DNA from: an uncultured bacterium
Lineage (GTDB): Bacteria; Patescibacteriota; Patescibacteriia; CAIQCM01
Direction of reading: 5' to 3'
NCBI GenBank assembly: GCA_963708045.1
Contig: OY970181.1
Coordinates: forward strand, 971,042 to 1,035,041
DNA length: 64,000 nucleotides
Shown here: piece by piece, positions 1-64,000 of the stretch
How positions within the stretch are numbered: position 1 is the first letter of the stretch
Layout: the number at the start of each line of letters is the position of its first letter
Made by a program: the position numbers and the translations under genes
The notes under the pieces: model-generated
Told to the model about the DNA's origin: nothing
Seen by the model: only the letters and a program-made list of their open reading frames with translations
Database searches by the model: none

Positions 1-131
1 GACCAATGATCTTTGTATGTCGGTTTTACAATAAGGATTTTATCTTCCACATTCAAAATAATAACACCTGCAGCCATTCGCTTGGTTGGTAGGTTGGCAA
101 TATATTCTGCTTCGGGTATTTTATTAGTCAT
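1..131 (-). CDS. NUDIX hydrolase, N-terminal part (gene runs off the left edge of the window)
   Basis: Minus-strand translation from ATG at 129-131 gives MTNKIPEAEYIANLPTKRMAAGVIILNVEDKILIVKPTYKDHW, a typical Nudix N-terminus. The ATGA overlap with the upstream ORF's stop at 128 suggests translational coupling. Confidence 0.45.
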   Translation of the reverse strand, partial: MTNKIPEAEYIANLPTKRMAAGVIILNVEDKILIVKPTYKDHW

Positions 132-334
132 AAAAAATTTCTTGGGTACACATCAAAGGGCCATGTCCCCTTCGTTCCGTTGTTTTCTAACTCGGCGTTT
201 TTATATGTCTCAAGATCTACGTTTGACTCTGTATTTTGTACGCCAGCAATTCTCGCAGTAATAATTTTTACGCCAAGATCCAATACTTCTTTTGTTATTT
301 CAAATTTTAAATCTCTCATAAAGTTAGAATCCAT
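128..334 (-). CDS. hypothetical small protein (68 aa)
   Basis: ORF on the same strand as its neighbours; its stop overlaps the start of the downstream Nudix gene (ATGA). No recognisable motif. Confidence 0.35.
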   Translation of the reverse strand: MDSNFMRDLKFEITKEVLDLGVKIITARIAGVQNTESNVDLETYKNAELENNGTKGTWPFDVYPRNFL

Positions 335-437
335 TTAAGGTTATTCTATTTTAACACTTTTTCGTTTTGAAACGTAGCGCAAAATAAGGAAATTTTTGTT
401 ACTACTTTCCAAAATTACTGGCGGGGTGACCGGTCTA

Positions 438-470
438 GTACCTAAAAACGAAGGGTTATGTTCTCTTCGT
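438..470 (-). terminator. putative rho-independent terminator downstream of the HD-domain gene
   Basis: Minus strand reads aaacgaag-agaacataaccc-cttcgttttt: a 7-8 bp stem followed by a T-run, placed just 3' of the stop at 483. Confidence 0.35.
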
Positions 471-482
471 TTTGCTTCGCTA

Positions 483-1034
483 TTAGTTTAGTTTTTCAAC
501 AGATTTCTCATACATTGGTTGTGCGATCTTTTTCGCTTTTTCGGAAGCAATACGATTAAACATCCAATCAAATTTTACTTTAATTTTTTCTTTGCCTAGA
601 GCTGGTAAAAATTTATTCAAAAATTTTTGAACATTTACTTCAAAAAAACTTAGACTATCAGCATCTTTCATTAAATCAGATTCTTCATCCCCACCTTCTT
701 CGTGATGTAAAACCATGTTATATACTCTCTTTATATCTTCTTTGGGATAACTATTTTCTCTTAAAAATTTAGATATTATTTCTGCGCCATCTTTTTGGTG
801 TTTTGCCAATTCTTCTTCGTCATTTAATTCCTTATCCTTAAAATTTTCTATCGTATTAGCCTTTCTAAAAGCCCGAGCAATATCATGAGCATAGGCGGCG
901 ATAAGCATAGGTTCATCTGCGTCTGGTTTTAATTCTTTTAACCAAAATACAGCCCTTTCAAAATGATCCATCTTTTTTTCGTTGTCCCCAGAGTTAAACG
1001 AATCAAAAACAAATTTTTTTACTTTTTCTAACAT
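483..1034 (-). CDS. HD-domain phosphohydrolase (183 aa)
   Basis: Metal-binding H...HD motif (AAYAHDIAR) with downstream LHHEE..D. Overall fold resembles the HD protein embedded in the array at 55097-55678. Confidence 0.6.
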   Translation of the reverse strand: MLEKVKKFVFDSFNSGDNEKKMDHFERAVFWLKELKPDADEPMLIAAYAHDIARAFRKANTIENFKDKELNDEEELAKHQKDGAEIISKFLRENSYPKEDIKRVYNMVLHHEEGGDEESDLMKDADSLSFFEVNVQKFLNKFLPALGKEKIKVKFDWMFNRIASEKAKKIAQPMYEKSVEKLN

Positions 1035-1129
1035 ATTTTTATTTCATTAAATCGTCTAAACTAATATCAAGAGCGTTTGCAATTTTTTTAACAATTTCTA
1101 TATAGGGTCGGGTGGACGTATTTTTATAA

Positions 1130-3844
1130 TTAAAGCTTCTCCGCCTTCTCAATACGAATAACCCCGTTCGGTTCTAGTACGGCCGTGTCGCGGCGACTGA
1201 TCTCATTTTTAAGCAAAGCTTCGGCGAGGGCGTTTTCTACTTTTTCTTGAATCACGCGGCGCATTGGGCGGGCGCCGAAGACGGGGTCAAAACCGACGGC
1301 GGCTAACTCTTTTACGGCTTCGTCGGTGGCGCGGAAGTTGATACTGCGCTTCTCAAGGTTATCGGTAATGCCGCCCATCATTAGCCAGGCGATTTGTTCA
1401 ATTTCGTCGGCGGTAAGCGGACGGAAAACAATGACGCCGTCAAAACGGTTTAAGAGTTCCGGTTTGTAAATCGCTTTTAGTTCGCGAAGCATTAGGTCGC
1501 TCTTAATTTCTTCCACCGATTTTTTGGCACGTACGGCGTCTTGAATGTAACCCGAAGCGGCGTTGGAAGTCGCGACGATAATCGTGTTGGTAAAGTCGGC
1601 GGTGCGTCCTTGGTTGTCGGTGAGCCTCCCGTCGTCCATCACTTGCAAGAAAATATTTAGAATATCTGGGTGCGCTTTTTCAAATTCATCCAAAAGAATC
1701 AAGCAAAACGGTTTGCCGCGGACAGCTTCGGTAAGCAAACCACCTTTGCTGTCCCCTGGCACGCCAACCAAGCGCGCAATAGAATCGCGCTCCTGATACT
1801 CGGACATATCCAAACGGATCATCGCGCTTTCGTCGCCAAAATATTCCGCGGCCACGGTTTTGGCAAGTTCGGTTTTGCCGACGCCGGTCGGCCCCAAGAA
1901 AAGAAAGGCGGCAATCGGACGCTTTTGCGAACGAATCTCGGCCCGAGCGCGACGCAAGGCAGCGGAAACAGCTTTAACAGCTTCTTCTTGGCCAACCACC
2001 CGTTCGTGCAAACGCGTTTCCAAGTTTAACAGCTTTTCACTTTCTTTGGCGGTCACGGCGGTCACGGGCACGTGTGACTTTTCGCTGACAATGGCGGCAA
2101 TGTCTTCGCCGTCAACAATTTTATTTTCACCGCGCGTTTTTCGCACGGCTTGCGCCGCTTCGCGCAGTACGACCATCGCTTTTTCGGGAAGCGCGCGGTC
2201 GTGCAAATAGCGGCTGCTTAACTGAACCGATTTTTCTATCGCCGCATAGGAAAAGAAAACACGCTGGTCGTATTCTATGCCGCCCACAACCGCCATAATC
2301 ATTTTTACCGCCTCGTCCTCTTCCGGCTCTAGGACTTCAATTTTCGTAAACGCGCCTGCGGCGCCGCGGCGTTCAATCGCTTCGGCAAAACGCTGAGGCG
2401 AAGTCGTCGCGATTGCGAAAAAATATCCGTGTGCAAGTTCTTGCGAAAAAATATCAAACAAATCAACGCCGCCTTCGGAAACACCAACGAGCGCGTCAAT
2501 ATTTTCAACAGCCAGAACAATGTTTCGGGCGCGGGCAATGTCGGCAAGCGCGGCCATCAGTCGTCCGCTCGCTTCCGAAGGATCGGCGCCGGCCACGAGG
2601 TCGTTTACGGAAAAGACGAGCAAGCGTTTGTCGCGCAAAATTTCGGGCACATCTTCTTCCACCATCCGCTCAGCCAATTCATAAAGCACCGAGCTTTTTC
2701 CAACACCAGCTTCACCCACAAGCAAGGCCGAATTATGTCCGCCTTCCATAACGCGAAAAACGGCGTTGAGTTCTTTTTCGCGGCCAATGGAAAACGGCAA
2801 GCGGCCAAATTGGGCGGCGCGCGTTAAGTCGTGGCAATAACGATCAAGTGTTGGCGTTGCCACCGCGGTCATTGCCCGATCCAAATTTCCCGTTGGCCGA
2901 TATGCCGCCGCGCGGCGATAGCGACTAACTCGTTCGCGCAAAAAACGATTAATGCGCAACCAAGCGGCAACGTTAACCACGGTTTTTTGATTTATGCCAA
3001 CGTCCTCAACGATTTGAATAACACTATCGTCCTGAGAAAGCGCAATCATTAGTTCGGGAATGCCGGCGCCAGGTTCGCGCGCCTTAAGCGCTTCGTTATA
3101 CGCGTCCAGAACAATTGACGCCGCCACGTTGCTAATCATCGGGTTGCCGCCCGCGTCTTTGGGAATTTTTTCCAAAGACCGCTCGGCGCGATCGTTAACG
3201 GCCGAAGGGGCAACGCCAGCGCGGCCAAAAAAAACTGCGGTTTGACGAACCTTAAGCAAAGCGGCAAAAAGATGAATCGGCAAAACTTCGGCATTACCTA
3301 AAGACGATGCCAAAAGCACGGCGTTTTCTATTGCTGTTTTTGCTTCGGGATAAAACGAAAGCGAAATATCAATTACTTTTTTTGTAAGCAGTGGTCGCGC
3401 TTCATCCCAACCAGAAACAGTTCCCAGTTTTAAGACCTCTTCGCCCCAGCCGCGGCGCGGAATTGGTTTCCGGAAATATTTTTCGCGTCGTTTGCGCGCC
3501 GAAAGCAAGAAAAACAGTAAACTGCCAAGCCAGAAAAAAATCCAAACACGGAGCTTGAGCAAATTTTCTAAATCCCAATAATTTTTTATGAAAAAATCAC
3601 CGGCAAAGAACAAAAAATACAAAAGTGAAAACGCGCCCAAAATAATAATGACGACATCAATAATCCGATTAGCATTTTTGGCGGCGCGGCGAGCGGAAAT
3701 GGAAAAAGGATCAAGCGCCTCGCGCCAGCCCACGAGCGAGTTTTCCAAAATCGCGGCGGTGCCGAGGCCGCGGCAGTTTAAACAGCGGAGTTCGCCAAGA
3801 TACCCCCGACCGCCGCAGACATTGCAAGAAAGATATTTTGCCAT
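1130..3844 (-). CDS. clpC: ClpC/ClpB-like two-ring AAA+ chaperone with an N-terminal zinc ribbon and two predicted TM helices
   Basis: Two Walker A motifs (GEAGVGKSS and GPTGVGKTELAK), sensor and arginine-finger regions, and a Clp_N-like repeat segment. The N-terminus reads CNVCGGRGYLGELRCLNCRGLG followed by two long hydrophobic stretches. Confidence 0.85.
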   Translation of the reverse strand: MAKYLSCNVCGGRGYLGELRCLNCRGLGTAAILENSLVGWREALDPFSISARRAAKNANRIIDVVIIILGAFSLLYFLFFAGDFFIKNYWDLENLLKLRVWIFFWLGSLLFFLLSARKRREKYFRKPIPRRGWGEEVLKLGTVSGWDEARPLLTKKVIDISLSFYPEAKTAIENAVLLASSLGNAEVLPIHLFAALLKVRQTAVFFGRAGVAPSAVNDRAERSLEKIPKDAGGNPMISNVAASIVLDAYNEALKAREPGAGIPELMIALSQDDSVIQIVEDVGINQKTVVNVAAWLRINRFLRERVSRYRRAAAYRPTGNLDRAMTAVATPTLDRYCHDLTRAAQFGRLPFSIGREKELNAVFRVMEGGHNSALLVGEAGVGKSSVLYELAERMVEEDVPEILRDKRLLVFSVNDLVAGADPSEASGRLMAALADIARARNIVLAVENIDALVGVSEGGVDLFDIFSQELAHGYFFAIATTSPQRFAEAIERRGAAGAFTKIEVLEPEEDEAVKMIMAVVGGIEYDQRVFFSYAAIEKSVQLSSRYLHDRALPEKAMVVLREAAQAVRKTRGENKIVDGEDIAAIVSEKSHVPVTAVTAKESEKLLNLETRLHERVVGQEEAVKAVSAALRRARAEIRSQKRPIAAFLFLGPTGVGKTELAKTVAAEYFGDESAMIRLDMSEYQERDSIARLVGVPGDSKGGLLTEAVRGKPFCLILLDEFEKAHPDILNIFLQVMDDGRLTDNQGRTADFTNTIIVATSNAASGYIQDAVRAKKSVEEIKSDLMLRELKAIYKPELLNRFDGVIVFRPLTADEIEQIAWLMMGGITDNLEKRSINFRATDEAVKELAAVGFDPVFGARPMRRVIQEKVENALAEALLKNEISRRDTAVLEPNGVIRIEKAEKL

Positions 3845-3846
3845 AT

Positions 3847-4215
3847 TTATCCGGCAATGAATAAATATTTAGCCAGTTCGTAAACCGCAAAAAGCGGCGC
3901 CGCAACATACAAAGCAAACATTATTGCCGCAAAAAAAGTCCAAACGATCATAATAATAAAGCGGCCGATAATTTCCACGAGCCGCATAAAAAAACTTATG
4001 AGTCGGCCGGTGATATCGTTTTGCCCGTACATTGGGACGAAAAGATTTTTTACCCACACGCCAAGGCCAAAACGATTCCAACCCTCCAGCCAAAAACGGC
4101 GGCACCACTTTGCCGCGTCAATAAGCCCGCGCGAATACCAAAAGAATGGCGCGGCAACAAGCCCGCCGCCAACATCATAAAAAACCGCTTTTCCCGCACT
4201 TCGTACCGCTGGCAT
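3847..4215 (-). CDS. hypothetical membrane protein
   Basis: Hydrophobic 122-aa ORF that abuts the clpC-like start. Confidence 0.4.
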   Translation of the reverse strand: MPAVRSAGKAVFYDVGGGLVAAPFFWYSRGLIDAAKWCRRFWLEGWNRFGLGVWVKNLFVPMYGQNDITGRLISFFMRLVEIIGRFIIMIVWTFFAAIMFALYVAAPLFAVYELAKYLFIAG

Positions 4216-4317
4216 ATTCTGTATGAATTATAGCAGAATATTTGAATATTCAATAACTGATATTTAATCGTCCGTAACGTAACCCCTCCTACCTCCCCTT
4301 ACCCTAAGGGGAGAAAA

Positions 4318-4348
4318 AAACAAAAACAAAAAATCAGCCTCTATGGCT
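4318..4348 (-). terminator. putative terminator of the mraZ-rsmH-ftsL operon
   Basis: On the minus strand, hairpin cagcc-ataga-ggctg is followed by atttttt gtttttgttttttt. A second hairpin, ccccttaccctaagggg, sits just beyond it. Confidence 0.4.
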
Positions 4349-4358
4349 GAAAGCTATT

Positions 4359-4397
4359 TGCGACGTGCGACGTGCGACGTGCGACGTGCGACGTGCG
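4359..4397. repeat. tandem heptamer repeat (cgacgtg/gcgacgt) x5
   Basis: The sequence is ttgcgacgtgcgacgtgcgacgtgcgacgtgcgacgtgcc. The 17-mer acgtgcgacgtgccagg recurs inside dnaX at about 20856-20872. Confidence 0.9.
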
Positions 4398-4410
4398 ACG
4401 TGCCAGGACG

Positions 4411-4761
4411 CTACCGCATCGCCACACCCGTTCTCGCCACGGTGACATATTCAACGGCAGAAGCTGGCACCATTCCAATGGCGGCGGCTTGGGTTGTTAA
4501 ATTACCAACGGTGCTGTATTCGGAAAGTTTAATTTCGTTAGCGCGCACTGTTGCCGCGCCCGTATCAACCTGTTTTTGTACTTCATTAATTTCGTAACCC
4601 ATGGAAAGCGATTTGTTTACTTCCGCGAGATAAGCGATTCCAAAACCGGCAATCAAAGCAACCGCGAGAATATTCCAAGCCACAACCGGAACGCGGGCAA
4701 AAACGCCGCGGCGAACGGGTAAGGCGTAAGAATGTGATTGCGAAAGGCAGGCAGTGGTCAT
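4411..4761 (-). CDS. ftsL: FtsL-like cell division protein (single TM plus coiled coil)
   Basis: Sits immediately downstream of rsmH, as in the conserved mraZ-rsmH-ftsL order. Has one TM segment followed by a heptad-like region. Confidence 0.5.
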   Translation of the reverse strand: MTTACLSQSHSYALPVRRGVFARVPVVAWNILAVALIAGFGIAYLAEVNKSLSMGYEINEVQKQVDTGAATVRANEIKLSEYSTVGNLTTQAAAIGMVPASAVEYVTVARTGVAMR

Positions 4762-4763
4762 TT

Positions 4764-5651
4764 TTATAGTTTGATCGCCGCGCGCAATTTAGCGCTGCGG
4801 CTTCGGGGATTAATTTGTTTTTCGTGCTCGGTAGCGAGGAGCGGTTTTTTTGTTAGAATTTTTATTTTCCTTTCGCTCGCCGCTTTCTTAAAGAATTCTT
4901 TAACGATTCTGTCTTCAAGCGAATGAAACGAAATGAAAGCGAGCGTGCCGCCGGTTTTTACAACCTCTAGCGCTTGCGGCAAAACTTTTTTTATAGAACC
5001 TAGTTCGTCGTTTACGGCAATGCGCAAAGCCTGAAAGACTCTCGTTGCCGGATGAATGCGGCCGTGTTCGTAATTTTTGGAAACGGCAGTGACGATCGCG
5101 TAAACAAGCGCGCCGGTGCTAATAATTCGTTTGTCGCGGCGAGCAACGATAATCGCCGAAGCAATGCGGTTGGCCATATGCTCTTCGCCGTACTCGGAAA
5201 AGATGCGAATGAGTTCGTCCTTTGGCCAAGTGTTTATAATCTCGGCGGCGGTGAGCGGATTGCCGACGGGGTCGTAACGCATATCCAGCGGTTCGTCGCG
5301 CTGAAAGCTAAAACCGCGGATGCGCTCTTCTATTTGCGGCGAGGAAAAACCAAAGTCGGCAAGGACGCCACTTATCGGTCCAAAATTTTGCGTTGCGACG
5401 TTTTCCGCCAGTGTTGTGTAATTGGCATTGACCGCAATTAGCCGGTCGCCGTATGTTTTAAGGTTCTCGCTTGCGACCTTGATTGCTTCCGCATCAAGAT
5501 CAAAAGCCAAAACCTTTCCATTTGGTGCCGTCTGCGTCAAAAGTTCGGCGCTGTGTCCCCCATCGCCGAGCGTGCAGTCAACGAAATTGTCACCCGCTTT
5601 GGGGTTGAGGACTTTTAGCAATTCCTCCGTTAGCACCGGTACGTGCGGCAT
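4764..5651 (-). CDS. rsmH: 16S rRNA (cytosine1402-N4)-methyltransferase RsmH/MraW
   Basis: Starts MPHVPVL and carries DCTLGDGGHS, GFSSPQ and FHSLEDR motifs. Follows mraZ. Confidence 0.9.
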   Translation of the reverse strand: MPHVPVLTEELLKVLNPKAGDNFVDCTLGDGGHSAELLTQTAPNGKVLAFDLDAEAIKVASENLKTYGDRLIAVNANYTTLAENVATQNFGPISGVLADFGFSSPQIEERIRGFSFQRDEPLDMRYDPVGNPLTAAEIINTWPKDELIRIFSEYGEEHMANRIASAIIVARRDKRIISTGALVYAIVTAVSKNYEHGRIHPATRVFQALRIAVNDELGSIKKVLPQALEVVKTGGTLAFISFHSLEDRIVKEFFKKAASERKIKILTKKPLLATEHEKQINPRSRSAKLRAAIKL

Positions 5652-5684
5652 AATTTTATTTTCACTATGGGTTCATATTATATT

Positions 5685-6116
5685 TTAGACCCCGAGCTCG
5701 CCTAACTTTTCGGCAATATCCGCGCTCGCTATTTCCGTTCGTGACTTAAACTCGTCCCACTTAGCCGCGTCCCAGATTTCCAAACGATTGTAGAGACCAG
5801 CGAGGACGACTTTTTTTCCCAGCGTCGCGTATGAACGCAGATAATCGGGAACAATCACTCTTCCTTGGCTGTCTAGTGGCGAATCCATTGCGCCAGCGAG
5901 CATTAACCGCGCAAAGGCGCGCGTGTTAGCTGAAGCAATTGGCAAATTGGCAAGGCGGGTGGCAAGCTTTTCCCATTCAGCCGCCGTGTAAACGACCAAA
6001 CAATGATCAACGCCGCGAGTAACAACCGCGCCATCGGCTAATTCTTTACGAAACTTAACCGGAATCGCGATCCGGCCTTTTTCGTCTAAAGAATGTTGAT
6101 ATTCGCCGATGAACAT
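5685..6116 (-). CDS. mraZ: transcriptional regulator MraZ
   Basis: Starts MFIGEYQHSLDEKGRIAIP and has a duplicated SpoVT/AbrB-like half with DSQGRVIVP. Confidence 0.85.
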   Translation of the reverse strand: MFIGEYQHSLDEKGRIAIPVKFRKELADGAVVTRGVDHCLVVYTAAEWEKLATRLANLPIASANTRAFARLMLAGAMDSPLDSQGRVIVPDYLRSYATLGKKVVLAGLYNRLEIWDAAKWDEFKSRTEIASADIAEKLGELGV

Positions 6117-6212
6117 AGAAAGTTATCCCCCACTTTTCACCACTTTATTACACCTTGTCTATATTATACTCCAATTTACACCACCATTCAACACCCAACC
6201 CAAACAAAAATT

Positions 6213-6240
6213 CTCGCTATTTTTAGCGAGAATTTAAGCA
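6213..6240 (-). terminator. putative terminator between the small-ORF cluster and the mraZ promoter region
   Basis: On the minus strand, ttctcgctaaaaatagcgagaa is followed by tttttgttt. Confidence 0.4.
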
Positions 6241-6373
6241 TTTTTATTTCTTGTTCGGGTTCCTCTGTGGATAAATATATACCTCTCCCCGCACGACATA
6301 TTTGGCTTAAAACAAAAAAGTTGACACTTTTATGTCCACTTTTTTATAACGAAGTTAAAATCACGAGGATTTA

Positions 6374-6622
6374 CTAATCTTTTTTTAAACCACGCAATAT
6401 AAGAAGACCGGAGGTAAGAATAAAAATCTCTTGAATAATCAAAACAGCAATCTTCCGATTCTCAAGATGTTTAAAATAGTCCGGAGCTTCTTGAAAAACG
6501 TACCCTGTGACATTATCGGAGCGCCATTCGTCGTTCCATACCTCTTCGTGGCGCGAAAAATTGAACCAAAGGATACCAACCGTAAGAACAGCGACAACTA
6601 GGGATGGTGTGAGTTTAAACAT
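6374..6622 (-). CDS. hypothetical membrane protein
   Basis: 82-aa ORF with one TM segment; first gene of a five-gene small-ORF cluster. Confidence 0.35.
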   Translation of the reverse strand: MFKLTPSLVVAVLTVGILWFNFSRHEEVWNDEWRSDNVTGYVFQEAPDYFKHLENRKIAVLIIQEIFILTSGLLILRGLKKD

Positions 6623-6623
6623 A

Positions 6624-6947
6624 CTATTTTTTTAGATTTTTAGCATTAAGGTAGTCACGAAAAAAGAAACCAAGCAGAATCAGGGCAACGGATTTTGCGT
6701 TTATAGCAATCTCTGAAAAGAGCTTAGAAAGTGCACGTACCCCTTCGGTATCAGGAAGGATGTGCTGTGTCACCCCAGCTAAAATAACAAGAACAAGAAA
6801 GGCAATCAGAGCAACTGCCAAAATAATCATCAAAATAATCTGAATAATAAGGAGCCATGTTTCAAACCATTGAGACCTTCGCCATTCAGGGAGGTCTGTT
6901 TCTGGGATACTATCAACGATCGTTGGTCTCACCTTCTTTTGAGACAT
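6624..6947 (-). CDS. hypothetical membrane protein
   Basis: 107 aa with two TM segments; separated from its neighbour by 1 nt. Confidence 0.35.
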   Translation of the reverse strand: MSQKKVRPTIVDSIPETDLPEWRRSQWFETWLLIIQIILMIILAVALIAFLVLVILAGVTQHILPDTEGVRALSKLFSEIAINAKSVALILLGFFFRDYLNAKNLKK

Positions 6948-6950
6948 ACA

Positions 6951-7169
6951 TTACAAGCGGCGAATATCAATAACGTATTTCTGATTTCCTTTTTCAAAGG
7001 TTACACTGTTTCCATCCTTCGCTACATCCATTAACGCAATGCCCTTTTTTAGAACTTCGGCTAGATCATTTTCCGGGATATTCAATTCTCGCGCGACTTT
7101 TTTTAGTCGCGCGAGTGCGCCATTCCTGAACGTGACGCTAAATTCATCCTGTTTTTCTTCATCTGCCAT
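6951..7169 (-). CDS. hypothetical small protein (paralog of the 7468-7713 product)
   Basis: Shares the pattern V.F.NG..L..LKK....L with the ORF at 7468-7713. Confidence 0.35.
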   Translation of the reverse strand: MADEEKQDEFSVTFRNGALARLKKVARELNIPENDLAEVLKKGIALMDVAKDGNSVTFEKGNQKYVIDIRRL

Positions 7170-7183
7170 ATTGATAATCGCCT

Positions 7184-7465
7184 TTATTTAACAATCTTAT
7201 CGGCTAATTTTGTAACTACAGAACTAAGGAAACTGGTAAAAAGTAATACCGCAATCGTCCCAATTATCCAAAACAACTTTTCTTTTATCACTCCCCAAAT
7301 TAACGACTTGATTTCTGTTTGGAGCGGTACAGAGTCTTTTACCGCCCCGCAAACCTTACAATCAAAATCCTTTCCCTCAAATCCTTTTCGGAACGTTTCA
7401 AGATCATCAATCCTTTGTAGGTTTGTATTGGCTTGTAAATCGTCCGACTGTCGTTGAGGAGGCAT
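7184..7465 (-). CDS. hypothetical membrane protein with an N-terminal CxxC-like region
   Basis: Contains DCKVCGAVKD plus a C-terminal TM segment. Confidence 0.35.
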   Translation of the reverse strand: MPPQRQSDDLQANTNLQRIDDLETFRKGFEGKDFDCKVCGAVKDSVPLQTEIKSLIWGVIKEKLFWIIGTIAVLLFTSFLSSVVTKLADKIVK

Positions 7466-7467
7466 AT

Positions 7468-7713
7468 TTAGGAAGAAACTTCAACGGAAGGCGCCGGGTC
7501 TTTTTTTAATTTTTCTGACGGAACAAAATTTCCCTTCCCATTACTTATTGGCTTCCCTTCCGCTTCTGAAATTATGGATAACATAAAACTAAGAGCCTCG
7601 CTCTCACCTTTTAATGCGTAGTCCTCGACTATTTTTTTTAGTGCCAAAACATGGCCGTTATCCATTTCAACCGTTAACTTACCATTTCCAGGATCGGTTA
7701 CGTTTATTGACAT
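7468..7713 (-). CDS. hypothetical small protein
   Basis: 81-aa ORF packed 2 nt from the next gene. Confidence 0.35.
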   Translation of the reverse strand: MSINVTDPGNGKLTVEMDNGHVLALKKIVEDYALKGESEALSFMLSIISEAEGKPISNGKGNFVPSEKLKKDPAPSVEVSS

Positions 7714-7810
7714 ATTTTCCTTATTATTTTTTGTAGATTCTTATATCATACCTATCGTTATGAATACCGTCAACACTAAAAAAATTAGCTTCATATCTAC
7801 CCTTAAACGG

Positions 7811-7999
7811 CTAGTATCTTTCCGAGCAACAAAGAAAAACATACCCTATCGTTGTGCCGGTTGTTCCAATGAAAAACAAACCACCAAGATAAGCCCATGA
7901 ACGCTTCTTATTAACGGATTTGTTCGTTCCGGCGATTGAACGCTTGAAGTGCGTCCAAAAGTTCTCGACGCTGTTGTAATAGAAATAGTTGTGGATAAA
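7811..7999 (-). pseudogene. remnant of an IS1595/ISXO2-like transposase (C-terminal about 60 aa only)
   Basis: Minus-strand translation gives YYNSVENFWTHFKRSIAGTNKSVNKKRSWAYLGG. This matches the conserved N-T-I-E-G/N-F-W-S-L-L-K-R-G-I-x-G-T block near the C-terminus of IS1595-family transposases, and there is no intact upstream ORF. Confidence 0.4.
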
Positions 8000-8001
8000 T
8001 A

Positions 8002-8241
8002 TTATTTGAATTTTTTCAAGCCAAGATCCTTATCATTAAAATGTGGTTTAGTAGGAGAAACTAAAATCAATCCAAAGACGAGGGTTAACAATTTTCCGGC
8101 GTCATAAATAAACGCATCCGTATCGGCAAGCGGTAAAAAGCCGAGATATGGTTTGTTTATGTCCATTATAAAACTAACCAAAAAGATTGCGAGAAGAATT
8201 AAGCCAAACGAACGGCGAATGTCGTATTTCTTTTGTTCCAT
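8002..8241 (-). CDS. hypothetical membrane protein
   Basis: 79 aa with two hydrophobic segments. Confidence 0.3.
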   Translation of the reverse strand: MEQKKYDIRRSFGLILLAIFLVSFIMDINKPYLGFLPLADTDAFIYDAGKLLTLVFGLILVSPTKPHFNDKDLGLKKFK

Positions 8242-8338
8242 AAATATATTTTCAGTCTAGCACATTTTTGTTATTGCGGAGATTGATTAACCCCTCCCTT
8301 TGGTATGCAAAGATGATGAGGTGGAACGAAAAATCTTG

Positions 8339-8455
8339 TCCTCCCTTTGGTAAAAGGGAGGGTAGGGAGAGTTCTGTTTTATTACGTTAAAGTTATTTAC
8401 GGCGAAACGAACTCCCCCTACCCCCTCTTTTGCAAAGAGTGGGCTAAGATTTTTC
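8339..8455 (+). repeat. structured intergenic repeat, copy 1 (plus a half-copy at about 8290-8312)
   Basis: ccctccctttggtaaaagggagggtagggagagttctgttttattacgttaaagttatttacggcgaaacgaactccccctaccccctcttttgcaaagagtgggctaag. The same sequence occurs at 43436, 43644 and 46551. Confidence 0.9.
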
Positions 8456-8480
8456 CAGCAACACAGTTATTATCACTATC

Positions 8481-9722
8481 TTATGATGATACAACCAGCA
8501 CTTTTCGGTGCCTGGCGCGATACTTGGAAATTGCGAAACGATGGGCTTCGTCGCGAACACGGATGAAAAGATTTTTTTGCGCTTGCACCACGCGCTTTAA
8601 TTCCCAGTCCGTGGGATCAGCGGGAACGATTTCGTCATTTTTTCGGGTAATGCCTTTGGCAATGCCAATCATTGGCACATTCCAACCAGCGGCTTTGAGT
8701 TCGGTTTTAACGGCGTTAAGCTGGCCACGGCCGCCGTCAATCAAAATCACGTCCGGCCGCTTCCATTCGGAATGGCGAACGCGACGGCGCATCACTTCGG
8801 CCATCATCGCGACGTCGTTAGCGCCAATAACGTCTTTAATATGAAAAATTCTGTAGGCCGATTTCTTTGGAGCGCCATCTTCAAACACCACCATACTCCC
8901 CACGGCGTATTCGCCGGCGATGTTGGAAATATCGTAACCCTCCACCCGGCCAAACACGTCAACAAACTCATTGGTAATATTTTCGCGGGTTAAAAGCGAA
9001 ACATCGCGGACGTGGGAAAGATTTTTAACGCGGTCGCGATACATTGCTGCGCGTTCATATTCCCCCGCCGCAGCCGCGGCAATCATTTTTTTCTTGCTGT
9101 CTTTAATAATCGCGGCCGACTCGCCTCTTAAAAATTTCATCATTGAACGAATATTGTCGCGATAAATTATTTTGGAGGCAACACCAATGCAAACGCCTGG
9201 GCATTTACCAATATGATAATCAAAACAAGCACGTTTTTGATTTGGTTCGCAGTTTGAATATGGGAAAATGCGCCGCAATATTTCTAGCGCGGCGCGAAGC
9301 GGCGCGGCGTGAATAAACGGACCAAAGGTGTCTAAAAATTTTCCCTTAGGCATTCGCGCCAGATCATAGCCGCGCAGCATCACGGGACGCGGAAATTCGG
9401 TTTTGGTAAAAGCCAGATACAAAAAACTTTTGTCATCTAGCCCAAGAATATTATATTTTGGCTGATAACGACGAATCAGGTTCGCTTCCATTACAAGTGC
9501 TTCAAGCACCGAGCCGCAAACAAGATATTCAATCGCGACAATGTGTCGCAAGAGCTCGGTAGTTTTTGCATCCTTAACACCTGTCCAATACGAACCCACG
9601 CGACGCTTAAGCGACGTCGCTTTGCCAACATAGATCACCTTTCCCGCGGCGTTTTTGTATAAATAAACGCCGGGGTGCTCTGGAAGGTGGTTGTTCTGAA
9701 TTTTGATCGTGTGAGGAATCAT
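8481..9722 (-). CDS. uvrC: excinuclease ABC subunit C (compact, 413 aa, apparently lacking the C-terminal (HhH)2 domain)
   Basis: GIY-YIG N-terminus (PGVYLYKNAAGKVIYVGKATSLKRRVGSYW) and the RNase-H-like endonuclease block VRDEAHRFAISKYRARHRK, after which the ORF stops. It lies directly downstream of uvrA. Confidence 0.8.
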   Translation of the reverse strand: MIPHTIKIQNNHLPEHPGVYLYKNAAGKVIYVGKATSLKRRVGSYWTGVKDAKTTELLRHIVAIEYLVCGSVLEALVMEANLIRRYQPKYNILGLDDKSFLYLAFTKTEFPRPVMLRGYDLARMPKGKFLDTFGPFIHAAPLRAALEILRRIFPYSNCEPNQKRACFDYHIGKCPGVCIGVASKIIYRDNIRSMMKFLRGESAAIIKDSKKKMIAAAAAGEYERAAMYRDRVKNLSHVRDVSLLTRENITNEFVDVFGRVEGYDISNIAGEYAVGSMVVFEDGAPKKSAYRIFHIKDVIGANDVAMMAEVMRRRVRHSEWKRPDVILIDGGRGQLNAVKTELKAAGWNVPMIGIAKGITRKNDEIVPADPTDWELKRVVQAQKNLFIRVRDEAHRFAISKYRARHRKVLVVSS

Positions 9723-9728
9723 TGTAAG

Positions 9729-9800
9729 AACTTTTAACTGTTAACTGTTAACTTTTGTGACTTAGCAAGCCTAACAGTTAAAAGTTAAAAGCTAAAAGTT
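9729..9800. promoter_or_regulatory. about 72-nt imperfect palindromic element in the uvrA-uvrC spacer
   Basis: aacttttaactgttaactgttaactttt-gtgacttagcaagcct-aacagttaaaagttaaaagctaaaagtt. About 90% identical to the element at 12392-12470. Confidence 0.6.
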
Positions 9801-9804
9801 ATTT

Positions 9805-12381
9805 TTATTTCTTCGCTAACACCTTACGCAAATACTTTCCCGTGTGTGAGCCGGCGCGGCGGGCGACTTCTTCGGGTGTGCCTTCGGCGACAATTGTGCC
9901 GCCTTTGTCGCCGCCTTCGGGACCCATATCAATAATCCAGTCGGCATTTTTAATGACGTCCAAATTATGTTCAATCACGAGCACGGTGTTGCCCATAGAA
10001 ACCAGCTTTTGCAACATCTCCACAAGCTTGCGCACGTCTTCAAAATGCAAACCAACGGTTGGTTCGTCAAGAACATAAAGGGTGCGGCCAGTGCCGCGCT
10101 TGGCGAGTTCGGCCGAAAGTTTTATGCGCTGAGCTTCGCCGCCCGAAAGTTGCGGCGCGGGCTGTCCCAATTCAACATAACCCAAACCAACTTCTTTCAT
10201 CACTTTTAATTTGTCGTGGATTGCCGGGATGTCGCGAAAAAAATCATCGGCATCTTCCACCGTCATTGTGAGAACGTCGTGAATATTTTTTCCTTTGTAT
10301 TTTACCTCCATTGTTTCGCGATCAAAACGGCGGCCTTTGCAAATATCGCAGGTTACCCAAACCGTCGGCATAAAATGCATTTCAATCGCAATCATTCCGT
10401 GACCTTCGCAATTTTCACAGCGCCCGCCGGGTACGTTAAACGAAAATCGCCCCGGCTTGTAGCCGCGCACCTGCGCTTCGGGCGTTTGGCTATAAAGATC
10501 GCGAATCCACGTCCAAATGCCGGTATAGGTGGCAGGGTTAGAGCGCGGCGTGCGACCGATTGCTGACTGGTCAATCGTGATGAATTTATCAATCCATTCC
10601 AACCCGACAATGCCTTTGTTTTTTCCCGGCTTTATTCGCGAACCGTAAAAACGGTTGGAAAGCGTTTTACAGAGCACGTCGTCAACAAGCGAGGACTTAC
10701 CCGAGCCGGAAACACCAGTCACGCAAACTAATTTGCGGAGTGGAATTTCCACGTCAACATTTTTAAGATTGTTTTCGCAGGCACCGATGATCTTAATTTT
10801 TTCATGAATTTTGACCCGACGATGTTCGGGCACAGGAATTTTTTTCTCACCGCTTAAATATTGCGCCGTAAGCGACGTCTTGGCCGCCTTGGAAGCGAGC
10901 ACGTCGGGCATTGCGCCTTCCATTACAATATGCCCGCCGTGTTTGCCGGCGCCCGGGCCAAAGTCAACCAAATGATCAGCCGACCAAATCGTATCTTCGT
11001 CGTGTTCAACGACGATAATAGAATTTCCGAGGTCGCGTAATTCCAACAAGGTATTAATCAATTTTTCATTATCACGCTGGTGCAAACCGATCGTTGGTTC
11101 GTCCAACACATACGTTGCGCCAGTTAAGCGCGAACCGAGTTGCGACGCCAGGCGAATACGCTGAGCTTCGCCGCCCGAAAGCGTACCAGCACGTCGGCCG
11201 AGCGTAAGATAATGCAAACCAACGTTAAGCATAAATTGCAAACGACCAAGAACTTCTTTTAGAATCGGCGCGGAAATTTCCGCTTCGGTTGCGCTTAACT
11301 TTAGGTTAGAAAAAAATAAGTGGGCATTTTCAATCGTTTCATTAGTCGCTTCAACAATATTTTTTTTGCCAACTGTAACCATTAACGACTCGGCGCGCAA
11401 ACGTTTTCCTTTACACTTGGGACATTCGGCATCCGACCAAACTTCTTCTGTGCCAAGGCCGTGGCAATTTTCGCACGCGCCGTAAGGGCTGTTAAACGAA
11501 AACAAACGCGGTTCTATTTCGGGAAACGCAAAACCGTCGTCGGGACAAGAAAAACGCGCCGACATATTTTGTTCGCTAAGGTCGCCATAAATAATCACCG
11601 TATTGCCTTCGGCTTTTTCTATGGAAATCTCCAACGCTTCAGCAAGCTGTCCGCGGAACGCCTTGTTGTCCTTAAGCGGCCAAGCCAAAGGCACGCGATC
11701 AACAATCAGTTCTATGGTGTGCGCCTTATTTTTTGAAAGCTCAATTCGTTCTTTAAGCGGTTTAATTTTTCCATCAACGCGCACTTCGGCATAACCAGCG
11801 TTATACAAATCATAAAGCATTTGATAATACTCCCCTTTTCGGCCGCGGACGATTGGCGCAAGAACGGTAATATAGTCGCTACTTTTTTTATTATTACCTT
11901 TTACTTTTTTATCATCACTCTGCGACAACGAGATGTCGTGAATTTCGTTTTCACGCTCCACGATCATATTGACCATTTCTTCAACGGTCATTTTTTTAAT
12001 CGGTTTACCGCAAATTAAACAATGCGGCTTGCCAATGCGAGCGTATAAGACGCGCAGGTAGTCGTAAATTTCGGTAATCGTCGCAACGGTGGAACGCGGA
12101 TTGGCTGAATGCGCTTTTTGGTCAATAGAAATCGCCGGCGACAAACCTTCTATTTCGTCCACGTCCGGCTTGTCCATTTGCCCCAAAAATTGCCGCGCGT
12201 AAGCGGAAAGTGATTCTATGTACCGGCGCTGGCCTTCGGCAAAAATGGTATCAAAAGCAAGCGACGACTTGCCCGAACCGGAAAGTCCCGTAAACACGAC
12301 CAATTTATTACGCGGAATCGTGAGCGAAATGTTTTTAAGATTATGCTCCCGCGCGCCTTTAATAATGATGTTGTCTTGCAT
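9805..12381 (-). CDS. uvrA: excinuclease ABC subunit A
   Basis: Two ABC ATPase modules ([14 protein letters not shown] and [11 protein letters not shown]), signature LSGGEAQRI in both, and zinc-finger Cys clusters. Confidence 0.9.
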
Positions 12382-12391
12382 ATTTAATTAA

Positions 12392-12470
12392 AAACTTTTA
12401 ACTATTAACTGTTAACTTTTTTGATGCGACTTAGCAAACCTAACAGCTAAAAGTTAAAAGTTAAAAGCTA
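12392..12470. promoter_or_regulatory. second copy of the palindromic element, in the uvrB-uvrA spacer
   Basis: aacttttaactattaactgttaactttttt-gatgcgacttagcaaacct-aacagctaaaagttaaaagttaaaagct. Confidence 0.6.
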
Positions 12471-14480
12471 TTTTAATTTCTTTCCCTTTAGCACTTTAAT
12501 CTCATCGCGAATAATCGCCGCCAGTTCAAACTCCAAATTTTTTGCTGCCTCGCGCATGGCTAATTCTTTTTCGCGGATGAGTTCTTCCGTTGTTTTGCCG
12601 CTGACCGAATTTTCTATGGCTAAAGTTTTAGCCGCGCTCGCAAGTTCGCGGTCGCCGGCGATCTCTTCGGTAATGTCTTTAATTTTTTTCTTAATTGTCT
12701 TTGGGGTGATGCCGTGTTTGGTGTTGTATTCAAATTGCAACTTGCGCCGGCGTTCAGTTTCGCGGATGGCATTTTTTATCGCTTGCGTTTGACGATCAGC
12801 ATAAAGAATAACTTTTCCGCGGACGTTTCTGGCGGCACGGCCGATTGTCTGAATAAGCGATGTTTCTGAACGCAAAAAACCTTCTTTGTCCGCGTCTAAA
12901 ATCGCGATCAGTGAAACTTCGGGCAAATCAAGGCCTTCGCGCAACAAGTTAACGCCAACCAAAACATCAAAGGTGCCCTTTCTGTATTCCGTAAGAATCC
13001 TAATGCGGTCAAGTGTTTCAATGTCCGAATGCAAATATACGGTTTTGATTTTTTTCTCGGCCAAATATTCAGTAAGATCTTCGGCCATTTTTTTAGTTAA
13101 AGTCGTTACCATTACTCGCTCTTTTCTTTTAATAATCGCGGGGATACGCGAGATTAAATCTTCCACCTGCCCAACGCCGCCCGTCGGTGTGGCCGTGACC
13201 GGGGAAATGACAATCTCGGGATCAAGCAAACCCGTTGGGCGAATAATTTGTTCGTGAACTGCGTCGGCGCGTTTTATTTCAAAAGCCGCCGGCGTTGCCG
13301 AAACATAAATCGTCTTTGGCATCATTGTTTCAAATTCGTTAAACCGGAGCGGCCGATTGTCGGCGGCCGAAGGCAAACGAAAACCATATTCAATAAGATT
13401 ATTTTTGCGCGCCCTATCCCCTTCGTACATTCCAGAAATTTGCGGCATCGTGACGTGCGACTCGTCAATCACAAGGAGCCAATCGTTGCCATAGGCTTGC
13501 CGAAAATAATCCACCAGCGTTTCCGGCGGTGAACCAGCCGGACGATGCGAAAGCGGACGCGAATAATTTTCTATGCCGTGGCAAAAGCCGATTTCTTTCA
13601 TCATTTCTAGGTCAAAACGCGTGCGTCTGTCCAACCTTTCGGCCTCAAGCAATTTTCCTTGTTTTTCAAAAACTTTAATTCGCTCGTTAAGTTCGGCGCG
13701 AATCGCCGTAAGCGCGCTTTCTAGTTCATTCGGCTTAGTGACGAAATGTTTACCTGGAAAAATCACTGCCTCATTTACCTCTTCCAAAATTTTCCGCGTG
13801 ATCGGATCAATGATATAAATTTCCGTCACTGTACCAGCCGAAGTGCGAATGCGATAAAAAACACTTTGACTTACCGGCATTATTTCTATTGTTTCGCCGC
13901 TAACTCTAAATTGTCCACGAATAAGGTCGGCGTTGGTGCGGACATAGTGCATTCCTACGAGCGACTTTAAAATGTCGGCACGAGTAATCGTTTGGCCTTT
14001 AGTAATTTTCATCGCCGACCCCAAATAAGCAGACGGCGTGCCAAGGCCATAGATGCAAGAAACCGAAGCGCAAACAATAACGTCTTTGCGCGTGAGCACG
14101 TCTTGGGTCGCCGAGTGACGCAGGCGGTCAATTTCGTCGTTAATCATCGCCTCTTTTTCTATATACGTATCCGAACCCGGCAAGTACGCTTCCGGCTGGT
14201 AATAATCGTAATAGGAAACAAAATAATCAACGGCGTTTTTGGGAAACAGTTCGCGAAACTCGTTCGTAAGCTGGGCGGCCAAAGTCTTGTTGTGCGAAAT
14301 CACCAAGGTCGGCAATTTTGTTTCGGCAATGACATTGGCAACAGTAAAAGTTTTTCCCGATCCAGTAACGCCTAAAAGAACCTGTTCATGATCCTCTTTT
14401 TTAATACCAGAAACCAGCCCCGCAATTGCTTGGGGTTGATCACCGGCCGGCTTATGTTTACTTGTCAGTTTGAAGTCCAT
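12468..14480 (-). CDS. uvrB: excinuclease ABC subunit B
   Basis: Walker A (GVTGSGKTFTVANV), DESH box (VIDESHVT), a helicase C-terminal region and a UVR domain at the C-terminus. Confidence 0.9.
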   Translation of the reverse strand: MDFKLTSKHKPAGDQPQAIAGLVSGIKKEDHEQVLLGVTGSGKTFTVANVIAETKLPTLVISHNKTLAAQLTNEFRELFPKNAVDYFVSYYDYYQPEAYLPGSDTYIEKEAMINDEIDRLRHSATQDVLTRKDVIVCASVSCIYGLGTPSAYLGSAMKITKGQTITRADILKSLVGMHYVRTNADLIRGQFRVSGETIEIMPVSQSVFYRIRTSAGTVTEIYIIDPITRKILEEVNEAVIFPGKHFVTKPNELESALTAIRAELNERIKVFEKQGKLLEAERLDRRTRFDLEMMKEIGFCHGIENYSRPLSHRPAGSPPETLVDYFRQAYGNDWLLVIDESHVTMPQISGMYEGDRARKNNLIEYGFRLPSAADNRPLRFNEFETMMPKTIYVSATPAAFEIKRADAVHEQIIRPTGLLDPEIVISPVTATPTGGVGQVEDLISRIPAIIKRKERVMVTTLTKKMAEDLTEYLAEKKIKTVYLHSDIETLDRIRILTEYRKGTFDVLVGVNLLREGLDLPEVSLIAILDADKEGFLRSETSLIQTIGRAARNVRGKVILYADRQTQAIKNAIRETERRRKLQFEYNTKHGITPKTIKKKIKDITEEIAGDRELASAAKTLAIENSVSGKTTEELIREKELAMREAAKNLEFELAAIIRDEIKVLKGKKLK

Positions 14481-14606
14481 TTCCTTATTACCTTATAATA
14501 ATGACTCTAAGCGATAGTGATAAATTATCGCGTCAAACGCCAAAAATCGCCCCGCCGCACGCTTGCGCTTAGGGGTATACTCAATCTGTCTTGAGCTTGT
14601 TTTAAT

Positions 14607-15068
14607 TTATTTTACTTCATCCAAAGCCCGCTTCGCAAAAAACGCGACGTCTTTTGCAATCGGGTTTAATTGGTCAATATCTTCCTTGGTGCACCATTTC
14701 CATTCACCGCTTTTTTCATTCTCACCCTCTTTAACCTTATCGCTCAAAGATCGGGCATAAAAAGTCATTGCAATATGCTCGTGCGTATCCGATATCCGAT
14801 GACGATTTAATGCGACTGGCGGAATTAATTGCTTGTGCGATTCGTCGTCCGGAATATCAACTGGATTTAAATTGACTAATTCCACATCCAAACCAACTTC
14901 TTCCTTAACCTCGCGAATTGCCGCCGCATTTGGATCTTCATCTAATTCAATATGCCCACCAACCGAAAGCCAGATCTTGTATTTATCATGCTTTCGGAGC
15001 AACACTTTGCCCTTGCAAACGACTAAAACTTCAACCGTGAAGTCAATTTTATCGTGAATGTGGGGCAT
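14607..15068 (-). CDS. NUDIX hydrolase
   Basis: Nudix box GGHIELDEDPNAAAIREVKEEVGL. Confidence 0.8.
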   Translation of the reverse strand: MPHIHDKIDFTVEVLVVCKGKVLLRKHDKYKIWLSVGGHIELDEDPNAAAIREVKEEVGLDVELVNLNPVDIPDDESHKQLIPPVALNRHRISDTHEHIAMTFYARSLSDKVKEGENEKSGEWKWCTKEDIDQLNPIAKDVAFFAKRALDEVK

Positions 15069-15137
15069 AAAAACACATTATTGTTTTAGACCGACAATAT
15101 ATGCTATCTTGTGTTGTCTCGTATGTCAACCCTAAGC

Positions 15138-15356
15138 TTATTCCTCTTCCCCGGTAAGCTCGGCAAAAAACTTGGGGAACATCATTTTAAGAGCGTCTTC
15201 GTCGCCCTCGGTGTCGTCGTCCTCTTCGGTCAAGCCTTCGGTGCGAAATTCTTCAACAACATCCTCAACAATTTCGTCCCAAGCTTCTTGATCGGTAACG
15301 CCAGTATCGCGAGCGCGATTGGCAATTTCGTTATAAAGTTCGTTGGTGTTTTCCAT
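15138..15356 (-). CDS. small acidic protein (72 aa)
   Basis: Highly acidic ORF (EEDDDTEGDED); same strand as its neighbours. Confidence 0.35.
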   Translation of the reverse strand: MENTNELYNEIANRARDTGVTDQEAWDEIVEDVVEEFRTEGLTEEDDDTEGDEDALKMMFPKFFAELTGEEE

Positions 15357-15393
15357 ACCCCGTTAAAAAAATTAATTTAAATATTAATGATAA

Positions 15394-16794
15394 TTAGTAG
15401 CAAGCATTACATTCGGCGCCGCCGCAGTCAAGCCCAGTTTCGTCAAAATCTTTTTTGCCGTCGCGGCAATGATTGCCGATGATCGCTTTTGACGAATCAT
15501 ACAAGCCAAGATTGTACGCCGAATCCTCGGTCGCGACAAGCGCGTCTTCAAACAAGGACGAGAAATTTTTAAGAGTTCCAGCATCGGCCACATCGGTTGT
15601 CATATAACTATAGCTCACGCCACGAACACCACTGCCCGTTGCCAAGTTTTTTGTAGACGGACCGGGAATTACCCCAGAAACAAGCGTCCGCGGTGCGATC
15701 ACAAACACCGCGTCGGTGGATGAATCAGCTTGTTGGTTTATATATGACGAAAGATCGGAAGGCGCAAACCACCAGTCGCAAGTACCGCTTATCCGCGACA
15801 TCGTTATTTGCCCCGTAATATGAGATTGGATACTGCCAACAGCAAGGCGCGACGAAGTTTTGTTCACGACGCTGTCCGAGAAAGTTGACAGTCCCGCGCC
15901 AATATCGCGATTGGTTTGTGAGCTTATCGTGGCACGATCGCAAAGTTGTTGTTTATCCCCGTATTGATAAATGTCGCGCGGGTGAACGGATTTAAAAGTT
16001 TCGTCATTGGTAAAAGACAAGCCACCGAGCGAGCAACAGTTGCCACCCGAACAAGCATTACCGACAAAACAAAGATCAGCTGAGTCAATAGAAATAACGC
16101 GAACCGACAAACTAGAAGGGCCAACAACCATCGTGCAGGCTCCGGCCTTGCACACATTACCGAGGCCGCAAGCCGACGAACAAACGAGCGGCGCGGCAGG
16201 GGCATTTGTATTGGTGTTATCGTTACTGTTCGTGTTGGTATTATTAACCGGCGGAGCAGAACTTAGCCCCTTGTCCATATTAATACTTGCATCAGCCAAA
16301 GCCGCGCCCGTTGGATCGTAATCGTTAACCGAAGAAATCGGCGCGCCAACGGAATAATTTATAAAAAAGGCGTCAGCGATATCATCAACTTTTTTGCTCC
16401 AACCCGCGCCAAAAATCGCGTTCGCGGCGCTTTCGGAATTTACCCAACGCAAAACGCCATGTACATCTATGGCATAAACTTTGGGATCGGACTGAATTTT
16501 AACCAAGTGCGCGCCAGGGCGATAAGTCACATTGCCGCCAAGTTGGTATGAAGCAAGCTCGGCGTCGGAAATTGTTTTAACGTTAAAAAAATCCGTATAC
16601 CAGCTAAAATATACTTTATCATTCGGAAAAACATAGCGCTTGCTATTAGCGCCAAGATAATAAACCGCCGGCAAACTTCCTTTGACCAAATCACCCGAAG
16701 CGACCGAGGAAATTTTTAGATGTTGCGCGCCAAAAACGCCAGCCAAAAGCAAAGCCGGGATAAACGAGAAAAGAACGATTCCCTTATTTTTCAT
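15394..16794 (-). CDS. secreted cysteine-rich protein
   Basis: N-terminal signal/TM segment, a low-complexity TNTNSNDNTNTN linker, and multiple Cys clusters (CSSACGLGNVCKAGAC, CSGGNCC, CGGAECNACY). Confidence 0.5.
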   Translation of the reverse strand: MKNKGIVLFSFIPALLLAGVFGAQHLKISSVASGDLVKGSLPAVYYLGANSKRYVFPNDKVYFSWYTDFFNVKTISDAELASYQLGGNVTYRPGAHLVKIQSDPKVYAIDVHGVLRWVNSESAANAIFGAGWSKKVDDIADAFFINYSVGAPISSVNDYDPTGAALADASINMDKGLSSAPPVNNTNTNSNDNTNTNAPAAPLVCSSACGLGNVCKAGACTMVVGPSSLSVRVISIDSADLCFVGNACSGGNCCSLGGLSFTNDETFKSVHPRDIYQYGDKQQLCDRATISSQTNRDIGAGLSTFSDSVVNKTSSRLAVGSIQSHITGQITMSRISGTCDWWFAPSDLSSYINQQADSSTDAVFVIAPRTLVSGVIPGPSTKNLATGSGVRGVSYSYMTTDVADAGTLKNFSSLFEDALVATEDSAYNLGLYDSSKAIIGNHCRDGKKDFDETGLDCGGAECNACY

Positions 16795-16842
16795 AAATAA
16801 TTCATTAATTAAAACCTTGAATATTATACACCGACGGTTATT

Positions 16843-17670
16843 TTATTTAAACAAGCGCCTGCCAACGGACAAAGCCAAAAAGAAAAAACTAAACATCACG
16901 ATCGTCGCCCCAGCCGGAAGATCAGCGAAATAGGCGTAGGTTATTCCGCCAAGCACCGAAAGCACGCCAAAGGCCGGCGCTAGCAAAATCGTTTGTTTAA
17001 AACTTTTAGAAAAACCAAAAGCAGTTACCGCCGGCAGAACAATAAACGCCGAAACAAGCAGCGTCCCCACAACACGCACCGAAATAACAACGGTGAGGCC
17101 AGTGAGGAGAACAATGGCCGCGTTTAGCCACTCAGTTTTGACGCCGCTTATTTTGGCGAATTCGTTATCAAAAGTCATTGCAAAAAGCCGGCGATAGAAA
17201 AACGCGATAAAAATAATTATGACGAGCGAAAGAATCACCGAAAGGATTGTCTCGGCCGGACTGATCGCCAAAATGCTTCCAAAAAGATAACTCATCAGAT
17301 CAACATTAAAGCCGTGTGACAAACTGGCAAGAATGACGCCAGCGGCAATGCCAAAAGCCGAAACAATGGCGATTGCCGCGTCGGCAAAAAGTCCGGCGCG
17401 CTCGGATATTTTCCAAATAAGCAATGCCCCAACAAGACAGACCGGAATGGCAATATAAAACGGCGTAAAACCCAAAAACAAACCCAGCGCGATCGCGCCA
17501 AAACTAACATGCGCCAGCCCGTCGCCAACAAGCGACATTTTTCTTAGCACCAAAAATACGCCAAGCACCGAACACGCGATCGCGACAAAAATTCCAGCAA
17601 GATAAGCGCGGTCAATAAAGGCGTAGGACAAAAAAGAAAAATCCATATTATTTATCGCACGATAAACCAA
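16843..17670 (-). CDS. znuB: metal (Zn/Mn) ABC transporter permease, ABC-3 family
   Basis: Polytopic membrane protein carrying the conserved ABC-3 block RKMSLVGDGLAHVSFGAIALG. Confidence 0.75.
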   Translation of the reverse strand: MVYRAINNMDFSFLSYAFIDRAYLAGIFVAIACSVLGVFLVLRKMSLVGDGLAHVSFGAIALGLFLGFTPFYIAIPVCLVGALLIWKISERAGLFADAAIAIVSAFGIAAGVILASLSHGFNVDLMSYLFGSILAISPAETILSVILSLVIIIFIAFFYRRLFAMTFDNEFAKISGVKTEWLNAAIVLLTGLTVVISVRVVGTLLVSAFIVLPAVTAFGFSKSFKQTILLAPAFGVLSVLGGITYAYFADLPAGATIVMFSFFFLALSVGRRLFK

Positions 17671-18598
17671 TCTTAAGCGCGGTGAGATCGTTACGCATTA
17701 TATCAGCAAATGTCGTCCCATTAGCAATTTCATCAGCACTTACGTTATGTGCGGCGTTCAGAAGCAAAATTTGCGTGCCGGTTTCCCCGCTTAATGTACG
17801 CGCGATTTTTGGATCAACTAATTCTTCGTAAAAAATGTATTTGGTATTTAATTTTTTTATTTCGCGAACAATCGCCGCCAGTTTGGCTGGCGACGGTTCA
17901 GCGTCCGGGCTAAATCCTTCGGCGGCGACGTTGGTTAGGCCGTAACGTTTTGCAAAATATGCGAAGGTCATATGCCCGCCCTGGATTATTTCCTTGGTCG
18001 CACAAGTTTTTAGACTGGTTCTAAAACCAGCATCAAGAGCGTTTAGTTCATCTTTTAAAACCGCCGCATTATTTTTGTAGTAAGCAGCGTTCGTTGGATC
18101 AGCCTTAATAAAAGACGTGGTGATATTTTCAACCATTATTTGCGCGTTACCAAGATCAAGCCAAAAGTGCGGATCAAAGCCAGAAACCGCGTCACCCGTT
18201 ACTGCGCTGGCGTTTAAAAATTCAACCCCTTTGCTCGCGTCGGCAACAACTAAATTTTTATTTTCCGATGCCGTGACCAAACTTTCTGCCCAAGGTTCCA
18301 TTATTTTTCCGGCATAAGCAAAAACGCCGGCTTTTGCGACTTTAAGCATATCCGACGGCGTTGGTTCAAAAGAATGCGGTTCAACGCCCGGCGGGATGAT
18401 GGTGGAAACAAAAGCACGGTCACCGCCGATGGCTCTTGCAAAATCAAAAACCGGGAAAAGCGTCGCAACGACAACTAATTTATTTCCTGTTTCCGCGACC
18501 GGTTGTTTTGATTTATTTATAACAAAAAGCGTAGCCGAAATAATAACGCCGACGAGCGCGACAACATACAAAATTTGCAAAATCAATCTCTTTTTCAC
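17648..18598 (-). CDS. znuA: metal ABC transporter substrate-binding protein (TroA/ZnuA family)
   Basis: N-terminal TM/signal segment, VVATLFPVFDFARAIGGD, and conserved His/Glu metal-site context (PPGVEPHSFEPTPSD, DPHFWLD). Confidence 0.75.
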   Translation of the reverse strand: MKKRLILQILYVVALVGVIISATLFVINKSKQPVAETGNKLVVVATLFPVFDFARAIGGDRAFVSTIIPPGVEPHSFEPTPSDMLKVAKAGVFAYAGKIMEPWAESLVTASENKNLVVADASKGVEFLNASAVTGDAVSGFDPHFWLDLGNAQIMVENITTSFIKADPTNAAYYKNNAAVLKDELNALDAGFRTSLKTCATKEIIQGGHMTFAYFAKRYGLTNVAAEGFSPDAEPSPAKLAAIVREIKKLNTKYIFYEELVDPKIARTLSGETGTQILLLNAAHNVSADEIANGTTFADIMRNDLTALKIGLSCDK

Positions 18599-18635
18599 AA
18601 ATTAAATTATACCGTTAAAAAGACAAAAACAAAAG

Positions 18636-18676
18636 CGCCTGCGTACCAGGCGCCTAAGCGACTTTTTTGCGCAAAA
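18636..18676 (-). terminator. rho-independent terminator
   Basis: On the minus strand, gcgcctggtacgcaggcgc is followed by ttttgtttttgtcttttt. Confidence 0.5.
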
Positions 18677-18704
18677 ATTAGCGCATCGTCTTGGCTGAAT
18701 CAGC

Positions 18705-19043
18705 CTAACTCCCCAAGTGATAGTTGCGAGACGGGATCATTCTCGCCCTGAAAGCACTATCGTCGCCCTGGATGCCGTCTAAGTTTACATCCGAATCAAC
18801 CTTATTGCGGTCTGACAACATCATTGACGGAATTCTCTTTCCCGAGTCAGTCATCCCGTCCCAAACCCTGGCGACGAGCCGCCGCGGTGTCGTTTGCACA
18901 AACGCGATCAAACCGTGAAACCGGTTAAAATCGGTTATGAAATAGAAGATGACCGCAAGAGCCAAAAGTACAAGAAAAAACACAACCGCGACCTGAAGAA
19001 GCTCGTGCACGAAATTTGCTGATCCAAAGAACGTTTGCGTCAT
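18705..19043 (-). CDS. hypothetical membrane protein
   Basis: 112-aa ORF with one TM segment. Confidence 0.3.
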   Translation of the reverse strand: MTQTFFGSANFVHELLQVAVVFFLVLLALAVIFYFITDFNRFHGLIAFVQTTPRRLVARVWDGMTDSGKRIPSMMLSDRNKVDSDVNLDGIQGDDSAFRARMIPSRNYHLGS

Positions 19044-19165
19044 GTTGCCCTCCAGGAAGATTTAATCATCTTTGCATTTTTTAGTCAAAAAATCCTCCGA
19101 CGCCACAAATAGGCATTGGAGGATTTTAAAATTTCTTTCATGGAAGAAAATACAAATAATTTATC

Positions 19166-19405
19166 TCATTTTAATATCGTGACGATACCCCTATTCGCAT
19201 CAACTTCTACGATATCGCCGTCATGTAAAACTTTTGTTTCATTTGTAATTTCTGGCGGCTCTCCAAAGTCGCCAATAACCAATTTATCACCTTCAACTTG
19301 AGCACCGTATCCATTTCGCCGCGCTTCATATTTTATTCTTAATTCATCAATTATAACGTTCCCTAATAAAATAATTTCGTCGTGTAAAAAATGGCATCCA
19401 ATCAA
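19166..19405 (-). pseudogene. decayed fragment of a swivel-domain array paralog
   Basis: The C-terminus ...TKVLHDGDIVEVDANRGIVTILK and the DNA at 19178-19240 match the 3' ends of the array genes (...ATKVLKDGDLVEVDA.NGVVRIIK), but the TxH phosphohistidine motif is absent. Confidence 0.45.
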
Positions 19406-19407
19406 TA

Positions 19408-20152
19408 CTAAAGATATTTAACCCTTTCTGCTTTTTTAGTCGCTGGATTTTCAATTTTATATTCAGAATGGTTCTTACTCCATTTAGAAATGTCTGTCCA
19501 TTTAAGGCCATGGAAGCCAAATTGACCGTCCCATGCAAAATTATCACGACCCTCGGACTCAAAACTAAATTGCTGAGCCAGATCCAACGGGGCAAATTTT
19601 ATATCATAATCTTCAAATAATTTCCGGTAATATACACATATTGCAACATCTTCCGGATTGTATCTTTCAAGTTTCCCCAATCGAGCCAATTCGTTCGTTA
19701 AAGAAAGTAGTTTTTTGCTTCTTAGACTAAATCCCCCATTGCCGACTACTCGTTTACCAACCAACTCGAACCGGAAAATCAAAATTATTAACCGACCAAT
19801 CAGCAACGAGCCACGGCGCTCCAATGTAATCATAATTTAGAAATTCATCAGTCCATGCTCGTGGATTAAGAATAAAACCATCGTGCTGAACTATTAAAAC
19901 ATGTGGAGTATCAACAAATTTGTCTAATTCCCAAATGACGAAACGAGAATATTCCGCTAACGAATTCAGAGGATCGATATTAATAATATTATCGGATTTA
20001 TTCGTCTTTAAAGAAGTTAAAATTTTTACATCAGCAAATTCAAAATCACTTTGGCATATTTCCATTGCCAATCTCAATCTCTTAACATCAACACAATCAA
20101 TTCCCAACAATGTAACCGTTTTTAATTTAATCTTTTCCATTACCAAAAACAA
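19408..20152 (-). pseudogene. hypothetical protein split into two overlapping ORFs (19754-20152 and 19408-19833), probably by a frameshift
   Basis: The upstream ORF ends ...DYIGAPWLVADWSV and the downstream one continues in another frame with VGNGGFSLRSKKL. The 80-nt overlap indicates a frameshift. Confidence 0.35.
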
Positions 20153-20333
20153 TTTTCAATAAAAAATCTTAAAAACAAAAAAATGACCGTCATCCCAGCG
20201 GTAAGCTGGGAACCAGAATAAGTCATCAATACCTTCTATTCCTGCTGGACTTTACCCCGTGATCCGACACGGGGGCAGGAATGACAAAGTACAACAGACA
20301 AAATATTTCTGGCTTAATTTTTCCTCTCCAATG

Positions 20334-20404
20334 CTCCGGGACTTGGATTCGAACCAAGATAACAAGATTCAGAGTCTTGTGTCCTGCCGTTAGACGATCC
20401 CGGA
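20334..20404 (-). tRNA. tRNA-Gln (anticodon CTG)
   Basis: The reverse complement folds as acceptor TCCGGGA/TCCCGGA, anticodon arm CAAGA-CTCTGAA-TCTTG and T-arm CTTGG-TTCGAAT-CCAAG, with U1:A72 and discriminator G as in bacterial tRNA-Gln. Confidence 0.8.
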
Positions 20405-20418
20405 GCGATGAAGACGAA

Positions 20419-22042
20419 CTACTCAACCGCGGCGCCGCCGAATTCGGAAATAAGCGAGTTCGTTAGGGTGTGGTCGTTTGCGAGTTCGGGCGCGATTTCG
20501 GCGCGAACGACAATGTTATCACTGCTATAGAGCGTGGTCAATCCAAGGACAATGCTATTGATATTTTTTGGCGAATTAAGTTTTTCCGCGTGCATTTTAT
20601 ACTGAACGCCAATTATAAGCGCCCCGTCTTCAATCCGAAGCGGCCGAGCAACGCGCAAAAGAAACGGCAGCGACGGATTTTCATCTTCAACTGCCAAGCA
20701 TAGTTCGTCCCAACGCAAAATTACGGTTTCAATCGGAATCGTTAATTGGCGTGTGGCACGTGGCTCGTTGCTCGTGTTCCCGTCCGACGACGTGCTAGGT
20801 GCCACGTGCGACGTGCCGACACTGGCGGGCGACGTGCTACGTGCTACATGCGACGTGCCAGGTTCCGAGGGCGGCGTGAAGCGGCTCGTAGCACGTGGCA
20901 CGTCGCTCGTGGCTTGCGGCGACCAGGGCGACCGAGGTGCATTTTCGGCTGACGACGTGCTACGTGCTACGTGCGACGTGCCAATATCAGCACAATGTTC
21001 AGCCGCAACAATTTCTAAAGGCAACTGAGGAATAGGCGTTGATTTTAATTCATTTCGCGCACCAAGCAACGAACTAATAATACGAACAATATGCGCCGCA
21101 CCAACATTTTTAGGAACAGAATTAGCAGACGCGCTCCCAGTGCCAAACGTCGCGAGCAGAGCTTCGCGAGCGTATTCAATCGCGTCATTAGTAAACTGAA
21201 CAAGATCAACACCGTCTTCCACCAAGCGATTCACGAGCGCAATTGCGTCCCCGCCCCGCCGTTCGCAAAGAGCGTTAAAATACGCCGCAACAAGTTCGGC
21301 ATCGGAGCGAGGCAAAACCAAGGCTGCTTCTTCTAGGCCAATTTTCTTTTCACCGAGTGAGAGAACCTGTTCAAACATACTCTCCGCGTCGCGCAGACAA
21401 CCATCCGAAAGATGGACAATTGCTTCAATAACTTTTTCATCAACGTCAACTTCCTCATTAACGGCGAGCCGCTTTAGTCGTTCAACCATTTCCGGCGCCG
21501 GAATGCGACGAAAATCAAAACGCTGACAACGAGAAATAATCGTCGCCGGAACTTTATGCGATTCGGTCGTGCACATTATAAAAATGACATAGGCCGGCGG
21601 CTCTTCCAAAGTTTTAAGAAGCGCATTCCAAGCGGAGATGGAAAGCATATGCACTTCGTCAATGATAAAAATTTTAAACCGGCGCGAGGTCGGCGCAAAG
21701 CGAACGTGTTCAATAACATTCTCGCGCACGTTGTCCACGCCAGTATTGGAAGCGGCGTCTATTTCTATCACATCAAGCGAACGTCCGTCGGTCTGTTCGC
21801 GACAAGAATCGCATTTTCCGCACGGCTCGCTTGTCCCCTTTTTCTCGAGTAAGGCAATTTAACGCCTTGGCAAAAATTCGCGCCGTCGTGGTTTTGCCGA
21901 CGCCGCGCGGTCCGGTAAGCAAATAAGCGTGAGCAACCGAGTTACTCGCGAGTTCATTTTCTAAAGTTGTTTTAATGTGATTTTGTCCGGTAATGTCAGA
22001 AAATTTCTGCGGACGATATTTCCGGTATAAAGCAAAGCCCAT
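20419..22042 (-). CDS. dnaX: DNA polymerase III subunit gamma/tau, interrupted by a frameshift at about 21835-21843 and carrying a repeat-rich low-complexity insert
   Basis: The 21773-22042 ORF gives the N-terminus with Walker A GPRGVGKTT. The adjacent frame reads PCGKCDSCREQTDGRSLDVIEIDAAS and continues into 20419-21771 (DEVHMLS, sensor). The frame switch lies in an A5G4 run. An internal GTSHVARSTS triple repeat is encoded by acgtgcgacgtgcc-type DNA repeats. Confidence 0.8.
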
Positions 22043-22059
22043 TTTTTAGAGGTTAGGGT

Positions 22060-22551
22060 TTAGGGTTTAGAGTTTAGTTCAATTTGTCCACGGTCGGTTT
22101 TAAGTACCCACATTCCCAAAATGAAAAGCAGGGTTGAGGTAAAAGCCGAAAACATGCACCAAGAGCAAATAGCGTGGATTACAAAGAGCATCAAGTAGAC
22201 AAACCAAAGAGAAAAAACAAAACCAGCCGTCGTAAAAATCGCGATGTATTTTAAAATATAATGTTTTTTGGTTTGAAAATAATAAACCAGTCCGAGAATT
22301 ACAGCGAGATAATATAACGCCCCAAAAAGCGCGACCGGCACGCCAAAAAATACCGAGTATGGACTCGTCGTGACCGTGGCGCAACCGTGTGCGATCGTGC
22401 ACGGCGGCACGCGATTTAAAATATGCTCCGCCGTAAGATAGCTCGCGTCGGCAAAACCAAACGGCGCGACGGCCAAAAGCGCGATCGCGAGACGCGAGAA
22501 TTTTTTACTAATTGGCAAGGGCGGCGTCAATTGTTCGTTTGAATTCGTCAT
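22060..22551 (-). CDS. vitamin K epoxide reductase (VKOR) family membrane protein
   Basis: Polytopic membrane protein with a loop Cys pair (PPCTIAHGC) and an in-helix CxxC (ICSWCM). It overlaps the DsbA-like gene. Confidence 0.6.
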   Translation of the reverse strand: MTNSNEQLTPPLPISKKFSRLAIALLAVAPFGFADASYLTAEHILNRVPPCTIAHGCATVTTSPYSVFFGVPVALFGALYYLAVILGLVYYFQTKKHYILKYIAIFTTAGFVFSLWFVYLMLFVIHAICSWCMFSAFTSTLLFILGMWVLKTDRGQIELNSKP

Positions 22552-23164
22552 AAGCAGTAAGTTGAATTTGCTTTCCGTTTAAAAACAAAGTGGGAGTTGA
22601 ATTAACGCCTGATTTTATACCGCTTTGGTAGTCGGTGTCAACCTTGGCCTTAACCGTTTCCGATTTCTCGTCAACGTGAAATTGATCCAAATTTAAACCC
22701 AGGGCGCCAGCGTATGAATCCAGGGTTTTTCTAAAGGTAACCGCGTCTTCGCTTGACCAAACGGTTTGGTTCACAAAAATCAAATCCGACATTTCAAAAA
22801 ATTTTCCCTGAAGACCAGCGGCGCCGGCGGCATAAGCCGCGGCCGGACCATTAACGTGGCCGGGGATGGGAAAATTTCTATAAACAAAACGAACGCGATC
22901 TTTGTATTCGTTTTCAATCTTCTTTAGAACCTCATTGTAAAAAATCGCACAACCCGGGCACTGAAAATCAGCATACTCAACAATCGTTACTTTGGCATCG
23001 CTTTTTCCAAGAACATGGTCTGAAGCAGTAATTTCGTTTACACTCGGTGCATTAATGTTTTGCGGTGAACCCTGTTTCACGATCCAATACATACCGCCAG
23101 CAACCAAAATAAGGGCGCCGACTACCGACCCCCAAAGCACTATTGAATAACCACTCTTTGACAT
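22508..23164 (-). CDS. DsbA-like thiol:disulfide oxidoreductase
   Basis: N-terminal TM anchor and a thioredoxin-fold active site FQCPGCAIF. Confidence 0.75.
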   Translation of the reverse strand: MSKSGYSIVLWGSVVGALILVAGGMYWIVKQGSPQNINAPSVNEITASDHVLGKSDAKVTIVEYADFQCPGCAIFYNEVLKKIENEYKDRVRFVYRNFPIPGHVNGPAAAYAAGAAGLQGKFFEMSDLIFVNQTVWSSEDAVTFRKTLDSYAGALGLNLDQFHVDEKSETVKAKVDTDYQSGIKSGVNSTPTLFLNGKQIQLTAYDEFKRTIDAALAN

Positions 23165-23260
23165 AATCTTATCATTAATATTGAAACCTTTAAGCCATAA
23201 CCATTGTGTCTTAACACCGCGGTAACAGCATACACTGCGCGACCTAATTATCGCAACCTG

Positions 23261-23941
23261 TTATTTATTTTTTGCGAGACATTTTTTGAGTTCCGTTGTT
23301 TCTGTCCAACCACACTCTCCATCGCTTTGTCTTTCGCATTTCGCATTTTTATAACAAGCGTATTTGGCAAGATACTCGCAAGTTGTAACTACCTCTTTGT
23401 CTGAACAAACCTGGCCACTGCAACCGCTTGGACGACAAGCGGCGGCAAGCGGGCCGGCAAAACGAATCGGTACATCAACCTCTTCGTCACGCATTGGATC
23501 ACCCGAGGGATTGTCTTTTTTTAAAATCAGCATGCCCGTAGGTGTCGTTGGTGTTTTAAACTTAAGCTCGGCGGTAAAAGGTACAAACTTATTCGTCATC
23601 CAGTCTTCCAAAGCGTCAGCATGCCCGACCGCAAGAATGTTGCCGTTATCGTCCTCAATTCGGATAGGAAACGACGCTTCAAAATACCAACCCGCCGCTG
23701 AACCCGAAAGCATAAGCGGACTTGAAACTTCAGCTCCAAAAATAGGCGTCACTAAACGCAAATGTGGCGAAAGCAATTCACCAATTGGCGCATTCGTATT
23801 TTCATTCGGCAAATTTGCGTTAATCGTATTGGTGTTAATTTTTAATGGATCTTGTTTTTCTTTTATAAGAAAACACCCAGCAACCGCAATCACAATTACC
23901 GTCAAAATAATGACCAAGATTGGTAAATAATTTTTTTTCAT
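23261..23941 (-). CDS. secreted Cys-rich hypothetical protein
   Basis: Signal/TM N-terminus and a C-terminal cluster of nine Cys (CRPSGCSGQVCSDKEVVTTCEYLAKYACYKNAKCERQSDGEC). Confidence 0.45.
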   Translation of the reverse strand: MKKNYLPILVIILTVIVIAVAGCFLIKEKQDPLKINTNTINANLPNENTNAPIGELLSPHLRLVTPIFGAEVSSPLMLSGSAAGWYFEASFPIRIEDDNGNILAVGHADALEDWMTNKFVPFTAELKFKTPTTPTGMLILKKDNPSGDPMRDEEVDVPIRFAGPLAAACRPSGCSGQVCSDKEVVTTCEYLAKYACYKNAKCERQSDGECGWTETTELKKCLAKNK

Positions 23942-23984
23942 TGAAATTTTTTATTAGGCATTATATATAAAACCGACAAAGGAT

Positions 23985-24701
23985 CTACCGCGAAGCTAAA
24001 TATGTAACAACGGCCGCCGCGGTTTCGGCACGCAAGACAAGGCGACCAAGCGAAACAACGCGACAACCAGCGGCGACGCCAGCGGCAAGTTCGTCGTCAG
24101 ACCAACCCCCTTCGGGACCAATCCAAACGCCGATCATTTTCTTTTTATCGTCTTCGGTTTCGTGATAATCTTTTAGGGCTTTAATAAAATCTTCTCCCGA
24201 CGGATCAAAAAACCAATTAACCGCGTTTTCCGACGCCTTGGCGAGCGCCTCGCTAAGTTCGGTGATTTTTTTTGCACGCGCGACAAAAGCATTTCCCGAC
24301 TGCTCGGCAGCTTCGCGAATAATACTTTCTAAGCGCTCCAATTTAATGCCGGTTTTAACCGTTCGTTCGGTGAGGAGTGGAATAATTTCGGCCGCACCGC
24401 ATTCAACCCCTTTTTCTGCCGCCCATTCAAAATTTTTCTTTTTGAGCACAGCACAATAAAGTGCAACTCGGCTTTCACTCATAACATTTTCTCGCCCCAC
24501 TACCTTTACATAACAAGAAGCATCATCGCGAGAAATTATTTCAACCAGCGAATCATTACCTTTGCCATCGGAAAAAATCATTTGTTCGCCGGGGCGCAAT
24601 TTTAAAACGCGATAAATTTGGTGAACCAGCTCCGGATCGGTAAGCACCGCCCGATTGCCTAAAAGCGGAAAACCATTAACAAAACGATGAATTTTTTTCA
24701 T
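23985..24701 (-). CDS. rsmE: 16S rRNA (uracil1498-N3)-methyltransferase RsmE
   Basis: PUA-like N-terminus (HRFVNGFPLLGNRAVLTDPELVHQIYRVLKLRPGEQ) and a SPOUT C-terminus (GPEGGWSDDELAAG). Confidence 0.75.
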   Translation of the reverse strand: MKKIHRFVNGFPLLGNRAVLTDPELVHQIYRVLKLRPGEQMIFSDGKGNDSLVEIISRDDASCYVKVVGRENVMSESRVALYCAVLKKKNFEWAAEKGVECGAAEIIPLLTERTVKTGIKLERLESIIREAAEQSGNAFVARAKKITELSEALAKASENAVNWFFDPSGEDFIKALKDYHETEDDKKKMIGVWIGPEGGWSDDELAAGVAAGCRVVSLGRLVLRAETAAAVVTYLASR

Positions 24702-26521
24702 AGGTTATTTAATTTTCTTGCCTTAAACATCCTAGCAGAATTTAGGATAGGAAGAAAATCGGTCGCAAAATTATAAAAGGCTGCGCCGATAATTCCGATC
24801 GCGCCCGTGAGCACCAGAACAAAGCCAATTAGGTTAGAAATAGACCAGATCGTAACATCGGCTTTAATCACATTTATGGAACGCCGCGCCAAAACAACAA
24901 GCTCCGGCAAACGTCCAAGATCATCAACCAAAATAACCGCGTCGGCGGCTTCGGCGGCCGCCGCCGTCCCCGACCCGATCGCAATACCAACATCGGCACG
25001 TGCGAGCGCGGCGGCGTCGTTAATACCATCCCCCACCATAATCACCAACCCTGCTTGAAGCAATTTTTCTAATTCACGAACTTTATCTTCGGGCTTCATT
25101 AATGAATGATACTCATCAATACCAAGCGCCCGAGCAACACTGGCGGCGACTTCTTCGCGATCACCCGTAAACATCACGATTTTTTTAAAACCAAGCTTTT
25201 TCATCCGCAACAGAGCCGCGCCAGCTTCCGGTCGCGGCAAATCAGAAACGCCAAATCGCCCCGTATACTCGTTTTCAAACGAAACCCAAACGCCAAAATT
25301 TGCCGCATCATTTTTTGGTAAATTTTTTATGCCTTGACTCTTTAAAAATTCATAAGTGCCGACCAAGATTTTTCTTTTTTTCACTACCGCCGCAACACCA
25401 GCACCAATGACCGTTTCGTAACTTTCCGGATCGGGAATATTTTGTATCTTTTTTGCCGCATAACGAAACACGGCGCGGCCGTCCGGATGTTCGGAAAATT
25501 TTTCCGCCGCGCCGACGGTTTTAAAAAAATCTTCATCGCGAACGCCGGCGGCGATTTCAACCCTGTTAACGGCGATATTACCAAACGTCAATGTTCCAGT
25601 TTTGTCCAATATTAAGACGCGTGACGTAGCGATCTTTGCCAAACGTTCGCCGCCTTTCACAATCACACCGCGGCGCGCCGCGGCGCCCAGCGCCGCCGTT
25701 ACCGCAAGCGGCACAGCAACACTCATATCGTCAGCGCAGGCAACAAGAAACAACGACGCCGTCATTACTAGATTTTTAGTAACAAGAAAAACAACAATGC
25801 CAAAAATAATCACGACTGGTAAAAAAACCCCGGCAAATTTGTCGGCTAATTTTTCCGGTTCGGACTTATTCGCCGCCGCCGCCTCGGCTAAACGAAGCAG
25901 TTGCGAAACCGTAGAATTATCGCCGACGTTCACGGCGCGAATCTTAAGCGCGCCAGACGTAACGATAGTTCCAGAAAGAATTTGTTCGCCGACGCTTTTA
26001 AAAACCGGCACCGATTCGCCGGTTAAAGGCGATTCGTCAACGTAAGTCGTACCAAAAATAACCACCCCATCTACTGGTACGCGGTCACCTTCCGAGACGA
26101 CAACAATATCCCCCTTTTTAACTTGCTCAGCCGGAATTGTTTTAATGACGCCATCGCTTTCTACTTCGGCACTGGTCGGTTTTAAAGCCAGCAGCGCGCG
26201 CATAGAACGTTCAGTGCGATTGGTCGTAAAATAATCAAGTAATCGCGCCGACGCAAGCATTAAGCAAATAAAACCCGCGGAACGTGCATCGGTCATTATA
26301 AAAGCGACAATTAAAGCGAACGAGTTAAAGACGTCAATGGTAATCTTTCGCTTTCTTAAACCGTATCCGCTGGCGAGCAAGGTCGGCAAAGCAGCCAAGA
26401 CGGTGACGACATAAAGCAAAACATCATTTTCAAAAAAATATCCAACCACAAAACCAAGAACAAGAAAAACAACAAGCAAATAATCGCGGGTCGGCATTTT
26501 AAAAAAAGTATTTTTGGACAT
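24698..26521 (-). CDS. cation-transporting P-type ATPase
   Basis: TGES (TGESVPV), phosphorylation site DKTGTLT, hinge GDGINDAAALA, and several TM segments. Confidence 0.85.
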   Translation of the reverse strand: MSKNTFFKMPTRDYLLVVFLVLGFVVGYFFENDVLLYVVTVLAALPTLLASGYGLRKRKITIDVFNSFALIVAFIMTDARSAGFICLMLASARLLDYFTTNRTERSMRALLALKPTSAEVESDGVIKTIPAEQVKKGDIVVVSEGDRVPVDGVVIFGTTYVDESPLTGESVPVFKSVGEQILSGTIVTSGALKIRAVNVGDNSTVSQLLRLAEAAAANKSEPEKLADKFAGVFLPVVIIFGIVVFLVTKNLVMTASLFLVACADDMSVAVPLAVTAALGAAARRGVIVKGGERLAKIATSRVLILDKTGTLTFGNIAVNRVEIAAGVRDEDFFKTVGAAEKFSEHPDGRAVFRYAAKKIQNIPDPESYETVIGAGVAAVVKKRKILVGTYEFLKSQGIKNLPKNDAANFGVWVSFENEYTGRFGVSDLPRPEAGAALLRMKKLGFKKIVMFTGDREEVAASVARALGIDEYHSLMKPEDKVRELEKLLQAGLVIMVGDGINDAAALARADVGIAIGSGTAAAAEAADAVILVDDLGRLPELVVLARRSINVIKADVTIWSISNLIGFVLVLTGAIGIIGAAFYNFATDFLPILNSARMFKARKLNNL

Positions 26522-27271
26522 TTATTTTTCTTTAAAAAATTTAACCGCGAGCTTGCTAATCGGCGGCAGTAGACCGACAAAAAGCCCAAAATGACCGCCA
26601 TAGCGCAGAGGTAAAAAACCCGCACCAATCTTTTTTGCAAATTCGGCTGTCGGAGCAAAAGGCACGACTTGATCGTCTTTGGCATGAACAATAAATATTT
26701 TCTTGCCATCAAACGGCCTTTTATCTATTGCTGGATTCATAAACCGGCCGGACATTAATTTTTTCCAATCTTCGGGACGAACGCGATAAACCGAGCCAAA
26801 AGCTTTTTCCACAAATTTAGCAAGGGCATGAAGCGGTTCTTTTTTACTCTCCGCGCGCCAATCAACAACCGGCGACAGGGCGAAAACTTTTTTTACGCGC
26901 CGATCACGACTTCCTAAAAGTGCCGTGCAACCGCCAAAACTGGAAGCAAAAAGATAAACCTTTGGATTTTTAATCTTAAACTTTTTGTTTCCCCAAAGTT
27001 CGGTAAAACCGGAAGATAGACCATTGATAACGTCAAGCAAATCTTTTTCCGGCGACTCGCGCAAAAACATTCCCCCGCTTTCCCAAGTACCACGATAACG
27101 AAAATGAAATACCCAATAATCGCGTTTGCTCCAAAATTCCAAGATCGGTTTTTTTGCTGGCACGCTCGGGAGCCCATCACAAAGAATCACCACCTTGTTT
27201 GACGGGTGACGTGGTGGCAAAAACTCGGCGAGAATTTCTTTTTTAAAACGCGTGCGAAAAGTGTACGCCAT
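26522..27271 (-). CDS. alpha/beta-hydrolase fold protein
   Basis: Nucleophile-elbow-like FASSFGG and a length typical of the fold. Confidence 0.55.
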   Translation of the reverse strand: MAYTFRTRFKKEILAEFLPPRHPSNKVVILCDGLPSVPAKKPILEFWSKRDYWVFHFRYRGTWESGGMFLRESPEKDLLDVINGLSSGFTELWGNKKFKIKNPKVYLFASSFGGCTALLGSRDRRVKKVFALSPVVDWRAESKKEPLHALAKFVEKAFGSVYRVRPEDWKKLMSGRFMNPAIDKRPFDGKKIFIVHAKDDQVVPFAPTAEFAKKIGAGFLPLRYGGHFGLFVGLLPPISKLAVKFFKEK

Positions 27272-27273
27272 AA

Positions 27274-28557
27274 TTATTTACGCAAAGCAATCATCAGGTC
27301 GGAGATATTTATTTCTGTTACTCCAGTCAAGATTTGGCTTTTCGTCATTTTCATAAATGGGAAAGAATCGTTGTTGGCCAAATACGCGCCAACATCCAAT
27401 TTAAGACGTTCGGCAGCTTGTTTTGTTTTAAGGTCGCCAATGGCGCCGGCGGCCGGACTATTGTCTTGACCGTCCGAAGCGCAAGAAACAACGACCGTTC
27501 CGTCAATAATATGATTAAGTGATCCAAGAGCAAGCTCTTGGTTGCGTCCACCCTTTCCGTGTCCGGCAACTGTGACCGTTGTTTCGCCGCCGGCTATAAC
27601 TGCTTCGCCATTGTCCGGCATCGTAGCAAGTCTACCCCCAACCGAACGCGCCTCGCCTTCCAAAGAAGAAGAGAGCAAACGAACTTTATATCCCAAGCGC
27701 TTTGCTTCTTTTTTCATCGTCTCCAAAGCCAGACTGTTTGCCACGACAAGCACGTTGTGGACGTGCTTAAAGAAAATCGGATCTTTTGGCGTTTCTGTAA
27801 GATTGCACGTGGGTAAGGAGCAAGTTTTAATAATGTCGTATTTTGCAAGAACGCGTGCGGCGTCTTTTATCGTCGTCGTGTCCATTACCGTCGGACCGGA
27901 AGCAACAACGCTAATGTCGTCGCCCGGAACATCGGAAAAAATCAAACCAAGCACGGTCGCGGGATAAGCCAATCGGGCAAATTGACCGCCGAGAATTTCC
28001 GACAAGTGTTTGCGCACGACATTTTCTTCGCGAATTTCCGCGCCTGAGCGCATTAGTGTTTCGGTGATAAACGCGAGTTCGTCGCATTTTACGCCAGAAG
28101 GACGACACAAAAGTGCCGAGCCGCCGCCCGAAACAATCGCAATGACCAAATCTTTTGATTCGGCTTTTTTGATTATTTCCACGATCTCGCCCGTCGCGCT
28201 AATATTTTGTTCGCTCGGTAAAGGGTGTGTGCCGATTAGCGTTTTTATTTTTTTTAATTTGCCTCCGGCAACACTCAAAACGATCCCGCCAGTCAGCCGA
28301 GAACCAAGAATTTTTTCTAACTCTCCTGCCGCGGCATGCGCCGCTTTGCCAAAACCAATTACGTAAATATTTTTAAATTTAGAAAGATTGTACTTGCGCG
28401 AGCCGGCAAAAAGAATATTCTTTTTTATTTTTATTTTGGTACGAATTGCGAGGTCGGTACGAACGGCGATAAGTCCGGCTTCCAAAATCTTTAGGGCGTC
28501 GCGGCGTGCCGGAGTTTTTGCAAGCGCGTCAAAATTTTTAATGAGGTGTTTAGGCAT
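27274..28557 (-). CDS. glycerate 2-kinase-like protein (MOFRL family)
   Basis: N-terminal DUF4147-like YVIGFGKAAHAAA block and C-terminal MOFRL-like GGETTVTVAGHGKGGRNQELAL. Confidence 0.7.
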   Translation of the reverse strand: MPKHLIKNFDALAKTPARRDALKILEAGLIAVRTDLAIRTKIKIKKNILFAGSRKYNLSKFKNIYVIGFGKAAHAAAGELEKILGSRLTGGIVLSVAGGKLKKIKTLIGTHPLPSEQNISATGEIVEIIKKAESKDLVIAIVSGGGSALLCRPSGVKCDELAFITETLMRSGAEIREENVVRKHLSEILGGQFARLAYPATVLGLIFSDVPGDDISVVASGPTVMDTTTIKDAARVLAKYDIIKTCSLPTCNLTETPKDPIFFKHVHNVLVVANSLALETMKKEAKRLGYKVRLLSSSLEGEARSVGGRLATMPDNGEAVIAGGETTVTVAGHGKGGRNQELALGSLNHIIDGTVVVSCASDGQDNSPAAGAIGDLKTKQAAERLKLDVGAYLANNDSFPFMKMTKSQILTGVTEINISDLMIALRK

Positions 28558-28569
28558 AGTAAATATATT

Positions 28570-29070
28570 TTACCTTTTTTTTACAATTTTGTCGCTTGAA
28601 TTCATCTTGAGTCCGTACGCCACGATACCAAAAGCAACCGCGACGTTTAACGACTCTTTTTTGCCAAACATTGGGATCTCCAAAATCTTCTCCGCGCGGG
28701 CGAGGACCGACGGCGAAACGCCCTTTATCTCGTTTCCCATAACTAAAACCGTATTATCGAGCTCAGCTTTTGACAAAGCAAGCCGATTATACGGAATTGA
28801 ACGTTTGCTCTGCTCAACGGCAAAAATCTTTTTCCCTTCCTTGCGTAACTTATCCAAAAGCCGGGCCGTTTGCCCGCCCTTTTCCCAAGCAACGGTCTTT
28901 TCCGCACCAAGTGCCGTTTTTATAAGCGCACTGATTGGTAAACCATATTCGTCAAACGGCGTCGGCGTATAGCCGCAAAGATAAATTTTTTCTACGCGGG
29001 CGGCATCGGCAGTTCTAAAAATAGAACCGACATTATGCGCGCTTCGCACGTTATGAAGGACGACGATCAT
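28570..29070 (-). CDS. SpoU/TrmH-family RNA 2'-O-methyltransferase
   Basis: MIVVLHNVRSAHNVGSIFRTADAA, a SPOUT knot region and LVMGNEIKGVS. Confidence 0.75.
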   Translation of the reverse strand: MIVVLHNVRSAHNVGSIFRTADAARVEKIYLCGYTPTPFDEYGLPISALIKTALGAEKTVAWEKGGQTARLLDKLRKEGKKIFAVEQSKRSIPYNRLALSKAELDNTVLVMGNEIKGVSPSVLARAEKILEIPMFGKKESLNVAVAFGIVAYGLKMNSSDKIVKKR

Positions 29071-29166
29071 ACAAAAATAATACTACACACGATTGTCTTA
29101 AAACAAAAATCCCCGCGAAAACGTAAGGATTTTTGTTGTTTTTTAAAAGAATGTTATTATCCGTTT

Positions 29167-30441
29167 TTATCTATGAAATTTATTCTTTCCACCAAAACGT
29201 CCGCTCGGGCGTTTTTGAAAATAGCCGCCCTGACGTTCATTTTGTGGACGCCCGCCACGAAATCCCGTTCCGTGAGACGGCGCCGGTTTGGCAAAAACAG
29301 CCGGTTTGCGCGCTGGTGGCAATTCCATGGCTTTTGAAACCGGAAGATTGGCGCGGATCAAACGTTCAATTTCCCTAACTTCATTGCGTTCATCGGGCGC
29401 GGCAAAACTAATCGCCCGACCTGAGTGTCCAGCACGACCAGTTCGGCCGATCCGGTGAACGTAATCTTCGGCGTTGTCCGGCAGATCATAATTAATGACC
29501 AGCTCAATTCCGGTTACGTCTATTCCGCGAGCGGCAATATCGGTTGCGACAAGTACGCGATATTTCCCACTTTTAAATCCATCCATTGCATCGCGACGCT
29601 GATTAAGCGAACGATTTGAATGAATTTCGGACGCGCGATGTCCCATACTACTCACATTGTGCGCAATTTTTTTAGCGCCATGTTTGGTTCGCGAAAAAAC
29701 CAAAACTGAACCATGATAATCCGCGAGCAATTTGTCTAGCAAGCGTGGTTTTTCTTCTTTGCTGACAAAGAAAATTTCTTGCTCAACGCCTTCGGCGGCA
29801 GTGCCAGCGCGCGCAACTTCTATCCTGACCGGAAGCTTCATGTGCTTTGAAGCCAAGCGAACAATGTCGTCGGGCATGGTCGCGGAAAAAAGCATTGTCT
29901 GACGTTCGCGCGGCACGGCCGTCAAAATTTTAGCGATCTGCGGAGCAAAGCCCATATCCAGCATTCTGTCGGCTTCGTCCAGCACTAAAATTTTTACGCC
30001 GCTCAAATTCATTGTCCCTTGATTAAGGTGATCAATAAGCCGCCCGGGAGTAACAATGATGATATGCGGATTTTTTCTGACGTGCTGAATCTGCACGTTC
30101 ATTGACGCGCCGCCGATTAAAACCGCGGTGCGCAAGCCAATGCCGCGTCCGATTTTATGAAGCGCTTCGTCAACCTGAATAGCGAGTTCGCGCGTCGGCA
30201 AAACAACAAGCCCTTGTCCTTTTATTTGCGCGAGCCGTTGAATCATCGGGATGCCGAAAGCAAGCGTTTTGCCCGTTCCGGTTTGTGCGATACCGATTAA
30301 ATCCGTTCCAGCGAGAGCGGTGGGAATAGATTTTTCCTGAATCGGCGTTGGGGTAGAAAATTTTAAACGATCAAGCGCGGCCAGTAAGCCCGGCGCGATT
30401 CCCAATCCGTCAAAACCACTTGTCTGTTTATTATTATTCAT
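29167..30441 (-). CDS. DEAD-box ATP-dependent RNA helicase
   Basis: Q motif, AQTGTGKT, DEAD (VLDEADRMLD), SAT and HRIGRTGRAG, with a Gly/Arg-rich tail. Confidence 0.9.
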   Translation of the reverse strand: MNNNKQTSGFDGLGIAPGLLAALDRLKFSTPTPIQEKSIPTALAGTDLIGIAQTGTGKTLAFGIPMIQRLAQIKGQGLVVLPTRELAIQVDEALHKIGRGIGLRTAVLIGGASMNVQIQHVRKNPHIIIVTPGRLIDHLNQGTMNLSGVKILVLDEADRMLDMGFAPQIAKILTAVPRERQTMLFSATMPDDIVRLASKHMKLPVRIEVARAGTAAEGVEQEIFFVSKEEKPRLLDKLLADYHGSVLVFSRTKHGAKKIAHNVSSMGHRASEIHSNRSLNQRRDAMDGFKSGKYRVLVATDIAARGIDVTGIELVINYDLPDNAEDYVHRIGRTGRAGHSGRAISFAAPDERNEVREIERLIRANLPVSKAMELPPARKPAVFAKPAPSHGTGFRGGRPQNERQGGYFQKRPSGRFGGKNKFHR

Positions 30442-30508
30442 AAATATTGATATATTGTTCCTTTTCGTTCAACGATTAATTTATTTAGATCTGAATGACA
30501 TTCGGTAG

Positions 30509-32017
30509 TTAATTTGTATTTGCCGCCGTAATTGACGGGCTTGCGACCGCTACCGACGGCAAGGCATTAGCCAAAGCCGCTGGTGTGGCAAAGAAGCCAG
30601 CCGCCAGCATATCATAAACGCGGCGAAATTTAACCACATAGGCGATGGTTTCGTTTCTAAGCGTACTCGTATTGACTTTATCGCGAAGCGCGAGCGCCGC
30701 GGCACGATCGGCGGTTGCCGTTTTCTTTTCCGCCTTAAGATCGGCAATTTTTTGTTTGGAAAGTCCACCGGCGGCCAACTGCTTGTCAATCTTGGCAATC
30801 CGCGCTTTAAGCGTGTTTGCCTTGGCCGTAAGTCCGGCATACGTACCATGCGACAGCGACCATTCCTCGCCCCACGCCTTGATTGCCTTTTTAACACGTC
30901 CTTCACCACCGTTATATCCGGCGGCTAAATATTCGGCAGCCGCGCCACGATCTTTTGTATAAAGATCTTTAACGCTTGCCGGAAGACTAGCCAAAATCAT
31001 ATCAAGATACGCCGCCTCTGCCTTAACGGCATTCTTGTGGTCAGCCATTCCCGTTACAAAATCAGCAATAAGTTCAAGATCTGGACGTTTCGTAACCATT
31101 AATTTATAAGTTGAGGGAATGAATTGAACCATTCCGCGGGCGCCAGCAACCGAAACCGCTCCGCCAAGTGCACCTTCTTTGTTTACGGCGAGCTTGACCA
31201 AGAAACGTCCGAGACTGTCTTCGGAATTATTTTCTTCAAAAATTTGACCGTCGGCGTGTTCAATAACGGCAATTGATTTAATAAGATACGGATCAACCAC
31301 TTCGGTTAATTTTTGATCGGGAAAAGCCCGCGACATAATCCCCTTTGCATCCAAATCATTAAAGGCGTCTTCTATAAGCGACGAAAGATAGTCCGAGCCA
31401 GTAGCTAATGTTTCTGGCGAATACAATTCTTTGGTGTAAGGAACATAATAGGAAAAGACCGGCGTAAATCGTTTTTTCTTTTTTATTGTGACCGCCACCA
31501 TATCAGCCTGCACTGTTCCCACAACAACCGTATTAGAATCTTCGTCACGATAAGCAGTCTGACTACCGGCCGTGGCAATAATCGGAACAACCGGGCCACC
31601 AAGGTCGGCCGTAAAATATTTTGCTCCGCGCGTGCCGCCATAAACCGTCACCGTGTCGGCATTTTTATCCCAGATCGCGAGCGCGGCCGCGGTTTGCGAT
31701 GTTTTGCTAGTAAGTGGCGCGATTCCTTTTTCTTTCTTTTTAAAATCAACAAGAACCGGTGCGAGCAATTCTTTACCTTTAGCAACCGCCTGAACAAGTG
31801 TCATCTTTTGCAAAAGCGGTTCTTCCGAAACCGGAAGCGGCGCATTTTCGGGAGGCAAAGCAACCGGCGCCGGCAAAGTAGCGTCGTCGGTAGTCGGCGA
31901 TGGTACGGTAACCGGACCAGTTGAAAGTGGCGCGTAAACCGGCTCAAAATAAGCCAAGGCCGAGCGGCCAAATAGCAAAAAACAAAGGCAAATAGCGAAT
32001 GCGAGGATTTGTCGCAT
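30509..32017 (-). CDS. secreted lytic transglycosylase-like protein (SLT domain)
   Basis: Signal peptide, a Pro/Ala-rich linker and an SLT-like block GMVQFIPSTYK. Confidence 0.5.
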   Translation of the reverse strand: MRQILAFAICLCFLLFGRSALAYFEPVYAPLSTGPVTVPSPTTDDATLPAPVALPPENAPLPVSEEPLLQKMTLVQAVAKGKELLAPVLVDFKKKEKGIAPLTSKTSQTAAALAIWDKNADTVTVYGGTRGAKYFTADLGGPVVPIIATAGSQTAYRDEDSNTVVVGTVQADMVAVTIKKKKRFTPVFSYYVPYTKELYSPETLATGSDYLSSLIEDAFNDLDAKGIMSRAFPDQKLTEVVDPYLIKSIAVIEHADGQIFEENNSEDSLGRFLVKLAVNKEGALGGAVSVAGARGMVQFIPSTYKLMVTKRPDLELIADFVTGMADHKNAVKAEAAYLDMILASLPASVKDLYTKDRGAAAEYLAAGYNGGEGRVKKAIKAWGEEWSLSHGTYAGLTAKANTLKARIAKIDKQLAAGGLSKQKIADLKAEKKTATADRAAALALRDKVNTSTLRNETIAYVVKFRRVYDMLAAGFFATPAALANALPSVAVASPSITAANTN

Positions 32018-32108
32018 AATTTCTTTTATTATAGCGCAAAGAGCGTATTTTTTCCAGCTTGTGCTAAGAAACGGCCGCGGTTAGCAAAAAACAATATCTT
32101 GTGTTGTT

Positions 32109-33245
32109 TTAAATTTTTCCATCTTTAATCCTTTGTCGGAAATTTTCAACTTGCGTATTCATCCAAAAAACATTGTGTTCGGAAACCATTCCGAGACCAG
32201 TTAGCTCGCGTGCTTTTATGAGATGACAAAGATACGAACGCGTATAGCCAGTACAAATGCGACAGGCACAATTTTTATCAAGCGGCTTCAACTGTTTTAA
32301 ATACATTATTTTATTAAGATCAATCTTGCCTTCGGACGTGAAAGCTGTGCCACGGCGGCCGTAATGAGTCGGGGCAATGCAATCAAAAGTGTCTACGCCC
32401 GCGGAAACGGTCGGCAAAATGTCGTCGGGGTGTCCGATTCCCAAAAGATGACGTGGTTTTTCCTCGGGCAATTCGGCAAACACCCACTTAAGCATTGTTG
32501 TCATTTCCGATTTTTCCGCGCCAAATTCGCCGCCAATACCAAAACCATCAAACGGCAAGCTACCGATAAACTTGGCGCTTTTTATGCGCAGATCTTTAAA
32601 GCGACTACCTTGAACAATGCCATAGAGCGCTTGATTGGTTTTTTTTGCTTCAAGACAAATCTTTGCCCAAGCATGAGTTTTTAAAAGTGACTTGGCAATA
32701 TATTCTTTGTTGGCCGAAGGCGGCGTGCATTCGTCAAAAGCCAAAATAATATCCGCGCCTAATTTTTCTTGAATGCGAATTGATTCCACCGGTCCCAAAA
32801 ATATTTTTCGGCCATCAACCGGCGACGTAAATTCCACGCCGCGATCAGTGATCTTCAGGTGTTGCGGCTGGGCGCCGGTTTTTACCGTCGGTTTTTCTTT
32901 TTTATTAGGAATCTTGGAAGTACCCTGATCATGGCCAAAACCCAAACTAAAAACTTGAAACCCGCCCGAGTCAGTCATAATCGGACGATTCCAATTCATA
33001 AACTTGTGCAATCCCCCAGCCTTAGCCACAATCTCCTCCCCCGGCCGCAAATGCAGGTGATAGGTATTTGAAATAATGAGCGGCGTCTTAACAGCCGCAA
33101 GATCTTCGGATGTAAACATCTTCGCATTGGCGAGCGTTGCCACCGTCACAAACGACGGCGTTTCAATTTCACCGTGCGGGGTTTTAAGAATACCAACCCG
33201 AGCTTGTGATTTTTTTGAACGTTTTACGACTTTAAAGTCAATCAT
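32109..33245 (-). CDS. tgt: queuine tRNA-ribosyltransferase
   Basis: Catalytic DSGGFQV, LLGIGHPDDI, and the zinc site CACRICTGYTRSYLCH. Confidence 0.9.
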   Translation of the reverse strand: MIDFKVVKRSKKSQARVGILKTPHGEIETPSFVTVATLANAKMFTSEDLAAVKTPLIISNTYHLHLRPGEEIVAKAGGLHKFMNWNRPIMTDSGGFQVFSLGFGHDQGTSKIPNKKEKPTVKTGAQPQHLKITDRGVEFTSPVDGRKIFLGPVESIRIQEKLGADIILAFDECTPPSANKEYIAKSLLKTHAWAKICLEAKKTNQALYGIVQGSRFKDLRIKSAKFIGSLPFDGFGIGGEFGAEKSEMTTMLKWVFAELPEEKPRHLLGIGHPDDILPTVSAGVDTFDCIAPTHYGRRGTAFTSEGKIDLNKIMYLKQLKPLDKNCACRICTGYTRSYLCHLIKARELTGLGMVSEHNVFWMNTQVENFRQRIKDGKI

Positions 33246-33346
33246 ATGAATAAAATAAGGCTACCAGATTATCAACTTTTAACAAAATGACACTATTTTC
33301 GTATGGTGGTACACTATTCATATAATTCACTAAATTTTTAATTAAT

Positions 33347-33598
33347 ATGATGCAGACAAACAGCAGATCGTGCAAGTGCCCACATCACAAGATGGGGCCC
33401 GTTTTAATCATTCTACTTGGATTACTTTGGTTGCTTTCCGCGCTTGACGTCATTTCTTTAAACATCGTTTCCATTACTTTACCGGTCATCATCATTGTGA
33501 TCGGATTGATGGTTCTTTTTCGGGGCGACTGCCCGCGCTGCAACCATGACGACGAAGGAAAGTGCTGCGACACAAAACCGAACGAAATAAACAAATAA
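33347..33598 (+). CDS. small Cys-rich membrane protein
   Basis: Two TM segments and CPRCNHDDEGKCC; followed by a strong terminator. Confidence 0.4.
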   Translation: MMQTNSRSCKCPHHKMGPVLIILLGLLWLLSALDVISLNIVSITLPVIIIVIGLMVLFRGDCPRCNHDDEGKCCDTKPNEINK

Positions 33599-33607
33599 TT
33601 GACCACC

Positions 33608-33640
33608 AAAACCCCTCCGATAATAATCGGAGGGGTTTTG
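33608..33640 (+). terminator. rho-independent (bidirectional) terminator
   Basis: aaaacccctccgat-aataa-tcggaggggtttt: a perfect 14-bp stem flanked by A/T runs. Confidence 0.6.
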
Positions 33641-33691
33641 TATATCTAGGCATTTGAAATATATTCAACTAGTCTATATTATAAGAACACT

Positions 33692-34180
33692 ATGACCGAA
33701 CAATACAAACGACCCTCTTGGGACGAATATTTTATGGAAATTACGCAAGCTGTTGCCAAACGCGCGACCTGCGATCGCGGCCGCACCGGCTGTATTATTG
33801 TCCGCAACAAGCAAATCCTCGCGACCGGTTATGTTGGCTCGCCAATGGGGCTACCACACTGCGACGAAGTCGGGCATCAAATGAAAAGCGTTACCCACGA
33901 AGATGGGCATACTAGCCAGCATTGTATGCGAACAGCCCACGCTGAGCTTAATGCCATCGCCCAGGCAGCCAAACTCGGCATTGCTCTGGACGGCGCGACG
34001 ATTTATTGCCGGTTAGCGCCTTGCCCCACCTGCACAAAGACCATCATTAACGTCGGCATTAAACGCGTCGTTAGCGAAAAACACTATCAACTTGGCGCCG
34101 AAAGCGAAGAAATGTTCAAACAGGCCGGCGTGGAAACAAGCTTTTTAAACAACGAAACCGAAAACTATGACAAACAATAA
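33692..34180 (+). CDS. dCMP deaminase (ComEB-like cytidine/deoxycytidylate deaminase)
   Basis: Zinc site HAELNAI...PCPTCTKTII. Confidence 0.8.
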   Translation: MTEQYKRPSWDEYFMEITQAVAKRATCDRGRTGCIIVRNKQILATGYVGSPMGLPHCDEVGHQMKSVTHEDGHTSQHCMRTAHAELNAIAQAAKLGIALDGATIYCRLAPCPTCTKTIINVGIKRVVSEKHYQLGAESEEMFKQAGVETSFLNNETENYDKQ

Positions 34181-34724
34181 AATCATCATCGGCATTGTTG
34201 GCGAAATTTGCGCTGGCAAGGGCGCGGCGGCGGCGTATCTTAAAGAAAAATACAACGGGGCGGTTTTTAAATTCTCCACGCCGATGCGCGAAGTTATGAG
34301 CCGGCTCTATGTAGAACAAACGCGCGAAAATCTTCAAAAATTTTCCTTGGCAATGCGCAGTACGTTTGGTGACGATCTTTTTACTAAAGTAATAGCCAAA
34401 GACGTCGCACGTTCGGATTTTTCATTTATTATCACCGACGGCATTCGCCGACCAAGCGATATTATTGAACTAAAAAAACTTCCCGGCTTTCATTTAATCA
34501 CGATTGTTGCTGACGAAAAAATTAGGTACGAACGCGTCAAAACCAGAAACGAAAACCTGAGCGACGCGACTAAGACCTGGAACGAATTCTTAAAAGACGC
34601 CGCCGGAGAAACCGAAATGACGATTCGTGTCATTGCCGCCAAAGCCGAATACACGATAAACAATAACGGCTCGCTTGAAGATCTTTACAAGGCGCTTGAT
34701 GAGGTTATTAATAAAATCAAATAA
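34167..34724 (+). CDS. P-loop nucleoside/nucleotide kinase
   Basis: Walker A GIVGEICAGKGAAAAYL. Overlaps and follows the dCMP deaminase gene, so it may be a dNMP kinase. Confidence 0.5.
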   Translation: MTNNKIIIGIVGEICAGKGAAAAYLKEKYNGAVFKFSTPMREVMSRLYVEQTRENLQKFSLAMRSTFGDDLFTKVIAKDVARSDFSFIITDGIRRPSDIIELKKLPGFHLITIVADEKIRYERVKTRNENLSDATKTWNEFLKDAAGETEMTIRVIAAKAEYTINNNGSLEDLYKALDEVINKIK

Positions 34725-34728
34725 ACTT

Positions 34729-35277
34729 TTAAACCCGATAAAACTTTTTAAACGCCTCTTTAAATTTTTCCACCTTCGGCGCGACAACGAGCGCGCAATA
34801 AGATTCATTGGGATTTTTTTCAAAATAATGCTGGTGATATTCTTCGGCGCGATAAAATTTTTGAAGCGGTTTGATTTCCGTCATGATCGGTTTTTTATAA
34901 ATTTTATCGCGTGACGCCGAGGCAATAAAATTTTCCGCGGCATTTTTTTGTGCCGCATTCGCATAAAAAATTGCCGAACGATACTGGGTTCCAACATCGT
35001 CCCCTTGGCGATTAAGCTCCGTCGGGTTATGAATATAGAAAAAAATTGACAACAAGTCTTCGTAAGAAATTTTTTCTGAGTCAAAATCAATTTTTACGGT
35101 TTCGGCGTGCCCCGTCGCGCCGCTTGACACTTCTTCGTAGGTTGGATTTTCTTTGTCTCCGCCAGCAAAACCAGATACCGAGGAAACCACCCCCTTAACT
35201 TGCAAAAATACCGCCTCCAAACACCAAAAACAACCACCGGCGAAATAAGCCGTTTCAATTTTATTATTTTGAAACAT
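34729..35277 (-). CDS. msrA: peptide methionine sulfoxide reductase MsrA
   Basis: Active site GGCFWC and HDPT. Confidence 0.9.
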   Translation of the reverse strand: MFQNNKIETAYFAGGCFWCLEAVFLQVKGVVSSVSGFAGGDKENPTYEEVSSGATGHAETVKIDFDSEKISYEDLLSIFFYIHNPTELNRQGDDVGTQYRSAIFYANAAQKNAAENFIASASRDKIYKKPIMTEIKPLQKFYRAEEYHQHYFEKNPNESYCALVVAPKVEKFKEAFKKFYRV

Positions 35278-35283
35278 AAAAAA

Positions 35284-35757
35284 TTAATTCAGCGCGACAA
35301 TCGTAAAATTTAAATACGTTGCGAACGATACCCAAAGAAGGTAGGGAAATAAAAGATACGCGGCCGGACGGGATATTTTCCAGAACTTTATTATTGTCCA
35401 AACGATTGCCAGCCAAAGAGCGATAATTATAAAAAACGCACCCACCGGGCTCAACAATCCGAAAAACGCTACCGACCACCAGATGTTTAAAATCAACTGA
35501 AGAGCAAAGGTGTTTAGTGCCACGAAAACGTTTTTATTTTTAAAACCTTTTTGCCAGATTAAAAATACCGCTACACCCATCAGTGCAAAAAGCGCCGTCC
35601 AAACTGGTCCAAAAACCCAACCTGGGGGGTTGAGCGGCGACTTCACAAGCCCGGCATACCAAACGGGAATACTCGGCATCGTAAAAATAGAACCAACTAC
35701 ACCCGCAAGTTCGCAAATAACAATAAACGCGATTGCGAGTAATATTTTTTTCTTCAT
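35284..35757 (-). CDS. TspO/MBR tryptophan-rich sensory protein
   Basis: Five TM segments and the block PPGWVFGPVWTALFALMG. Confidence 0.7.
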   Translation of the reverse strand: MKKKILLAIAFIVICELAGVVGSIFTMPSIPVWYAGLVKSPLNPPGWVFGPVWTALFALMGVAVFLIWQKGFKNKNVFVALNTFALQLILNIWWSVAFFGLLSPVGAFFIIIALWLAIVWTIIKFWKISRPAAYLLFPYLLWVSFATYLNFTIVALN

Positions 35758-35770
35758 ATCATTTTAGGTT

Positions 35771-36169
35771 TTAAATCAAAGACGATGAACAAAATCGGCA
35801 TCGTTTGGCATTCGCAGGAATTTCACTCAGACACTCTGGACAAGCTTTTGTTGCTGGCTGAGCATCCGGTTCTTTATGCATTTTGGAAATTAATGAGTTT
35901 ATCGGCAAAACAACCAAAAAGTATACCGACGCCGAAACAATGATGAGCGAAATAAACGCATTTAAAAAATCACCATACAAAAAACTACTGCCGTTCAAAG
36001 TAAATACAAGACCAGAAAAATCCGGCGCTTTAAAGATCGCCGCTATAAGTGGCGTGAGCAAATCCTTTACGAGCGCATTAACAAAACTACTAAACGCCAC
36101 CCCAACAACAACACCAACGGCCAAATCAACAACGTTACCGCGCAAAATAAATTTTTTAAAGCCATTCAT
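35771..36169 (-). CDS. mscL: large-conductance mechanosensitive channel MscL with a C-terminal zinc-ribbon extension
   Basis: N-terminus FKKFILRGNVVDLAVGVVVGVAFSSFVNALVKDLLTPLI. The C-terminus is CPECLSEIPANAKRCRFCSS. Confidence 0.8.
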   Translation of the reverse strand: MNGFKKFILRGNVVDLAVGVVVGVAFSSFVNALVKDLLTPLIAAIFKAPDFSGLVFTLNGSSFLYGDFLNAFISLIIVSASVYFLVVLPINSLISKMHKEPDAQPATKACPECLSEIPANAKRCRFCSSSLI

Positions 36170-36216
36170 ACCCCTCTCGTTACCGACTAAAAATTTACCG
36201 TGATCAAATATTGAAT

Positions 36217-36603
36217 TTATCTATAATTGATCGCCTTCCAAACATGCTCAACGATCTGGTCAAGGGTGGTATCGGCTTTGACATAATAATTTGTCACACC
36301 TAATTCAAACACCCGGGAAACATCTTCGGCTTGGTTTAAATTTGTGGCAACCACGACTGGGGTCGTATCGCCGCGCTTTTGCAACTCAGCCAGCACACCA
36401 AAACCGTCAACCTTCGGCATCATTAGATCTAAAATTATCAAATCGTATTTTTCTTTAGACAGAACATCAAGAGCTTCTTCGCCGTTAAAAGCGTTGTTAA
36501 CTTCAAAACCAGACAATCGTAATTTCATTGCCAAAGGCTTGGCAATCATTTCCTCGTCCTCAACGACAAGAATTCTTTTAGGGGCAGCTGTTTGTTCGGG
36601 CAT
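36217..36603 (-). CDS. single-domain response regulator (receiver only)
   Basis: ILVVEDEE...D(54-like) in DLIILDLMMPKVDG...K. Confidence 0.75.
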   Translation of the reverse strand: MPEQTAAPKRILVVEDEEMIAKPLAMKLRLSGFEVNNAFNGEEALDVLSKEKYDLIILDLMMPKVDGFGVLAELQKRGDTTPVVVATNLNQAEDVSRVFELGVTNYYVKADTTLDQIVEHVWKAINYR

Positions 36604-36701
36604 ATATTTGGTTATGATTTTAAGAAAAATCTCGTTGAATAATCTTCTTTGCAGTATGGTAACACATTTCTCCCCTCAGGAGAAAGATACGCTATCAACG
36701 T

Positions 36702-37133
36702 TTACTTTTTTGAGTATTTGGCCAAGATTTTACCAATTCTTTCTGTAATTTCATCAAGATGCAAATTAGCCTTAACCCAGTAATCCTCAGCACCAAGTTC
36801 CTTGCATTTTTCAACATCCTCAGGACGGTCGCCTAAATTGGTAAGGATCACGATGGGAAGATTAAGGTATTTAGGATTAGCCTTAACAATTTTGAGCATA
36901 TCCAAACCGCTCATTTTCGGCATCATTACGTCCAAAAGGACAATATCAGGCCGACTCTTTTTTAGGGCAGACAACCCCTCTTTGCCATTAAAACCAATAT
37001 CAAGTTTGTAGCCGGATTTTTCAAACTTTTTTTTATACATTTTAACAACCATTTGATCATCCTCAACCAACAAAATTTTTTTTTGATCAATCCGCTTGTT
37101 TAATTTTCTTTTTACGATTTTACTTTTTAACAT
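36702..37133 (-). CDS. single-domain response regulator (receiver only), paralog of 40447-40869
   Basis: LLVEDDQMVVKMY...IVLLDVMMPKMSGLDML; about 60% identical to the 40447 product. Confidence 0.75.
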   Translation of the reverse strand: MLKSKIVKRKLNKRIDQKKILLVEDDQMVVKMYKKKFEKSGYKLDIGFNGKEGLSALKKSRPDIVLLDVMMPKMSGLDMLKIVKANPKYLNLPIVILTNLGDRPEDVEKCKELGAEDYWVKANLHLDEITERIGKILAKYSKK

Positions 37134-37142
37134 GCTAGTATT

Positions 37143-38933
37143 TTAATTTTTTGGAAACGTCGCGTTAAATACCGTTCCTTCGCCCTCTTTTGATTCAAAC
37201 CAGATCCGGCCGCCGCCTTGTTCAACGACAGCTTTGGCAATATAAAGTCCAAGACCACTGCCACCACCAGGATCTAGTTTGGTAGAGTTTGAACCACGCG
37301 AAAAACGCTCAAACATCTTTGGCTGGTCGCTTTTCGGAATACCAATGCCATTATCTTTAACTGTGAAGATTAAGAATTTATCGTCGTTGTTTTTAACCTC
37401 AACCATTACTTTTCCTTTATCCCCCACCGAACTGTATTTTATCGCGTTATCAATAAGATTTTGCAAAACCTGTTTTATCTTCTGGCGGCTTATTTTAACC
37501 ATTGCTAAGGGCTTTTCCGGTGGCGTAAAAAGCAAGGTTACATTTTTTTCTTTAGCAAAAGGAATATTCTCGTTAACAACGTCGGACACCAAACTTTCTA
37601 ATTGAACCGGCTCGGTCGGATAAACCAGCTTGCCCTCGCCAATTTTTGCCGCATCCATAAGGTCGTTAATGAGGTGGATCATTCGCTCATTGCCCATATA
37701 AGTGTCATCAAGCAATTCCTTTTGCTCTTTGGAGATTTTTCCAACATCACCGCCCAAGACCATTTCAAGATTACCTTTAACAATCGTTGCTGGTGTGCGC
37801 AGCTGGTGCGAGGTGATGGAAACGATTTCGGTGCGCATTTTATCAAGTTTCTTTTGTTCGGTAATGTCTTCCATAACGACGACGGCGCCAATGAAGATTT
37901 TCTCAACAATATCACGTACTGGCGACATAAAGAGACGATAATAATTCTCACCAATCATCACTTCTTGGATATTGAGCGGTTTGCCGCTATGGACGTAGTA
38001 GCTTAGCGCTTGAGAAATATTAACGCTGCCCTTGATCTTTTCCGAGAGATCGCTAAAAGAAATATTCTTGGCGCGCGGCTTGCCAAAAATCGTCCGCGCC
38101 GCGGAGTTGGCTAAAATAACCGAAAGACGCAAGTCCACCATGACCACGCCGAGCTTAACGCTTTCAACGAGCGAAGAAAGCTTGCCGTGTTCGGCGGATA
38201 ATTCTTTCATTTTTGCTTCTATCGTCTTCCGCGAATCAAGAATTTTTTTCGTCATTTGGTTAAAACTAAGCGCAAGTTGCCCGATCTCGTCATTTGACGT
38301 GATTTCAATTTCCCTATCGTAATTTCCTTTTTGAATTTCTATTGTGGCCTGCTTTAATTTATAGATATTATTAACCACGACCTTACCCAAAAGCCAATAA
38401 ATAAGCGCGAAGCAGGTTACCATTCCGATAAGCATCAACAAAAGAATAAAAAGTCCATATTCAACAACGCGCGACGTTGAATCAACATTTGATAAAACCT
38501 GATGAAGAACCGCAACCACTTTACCGTTAACAACAAGCGGCGTGATTATTGAGGTGGCAGGTTTGTTATTCATTTGTACGACTTTGACCGTTTCAACACC
38601 ACGGAAAGCCTCGTCAACTTCGGATCTCTCATTATTGGCAATAAGCGGCGCCGGCGAATTTTCCGAAGAATAAACCACCGAGTAATCGCTACGCAGTATT
38701 TCAGCAAGAATTACTTCTTCACCAAGAAAAGACTTAAGTTTTTGTTTGTCCTGAACGGCGTCAAAACTCAAGTCGCCGCTTTCCAAAAGCGCCCGATAAG
38801 AATTCATTCGGCTCAAAAGCAAATTCCTCTCCGAATCATATTTGTTAGAGATCGCAAGCGCGCTGATTGACGACAAGACGAGCAAAATCGGCAACAGTGT
38901 AAGGAGTAAAATTTTAAATTTAAGTCCACTCAT
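37143..38933 (-). CDS. sensor histidine kinase (2 TM, HAMP, PAS-like, HisKA, HATPase_c)
   Basis: H-box ITSHQLRTPAT, N-box NLIDNAIKYS, and G-boxes DNGIGIP and GGSGLGL. Confidence 0.85.
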   Translation of the reverse strand: MSGLKFKILLLTLLPILLVLSSISALAISNKYDSERNLLLSRMNSYRALLESGDLSFDAVQDKQKLKSFLGEEVILAEILRSDYSVVYSSENSPAPLIANNERSEVDEAFRGVETVKVVQMNNKPATSIITPLVVNGKVVAVLHQVLSNVDSTSRVVEYGLFILLLMLIGMVTCFALIYWLLGKVVVNNIYKLKQATIEIQKGNYDREIEITSNDEIGQLALSFNQMTKKILDSRKTIEAKMKELSAEHGKLSSLVESVKLGVVMVDLRLSVILANSAARTIFGKPRAKNISFSDLSEKIKGSVNISQALSYYVHSGKPLNIQEVMIGENYYRLFMSPVRDIVEKIFIGAVVVMEDITEQKKLDKMRTEIVSITSHQLRTPATIVKGNLEMVLGGDVGKISKEQKELLDDTYMGNERMIHLINDLMDAAKIGEGKLVYPTEPVQLESLVSDVVNENIPFAKEKNVTLLFTPPEKPLAMVKISRQKIKQVLQNLIDNAIKYSSVGDKGKVMVEVKNNDDKFLIFTVKDNGIGIPKSDQPKMFERFSRGSNSTKLDPGGGSGLGLYIAKAVVEQGGGRIWFESKEGEGTVFNATFPKN

Positions 38934-38949
38934 TTTAGTATAAATTAAT

Positions 38950-40437
38950 TTATTGCAATGCTATATCAACGGCTTTCATATCCCCAAGAATTGCAGCATA
39001 GGCAGCGCTCGCGCTTACCTTGCCGTCCATTACATCGCCCAAATGCATGGTAAATTTTAAGGTCAAATCTTTATATTTTTCGCCAAGAATATAATCAACG
39101 GTTTTTGAGTCAAAAACATTGCCCCCGTATTTTTCGGTGATGTAAGTGATAAAATTATCAAACTGATCAGTGTTGGTAGAAACGCCGCCCGCCTTGCTAA
39201 TATTACCTTTAATTCCCGAGGGAGCTTTGGCATATCTAATCCATTTTTCCGCTGAGTTTGGCGTGCTAAAAGACATAAGCAATTTTACCGCTTCATCCCT
39301 AACAGGCGAATCTTTGGCCACGGCAAACATTGGATTATAACCGCCCATATAATGATCAACTGGTTCGTACGTCGGCATCTCAACCGGTACCATTTTCATT
39401 GTTTTTGTTGCATCAATACCGTGCCAATGGCTATACAACCAACTCGCACCACATACTGTGAAGACAGCTTTATTCTCTAGCACATAATTGCGAGTGTCAA
39501 ACCAATTAAGATCCTTCCAGTCAGAAATAAGCGGTTTATATTTTGCCAGTTCACCGAGCGAACCAAGCACTTTTTTAACGGCCGCCATTTTCGTATTTGA
39601 CGGGGTTGTGCTCTCTAAGTCCGCCAAGCTGGCAAATTGCGAACGAAACAAACTTTGAAAAATATTCCAAGTGCTGGGCGCATAACCGATTCCACCTTTG
39701 TAATCCCCGCTGTCATAAAGAATAGGAATACTCGTTTTATTCTTCTTATTGTAATCACTAACTTGTTTAAAGTAGCCCAGCAGGTCGTCAAAAGTCATGT
39801 TTTTATCCTTAACCTGAATCCCCATTTTATCGGTTAATTCTTTATTATAGAAGAACGGTTGATAAAAACCCTCAATATATGGACCAGTGATCGTTCCGTT
39901 CATATGGTTTCTATATTGCGGGTCAGACAAAATAAACGATTTCTGCGTTTCATTAAAACCCGGAACAGTTTCAAAATCAACTAAATACTTTTTGCCCCAG
40001 TCTGGATTGTTCAAACCGTTGGCGATTTCTTGATAATAAAAAGGTTCCAACCAAATAATATCCCACAAAATCTTTCCCGTTTTAAATTGATTGATTGACG
40101 CTTGAATCGCGCCCTCGCGTCCACCTAAAAAATCTCCGTTCCACTTAATATCCACGCTAATGTTTGGATTTCTAGTCTCAAATTCTTTAATTGTTTCCGT
40201 TAAAAAATTCTCACGAAGATCTTCCCCCTTCCACTGACCCTGCAAGTTGATAATTTTTTTAACTTCGGCGACACTATTCGCTAAATTAATACGACTGGTT
40301 TTTGTTACTAAAATAGAATTGTTGGAACTAAAATACCAAACCACCGTGCCGACAGTAACGAGACCCAAAACCACTAGAAGAATTTTAAGTGTCCAATTTT
40401 TAGATTGACCGCCAGGCGTCTGCAAATTCATAATCAA
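38950..40437 (-). CDS. membrane-anchored extracellular solute-binding-like protein
   Basis: N-terminal TM followed by a large soluble domain of about 450 aa, with length and composition typical of ABC family-1 substrate-binding proteins. No strong motif. Confidence 0.4.
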   Translation of the reverse strand: MIMNLQTPGGQSKNWTLKILLVVLGLVTVGTVVWYFSSNNSILVTKTSRINLANSVAEVKKIINLQGQWKGEDLRENFLTETIKEFETRNPNISVDIKWNGDFLGGREGAIQASINQFKTGKILWDIIWLEPFYYQEIANGLNNPDWGKKYLVDFETVPGFNETQKSFILSDPQYRNHMNGTITGPYIEGFYQPFFYNKELTDKMGIQVKDKNMTFDDLLGYFKQVSDYNKKNKTSIPILYDSGDYKGGIGYAPSTWNIFQSLFRSQFASLADLESTTPSNTKMAAVKKVLGSLGELAKYKPLISDWKDLNWFDTRNYVLENKAVFTVCGASWLYSHWHGIDATKTMKMVPVEMPTYEPVDHYMGGYNPMFAVAKDSPVRDEAVKLLMSFSTPNSAEKWIRYAKAPSGIKGNISKAGGVSTNTDQFDNFITYITEKYGGNVFDSKTVDYILGEKYKDLTLKFTMHLGDVMDGKVSASAAYAAILGDMKAVDIALQ

Positions 40438-40446
40438 ATTAAAAAA

Positions 40447-40869
40447 TTAATGACCGGAATGATTCTTAATGATCACATCAATCTTTTCAACAATATCACC
40501 AAGTTTCATATTGGCTTTAACCCAATAATCATCAGCACCAAGCGCTTTGCTTTTTTCAACGTCTTCCGACCTGTCACCAAAATTTGTAAGCATTACCACT
40601 GGCAAATTTTTATAAATATGATCAGCCTTCATGACTTTAAGCATTTCCAAACCGTTCATTTTTGGCATCATTATATCCAAAAGAACTATATCCGGCCGAT
40701 CATTTTTTAAAGCCTTAAGTCCTTCTTCGCCGTTAAAAGCCGTGGTCAAATTAAAACCAACTAGTTTTAATTTTCTTTGATACATTCTTACGATCATCGG
40801 ATCGTCTTCAACAAGCAGAACTTTCTTGTTCTTGGGCGACGACTTGACTTTTGACGCTTGACTGATCAT
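40447..40869 (-). CDS. single-domain response regulator (receiver only)
   Basis: VLLVEDDPMIVRMY...IVLLDIMMPKMNGLEML. Confidence 0.75.
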   Translation of the reverse strand: MISQASKVKSSPKNKKVLLVEDDPMIVRMYQRKLKLVGFNLTTAFNGEEGLKALKNDRPDIVLLDIMMPKMNGLEMLKVMKADHIYKNLPVVMLTNFGDRSEDVEKSKALGADDYWVKANMKLGDIVEKIDVIIKNHSGH

Positions 40870-41017
40870 TTTTATAGCTTTATATCTTTAAAAACCTGTA
40901 CACATTTTAATTATAGCACAGAAAATAAAAAAATTCTCCCACAAACCGTAGTTAGGGGGATAAAACATTCCATCAAAAGTCACATTGAATATAAACCAAC
41001 TTTGGGTTGTTTGCAAA

Positions 41018-41088
41018 ACTCCGAGGGATGGATTCGAACCATCATAGCGGGATTCAAAGTCCCGAGTCCTGCCATTAGACGACCTCGG
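41018..41088 (-). tRNA. tRNA-Gln (anticodon TTG)
   Basis: Acceptor TCCGAGG/CCTCGGA, anticodon arm CGGGA-CTTTGAA-TCCCG, T-arm GATGG-TTCGAAT-CCATC, discriminator G. Confidence 0.8.
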
Positions 41089-41236
41089 AGTTTTATAAAC
41101 AACCTCTTCCGATTGATTCACATAGACTACGGAAAAAAACAAGTTTTAATCAAGGGCTACCCATAAATAGAACGAGCAGCCTGTGCGAGGCTGCTCGTTT
41201 TCTTCGGACGCAATTGATCCTGAGACCAATATACCC

Positions 41237-42073
41237 TTACGCCGCAGAAGAAAGTCTTTGAACAATCCCCTCAGCCTCCTTTGCTAAAGACAATGCTTCG
41301 GTCAGCAAAGACGAACAAAGAGTATTCGTGACCGCGCCCCCCATTTGCAGTTCTCTAATTTTCCTCTTTGCCGACTGTTGAATCTCGTCAAGAGTCACCA
41401 GGTTGATCACGCGAGCGCCCCTGTTTCTACAAGCGTGAACCCAGCGATGAGCTAAATGAACCCAAAGCGCCAAGTCTTCTTTTTTCTCGGCCTTGCCAAC
41501 GAACTCATTGGCCTTTTCCAGATGCCCAACGATCCCCTTCACGATTCCAGGGGTTGGATCAACCTGCGTACCATCGGGCATTGCTTGTGTCGGAGCCCTA
41601 TTTCTCACAAACGCATCTTTTGACGTCCTCCGCCCTATAATATTAATGGCGCCAAAAACTTCAGCAGATAACGTGTTCAGAAACAGGTTCGCCACCACCA
41701 TCTTGGCCGCAATTAAAAGGACAGCATTGTCGCCGATTTTTGCGAAAACGTCGGGCAGTTCGGCAACCGTACCCGCCTCGGAACCTTTTGGCGAGTCGTC
41801 TGCATCAAGGAGAATAACCCGCTTTCCATTCGGCGCAATTCTGTCAACACAATCGCGAATCATTTGGGCGGCTTCGCACAAAAACTCATCGGGCGTTCGC
41901 GAAATAGCAAACCTTCCTTCCAGCGCCTTGGCGGCACCGATACCAACACCTTCCATATGAGGACGTCCCAAAGTGTCAAGAATCTCAAGACGAAACCTTC
42001 CAGCCACAGCAACAATCTCAGTGAGCGCGATTGCCGTCTGTGAACTAAGTTCGATCGGTGTTTTCTCGTCCAT
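41237..42073 (-). CDS. hypothetical protein (278 aa)
   Basis: Long ORF downstream of tRNA-Gln with slightly GC-richer codon usage than its neighbours. No recognisable motif. Confidence 0.4.
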   Translation of the reverse strand: MDEKTPIELSSQTAIALTEIVAVAGRFRLEILDTLGRPHMEGVGIGAAKALEGRFAISRTPDEFLCEAAQMIRDCVDRIAPNGKRVILLDADDSPKGSEAGTVAELPDVFAKIGDNAVLLIAAKMVVANLFLNTLSAEVFGAINIIGRRTSKDAFVRNRAPTQAMPDGTQVDPTPGIVKGIVGHLEKANEFVGKAEKKEDLALWVHLAHRWVHACRNRGARVINLVTLDEIQQSAKRKIRELQMGGAVTNTLCSSLLTEALSLAKEAEGIVQRLSSAA

Positions 42074-42126
42074 TGCTTCCCTTCCCTTCTTTAAAAAGAT
42101 CAGTTAAACCTGCTCCGTCTTTAACA

Positions 42127-43389
42127 TTATTTATGCGTTCCGTCAACCGCAACCGCCTCGCCAGCGAGGTAGCCAGTTGTCCAACAAATTTGCAAAGAAA
42201 ATCCGCCGGATGGACGATTAAAATTAAGCGCATCGCCTAAAATATAAAGATTGGAATTAATTTTTGAACGCATCGTGCGAAAATCAACTTCGGCAGGAGA
42301 AACACCACCTGAGCTTACAATTGCTTTGTCCGACCCAAGTAAGCCACTTGCCGTAAGACGAAAATCTTTAAGCATTTTAACGATCATTGCCCGTTCGGTG
42401 CGCGATACCCTGTTTACCCATTTTTCCGAATCAATATTATTTATTTGTAAAATAATTTCCAAAACTTTTTCTGGAAGCAAATGAACCAGAACGTTTTTAA
42501 TTTTTTTACTATTATTTTTCGCAAAAATTTTTAAAAGTTCGCTGTCTAATTCCGCTTGCGTTTTTTCAGGGATAAAATCAACAGCAATAATCGTTTCCCC
42601 CGTTTTAAGCGCCTCACCAATTTTTTTACTCATATTTAAAATAAGCGGACCCGACAAACCAAAATGCGTAAATAGTATTTTACCAGCCTTGCGCTCAATC
42701 TTTTTTCCGTTCGCAAGCAGACTTACTCGCGCTTTAGGAAAAGACAGACCCGACAAATTACTTACCCATTTTTCTTTAACCATTACCGGCACCAGCGAGA
42801 CGTCGGATGGAATAATCGTATGACCGGTTTTGGCAAGCCACTTAAAACCATCGCCCGTGGAACCAGTTTCTGGATAAGCAATGCCACCCGTCGCAATTGC
42901 AAGCGAGCGAGCGCGAAACTCGCCAGCCGAAGAAACGACTCTGGCATAATCGTCATAAACAAAAACCTTTTCCACCGAAGCATTTAAGACCACACGAACG
43001 CCACCCTCGCGCATATACTCAGCAAGGGCACGAATAACATCACGAGCATCATTGGTTACCGGAAAAACCCGACCCTCGGCCTCTTCTTTTGTTTTTAACC
43101 CGCGCGCTTCAAAAAAAGCGATTGCTTCGCTTACGCCAAAACGCGAAAAAGACGCAAAAAGCTGCTTACCGCCCGCGCCATAACGATTGACTAAATCACG
43201 AACATTATCTATTGCATTGGTTAAATTACAGCGTCCGCCGCCCGTAAGTGCTAATTTTTTTCCCAGCACCGGATTTTTTTCCAAAAGCAAAACTCGCGCC
43301 CCGCGTTCAGCCGCGCGCCCCGCACACATCATTCCAGCGGGTCCGCCACCGACGACAATTAGATCAAACTTTTCTTCGTTTTGTATCAT
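42127..43389 (-). CDS. FAD-dependent oxidoreductase, HI0933/aminoacetone-oxidase-like family
   Basis: DLIVVGGGPAGMMCAGRAAERGARVLLLEKNPVLGKKLALTGGGRCNLTN. Confidence 0.8.
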   Translation of the reverse strand: MIQNEEKFDLIVVGGGPAGMMCAGRAAERGARVLLLEKNPVLGKKLALTGGGRCNLTNAIDNVRDLVNRYGAGGKQLFASFSRFGVSEAIAFFEARGLKTKEEAEGRVFPVTNDARDVIRALAEYMREGGVRVVLNASVEKVFVYDDYARVVSSAGEFRARSLAIATGGIAYPETGSTGDGFKWLAKTGHTIIPSDVSLVPVMVKEKWVSNLSGLSFPKARVSLLANGKKIERKAGKILFTHFGLSGPLILNMSKKIGEALKTGETIIAVDFIPEKTQAELDSELLKIFAKNNSKKIKNVLVHLLPEKVLEIILQINNIDSEKWVNRVSRTERAMIVKMLKDFRLTASGLLGSDKAIVSSGGVSPAEVDFRTMRSKINSNLYILGDALNFNRPSGGFSLQICWTTGYLAGEAVAVDGTHK

Positions 43390-43435
43390 ATCTCTACCTT
43401 ACTTGATTGTTAGTGTTTTTCCAATGCCCTTTTAG

Positions 43436-43548
43436 CCCCCTTTTGGTAAACGGGAGGGTAGGGAGAATTCTGTATTATTACGTTAAAGTTATTTACGGCG
43501 AAACGAACTCCCCCTACCCCCTCTTTTGCAAAGAGTGGGCTAAGATTG
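43436..43548 (+). repeat. structured intergenic repeat, copy 2
   Basis: Near-identical to 8339-8455, including the cccctcttttgcaaagagtggg 3' hairpin. Confidence 0.9.
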
Positions 43549-43643
43549 GTTACAGATTTCATGTCTACTAATGTGTAAAGAGAGGGCGATGACAAAATTT
43601 TCAAATACAATCTTTTTTACAAAGAGAGTGACGAAGGCACGAA

Positions 43644-43765
43644 AAATCTTAGTCCTCCCTTTGGTAAAAGGGAGGGTAGGGAGAGTTCTGTATTTTAGCG
43701 TTAAAGTTATTTATGACGGAACAAACTCCCCTACCCCCTCCCGATGGCCATCGGGAGGGGGTACC
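43644..43765 (+). repeat. structured intergenic repeat, copy 3 (variant 3' hairpin)
   Basis: Same 5' hairpin and core, but the 3' hairpin is replaced by cccctcccgatggccatcgggagggg. Confidence 0.9.
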
Positions 43766-43827
43766 AAATACAAAATCGGGACAGCGATCAGCTGACCCGA
43801 TTAATAAAAACTTTTTATTTTACATGG

Positions 43828-44736
43828 CTAAACCTTCATATATCTTCCGACAGCGTAAATGGAGGCCAAACTCGTAAGAACGGCGATGGAGGCGTATTCG
43901 CAAACGGCGATTACGACAACATTTTTAATAAAATATTGCGCGAGCATAGGGTCAACGCCCAAAAACCCGCTTAGCGCCGACGAACCAAAATACAAAGCCG
44001 CCGCGGCTATACCTGAAGATATGACCAGCGAAAAAAATGAAATTACCAAACTTTCAATTATAAACGGCAAGCGAATAAACATTCCCGAAGCACCGACTAA
44101 CTTCATAATCCCGATCTCGTCTTTGTGCGTAAAAATAGCAACCCGCACTGAATTAACCATAATAATTACGGCAATGAGCGCAAAAAATATAAGCAAGGTG
44201 GCGCCGATATCGCGAACTCGTCCTTTAATATTTTCCACGCGATCAACCAAAGCGCGATAATCTTCAAAATTCTTTTCGGCGATCAAATCTTTGTAAGCCG
44301 GGTGATCAAGCGCCGTTAAAATCATTTGATACTGATCAAGCGCCTTAGCTTTTACAACAAGCGTTGTTCCGAGCGGATTATCGCCAACTTCGTCCAGTGC
44401 TTTCATTACGTCGGAATCATCTTTGTGGCGTTCTTTAAATTTAGCGAGCGCCTCGTCGGGCGTAATACTTGTAACGGTTGAAACCTGAGGCAGACCGGCC
44501 AAATAACTGCGCACCGCCGTAACCTGATCACCCGTTGCGCTTGGCACCAAATAAACAGCCACATCAATTTTGTCCTCAAAAGCCGAAGAAACTGCCGAAG
44601 CGGTCACGTTTAGCGACAAAAGAATATTCACGGAAAACAAAGTAACCGTAAGGACAACAATCGTCATTATGGAAAGCCACAAGTTGCGGCCAATATTCTG
44701 AAAAGCAAATTTAATAACGCGAAATAGTTTATTCAC
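43828..44736 (-). CDS. ftsX: cell division ABC transporter permease FtsX
   Basis: One N-terminal TM, a periplasmic domain and three C-terminal TM segments. Lies immediately downstream of ftsE. Confidence 0.8.
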   Translation of the reverse strand: MNKLFRVIKFAFQNIGRNLWLSIMTIVVLTVTLFSVNILLSLNVTASAVSSAFEDKIDVAVYLVPSATGDQVTAVRSYLAGLPQVSTVTSITPDEALAKFKERHKDDSDVMKALDEVGDNPLGTTLVVKAKALDQYQMILTALDHPAYKDLIAEKNFEDYRALVDRVENIKGRVRDIGATLLIFFALIAVIIMVNSVRVAIFTHKDEIGIMKLVGASGMFIRLPFIIESLVISFFSLVISSGIAAAALYFGSSALSGFLGVDPMLAQYFIKNVVVIAVCEYASIAVLTSLASIYAVGRYMKV

Positions 44737-44750
44737 AACTTTTTGAAATA

Positions 44751-44770
44751 CGTCCCGCGATCGCGGGACG
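44751..44770. repeat. perfect 20-bp GC-rich palindrome in the ftsE-ftsX spacer, followed by attaga-type short repeats
   Basis: The palindrome is cgtcccgcgatcgcgggacg. It is followed by attagatattagaaattagacattagatatttagat. Confidence 0.7.
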
Positions 44771-44807
44771 ATTCCGGATTAGATATTAGAAATTAGACAT
44801 TAGATAT

Positions 44808-45491
44808 TTAGATGACGTATTTCCCCACCTCAGCATCATTAACAAGCATCCCGTCTTCCAGAGTAATGACGCGACGCTTAAGACCGTTCACAATTTCACG
44901 ATTGTGCGTCACAAGCAAAACGGTGGTGCCAAATTGATTGATCTTTAAAAGCAAGTTGGTAATCTCTTTGGCATTCAAGGCGTCCAAGTTTCCCGTCGGC
45001 TCGTCGGCAACAAGTAACTTTGGCCGATTGGCGAGCGAGCGCGCCACAACCACCCGCTGCTGTTCGCCGCCCGAGAGTTGGCGCGGATAGCGATCACATT
45101 TATCTTCCAAATTAACAATCTTAAGCAAATTAGGAACAACTTTTTTAATTTCTTTGTTTGATGCACCGCAAGCTTCTAGCGCAAAAGCGACATTTTCGTA
45201 AACCGTCTTTGCGGGCAAAAGTTTAAAATCCTGAAAAATAACACCGATCTGCCGGCGCAAAAATGGCACTTCACCCGGACGAATATTGGCAACGTCCCAG
45301 TCGCCGATTTTGATCTCGCCCTTAGTTGGTTTTTCTTCGGCAATAATCAATTTAACGAGCGTAGTTTTGCCACTTCCCGACTGCCCAACAACTGACACAA
45401 ATTCTCCCGGGTTAATACGCAAATGAATACTGCGCAAAGCCGGCGGCAGGTTATCAGCGTAATATTTTGTAACGTTTTTAAGATTGATCAT
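44808..45491 (-). CDS. ftsE: cell division ATP-binding protein FtsE
   Basis: Walker A GQSGSGKTT, signature LSGGEQQRV, Walker B LLVADEPTGNLD. The start is taken at MINLKNV (the longer ORF extends to 45548). Confidence 0.85.
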   Translation of the reverse strand: MINLKNVTKYYADNLPPALRSIHLRINPGEFVSVVGQSGSGKTTLVKLIIAEEKPTKGEIKIGDWDVANIRPGEVPFLRRQIGVIFQDFKLLPAKTVYENVAFALEACGASNKEIKKVVPNLLKIVNLEDKCDRYPRQLSGGEQQRVVVARSLANRPKLLVADEPTGNLDALNAKEITNLLLKINQFGTTVLLVTHNREIVNGLKRRVITLEDGMLVNDAEVGKYVI

Positions 45492-45579
45492 CGTGGTTTT
45501 GTATTGTAGCACGTTTTGTATGAACAATGAACTATGAACAATAAACAACCAACCAAAAATACGATTGCGAATTAAATAT

Positions 45580-46398
45580 TTATTTCCTTTTTATATTCAA
45601 AAAAGCAAATTGCTTTTTTTCTTCATTATAAAGCGAATTAATGCTTACGCCAGAAAGATTTTGACTAAAAATTCTGACATTATCCAGCTGACCGACAAAA
45701 CTCGTACAGCACATACCTCGGCCAATCCAAGGCGCGATGTCGTTTCTATCGGCATAAGAATATGGTAAGGAAACCGTTCCGACAAGATGACCATCAATGT
45801 AACCGGAAAACAAATGACCAGTAACGTCAAAAACACCGGCAACATGATGCCATTTTCCGTCGTTTGCTGTTTTTGTTCCACACGTTGTCTCCGTCCATGC
45901 GTCGGTGCCGCCAATAAGAAAACCAATTACTCCCGTGCTGAGTCCAAACCGATATCCAACACCGGAACCAGCATTGGCAATGACGTACATTTGACCGTTA
46001 ATGCTTGTTGTTTTTATCCAAAACGCGATTGTAAAATTAGTATTAGAAATTCCTAAGCTCGATGCCGGATTAACATGATCCGAGCCAGTAAAATTCATTG
46101 AATATTTTGAGCCAGAACCAAAAGTATCAGTACTCCAAGTTGGACTGCCAGAAATAGACGCGTTGTTTCCGTTTCCTGAGGAGTCAACAATAACACTTCC
46201 CGAACCTTCTTCAAAATCATAAGCCGCGACAAGCGCCGAGCCCAGGCTATTGTATAAACTTTGTTCAAAGGAAGCGCCGGAGGCAATCCTGGCTTTGTCT
46301 CTCGTCGTTGTAAGCGAAACCACGGCGATAGTGGAAAGCAGGCCGACAATAGCAATGACGACTAAAAGTTCAATTAGAGTAAAAGCTTTTGATTTCAT
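45580..46398 (-). CDS. type IV pilin/pseudopilin-like protein with a C-terminal concanavalin/LamG-like domain
   Basis: Prepilin N-terminal methylation motif KAFTLIELLVVIAIVGLL. The C-terminus has FTIAFWIKT...GKWHHVAGVFD...LDNVRIF, typical of LamG jelly-roll domains. Confidence 0.65.
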   Translation of the reverse strand: MKSKAFTLIELLVVIAIVGLLSTIAVVSLTTTRDKARIASGASFEQSLYNSLGSALVAAYDFEEGSGSVIVDSSGNGNNASISGSPTWSTDTFGSGSKYSMNFTGSDHVNPASSLGISNTNFTIAFWIKTTSINGQMYVIANAGSGVGYRFGLSTGVIGFLIGGTDAWTETTCGTKTANDGKWHHVAGVFDVTGHLFSGYIDGHLVGTVSLPYSYADRNDIAPWIGRGMCCTSFVGQLDNVRIFSQNLSGVSINSLYNEEKKQFAFLNIKRK

Positions 46399-46550
46399 TA
46401 AGGTAGCTAATATTTTTTTATATTATATCGCATAACCCCGGCGCAAACTAATGTCCCGCCACACCCCTCACCCGGCCTTCAACCACCCTCTCCCACACTT
46501 GGGAGAGGGTGGTCCGTGAATTTTTTAAACAAAAAAACCACAGAACTTCT

Positions 46551-46680
46551 AGCCCCTCCCTTTGGTAAAAGGGAGGGTGGCCGAAGGCCGGGAGAGTTCT
46601 GTTTTATTACGTTAAAGTTATTTATGACGAAACGAACTCCCCCTACCCCCTCCCCGATGGCCATCGGGGAGGGGGCTAAA
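46551..46680 (+). repeat. structured intergenic repeat, copy 4 (with an insertion in the 5' hairpin)
   Basis: ccctccctttggtaaaagggagggtGGCCGAAGGCCGggagagttctgttttattacgttaaagttatttatgacgaaacgaactccccctaccccctccccgatggccatcggggaggggg. A further hairpin, ccaccctctcccacacttgggagagggtgg, lies at 46491-46520. Confidence 0.9.
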
Positions 46681-46730
46681 AAATATTTTATATAAAACAA
46701 AAACCCCGAAGAAGATCGAGGTTTTTGCTA

Positions 46731-46802
46731 AGCCGGTGGTGAGAGTCGAACTCACGACCTCTGCTTTACGAAAGCATTGCTCTGCCACTGAGCTACACCG
46801 GC
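46731..46802 (-). tRNA. tRNA-Thr (anticodon CGT)
   Basis: Reverse complement GCCGGTG-TA-GCTC-AGTGGCA-GAGC-A-ATGCT-TTCGTAA-AGCAG-AGGTC-GTGAG-TTCGACT-CTCAC-CACCGGC-T. Confidence 0.8.
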
Positions 46803-46842
46803 GAACGAGTTGTAAGTTGTTGGTTTCTGGTAAAAGAAACGA

Positions 46843-47157
46843 CTATTTGGACAAGATTACGAGCAAAAAGAATACCACCAACCAGAAAAAAAGCCAAGAG
46901 AAGGTGTAGATAAGCATTTTCACAGCCTCTTTTTTGGCACCGTCCAAATACATTAAAATCGGCTTGCCAAAGACGAGCGAGCTAGTTATGCCAGCCGAGA
47001 AAACAAAAAGCAATAACATCATCACCCCAGTAAGTGCGGTATCAACTTTTCCAAAAAGACGACTGCCGTTACTCATTAATTGCGAAACCAAAAATACATA
47101 AACAACAACTCCCAACGAATGCAACAAACTTTGTTTTATTAATTCAAATTTTTTCAT
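46843..47157 (-). CDS. hypothetical membrane protein
   Basis: Three TM segments. Start taken at MKKFELIK, because the longer ORF would overlap tRNA-Gly. Confidence 0.4.
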   Translation of the reverse strand: MKKFELIKQSLLHSLGVVVYVFLVSQLMSNGSRLFGKVDTALTGVMMLLLFVFSAGITSSLVFGKPILMYLDGAKKEAVKMLIYTFSWLFFWLVVFFLLVILSK

Positions 47158-47179
47158 AGTTTTTATTTGCGGATCTCTT

Positions 47180-47250
47180 AGCGGGATACGAGAATCGGAC
47201 TCGCGTCTCATGCTTGGGAAGCATGCATACTACCATTGTACTAATCCCGC
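47180..47250 (-). tRNA. tRNA-Gly (anticodon CCC), with an atypical T-loop
   Basis: Reverse complement GCGGGAT-TA-GTAC-AATGGTA-GTAT-G-CATGC-TTCCCAA-GCATG-AGAC-GCGAG-TCCGATT-CTCGT-ATCCCGC-T. The T-loop lacks the canonical TTC. Confidence 0.55.
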
Positions 47251-47340
47251 TAAGAAACCCGCCGTTTAATAAGTTTACGAAAACTTTATCACGAACTACT
47301 ATTTTTTAAAACCCTCCTCAGAAAACTGGTTTAATCATTT

Positions 47341-47372
47341 TTTCCTTCCCCCAAAAATGGGGGAAGGTGCCC
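47341..47372. repeat. GC hairpin ccttcccccaaaaatgggggaagg (left copy of an inverted pair)
   Basis: Its near-identical inverse complement lies at 47808-47838, on the other side of the DUF559 gene. Confidence 0.6.
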
Positions 47373-47397
47373 GAGAGGGCGGATGAGGGTTTTTGGA

Positions 47398-47754
47398 TTA
47401 TTCAATTTCAAGCTTAATCCTTATCGCTTCCAAAATTAAATTTAGATCCCTCATAACATCATTATTCCAGAATCTAAGAACCGTAATATTTAATGAGTTT
47501 AAAAATAGCGTCCGCTTGTTGTCATAATCAACATCTTCAATATGCTGTGAGCCATCAAGCTCTATAGCCAATTTTCTCTCGCGACAATAAAAATCCAAAA
47601 TATATGGATCAAGGCTATATTGTCGCTTAAACTTTAAACCAAAAAATCTCCCGCCTCTTACCCTATTCCAAAACAATCTTTCTGCTTCGGTTTGATTATG
47701 CCGCAGTTCGCGACGAAACGATAACAATTTTTTTGAATTTGCTATTTGTTTCAC
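47398..47754 (-). CDS. DUF559 (Vsr/restriction-endonuclease-like fold) protein
   Basis: ELRHNQTEAERLFWNRVR...YILDFYCRERKLAIELDGSQH...TVLRFWNNDV. Confidence 0.75.
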   Translation of the reverse strand: MKQIANSKKLLSFRRELRHNQTEAERLFWNRVRGGRFFGLKFKRQYSLDPYILDFYCRERKLAIELDGSQHIEDVDYDNKRTLFLNSLNITVLRFWNNDVMRDLNLILEAIRIKLEIE

Positions 47755-47807
47755 CGTGTTATTATAACATTTTGTTTATTAATCACCGTTTCAAAACCCC
47801 CCACCCC

Positions 47808-47838
47808 AGCCCCTCCCCCATTTTTGGGGGAGGGTGTA
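47808..47838. terminator. GC hairpin ccctcccccatttttgggggaggg: probable terminator of the swivel-domain array and right copy of the inverted hairpin pair
   Basis: Lies directly 3' of the array's last stop (47850). On the minus strand the stem is followed by a G-rich, T-containing tail. Confidence 0.45.
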
Positions 47839-47849
47839 GAAAATAATTT

Positions 47850-49334
47850 TCAACTTCTCTTCAAAATTCTAACAATCCCCTTTTCCGCATCAACTTCAAC
47901 AAGGTCGCCATCTTTGAATATCTTTGTTGCAAATTTAGTACCAATGATACAGGGTATCTTTAACTCGCGCGAAACAATGGCGGCGTGGCAAGTGATTCCG
48001 CCTTCGTCGGTGATCACGGCCAAACTCCTTCTCATTGCTGGGACATATTCCGGAGTTGTCATCGCCGTCACTAATATTTCACCATCCTCCAATTTGCTAA
48101 TTTCTGATGGTGTCAAAAGAATTCTGATCTTGCCGGTGGTTATTGCCTGAAGACCTCTTGAACCAATCTGCCCTTTAACAAACTCGGCAGAATCATTTTT
48201 GGGCGTAGCTTGCGCCACAAAGGCCGCGGATTTTTCTTCGTCCCACATTTCGCAAACACCATCTTTCCAATGCATTATGAAAGCGCCATTTATTCTTTTT
48301 TCCGCAAGCGCGATCAATTTATCGGCCTCGTGTTCATATTGTTTGATTTCATCAAGCACCAGATACTTTAAATGAAGAATTTTTACGCCGAGCCGTTCGG
48401 CAATCTCATTAATGATCCGGTGAAAAACTTCGTGTGCTTGAAAAGTAAATTCTTTACGCTCGTCGGTCATTAAAGCCAGAGTGTGTGTTACTTCTACCAA
48501 CCGTCTGATCGGCGCGGTGATTTTATATTTATCGTAGATCGCGTTTTGCTTTTTTAAAATGTTGTCTTTGTAGAAAACAATTTGTTTAATGCGTTCTTCA
48601 ATCATCACCCGATCTTTTGTCGCCAAAATATTCTTTATACTTTTTAAGTAGTGTTCGCGGTCATAAAGAGCCGGGCCGTCGTAACCAAACGGTATCCAAT
48701 AATATGCTTGGACGAGATTCTTTAGTTCTCGTTCAATTTTTTCAGGAATACTTTTATCAAGATTACATCCGCTATCAATCGTCTTTATGGCAACTTCAAG
48801 TATTTCCCTTTCTTCGTTGGAACTGAACGAAGGAATAGAAGGCGTAAGCAATGTTGCAATATCTTCGGTGCTAACTAAAAAAATCTCTGATAATTTCTTT
48901 TGCAAATAAGCATGTAAATAATCTCCCCCAAAGAACCAGGGCGAAACATTTAATTGATCATGCGCGATCCAAGCACCTTCAAGATCCTGATACGCTTGAA
49001 ACAGCTTTTCAATCGTGAACTTAGAAAGATCACTTTTTCTAAGACGACGAGAGAATTTTACCAATTTTTTTCCGGCGACTTTTTGTTTTTTGTAAAGAGT
49101 CGGTATGTAAGACTTATCATTGATCATTCGGTCGCGCAAAAATTCACCAACAGCATCCCATTCCGTTTGCAAATAAAATGACGTGTAGCTGACATTGTGA
49201 ATATACTGCCAAATTTCATGAGGGCACGTACCGTGAATCTCCCGTGTTTTCGGTTGCGACTCACTACATCCGTTCCAGTGTGCCGGGATCGGATGAATCT
49301 TTCTAGATCTGGGTATAAAATATTTTTCCGACAT
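47850..49334 (-). CDS. array paralog A1: Trp-containing N-terminal region of unknown function plus a C-terminal PEP-utilising-enzyme swivel (phosphohistidine) domain
   Basis: The C-terminus ...[75 protein letters not shown] aligns to the E. coli PpsA His-domain block [48 protein letters not shown]. Start taken at MSEKYF, 2 nt from A2's stop. Confidence 0.8.
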   Translation of the reverse strand: [494 protein letters not shown]

Positions 49335-49335
49335 A

Positions 49336-50739
49336 TTATTGTATTTTTTTAACAATTCCTTTAACCGCATCAACTTCAACAAGATCGCCGTCTTTAAGCA
49401 CTTGCGTTGCGATCTGTGTGCCAATAATGCACGGCTTGCCCATTTCCCGTGCCACAATCGCTGCGTGCGAGGTCACCCCGCCGCGATCGGTTACAAAGGC
49501 CGCCGCTCTAGCCATAGCCGGAATAAAATCGGGCGTTGTTTCGGGTGCGACCAAGACCATCCCCTTTTTTACTTTGACATTATCCGCCGGAACTAGAACA
49601 ACCGCGACAATGCCCGTTACCAAGCCCTTGCATCCAATATTCCCCTTAAATTCTTTTACCTCACTACCCAGAACAATCAAACCAAGATCTTTAAGTTGTT
49701 CCCGCAACTCGTCACCAACGGAAATATGGATCACTCCGTTTTCTTTATACATCCCAAAACCTTTTTGTCTTTCTTTGATCTTAATATTTATGCCGTCGTT
49801 TATGCCACGGTCAAGCGACTTGATTTCTTCGGTCGTAAGAAAAACAATGTCATCGTATTCCAAATCAAATTTTTTTGCGAAATTAGTCAGCGCCGTGCGG
49901 AAAGAATATACCAAATGAGCCGAACTCTGGGCACAACCCAAACGTTGTTTTGTTGTTTCCGCGACAATGTCAAAAAAATCTTTGATCTCATCGGGAACAT
50001 TGGTTTTTTTAGCCTCAACAACGTTGGAATGTCCAATTGCTTCAATAAATTTATTCATCGTCCGTGCTTCGCCCCAAAAATGATGCGTTCCGATATATTC
50101 TGTTTCTTTTTGATATTTTTCCATTGCTCCAGCTAGTTCAATATTTTTTTCTTTGATCACGGCCAGATTTAGAGGCAATTTATTTTTTTCAATTTCTTGC
50201 TTAAATATAAAAAGCTTCTTTTGATCTTCAGTCAGCATATTCGCGAGCTGGGGTATTTTAGAATTTAAAACATCAACCGAGATACCGGACTTATCCGCGT
50301 AATTTTTTAAATATATATCAGCCGCGTCGCTAACGGCAAAACATGCCATCCAAGGAAAACGGATGCGCTTTATTGCTTCCAAACTATCCATAAGCTCGGA
50401 GACCGTCGCATCCACCCCAAGCGAATGAGAAAGTTTTAAACACTCATTAGCAAGAACCTCGCCATAATGAAGAATTTTTTTCGCTGTATCAGATTTCCCT
50501 TCTTTAAACTCCTTCGCCACCAAGTCGCGAATAAACGGATACGCGCCGTTGTTTGGAAACATGTAATTTCCATCCAAAGCAATACCCGAGATGGCGTCTG
50601 GTGTTACTCCGAGCTCACGCGACTCGGGCGTATCACACCAATCCATCCAAGTTTCATACTCAAGTATCGGCGCTATCCAGCGCCCTAATTTAAAATATTC
50701 GTTCTTGTTAAATTTTCGCGCATCCATTATTTTTTCCAT
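49336..50739 (-). CDS. array paralog A2 (TSH variant)
   Basis: ...[75 protein letters not shown]. The linker [13 protein letters not shown] resembles PpsA DIFSLTNEEVQEL. Confidence 0.8.
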   Translation of the reverse strand: [467 protein letters not shown]

Positions 50740-50744
50740 AAAAA

Positions 50745-51818
50745 TTATTTTATCTTTCTAACGATCCCCGTTTCCGCATCAAGTTCAAGGAGATCACCGT
50801 CTTTAATCACCTGCGTGGCAAACTTAGTGCCGACAATGCAAGGTTTTTTAAGTTCGCGGGCAATAATAGAAGCATGACAGACGACACCTCCTTCGTCGGT
50901 AATAATTCCAGCCGCCTTCATGCAAGCAATCATCATATCCGGCTTGGTCATATCTGTTACGATGATCTCCCCCTTTTCCACGTTGTATCCATTTTTAATT
51001 ATTTTTTCATTATCGCTTTGGATTATTACTCTTGCCCTGCCTTTAACCACGCCGCCAAAAACCGGCGAACCTTTAATTACACTTTTATCCTTTGGTAAAA
51101 CCAAATCATTTACTTTGTTCCATAAAATTATGGCGTCGTTTTCTATAAACAACCTTGATTGCTCCCCCTCTCTTAAAAGAGCATAACCATTTCTACGTTT
51201 TTTTATTTCAACTTCCGCAACTTTTCGTCCTTCATGTAACAAACCAGTCATTTCGTCAAATGAGTAAAAATAAAGATCTTTTTGTATATCCAATCCGTTT
51301 CTTCGCGCAATTTTTTTTAAAAATTTTCCGAACACAATATCAGCAAGAAGAGGTAATAATTTTCTTAGCTCTAACCTAAGGGTTGCTATTTTTTCTAAAT
51401 CAACATTCTCTTTTGTTAGCTTGCGCGTTTTGGAGTCTTCCGCCCTCGTATAAAGTTCGCTGTATTTATTTAATTCCGTCCGAAAAATATTAAACAAACT
51501 CACCAGCTCTTCTGTGTTTAATTTTTTAAAATCAAATTCTTTGTATTTATTAAATATGTCATCCACCTCCTTAATTATTTCTTGCGATTCTTTTTCAAAT
51601 GAAAAAATATTTTTCTTTTTTAAAAAATAATCAGGACCGGTTTCTTCATAATTTTTTGCAGAATCGTTCAAATGGTAAAAATGAAGCATTCCATTTTTAT
51701 AGAAAAACAACGTTGACTCACCCAGATAATGCTCGCTATCGGTCAACCAAAAAAGAGGCATTATGGTTTCCCTAGCCCAAAACTCAACACTATTTATTAT
51801 CGGCAAATTAGATTTCAT
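50745..51818 (-). CDS. array paralog A3
   Basis: ...[75 protein letters not shown]. Confidence 0.8.
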   Translation of the reverse strand: [357 protein letters not shown]

Positions 51819-51836
51819 TTTTTATAACTACCAACC

Positions 51837-52898
51837 TTAACCCTTTTTCAAAATTCTAACAATCCCCGTTTCCGCATCAACTTCCACAAGATCGCCGTCC
51901 TTAAAAACTCGAGTCGCGATCTTCGTACCGATGATGCAAGGTTTTTTAAGTTCGCGGGCGACGATGGCGGCGTGCGAGAGAACGCCACCTGTATCGGTCA
52001 CAAAAGCAGCGGCTTTTTGCATAAGCGGCAAATATTCTGGACGCGTCATTCCGGTAACGAGAATATCACCATCTTTAAAATTTTTTGCGTCGGAAGGATC
52101 ATGAATCACCCTAACAATTCCCGATACTTTTCCTTTAAAAGCCGCCGTCCCTTTTATTTCTTCTTTTTTTGATTCGATAAAAACAGCTTTCTCAATCGTA
52201 TTAACATTATTATCGGTAACAACACTCATTGCTCCGTCAATAAAAAGGAGCGCACTTTTTTTAAATCGCTTTTCAAGAACTTCTTGCGAAGGAAAGCTCT
52301 TCCCCGAAAGACAATCACCAAGCTCGTCTTTGGTAAGGTGCAAAATATACTTCGTCGGATAATTTATTTTTTTGCCAACTTCAGCCGCATATTTGTTCAT
52401 AAACTCTTCGGTCTTAGCAAAGACCGGCTCGGCATAAAGACGAGCCGAATCAAGATCGGACAAAAATTTCCCCAGAAATTCTTTTGGAAGATAGTCTGTA
52501 ACAAACTTGACATTAATATGCGGCTTATAATATGCATCTTGCGCCGCCCAAAACCTATTGTAGATATCATTGGTTATTTCCGCGTTCTCGGATTCGGCAA
52601 TTAGGTCAAGAATGTCCTTGGTCTTATTTCTGAAATCAGCAATTACTTCATTTGCTCGGTTAGGCTTCTCAGTCCACTCTCTGGCCAGATTTTTGCCAAA
52701 AGTATCTCGTTCATGTTGCATACCAAAACAAGAACTTTTTCCCTCTTCAAAAAAGAAAATAGTTTTATGCAAAAAAACCTTGCCATTGATAATATAGTCC
52801 CTGGTATAGCGCTCTCCCCAATAAGAACATGTCAAAAAACTCCAACGGCCAGCCCATATTTTTATCCAATCGCTTGCTTTAAAATCTGCTTGGTTCAT
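51837..52898 (-). CDS. array paralog A4 (TSH variant)
   Basis: ...[77 protein letters not shown]. Start taken at MNQADF, 5 nt from the methyltransferase stop. Confidence 0.8.
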   Translation of the reverse strand: [353 protein letters not shown]

Positions 52899-52902
52899 AA
52901 AC

Positions 52903-53601
52903 TTATAGTGAGAGAGTATAAATAGATATGCGACCCCGTTGTAAACCGTCCTTTGCCTCGACACTAAACCGTTCAACTACCTTGTACCCGTGTTTCTTTG
53001 CTTGAGTTGCTGGATTATTAAGCGGTCCCGCGAGATGAAAATAGGGCATCACGATCATTGCATCTTTTTTTAGATATTTTTTAGCCGAGTCTAAAAACCT
53101 ATGGATTAGCGACCCGCGACTTATTCCCTTGATAGGCGTTGATATTTGTTCATCTATCGTTCCATCTGAAAAAAACGGGTGATTGAAGACGATGAGATCA
53201 AATTTTCCCGTAACATTTTCAAACAGGTCGCTCGCGACGACCCGCGCCACAGCACCAAGAGAATATCTTTTTACATTCTCGTTGGTATTTTTTATCGCAG
53301 AAGAGGAAATATCAGCGAACATTATTTTTTTTGCACCATATAAACCCATTACCACCCCTTGGATACCAGTCCCTGACCCCATATCCAGAACATCTCCATT
53401 CCGATATAATCCATTATTAAAAAACAGCCATTGGGCGAGATCAAGCGCGGACATTATATCGGGACGAAGAACAAAAGAATTAACTTTAAAATTTTTTAGC
53501 TGATGACCAGCTCCAAGAATAATATCAGTTATATAATTATCGTGACGATGCGCCTTAATCTGTTTATTAAATTGTTTTTGTTGTTGTAGGTTTAGTTTCA
53601 T
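52903..53601 (-). CDS. small class-I SAM-dependent methyltransferase (MTS / RsmC-like small domain) embedded in the array
   Basis: SAM motif I VLDMGSGTGIQGVV, acidic motif II (FADIS), and motif IV FNHPFF (an NPPF/NPPY-type variant). Confidence 0.6.
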   Translation of the reverse strand: MKLNLQQQKQFNKQIKAHRHDNYITDIILGAGHQLKNFKVNSFVLRPDIMSALDLAQWLFFNNGLYRNGDVLDMGSGTGIQGVVMGLYGAKKIMFADISSSAIKNTNENVKRYSLGAVARVVASDLFENVTGKFDLIVFNHPFFSDGTIDEQISTPIKGISRGSLIHRFLDSAKKYLKKDAMIVMPYFHLAGPLNNPATQAKKHGYKVVERFSVEAKDGLQRGRISIYTLSL

Positions 53602-53603
53602 AA

Positions 53604-55100
53604 CTATTTTCCTTTATTAACAACCCTGACGACCCCCTTATCCGCGTCCACTTCAACCATATCCCCACTTTTAAATATCTGTGTCGCTACCTTCGTACCG
53701 ATAACGCAAGGTTTTTTAAGTTCGCGGGCGACGATGGCGGCGTGGCAAGTGATCCCACCCTCATCAGTCACGAAAGCGGCTGATTTTTTCATTAAGCTTA
53801 AATAATCTGGCCGCGTCATACCGGTAATGAGTATATCACCATCGTTAAATTCGCCAGGGTTATGCGCGTCCATAACCACCCGGGCAACGCCCGTAACCTT
53901 GCCCTTAAAAGCCACCATCCCTTTAATCTCGTTCGTTTCCCCTGTTGCAAGTGGCGGGCTGATCTTTTTATAAAGTGCCCCTGCCTTACTACCAGCCAAA
54001 CACATTTCTTGACCAAAAATATCTCTAAAATATATGAATTCTTCCTTGCGCTCATTAACCGCAAAATCTTCTATGGTTTTTTTACCAGAAATAATCTCAT
54101 CCAGCTCCCACGGCAGAAGCATAATTGCATCCTCATAGTTAAGATGCTGTTTATCGCAAACAAATTCCAAGTGTCTTCCAAGATAATAGTTGGCGAGTAA
54201 GTTATATTCCTTACGGCGATCCACCCACCAACCGATTTTTCCCAGCCACAAAACCTTTTCATAATCATCTGGATCAAATATGGCTTGTTTTTTTATCTGA
54301 TTGCAGGCTTTTTTATGGTTGGCGGCGAAATCACTTAAAGTCTCAATTTCTGCTTTGTGGTCAGTTTTTATATCAGCCAAAACTTCAAACAATTGCTCGG
54401 CAAAAAATGAGACCGGCAGCGCAGAAATATTTTTATAGTTGTTCTTTATCCAGTGATATTCTTGTTGAATATTTTCTAGAGCGGATTTAATTTCCTTATT
54501 TGCCAACAAGTCTGATGTTGAAGAAAATTTAGTATCTATTAATCGGAGGGCGAGTTTTAATAATTCCTGACGATATCGATTTATAAATGTCTCCCCATAC
54601 TGTTCGGCGAGAATACGCAACTCCTCGCTACAGTACGGGTATTTTTCTTTCATCTCGTTAAAAAACCGTTCACCGTAAATCAGGACACCATTGATTGTAA
54701 CGGCGGGAATGTACTCGGCATCGTAGACGCGAATGAATTCGTCAAAATTTTGGTGAAGATATTCTTCACCCTCTTTCTTAACGAGTCCGATAAATTTTTT
54801 ATACTTATCTTCGGCTTTCAGAAAATCGGCGTATATTCTATCTAAAATACTCCGATCGCTCATCAATTTTAAAAACGAGGCATAATACTCCTCTTCGTCG
54901 GCCAGATACCCACCAACCGATCCGGCTTGGGTAATATGGAATCCGCAAAAAGTTTCCAAAATAAATTCCGGATAGCGTTTATATACACCCTCAGTCCATT
55001 GTCTAAGACCAAAACCAATAACATACGGGGTCATGCTCGAATTTTTAATAAGCCAATTTTTAACTTTAGCAATGCGTTCTTCTATAGTCAGCTCTTTCAT
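53604..55100 (-). CDS. array paralog A5
   Basis: ...[78 protein letters not shown]. Confidence 0.8.
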   Translation of the reverse strand: [498 protein letters not shown]

Positions 55101-55678
55101 AATTCCATCTTCTTTAATTTATTCTCGGCAATTTGCTTAAGCTTTGGATCAAAAAATGTTGCGAGAGTTTTTTCAAGCATCTCTTTTATATAATTTTGAT
55201 CCTTAATAAGCGCGCCCATTTTCTTTAGCCGTTCGGTGTTAAAGCGATCCATACAATCTACGTCATGGAATACGCGCTTATTTTCCGAATCATAAACTTT
55301 ATTAATGTCAGTACTTTCAAGCTGATCGGCGTCATGCATACTAATTATCTCAACAATCTCCAATGACTTTGCTGGATCATATCCCACAGCACCAAGAATC
55401 TCCTTGGCAATTTTGGCGCCAGCGAGCATATGCACGAGCTTGCCGTTCTTAACTTTTTCCGTACCAGTAATGTATTTAAAATGCTCGGGCAGGATCGCCG
55501 AGTGGCCAATGTCGTGCATTATTGCAACGGGAATAAGAATATCAAAATATTTCGGATCAACATTGTTGACAATAAATTCAACAACCTCAAGCGCGTGCGT
55601 GTCGTCCCCCGGCCGCCCCTCTTTTAGAATCGGTTCAGCTTTTTCCCAAATTTTTAGATATTCATTAGGTATTCGCAT
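55097..55678 (-). CDS. HD-domain phosphohydrolase embedded in the array
   Basis: H...HD motif (AIMHDIGH) and downstream HDAD; ATGA overlap with A5. Similar in size and architecture to the HD protein at 483-1034. Confidence 0.65.
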   Translation of the reverse strand: MRIPNEYLKIWEKAEPILKEGRPGDDTHALEVVEFIVNNVDPKYFDILIPVAIMHDIGHSAILPEHFKYITGTEKVKNGKLVHMLAGAKIAKEILGAVGYDPAKSLEIVEIISMHDADQLESTDINKVYDSENKRVFHDVDCMDRFNTERLKKMGALIKDQNYIKEMLEKTLATFFDPKLKQIAENKLKKMEL

Positions 55679-55680
55679 AT

Positions 55681-57171
55681 TTATTTTATTTTTAATATCG
55701 TAACAATTCCTAGGTCGGCATTCACTTCCACCATGTCGCCGTCTTTAAAAACCTTGGTCGCGATCTTGGTGCCGATTATGCACGGTTTTTTCATTTCCCG
55801 AGCAACGATCGCGGCATGCGAGGTAATCCCGCCTTGTTCCGTTACGAAAGCGGCTGCTAATTTCATTGCCGGCACAAGATCCGGATTGGTCGCGATGGCA
55901 ACAAGAATATCGCCAGCAACAAGTTTATTAATGTCCGATGAGGTATTTACAATTTTTACTCTTCCCACCACTTTTCCAACGCACGCAACTTGTCCTTTTA
56001 GCTCGGTAATATTTGAATAGTCCTGCGCCCTAAGCGTGTCTTCAAATTTAGCACAATCTTGGTTAATAGCGATAATGTCTAAGCCTTTTTCAGCATAATA
56101 GACACAATGTTGTGTCCGTTGTTCTAAAATTTTCTTTAGCTCGCTTCTTACCTCCCCCGCCTTTAAACTATCAATGACTTCGTCCGGCATCATAAACCGG
56201 CTTTGCATTATTGTTATTCCCAATCGCTTAGAAAGCTCGGCAAACAAAAAATCCATCTTGTAAAACCACAGCAATTGGACGCGGCGGCGGTATGCCTTGG
56301 TAAATGAAAACTCCGCATACTCCAAGAAAAGTTTCTTTTCGGACGAAGTTAATTTTAATTCGTTGGAATATTTTTCCGCGAGTGCTTTGTCGTCGTCCCG
56401 TTTTTTCTGTTCGGTTTTTAACAATTCTTGCGGATCGCCTTTTTTAATCAAATCATAAACTGCTTCGCGATATTCTTCTGTCGTCGTTCCTTCTTTTCCA
56501 ACCAGCTGATGCATGAAATAAAAATATTTTTTATGGTGTTCCGCAAGAGCTTTTTCAAAAGCAGGGTCGTTTTTACTTTTTAAAATCGCCAGATTAATGA
56601 GCGATTCATATTCTTCCTGAATAAAACTTTTTTCGTTGGAAAAGCTTAGCGCCGCCAGTGCTTTATTCGCCTCTCCTTCATCGTTGATCTTTTTCATCAA
56701 GACATCTTTAAGATACGCCGTAAAATGACCGTGGAACATATCAACCGCGTTCGGCAACCAGCCCCAAACGTAAAATTGGGTGTGAACTTTATCCAATTGC
56801 AAATAAAAATCAGCCAGATCGGAATTACTTAGCTTGCATAATTTCTCCAAAGAAATTTTTAAAGTTTCCGCCTCCAACCTGTCGGCGGTTTTTCTGATAT
56901 TAACATTGATCTTCTTCCCAAGATCTTCATTAATAATTTTGTCTAAAATTATCTTAGAAACATTTTCCGAATCCTTGTCGCCATAATAAAATTTTAAATT
57001 ATATCCGGAGTAAACAGACATTACCTTTTTATAATTTATTCCAATCGTTTTTTCCAAATCATTCACAAAAGACGAAAGCCAGATCTGTGAAAACTGAAAA
57101 TCTATATTAGGTATATCCTCAGCCAAAATCCAAGCGTCGTTGTCGTTCAAATATTTTGGTTCGTCGTTCAT
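55681..57171 (-). CDS. array paralog A6 (TSH variant)
   Basis: ...[77 protein letters not shown]. Confidence 0.8.
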   Translation of the reverse strand: [496 protein letters not shown]

Positions 57172-57173
57172 AA

Positions 57174-58193
57174 TTATTTAATTATCCTTACAACCCCTTT
57201 CCCCGCGTCAACTTCCACAAAATCGCCGTTCTTAAGAATTTGAGTGGCAATCTTGGTGCCAATAATGCATGGCTTTTTCATTTCGCGCGCGACGATGGCG
57301 GCGTGGCAGGTGATTCCGCCTTCGTCAGTCACGAACGCCGCCGCTTTTTTCATCGCCAGCAAAAAGTCCGGCGTTGTCATTGGCGCAACAAGAATATCGC
57401 CTTCTTCCACTTCTTGCATATGACTTTGTTTTTTTACAATCCGCACCGTGCCGCGGACTAAACCAGCAAAGGCGACCTGCCCCTTAAACTCACTAACATT
57501 TTTAATATGCGCCAAGCCTTCAAAAATATATTCGGGATTTTCTTTGGTAAAATCATCTAACGTTCCCAGGTACGATTTTACGCCATCAACGAGCAAGAAT
57601 GATTGAAGACGTTTATCCAAAATTTCTTTTGACGGCAATTTTTCTAATTCATTTGGCAAAACAACGCCCGCCTGTTCTAGGGTGAAGCCACCGAGTTTAG
57701 CAATATTCTTTCGGACAAAGACATCGTTATCGGCAAAAAAATCACCCATTTTTCTTGATTCAACGGCCATTGCTTTGGCCTCGTCGGAATTTCGCTCATC
57801 GGTTCCGACGTAAAAGAAAAGCGTGCCCCATAAGGCGGCATTATAAACTAGTTCCGTATAAGCTTTTATTTCCGCCAATGAATTTAAATATTCTTTTTGG
57901 TGTATCTTTTTTAGCTCGTCAAGATAATCTTTATATTCATTGAGAATATTTTTTAAAAATCCTAACCCTTTTTTGTTTTCTTCAAAAAGCTTATCCAAAA
58001 ACCATTGAAAAGCTTTTTTATGCTGCCAAATTTCCACCACGCCATCGTTTACATAATGCGCGATGAATGGAAGGTACGGATTGTCCCAGCCAATTTTTTC
58101 TTTAATAAGAACGGTGAGCCCTTTGGCCCACAACCCTTGCATAAACAAGGTCGTATCTCTAGAAAAATCTTTGGTGAATTCAATTCGTTCCAT
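57174..58193 (-). CDS. array paralog A7 (short form, about 340 aa)
   Basis: ...[75 protein letters not shown]. N-terminal motif [28 protein letters not shown]. Start taken at MERIEF to avoid a 92-nt overlap with A8. Confidence 0.8.
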   Translation of the reverse strand: [339 protein letters not shown]

Positions 58194-58203
58194 ATTAATT
58201 TGA

Positions 58204-60717
58204 TTATTTGATAATCCTAACCACGCCATTATCCGCGTCAACCTCCACAAGGTCGCCATTTTTAAGGACACTGGTTGCGTTTTTGGTACCGACAATGCAC
58301 GGTTTTTTTAGTTCGCGGGCAATTATGGCGGCGTGAGAAATTATACCACCTTCGTCCGTCACAAAAGCTGCCGCAAGCCGCATCGCTGGCGTGTAGTCCG
58401 GCATTGTCGTGATGGCGACCAAAATATCGCCTTCTTTTACCTTTGAAAGATCATTTTTACTTTGAACAATTACAACGCGACCAACCGCCTTGCCGGTAAA
58501 AGCAACTTTGCCAGCAATATTTATATTTTTTAATTCATTCTGACCGATAATCGCTTTAACTTTTTCAATTTTTTCCTTGTCGTAAAAAATATGCGAACCG
58601 TCATTTTCAAAATAATAAACATACTGACCAGAAATCCTTTGTTTAATTTCGCCAAGATCGGGCACTAATCCATTTTTCACAAAATCAACCAATTCCTTGT
58701 TTAAACAATTTGCAACCATCACCATTGTCCAGCTGTCCCCTGTTTTTTTAGATAACGCTTGCGCGATTTCGTAAAAAATTTTCCTAATACTTGTTTGCGT
58801 TTTTTTAAAACAATCCATCCGTTCTGCGCGAAGAAAACTATACGTAAAAAGAACTTCAGCAACTAATTTAAGTTCTTTGTTTTTAAACTTTTTTCTTAGC
58901 AAAGAATAAGCAAGTTTATTGCGTTTAACCTCTTCCAAAATTTGAGTTTTTTCCTTTTTCGCATCTTTGACGTTCAGTTTATTAGCTTCGTTAATAAAAT
59001 ATTTTTCGTCTAATAGCGGTTCAACGTATGAATATTCGCTATACCAAGCGTAACCATCAACAAGTTTTTTTAGTATTTTTTTATCCTTTTTACCGCTTAT
59101 TACAAAGTCATCAATTTTTATCCTCATTTTTTGAAAATCATTAAGCCGCGAAGGAGATGAAATAATCGCAAAAGCGCTAGCTGCGGCCGACGCTCCAAAT
59201 TCCTCAGAAAGAAGCTTTTGGCAATAAGGGTCTAATTTTTGTTCTATTACTGTTGGGGCGATTAAAAATTTGCCGAAATTTTTTGCAATCTCAAGCCATT
59301 GAAGATAAATTGACAAATTTTTTTTCAAATTATTTTTTGCCGCGCGGTTTGCTAATTTTACAATCTTGGACATTTCAACGATCCCAAAATTATATTCTTG
59401 CAGATGTTTTTTCCATCCGGCAAAAGTTGATAATTCATTAATGATTTTTTCGTGGCTACATTTAGTTCCAGCGTCATCAACATACATCGTTCTGCTTAAA
59501 CCATCCAAAGGTATGGTGACGCAAACGCCTTTATATACCGACCAAGCAAGTCCGCTTAATTCGTCCTTTTGTACGGCCATTGGCCGAGTAACAAATTTTT
59601 TTAGATTAGCAAAAAATTTTGGAATATCGTTTTTATCCGTATCATTATTTTTCTTCGTAACTCCAGCTTCGTAACGTCCTAAATAATTACTTTCCAAAAT
59701 TCGGACTACACCATTATCCACGTCCACTTCAACCAGATCGCCGTCGTTAAGAATTTGCGTGGCGATTTTCGTGCCGACAATGCAAGGGATCTTGAGTTCG
59801 CGGCAGGCGATGGCCGCGTGACAGGTCATACCACCTTCGTCTGTAACAACCGCGGCGGCGATTTTCATAATCGGCAGATATTCGGGATTAGTCATTTCGG
59901 TGACCACAACCTCGCCCGCCTTAAAATCTTTCATGTCAGCAAATGACAATATCTTTTTTACTTTGCCCGTAACAATACCTTTGTAAGCGATCCGTCCCTT
60001 AATTTCACCGTTCGCTTCTACCGACTGTTTTTCCAGGGCAAGATTATTTTTTAAAAGCAGGTCGTCTAACTCGCGAAGAGGGTAAATTTTTTCATTAAGC
60101 ATAACGCAACCAGCGACCCGTGCGCGGAACTTTGAAACAAATTCTTTCTTTTCTATATCAGAAAAATCTTTTACTTCACTAGGCGCAATGCAAAAAGAAA
60201 ACTCTTTTAGATCGGGGTAGCGGCGATCCCAAAATTCCGTGAGCAGCCGGCTCATTTTTTCGGTATATTTTTCCGAGGCGGCGCGATATTTAAGAATAAG
60301 CGCACGAACCTCGTCGGAAACTTCTTTAATATCCGGAACGGTAAAGACCGTGGTCATAGCCGACCACCAATCAACTAACCATTCATAATATTCGTGGAAT
60401 TCTTTAACCGTGACGATCTTTTTGTCGTGAATAAGATATGGCGCTAAATTTTTCCAATTACTATCCAGCGTCTTAACAACCAATGCCACAAAAGACGAAT
60501 CTTCGGTTAATTTATTTTTTAGCAACACATCAACTTCCGCCAATTCTTCCGGCGGATACCAAACAGAACCTTTGCGTCCAGGCGGCGGCACAATAAAAAG
60601 ATTATTTTTCACGTCATAATCCAAAAAGTTCTTCCACCCACGTCGGTCGCTGTCGTTCCATAGCAAAAAATACAGCAAGGGCTTTTCGCGCGAAAAAGTT
60701 TTTGCGAGTGTAATCAT
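58204..60717 (-). CDS. array paralog A8: a double-unit fusion (837 aa) with two swivel domains
   Basis: The internal domain ...[75 protein letters not shown] lies at about aa 255-345. The C-terminal one is ...[75 protein letters not shown]. Confidence 0.8.
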   Translation of the reverse strand: [837 protein letters not shown]

Positions 60718-60718
60718 T

Positions 60719-61750
60719 TTATTTATTTTTAATTCTCACAATCCCCTTTTCGGCATCCACTTCAACCAGGTCGCCGTCTTTAAATACTTTGGTAGCAACC
60801 CTAGTGCCGATGATGCAGGGCTTTTTTATTTCTCTTGAAATAATCGCCGCGTGACAGGTGATTCCGCCTTCGTCGGTGACAATCGCCGCGGCGCGTTTCA
60901 TTGCCGGTACAAGGTCAGGGACGGTCATCGGCGAAACTAAAATATCCCCTTCTTTAACTTTATCGGCTTCGGCGTTTAACCGAACGACTTTGACGACGCC
61001 GCGAGCAAACCCTTTAAACGCCACTCTCCCCCTTACTTCATTAGTCGCAAGCTCTTCCTTTTCTCTTTCAAATTTAAATTGCAAATTATTTTTCGCGAAT
61101 TCATTAAGGACTATTGTTTCATTCGCGATACCAGGAATATAAACCCAGGACATAAAACGTTTATTTAACAGGTCGTCCGAAATCCCGACGGAAATATCTT
61201 CAAACAGCATTGCGGCGGCTTTTTTGCTCTCAATATTCAGTACCTCGCCAATTCCCCGACGGATCGCGCGACTGCTGCTCGCAAAAAAATCATCTTTGTC
61301 ACGAACAACGAACGCCAGCGCCCGCAAATTATCGGCAAGCGAATCGTTGGTTGCGACAAAATACCAAACGGTGAAATAATCACAAGTCTCTGAAACCAAA
61401 TCAATGAACTCCAAAAGCTGTTTTTTTGTTTTAAACGGCTTGGCACCCAAATCAATGACGCGGTTATTTAGATCGTTATATTTAGATATAACATCGGGAA
61501 GAAATTTTGGGTCGCTAAGAACGCGATTTTTGATCGCATCACTCACCCAATCAAGCGACATCTTGTTCTCCCAGACTTCAATCATCCCCCGATCCATATA
61601 AAAAACATTGGGTGCTATGTAAGGATTACTCGCGCCAAGAATCTTTTTAAGACCGATAGTTTGTGACTTGAACCAAAAATCTTCCATGATCATACAATAA
61701 TCACGGGTGTAGCTTAAAGAAAATATTTGTTCTGAAGCAATATATGTCAT
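60719..61750 (-). CDS. array paralog A9 (short form, 343 aa)
   Basis: ...[76 protein letters not shown]. N-terminal motif [28 protein letters not shown] is homologous to A7's. Confidence 0.8.
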   Translation of the reverse strand: [343 protein letters not shown]

Positions 61751-63285
61751 GCTTTTTTCAAAATTTTTACAACACCACTATCCGCATTTACCTCAACCAG
61801 ATCGCCGTCGCGCAATACTCTGGTGGCGATTTTTGTTCCAGTGATACAGGGAATCTTTAATTCGCGCGAAACAATAGCCGCGTGGCAAGTAATCCCGCCC
61901 TCGTCCGTAACAACAGCGATGGCTTTTTTCATCAGCGGAACATATTCCGGTCGCGTCATTCCTGCGACAAGTATTTCCCCGTCAATAAATTTGGCATTTG
62001 AATTAACATTTAACACCACTCTAACAATCCCCCTAACTTTCCCTTTAAATGCCGGCTGCCCGTGAATAATATTTTGATTCACTCCCGAGACATGACCGTT
62101 TTTAAAATATGTATTTATTTTTTCTACATCAGAATCAATATTACAACTCTGAGCCTGAACGTTTCCTTCGTAAGGAACTAGCCATTCAAATCCATTTACT
62201 CTAGAAGCGAATTCGTGCGCGTTTGTTTTTAAATAATTAATTCCTTTTAATAGTTCATAAACGGAATAGTAAGGAATCAATTCACGCCCAACTTTTGCTT
62301 CGGCAAACATCCTTTCCGCGATCCGATAAATTATCGTCATTCCTTTGGCAAAAAAATTCTTTCTTCGATCCCGAATTTCCATAACAGTTTGCAAGTAGCG
62401 CGCAATAACCCGCTCGTTTTCTGGTAAACTACTAAGCCATTTCTCGTGCGCGGCGACAATCATTTCAAATTGAATTTTTTCCATTTCTAAAACCTGCGCC
62501 GCCAACTTAGGCTGATTAATATATTTTGCGTACCGTTCGTTTAAAACACTATCAACCTCGGCTAAGGTTTTTGCTGAGTGATAATCGGATAAAATATATT
62601 GACTCTGTTCTTTAATCATCTCCCAGCTGGTATTTTCTTTTACAAGCTTAAGAAAACTACTTAGCTGCGATTTATCAAAAGACTCAAAAGCAGGCTCGGT
62701 TGCTTTTTCCCACAAAACATCAAATTCTTTTTCGGTGATTGAATGTTTTTCTCGCTTTAAAATTTCAGCACATAATTGTTTGTCAAGAAAAACCGTAAAA
62801 TTAACAGCAGCATTCGCGTCCCACATTAGATCGCGAACTGTTTCAACAAGATAAAACAAAGTTTCCCAATTACTTTCGTTAATCAATTTATAAGTATATT
62901 GATCGTAGAGAGTATTTATTTTTTCTATATTTTCTACAAGACAATCGTTGCGGCGAGCAAAATAATTTTGATCGTTTAAATATTCGTGAAGGCCGTATTC
63001 GGCGGCAACCAAAAAATCTTCCTCGGGCAACCAAACTTGCGAAAACCCTTTTTTCATCAAAACAAGGAGACTATATCCAACCCGACCCTCATACCATTTC
63101 TTAAAGTATTTTTGGGTGTTGTATTCAGAGCCCTGCAAAAAAACAGAGTATCCATTCAAAGGCGGGTATAATTTTCCTTTTCCGACCAATTCTAAGAACT
63201 GATCGCATACTTTAAAATCAATTGGGTGGTGCACATCCAATTTTGACTTCCTATCAGATTTTTCAAATTTTTTGTCTGGTTCCAT
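61747..63285 (-). CDS. array paralog A10 (first gene of the array)
   Basis: ...[77 protein letters not shown]. ATGA overlap with A9. Confidence 0.8.
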   Translation of the reverse strand: [512 protein letters not shown]

Positions 63286-63330
63286 GAATCAAAAGATTAG
63301 CACGATTTTGTGACAAGACAAATCATTTCT

Positions 63331-63747
63331 TTATTTTGAGCCAAAAAAATATTGCCACCATTTTTGTGGGTTCGTGAGGTCGGAATTATCAGTGGTATCA
63401 ACTTTGCCAAAGGAAGACGCTTGGCCAAGACCGTTTGTCAGATAAATTTCTTTTTCCCCAGGATTTTGATAGCCAAGCGAAAGACGGGCTTGGCGCTCAA
63501 CAAAACTCTTGGTTCCGACTTTGCTAAGGAGTGCCGCGTCGTCGCGGTTTTTTATATCCAGCTCCATTGCTTGGCGCTTGAGGGCGGCTAACTGATTTTC
63601 CACGTCGTTCCCGCGCGTTGCTTCGCGCAAATAGCTCCAACCGACGAAACCAAAAATAACCAGGTTTATCGCGAGAAACCAGGTACTCGCAAAAATCGCT
63701 TTCCAACCGCGGTTTTTATTATTTATCCTGCGCATTGAATTTATCAA
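63331..63747 (-). CDS. FtsB/DivIC-like septum-formation protein (TM plus coiled coil)
   Basis: Single N-terminal TM followed by a coiled-coil segment QLAALKRQAMELDIKNRD. Confidence 0.4.
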   Translation of the reverse strand: MINSMRRINNKNRGWKAIFASTWFLAINLVIFGFVGWSYLREATRGNDVENQLAALKRQAMELDIKNRDDAALLSKVGTKSFVERQARLSLGYQNPGEKEIYLTNGLGQASSFGKVDTTDNSDLTNPQKWWQYFFGSK

Positions 63748-63997
63748 TTTTTTTGACGGGCGGGGTCATCTTTTTTACCGATGTGTAAAGCGCTTTCTTT
63801 TCGGTCGGTGAAAGCCGCTCGGCCGCATTCATAATATTTTCTACCGGATCGGTTGCTTGGGGCTTTCCCGACATTGCCGCCGAGCGCAATTGAGTAATCA
63901 CCTTGTGCGCGTAAGCTGGTAGGTAAAGATATTTAAAAGCGATATTTTCTTTTCCGCCCATTGTCTGAAAAGTTATCGTCCCGACGTTTGCGAGCAT
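63719..63997 (-). CDS. hypothetical protein (92 aa; may extend past the window edge)
   Basis: ORF overlapping the downstream FtsB-like gene by 29 nt. Confidence 0.3.
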   Translation of the reverse strand: MLANVGTITFQTMGGKENIAFKYLYLPAYAHKVITQLRSAAMSGKPQATDPVENIMNAAERLSPTEKKALYTSVKKMTPPVKKIDKFNAQDK

Positions 63998-64000
63998 TTC

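Follow-up and report, generated by a model that had tools for sequence, protein, structure and literature searches.

How could a row of proteins, each ending in a phosphohistidine swivel domain but lacking any phosphoryl donor domain, take part in phosphotransfer? This question is raised by a 15-kb minus-strand row of genes at positions 47850–63285 of the window, the 64-kb stretch of DNA that was analysed. The row is hosted by a small candidate-phyla-radiation (CPR) bacterial genome.

Gene content of the array

The row contains ten swivel-bearing genes encoding 11 units, each joining a helical N-domain that varies between units to a C-terminal PF00391 phosphohistidine swivel domain. The preliminary description had listed ten tightly packed genes. 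Those ten ORFs were recovered at the same coordinates, but the array comprises 12 genes in total, as an HD-domain gene and an MTS/HemK-like methyltransferase gene, both missed earlier, are interleaved with them; the reported gaps of -4 to +18 nt hold if these two genes are counted and fail without them.

All 12 genes lie on the minus strand. G1 (61747..63285) is a long unit of 512 aa with a predicted rifampin-binding-domain (RIF-BD)-like N-domain and a swivel (T-C-H, His468; PF00391 E 9e-24); another gene caller chose a 497-aa version. It is followed by the short unit G2 (60719..61750; 343 aa; T-C-H, His300; E 9e-25) and by G3 (58204..60717), an 837-aa ORF in which two units are fused and PF00391 occurs twice (E 1e-51). 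The split point of G3 is at about aa 343, separating the short G3a (M-T-C-H, His300) from the long G3b (I-S-H, His795 of the ORF), and P0146, found elsewhere, is a similar fusion of two units. Next come the short unit G4 (57174..58193; 339 aa from the ATG at 58193; T-C-H, His297), the long unit G5 (55681..57171; 496 aa; T-S-H, His452; E 2e-24) and the HD-domain protein (55097..55678; 193 aa; PF01966 E 0.002), whose gene overlaps the start of G6 by 4 nt. The long unit G6 (53604..55100; 498 aa; T-C-H, His453; E 6e-25) is separated by the MTS/HemK-PrmC-like methyltransferase (52903..53601; 232 aa; PF05175 E 2e-15) from the short units G7 (51837..52898; 353 aa from the ATG at 52898; L-S-H, His309; E 6e-26) and G8 (50745..51818; 357 aa; V-C-H, His315; E 2e-23). 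The row ends with two long units, G9 (49336..50739; 467 aa; T-S-H, His425; E 4e-28), whose linker bears the motif DIVFLTTEEIKSL, and G10 (47850..49334; 494 aa from the ATG at 49334; T-C-H, His450; E 2e-25). The starts given for G4, G7 and G10 likely lie downstream of the longest-ORF starts.

Orthologs of the HD protein were found inside the arrays of three related loci (L002, L041, and L084; E 1e-67 to 1e-82), with the HD-G6 gene order kept in L002 and a better PF01966 match for the L041 ortholog (E 2e-6), and the gene is a candidate phosphohydrolase accessory gene. Proteins of the His_Phos_1 family are also present in related arrays. The methyltransferase matched NF011529 (E 2e-26, under the model's cutoff), was not kept in the other arrays compared and is probably a passenger gene. 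In PADLOC-DB, it matched the generic methyltransferase model mad2 only, while no defence model matched the HD protein or the seven swivel-bearing proteins scanned, which did not include G7 and G8. The array is flanked by core genes (DivIC, FtsEX, tRNAs, and UvrABC) and no feature specifically marks an accessory island, contrary to the earlier proposal of an accessory region.

Swivel domains and substrate domains

PF00391 was found at the C-terminus of every swivel gene product (E 1e-23 to 1e-28, and twice in the 837-aa protein), confirming the initial assignment of this block, whereas PF01326 (PPDK_N) and PF02896 (PEP-utilizers_C) matched none of the ten. The initial reading of proteins without either domain thus stands; ordinary ATP-grasp N-termini, which would have made them plain PEP synthase paralogs, were not seen. 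The best-scoring models for the swivels were those of PEP synthase (E 1e-29 to 1e-38 where a protein has one unit, and 1e-70 for the two-unit G3). The catalytic His lies in a GGx[TLIV][CS]HAAI motif, 42–45 residues before the C-terminus of each unit. In the RPH family, the motif GGxT[SC]HAAI is likewise found no more than ~50 residues from the end of the protein (PMC12167813), and all 11 units carry both PF00391 and a His motif of this type at less than ~50 residues, as in the H-type components of two-component dikinases. Three of them replace Thr by Leu (G7), Ile (G3b), or Val (G8), so that the seven C-H and four S-H motifs counted previously were confirmed but not the Thr assumed throughout.

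The 11 swivels are mutually 42–63% identical over about 115 aa, G8 being the most diverged (42–54% identity to the others), and at the DNA level they form 11 copies of a 239-nt repeat with 63–75% identity. Each swivel shares more identity with orthologs from other genomes (71–86%) than with its array neighbours (49–67%). The paralogs are therefore old rather than recently diverged, and the ongoing divergence once read from the motif variants is not supported.

AlphaFold models were made for one long unit (G6; pLDDT 91 and pTM 0.88 in the AF2 model) and one short unit (G4). The best structural match of both was RPH, and for G6, RPH-Lm led the Foldseek matches (E 1e-13, TMq 0.56) and was matched along the full protein, while PPDK and Enzyme I matched the G6 model in the swivel only. 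Since both models match RPH beyond the swivel, the N-domains are, as predicted structures, RIF-binding-domain-like, and the units present a substrate domain with the rifampin-binding-domain fold N-terminal to the swivel. The suggested likeness to a rifampin phosphotransferase minus its ATP-grasp is thereby borne out.

Conserved residues were compared among 224 units over a 170-residue stretch whose last position is 60 residues ahead of the catalytic His. Only an Arg (69%, with a further 12% Lys), a Glu (87%), and a second Arg (91%) are conserved in this stretch, and all 11 window units have an Arg, an acidic residue (Asp in place of Glu in G2), and a second Arg at or within 2–4 residues of these columns. 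Of these, the Glu and the second Arg have aligned counterparts in RPH-Lm. The first Arg precedes the His by about 155–160 residues. Arg666 of RPH, a residue indispensable to the second transfer, is similarly spaced, and judged by this spacing the first Arg may be its equivalent. Among G6 orthologs (P0002–P0014), D294-R295-R296-K297 is invariant.

Several ancient and highly dissimilar subfamilies can be distinguished among the N-domains. Those of G2 and G4 are homologous (BLASTP E 4e-28), in agreement with the shared N-terminal motif noticed at first, and the remaining pairs showed marginal similarity by BLASTP. On clustering, the N-domain of G1 belonged to cluster 3 (16 members, 4 fused to PPDK_N), that of G2 to cluster 1 (33 members, 8 fused), that of G7 to cluster 4 (16 members, 5 fused), and that of G9 to cluster 5 (8 members, 5 fused), while G5 and G10 both fell in cluster 0. 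G3b and G8 were without clustered relatives, G8 being a singleton. Direct fusions to PPDK_N occur in each of the subfamilies of G1, G2, G3a, G4, G5, G6, G7, G9, and G10.

ATP-grasp genes in related loci

Neither the 64-kb window nor the gene immediately upstream of it contains a PPDK_N gene. In related loci of Patescibacteria and DPANN, a conserved PPDK_N gene of ~315 aa usually heads 1–7 units, present as separate genes or as polyprotein fusions. The notion of one ATP-grasp partner for many modules is thus partly supported: as it predicts, in relatives PPDK_N adjoins the modules, is fused to the first of them or is fused to up to seven, but no such gene lies in the window or directly upstream. 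For example, the G6 ortholog P0008 starts 1 nt downstream of a standalone PPDK_N, P0147 joins PPDK_N to a G6-type domain (40% identity) and a swivel, and one polyprotein of 3181 aa comprises one PPDK_N and seven PEP-utilizers (swivel) domains in Pfam. Locus L001, with a G1 relative (29% identity, E 8e-52), has at least 12 modules and one PPDK_N, and a G10 ortholog is present in L002 (42% identity, E 3e-109).

We then considered 80 PPDK_N loci in genomes other than that of the window. Same-strand swivel units were present in 75 of them and at least one unit without ATP-grasp in 62, with up to 7 units per single PPDK_N. Some related genomes hold two PPDK_N loci, and a single charger is therefore not universal. 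Standalone PPDK_N had at least 7989 matches, with 60–67% identity among the best 120 listed, a high degree of sequence conservation that would suit a hub-like partner. The PPDK_N of relatives scored best against the N-terminus of PEP synthase.

Known dikinases, alternatives and proposed scheme

Swivel components without a donor domain had already been described in the two-component dikinases PpsAB, CreHI, and HpeHI, in which, biochemically, a separate ATP-grasp works with the swivel component (PMC12167813). HpeHI (Rhodococcus), CreHI (Corynebacterium), and the phenylphosphate synthase PpsAB (Thauera) share with the array a RIF-BD-like domain, a C-terminal swivel with the GGxT[SC]HAAI His motif less than 50 residues from the C-terminus, and, as seen in relatives of the array, a separate ATP-grasp. 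However, in these systems of free-living bacteria a single H component is paired with a single I component, the genes belong to catabolic operons and the substrates are phenolics. The array, by contrast, has 11 very different H-type units and CPR/DPANN hosts, and in its relatives as many as 7 units go with one ATP-grasp or the units are fused into polyproteins. The NCBIfam PRK08296 group (~600-aa, swivel-terminated), which we take to represent the H components, matched only over its last ~105–145 positions (swivel and linker); proteins with one unit scored 49–99 bits and G3 at most 183 bits, against cutoffs of 578–730. The occurrence of the same subfamilies both fused and split within CPR suggests that the split arose there independently.

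RPH (Listeria RPH-Lm, PDB 5FBS/5FBT/5FBU/5HV1) has the same order of substrate domain and C-terminal swivel, with the linker-region Glu and Arg and the Arg666-like spacing in common. It is, however, one chain of 865 aa that begins with an ATP-grasp, shares about 16–18% sequence identity with the window units, and has roughly 150 aa of RIF-BD that the short units lack. The window proteins are not rifampin phosphotransferases (NF041857/NF000283), having no PF01326 and reaching 52–109 bits for NF041857 against a cutoff of 999; G8 aligned to NCBIfam RIF_Ptrans_rph (170–353 against 689–861/864), reaching into the RIF-BD. Nor are they PEP synthase or PPDK, which their swivels resemble best in both models and structures: they have no PF02896 TIM barrel and no PPDK_N, TIGR01418 gave 92–214 bits against 740, and the source annotations "pyruvate, water dikinase" are thus misleading. 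PTS Enzyme I was also rejected, as only the swivel aligned in TIGR01417 (34–47 bits for single-unit proteins and 79 for G3; cutoff 342) and in structure, and both the HPr-binding helical subdomain and the C-terminal PEP-binding domain are missing.

Given the domain content, fold, conserved residues, and linkage or fusion to ATP-grasp in relatives, the array is probably a set of eleven acceptor modules belonging to a split small-molecule dikinase of the RPH type, each with a substrate pocket and its own swivel. Instead of independent kinases with separate substrates, the units could be PigC/RedH-type biosynthetic ligases or activators, or could work one after another on a single polymer or multi-hydroxyl compound, for instance a glycan or a polymer of the cell envelope. 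The PigC/RedH prodigiosin ligases and the PRK06241-type "PEP synthase-like" proteins are single-chain members of the same superfamily, built from an ATP-grasp, a substrate domain and a swivel in that order. For both G5 and G10 the alignment to the PigC model spans ~240 residues (in G5, 252–492 against 637–881/883, into the substrate region), polyproteins of up to seven modules look like an assembly line, and phosphatase-family genes are embedded in arrays. We consider this unlikely, as the alignments are weak (51–135 bits against a cutoff of 1300), module order and content vary between related genomes, and no further biosynthetic genes were seen in the window array.

It is also rather unlikely that the modules work without any ATP-grasp, as transphosphorylases or with another donor (a phosphorylated metabolite, or PEP via a partner), shuttling phosphate by the swivel His. 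HpeH alone moves phosphate from 4-phosphoacetophenone to acetovanillone (PMC12167813), and no ATP-grasp gene lies in or next to the array here; yet the same subfamilies adjoin or are fused to PPDK_N in relatives, the PEP-utilizers_C domain able to take phosphate from PEP is absent, and the high identity of ortholog swivels fits a conserved docking partner. A regulatory, sensory or protein-phosphorylating role, in which the phosphohistidine domain would signal as it does in PTS Enzyme I or at the C-terminus of Geobacillus pyruvate kinase, seems improbable, since the N-domains match the small-molecule-binding domain of RPH rather than the HPr-binding subdomain and the Arg/Glu phosphotransfer residues are conserved. 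Finally, that the array is decaying, functionless PEP synthase debris is largely refuted and barely credible despite the many diverged copies and one frameshift-split L002/L003 ortholog (423-aa and 59/68-aa pieces), as all 11 units have an intact ORF, the catalytic His, and the conserved Arg/Glu/Arg, the columns are conserved in orthologs of other genomes, swivels track orthology, and no unit has a trace of the PEP synthase C-terminal domain.

For the split dikinase, we propose a scheme by analogy with RPH, PpsAB, and HpeHI. ATP would be bound by a separately encoded ~315-aa PPDK_N ATP-grasp protein, presumably charging in trans in this organism, and the swivel His of a module would attack the beta-phosphate with loss of the gamma-phosphate, leaving one phosphate on the His and AMP and Pi as by-products. 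The swivel would then swing back to its own N-domain, where the conserved Arg/Glu site would aid phosphate transfer onto a hydroxyl group of a small molecule bound there, small molecules being by analogy the likely substrates. As the N-domains are so different and old, one charging subunit could serve many substrate specificities through its modules. The putative HD phosphohydrolase here and His_Phos_1 in related arrays may later strip or process the phosphate.

The split architecture itself is known from PpsAB, CreHI, and HpeHI; what is new is the one-to-many array, for which we found no paper in the literature. The modules may function in nutrient trapping or detoxification in an episymbiont, and antibiotic modification can be speculated upon. 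The PPDK_N genes heading rows of modules in relatives suggest that one charger serves many substrate-specific kinases.

Layout and surroundings of the array

Twelve closely packed ORFs were located on the minus strand at 47850-63285. According to Pfam, ten of them (G1 to G10) carry the mobile domain of PEP-utilising enzymes (PF00391, the phosphohistidine swivel) at their C-terminus with E-values of 1e-23 to 1e-28, and a pair of these domains (E 1e-51) lies in the 837-aa product of G3 (58204-60717), giving 11 units (G3a and G3b being the two fused ones), each made up of a helical N-domain and a swivel. The C-terminal swivel of all ten proteins had already been recognized in a preliminary description made from the sequence alone, which was confirmed as an observation, while its interpretation, one ATP-grasp partner charging many substrate modules, was supported in part. 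The two interleaved ORFs, which that description did not mention among its ten genes, encode an HD-domain protein (55097-55678, minus strand) and an MTS/HemK-PrmC-like methyltransferase (52903-53601, minus strand). The longest ORFs of G4, G7, and G10 run into the upstream gene, and their starts are likely the ATGs at 58193, 52898, and 49334. With these starts, the 11 intergenic distances range from -4 to +18 nt; this spacing, previously reported for the ten genes alone, holds only once the HD and methyltransferase genes are included. A promoter and terminator scan gave counts equal to those in shuffled sequence.

Neither PF01326 (PPDK_N, the ATP-grasp domain) nor PF02896 (PEP-utilizers_C) matched any of the ten swivel-bearing proteins, even at E 0.1, in agreement with the preliminary description, and the absence of both domains rules out plain PEP synthase or PPDK paralogs. 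Furthermore, no PPDK_N was found among the large ORFs of the window, nor by HMM search of all its ORFs and of its last 300 nt. On a 7-kb Logan contig carrying DivIC (with a shorter start), the gene upstream encodes a bPH_2 protein.

Elsewhere in the window, genes on this strand serve core functions, including ClpB-like AAA+, MraW, UvrABC, ZnuA with an ABC-3 permease, TGT, a DEAD helicase, FtsEX, and DivIC. An Rfam scan of the window returned four tRNAs only, and the GC content of the array (0.38-0.43) is low within the range of the window as a whole (0.38-0.50). The proposed accessory region was not borne out, the neighbours being core genes and nothing specific pointing to an accessory or mobile island. 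A DUF559 gene (Vsr-like endonuclease fold; 47398-47754, minus strand; PF04480, E 2e-35) lies directly downstream of the array and is followed by tRNA-Gly and tRNA-Thr, with a 122-aa ORF (46843-47211) overlapping tRNA-Gly at its 5' end. Just downstream of FtsE, a 272-aa protein (45580-46398, minus strand) combines an N-terminal prepilin-type methylation motif (PF07963) with a Laminin_G_3/ConA-like lectin domain, and looks like a candidate pilin-like surface adhesin. Further, a lower-GC stretch between mraZ and uvrC (6374-8241, minus strand) holds six small ORFs of 72-107 aa, several with hydrophobic segments and none reaching 110 aa.

Substrate domains, conserved residues, and swivels

The N-terminal regions fall into a short class of approximately 220-240 aa (G2, G3a, G4, G7, and G8) and a long class of approximately 350-390 aa (G1, G3b, G5, G6, G9, and G10). 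In all-pairs BLASTP, G2 and G4 alone were clearly related (E 4e-28), which upholds the homology earlier proposed for this pair (then labelled A9 and A7), and the remaining pairs were marginal. NCBIfam models matched the swivel in all ten proteins, with every score far under the family cutoff. In several proteins the alignment extended 60-150 residues upstream, into the substrate region of the models for rifampin phosphotransferase (RPH), PRK06241, or PigC. For example, residues 170-353 of G8 aligned to positions 689-861 of RIF_Ptrans_rph, and G5 and G10 aligned over approximately 240 residues of the PigC model, in each case at scores far under the cutoff.

Structure models covered two of the 11 units, one long (G6) and one short (G4). 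The AlphaFold2 model of G6, built from G6 and 12 orthologs, reached a pLDDT of 91 and a pTM of 0.88, and its best PDB matches in Foldseek were the Listeria RPH structures 5FBU, 5FBT, and 5HV1 over the whole protein (E 1e-13, TMq 0.56), while PPDK, pyruvate kinase, and Enzyme I matched the swivel only (TMq ≤0.2). The top match of the G4 model (pLDDT 92; built from G4, seven orthologs, and G2) was again RPH (E 1e-10), and the short units therefore look like a reduced version of the RIF-binding domain, the substrate domain of RPH. Common to both models are an N-terminal strand-helix-hairpin element and a hairpin directly ahead of the swivel. An RPH-like N-domain, as the preliminary description had suggested, is thus supported by structure prediction for G6 and G4.

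In 224 units, drawn from the window and from 85 related loci, we aligned a stretch of 170 residues that stops 60 residues short of the catalytic His. Conservation was confined to three columns, an Arg (69%, plus 12% Lys), a Glu (87%), and a second Arg (91%). The set is present in all 11 window units, counting Asp for Glu in G2, with the first Arg 2-4 residues off the aligned column in G6, G5, and G10. In a profile search, the conserved Glu and second Arg aligned to residues of Listeria RPH (RPH-Lm). The first Arg is located approximately 155-160 residues ahead of the His, which is the spacing of Arg666 from His825 in RPH, and from this spacing we infer that it may be the counterpart of Arg666. 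Arg666 and Glu667 are essential for the second phosphotransfer of RPH (PMC4844700). Among G6 orthologs, D294-R295-R296-K297 is invariant.

The 11 swivel segments share 42-63% protein identity over approximately 115 aa and appear in the DNA as 11 copies of a 239-nt repeat (63-75% identical), with the catalytic His 42-45 residues from the C-terminus of every unit. The reported split between seven T-C-H and four T-S-H motifs was correct for the C-H and S-H pairs (seven and four of the 11 units, respectively), but the preceding Thr occurs in only eight units, being replaced by L in G7, I in G3b, and V in G8. The G6 swivel is 66-86% identical to those of its orthologs and 49-67% identical to other window swivels; for G4, the corresponding values are 71-77% and 53-66%. 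Since both swivels are closer to their orthologs than to their array neighbours, comparison of the sequences indicates that the units are old paralogs, which evolve as N-domain-plus-swivel wholes under purifying selection and are neither being homogenized nor products of a recent burst. Gene conversion or concerted evolution among the swivels was accordingly rejected, and the ongoing divergence suggested earlier was not supported. Module order and content vary among related genomes.

ATP-grasp proteins and arrays in related genomes

Named orthologs of G6 come from Paceibacterota and Falkowbacteria MAGs, which places the organism among the CPR/Patescibacteria. Elsewhere, G6 orthologs lie within similar arrays. 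In two loci (L004 and L005), a G6 ortholog (52% identity) is placed 1 nt downstream of a 318-aa protein consisting of a PPDK_N domain only. In locus L002, six modules are followed by an HD gene and a G6 ortholog, with the HD-G6 order of the window, and the contig of this locus also carries a PPDK_N protein. The G6 ortholog is split in L002 (10001-11475) and L003 (45-1519) into a 423-aa N-domain ORF and a swivel fragment of 59 or 68 aa; this split marks a frameshift or a pseudogene, unless it stems from a sequencing error. Locus L001, on a 428-kb contig, contains 12 or more swivel-only genes together with a 331-aa PPDK_N gene, a gene for LMWPc, and two for His_Phos_1. A 563-aa protein of its array (L001:13402-15093) joins N-terminal HTH_3/HTH_19 (XRE-type) DNA-binding domains to a swivel-bearing module, a possible sign of a regulatory variant.

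The standalone PPDK_N protein is abundant and well conserved, with at least 7989 database matches at E <1e-10; the best 120 of these were 60-84% identical to the query and nearly all approximately 315 aa long, and the named sources were Patescibacteria. Scanning species-representative genomes with the standalone PPDK_N as query yielded 80 loci, all from other genomes, and HMMs of the window swivels and of the PPDK_N matches served to score every ORF in them. In 53 loci PPDK_N was part of a fusion with one or more units, and in the other 27 it stood alone. Swivel units were present in 75 of the 80, almost invariably immediately up- or downstream of PPDK_N in the same orientation; 57 loci had at least two units, 13 had at least five, and 62 had at least one unit without its own ATP-grasp. 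A strict single charger is not the general rule, since two PPDK_N loci occur in some relatives. Giant single ORFs from Patescibacteria MAGs have one N-terminal PPDK_N followed by seven units (L069:81-9626, 3181 aa; one PPDK_N and seven PEP-utilizers domains confirmed by Pfam), five (L063:10001-17830), or four (L078:9995-15622) substrate-domain-plus-swivel units. The 80 loci were mostly labelled as Patescibacteria lineages, with three carrying archaeal labels, DPANN groups (Woesearchaeota, Nanoarchaeia) included, and two carrying Bdellovibrionales or Gammaproteobacteria labels. Loci L064, L065, and L082 (standalone or fused PPDK_N plus modules) lie on contigs labelled Woesearchaeota, Nanoarchaeia, or archaeon (DPANN), which suggests that CPR bacteria and DPANN archaea share such loci, or that contigs were mis-binned.

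Clustering of 232 N-domains placed most window units in families with members fused to PPDK_N, namely cluster 0 (G5, G6, and G10; 70 members, 8 fused), cluster 1 (G2, G3a, and G4; 33 members, 8 fused), cluster 3 (G1; 16 members, 4 fused), cluster 4 (G7; 16 members, 5 fused), and cluster 5 (G9; 8 members, 5 fused), with G3b and G8 as singletons. A full-database search with the G6 N-domain returned only 145 representative clusters, mostly approximately 480-520 aa. It also returned a protein (P0147) that combines PPDK_N with a G6-type domain (40% identity) and a swivel, and another (P0164) that has PPDK_N and two units. Because window-type modules are fused and adjacent to PPDK_N in relatives, there is strong genomic evidence that they work with an ATP-grasp of this kind.

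Orthologs of the HD protein occur inside the arrays of L002, L041, and L084 (E 1e-67 to 1e-82). In at least 15 loci, a His_Phos_1 (histidine phosphatase superfamily) protein of approximately 290 aa lies directly against the array (L001:17098-17970, L034:8692-9582, L038:8111-8974, L062:9089-9997, and at least 11 further loci); it has no counterpart in the window, where the HD-domain gene is embedded instead. These recurrent phosphohydrolase-type neighbours would fit a logic of phosphorylation followed by dephosphorylation or processing. The array methyltransferase (52903-53601) is similar to protein glutamine methyltransferases of the HemK/PrmC type and partially matches the PADLOC mad2 model (E 9e-19), but it is not a conserved component of the arrays. 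Among the swivel-bearing proteins, the seven scanned with PADLOC (a set without G7 and G8) matched no defence system.

Comparison with known dikinases and implications

RPH, PpsAB, CreHI, and HpeHI are dikinases, in which the swivel His takes the ATP beta-phosphate at the ATP-grasp and passes it to a substrate bound in a RIF-binding-type domain (PMC12167813, PMC4844700). In PpsAB, CreHI, and HpeHI, the ATP-grasp is on a separate protein (PMC12167813). As the window proteins show the features of the swivel-bearing component, the preliminary reading of RPH minus its ATP-grasp was right, although such an architecture had already been described in these three systems. The array is probably a multi-module, split RPH-type dikinase. 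It differs from PpsAB, CreHI, and HpeHI in its one-to-many layout, with 11 divergent units in the window and as many as seven for each ATP-grasp in the polyproteins of relatives, and in the occurrence of window-type systems in CPR and DPANN. Moreover, the window proteins have no full-length membership in the RPH, PEP synthase, or PRK08296-type models of NCBIfam. We found no description of such arrays in the literature on PEP-utilizer, swivel, PF00391, or PF01326 proteins of CPR/Patescibacteria.

Although the genomes of CPR and DPANN organisms are very small, the modules take up approximately 1.3% of this one (1.19 Mb), and the ATP-grasp partner ranks with the better conserved proteins in the group. 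The module system is therefore probably important to the CPR/DPANN lifestyle. We tentatively propose, as a possibility somewhat short of probable, a CPR/DPANN one-to-many dikinase, in a layout undescribed for the PEP-synthase/RPH superfamily, in which a single highly conserved ATP-grasp charger would serve a set of interchangeable acceptor modules, as many as twelve (encoded in gene arrays, or in polyproteins of at most seven swivels), providing these minimal-genome episymbionts with a broad phosphorylation repertoire for capturing or neutralizing host-derived small molecules.

In source annotations, proteins of this system are named pyruvate, water dikinase or PEP synthase. The name pyruvate, water dikinase is unsupported by their domain content, and such labels can mislead metabolic reconstruction, for example by implying gluconeogenesis. 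If one ATP-grasp does charge many substrate modules, this would be a new organizational principle for swivel-domain dikinases, and the modules would represent a natural library of putative small-molecule kinases, with relevance to antibiotic inactivation, metabolite scavenging, and biocatalysis.
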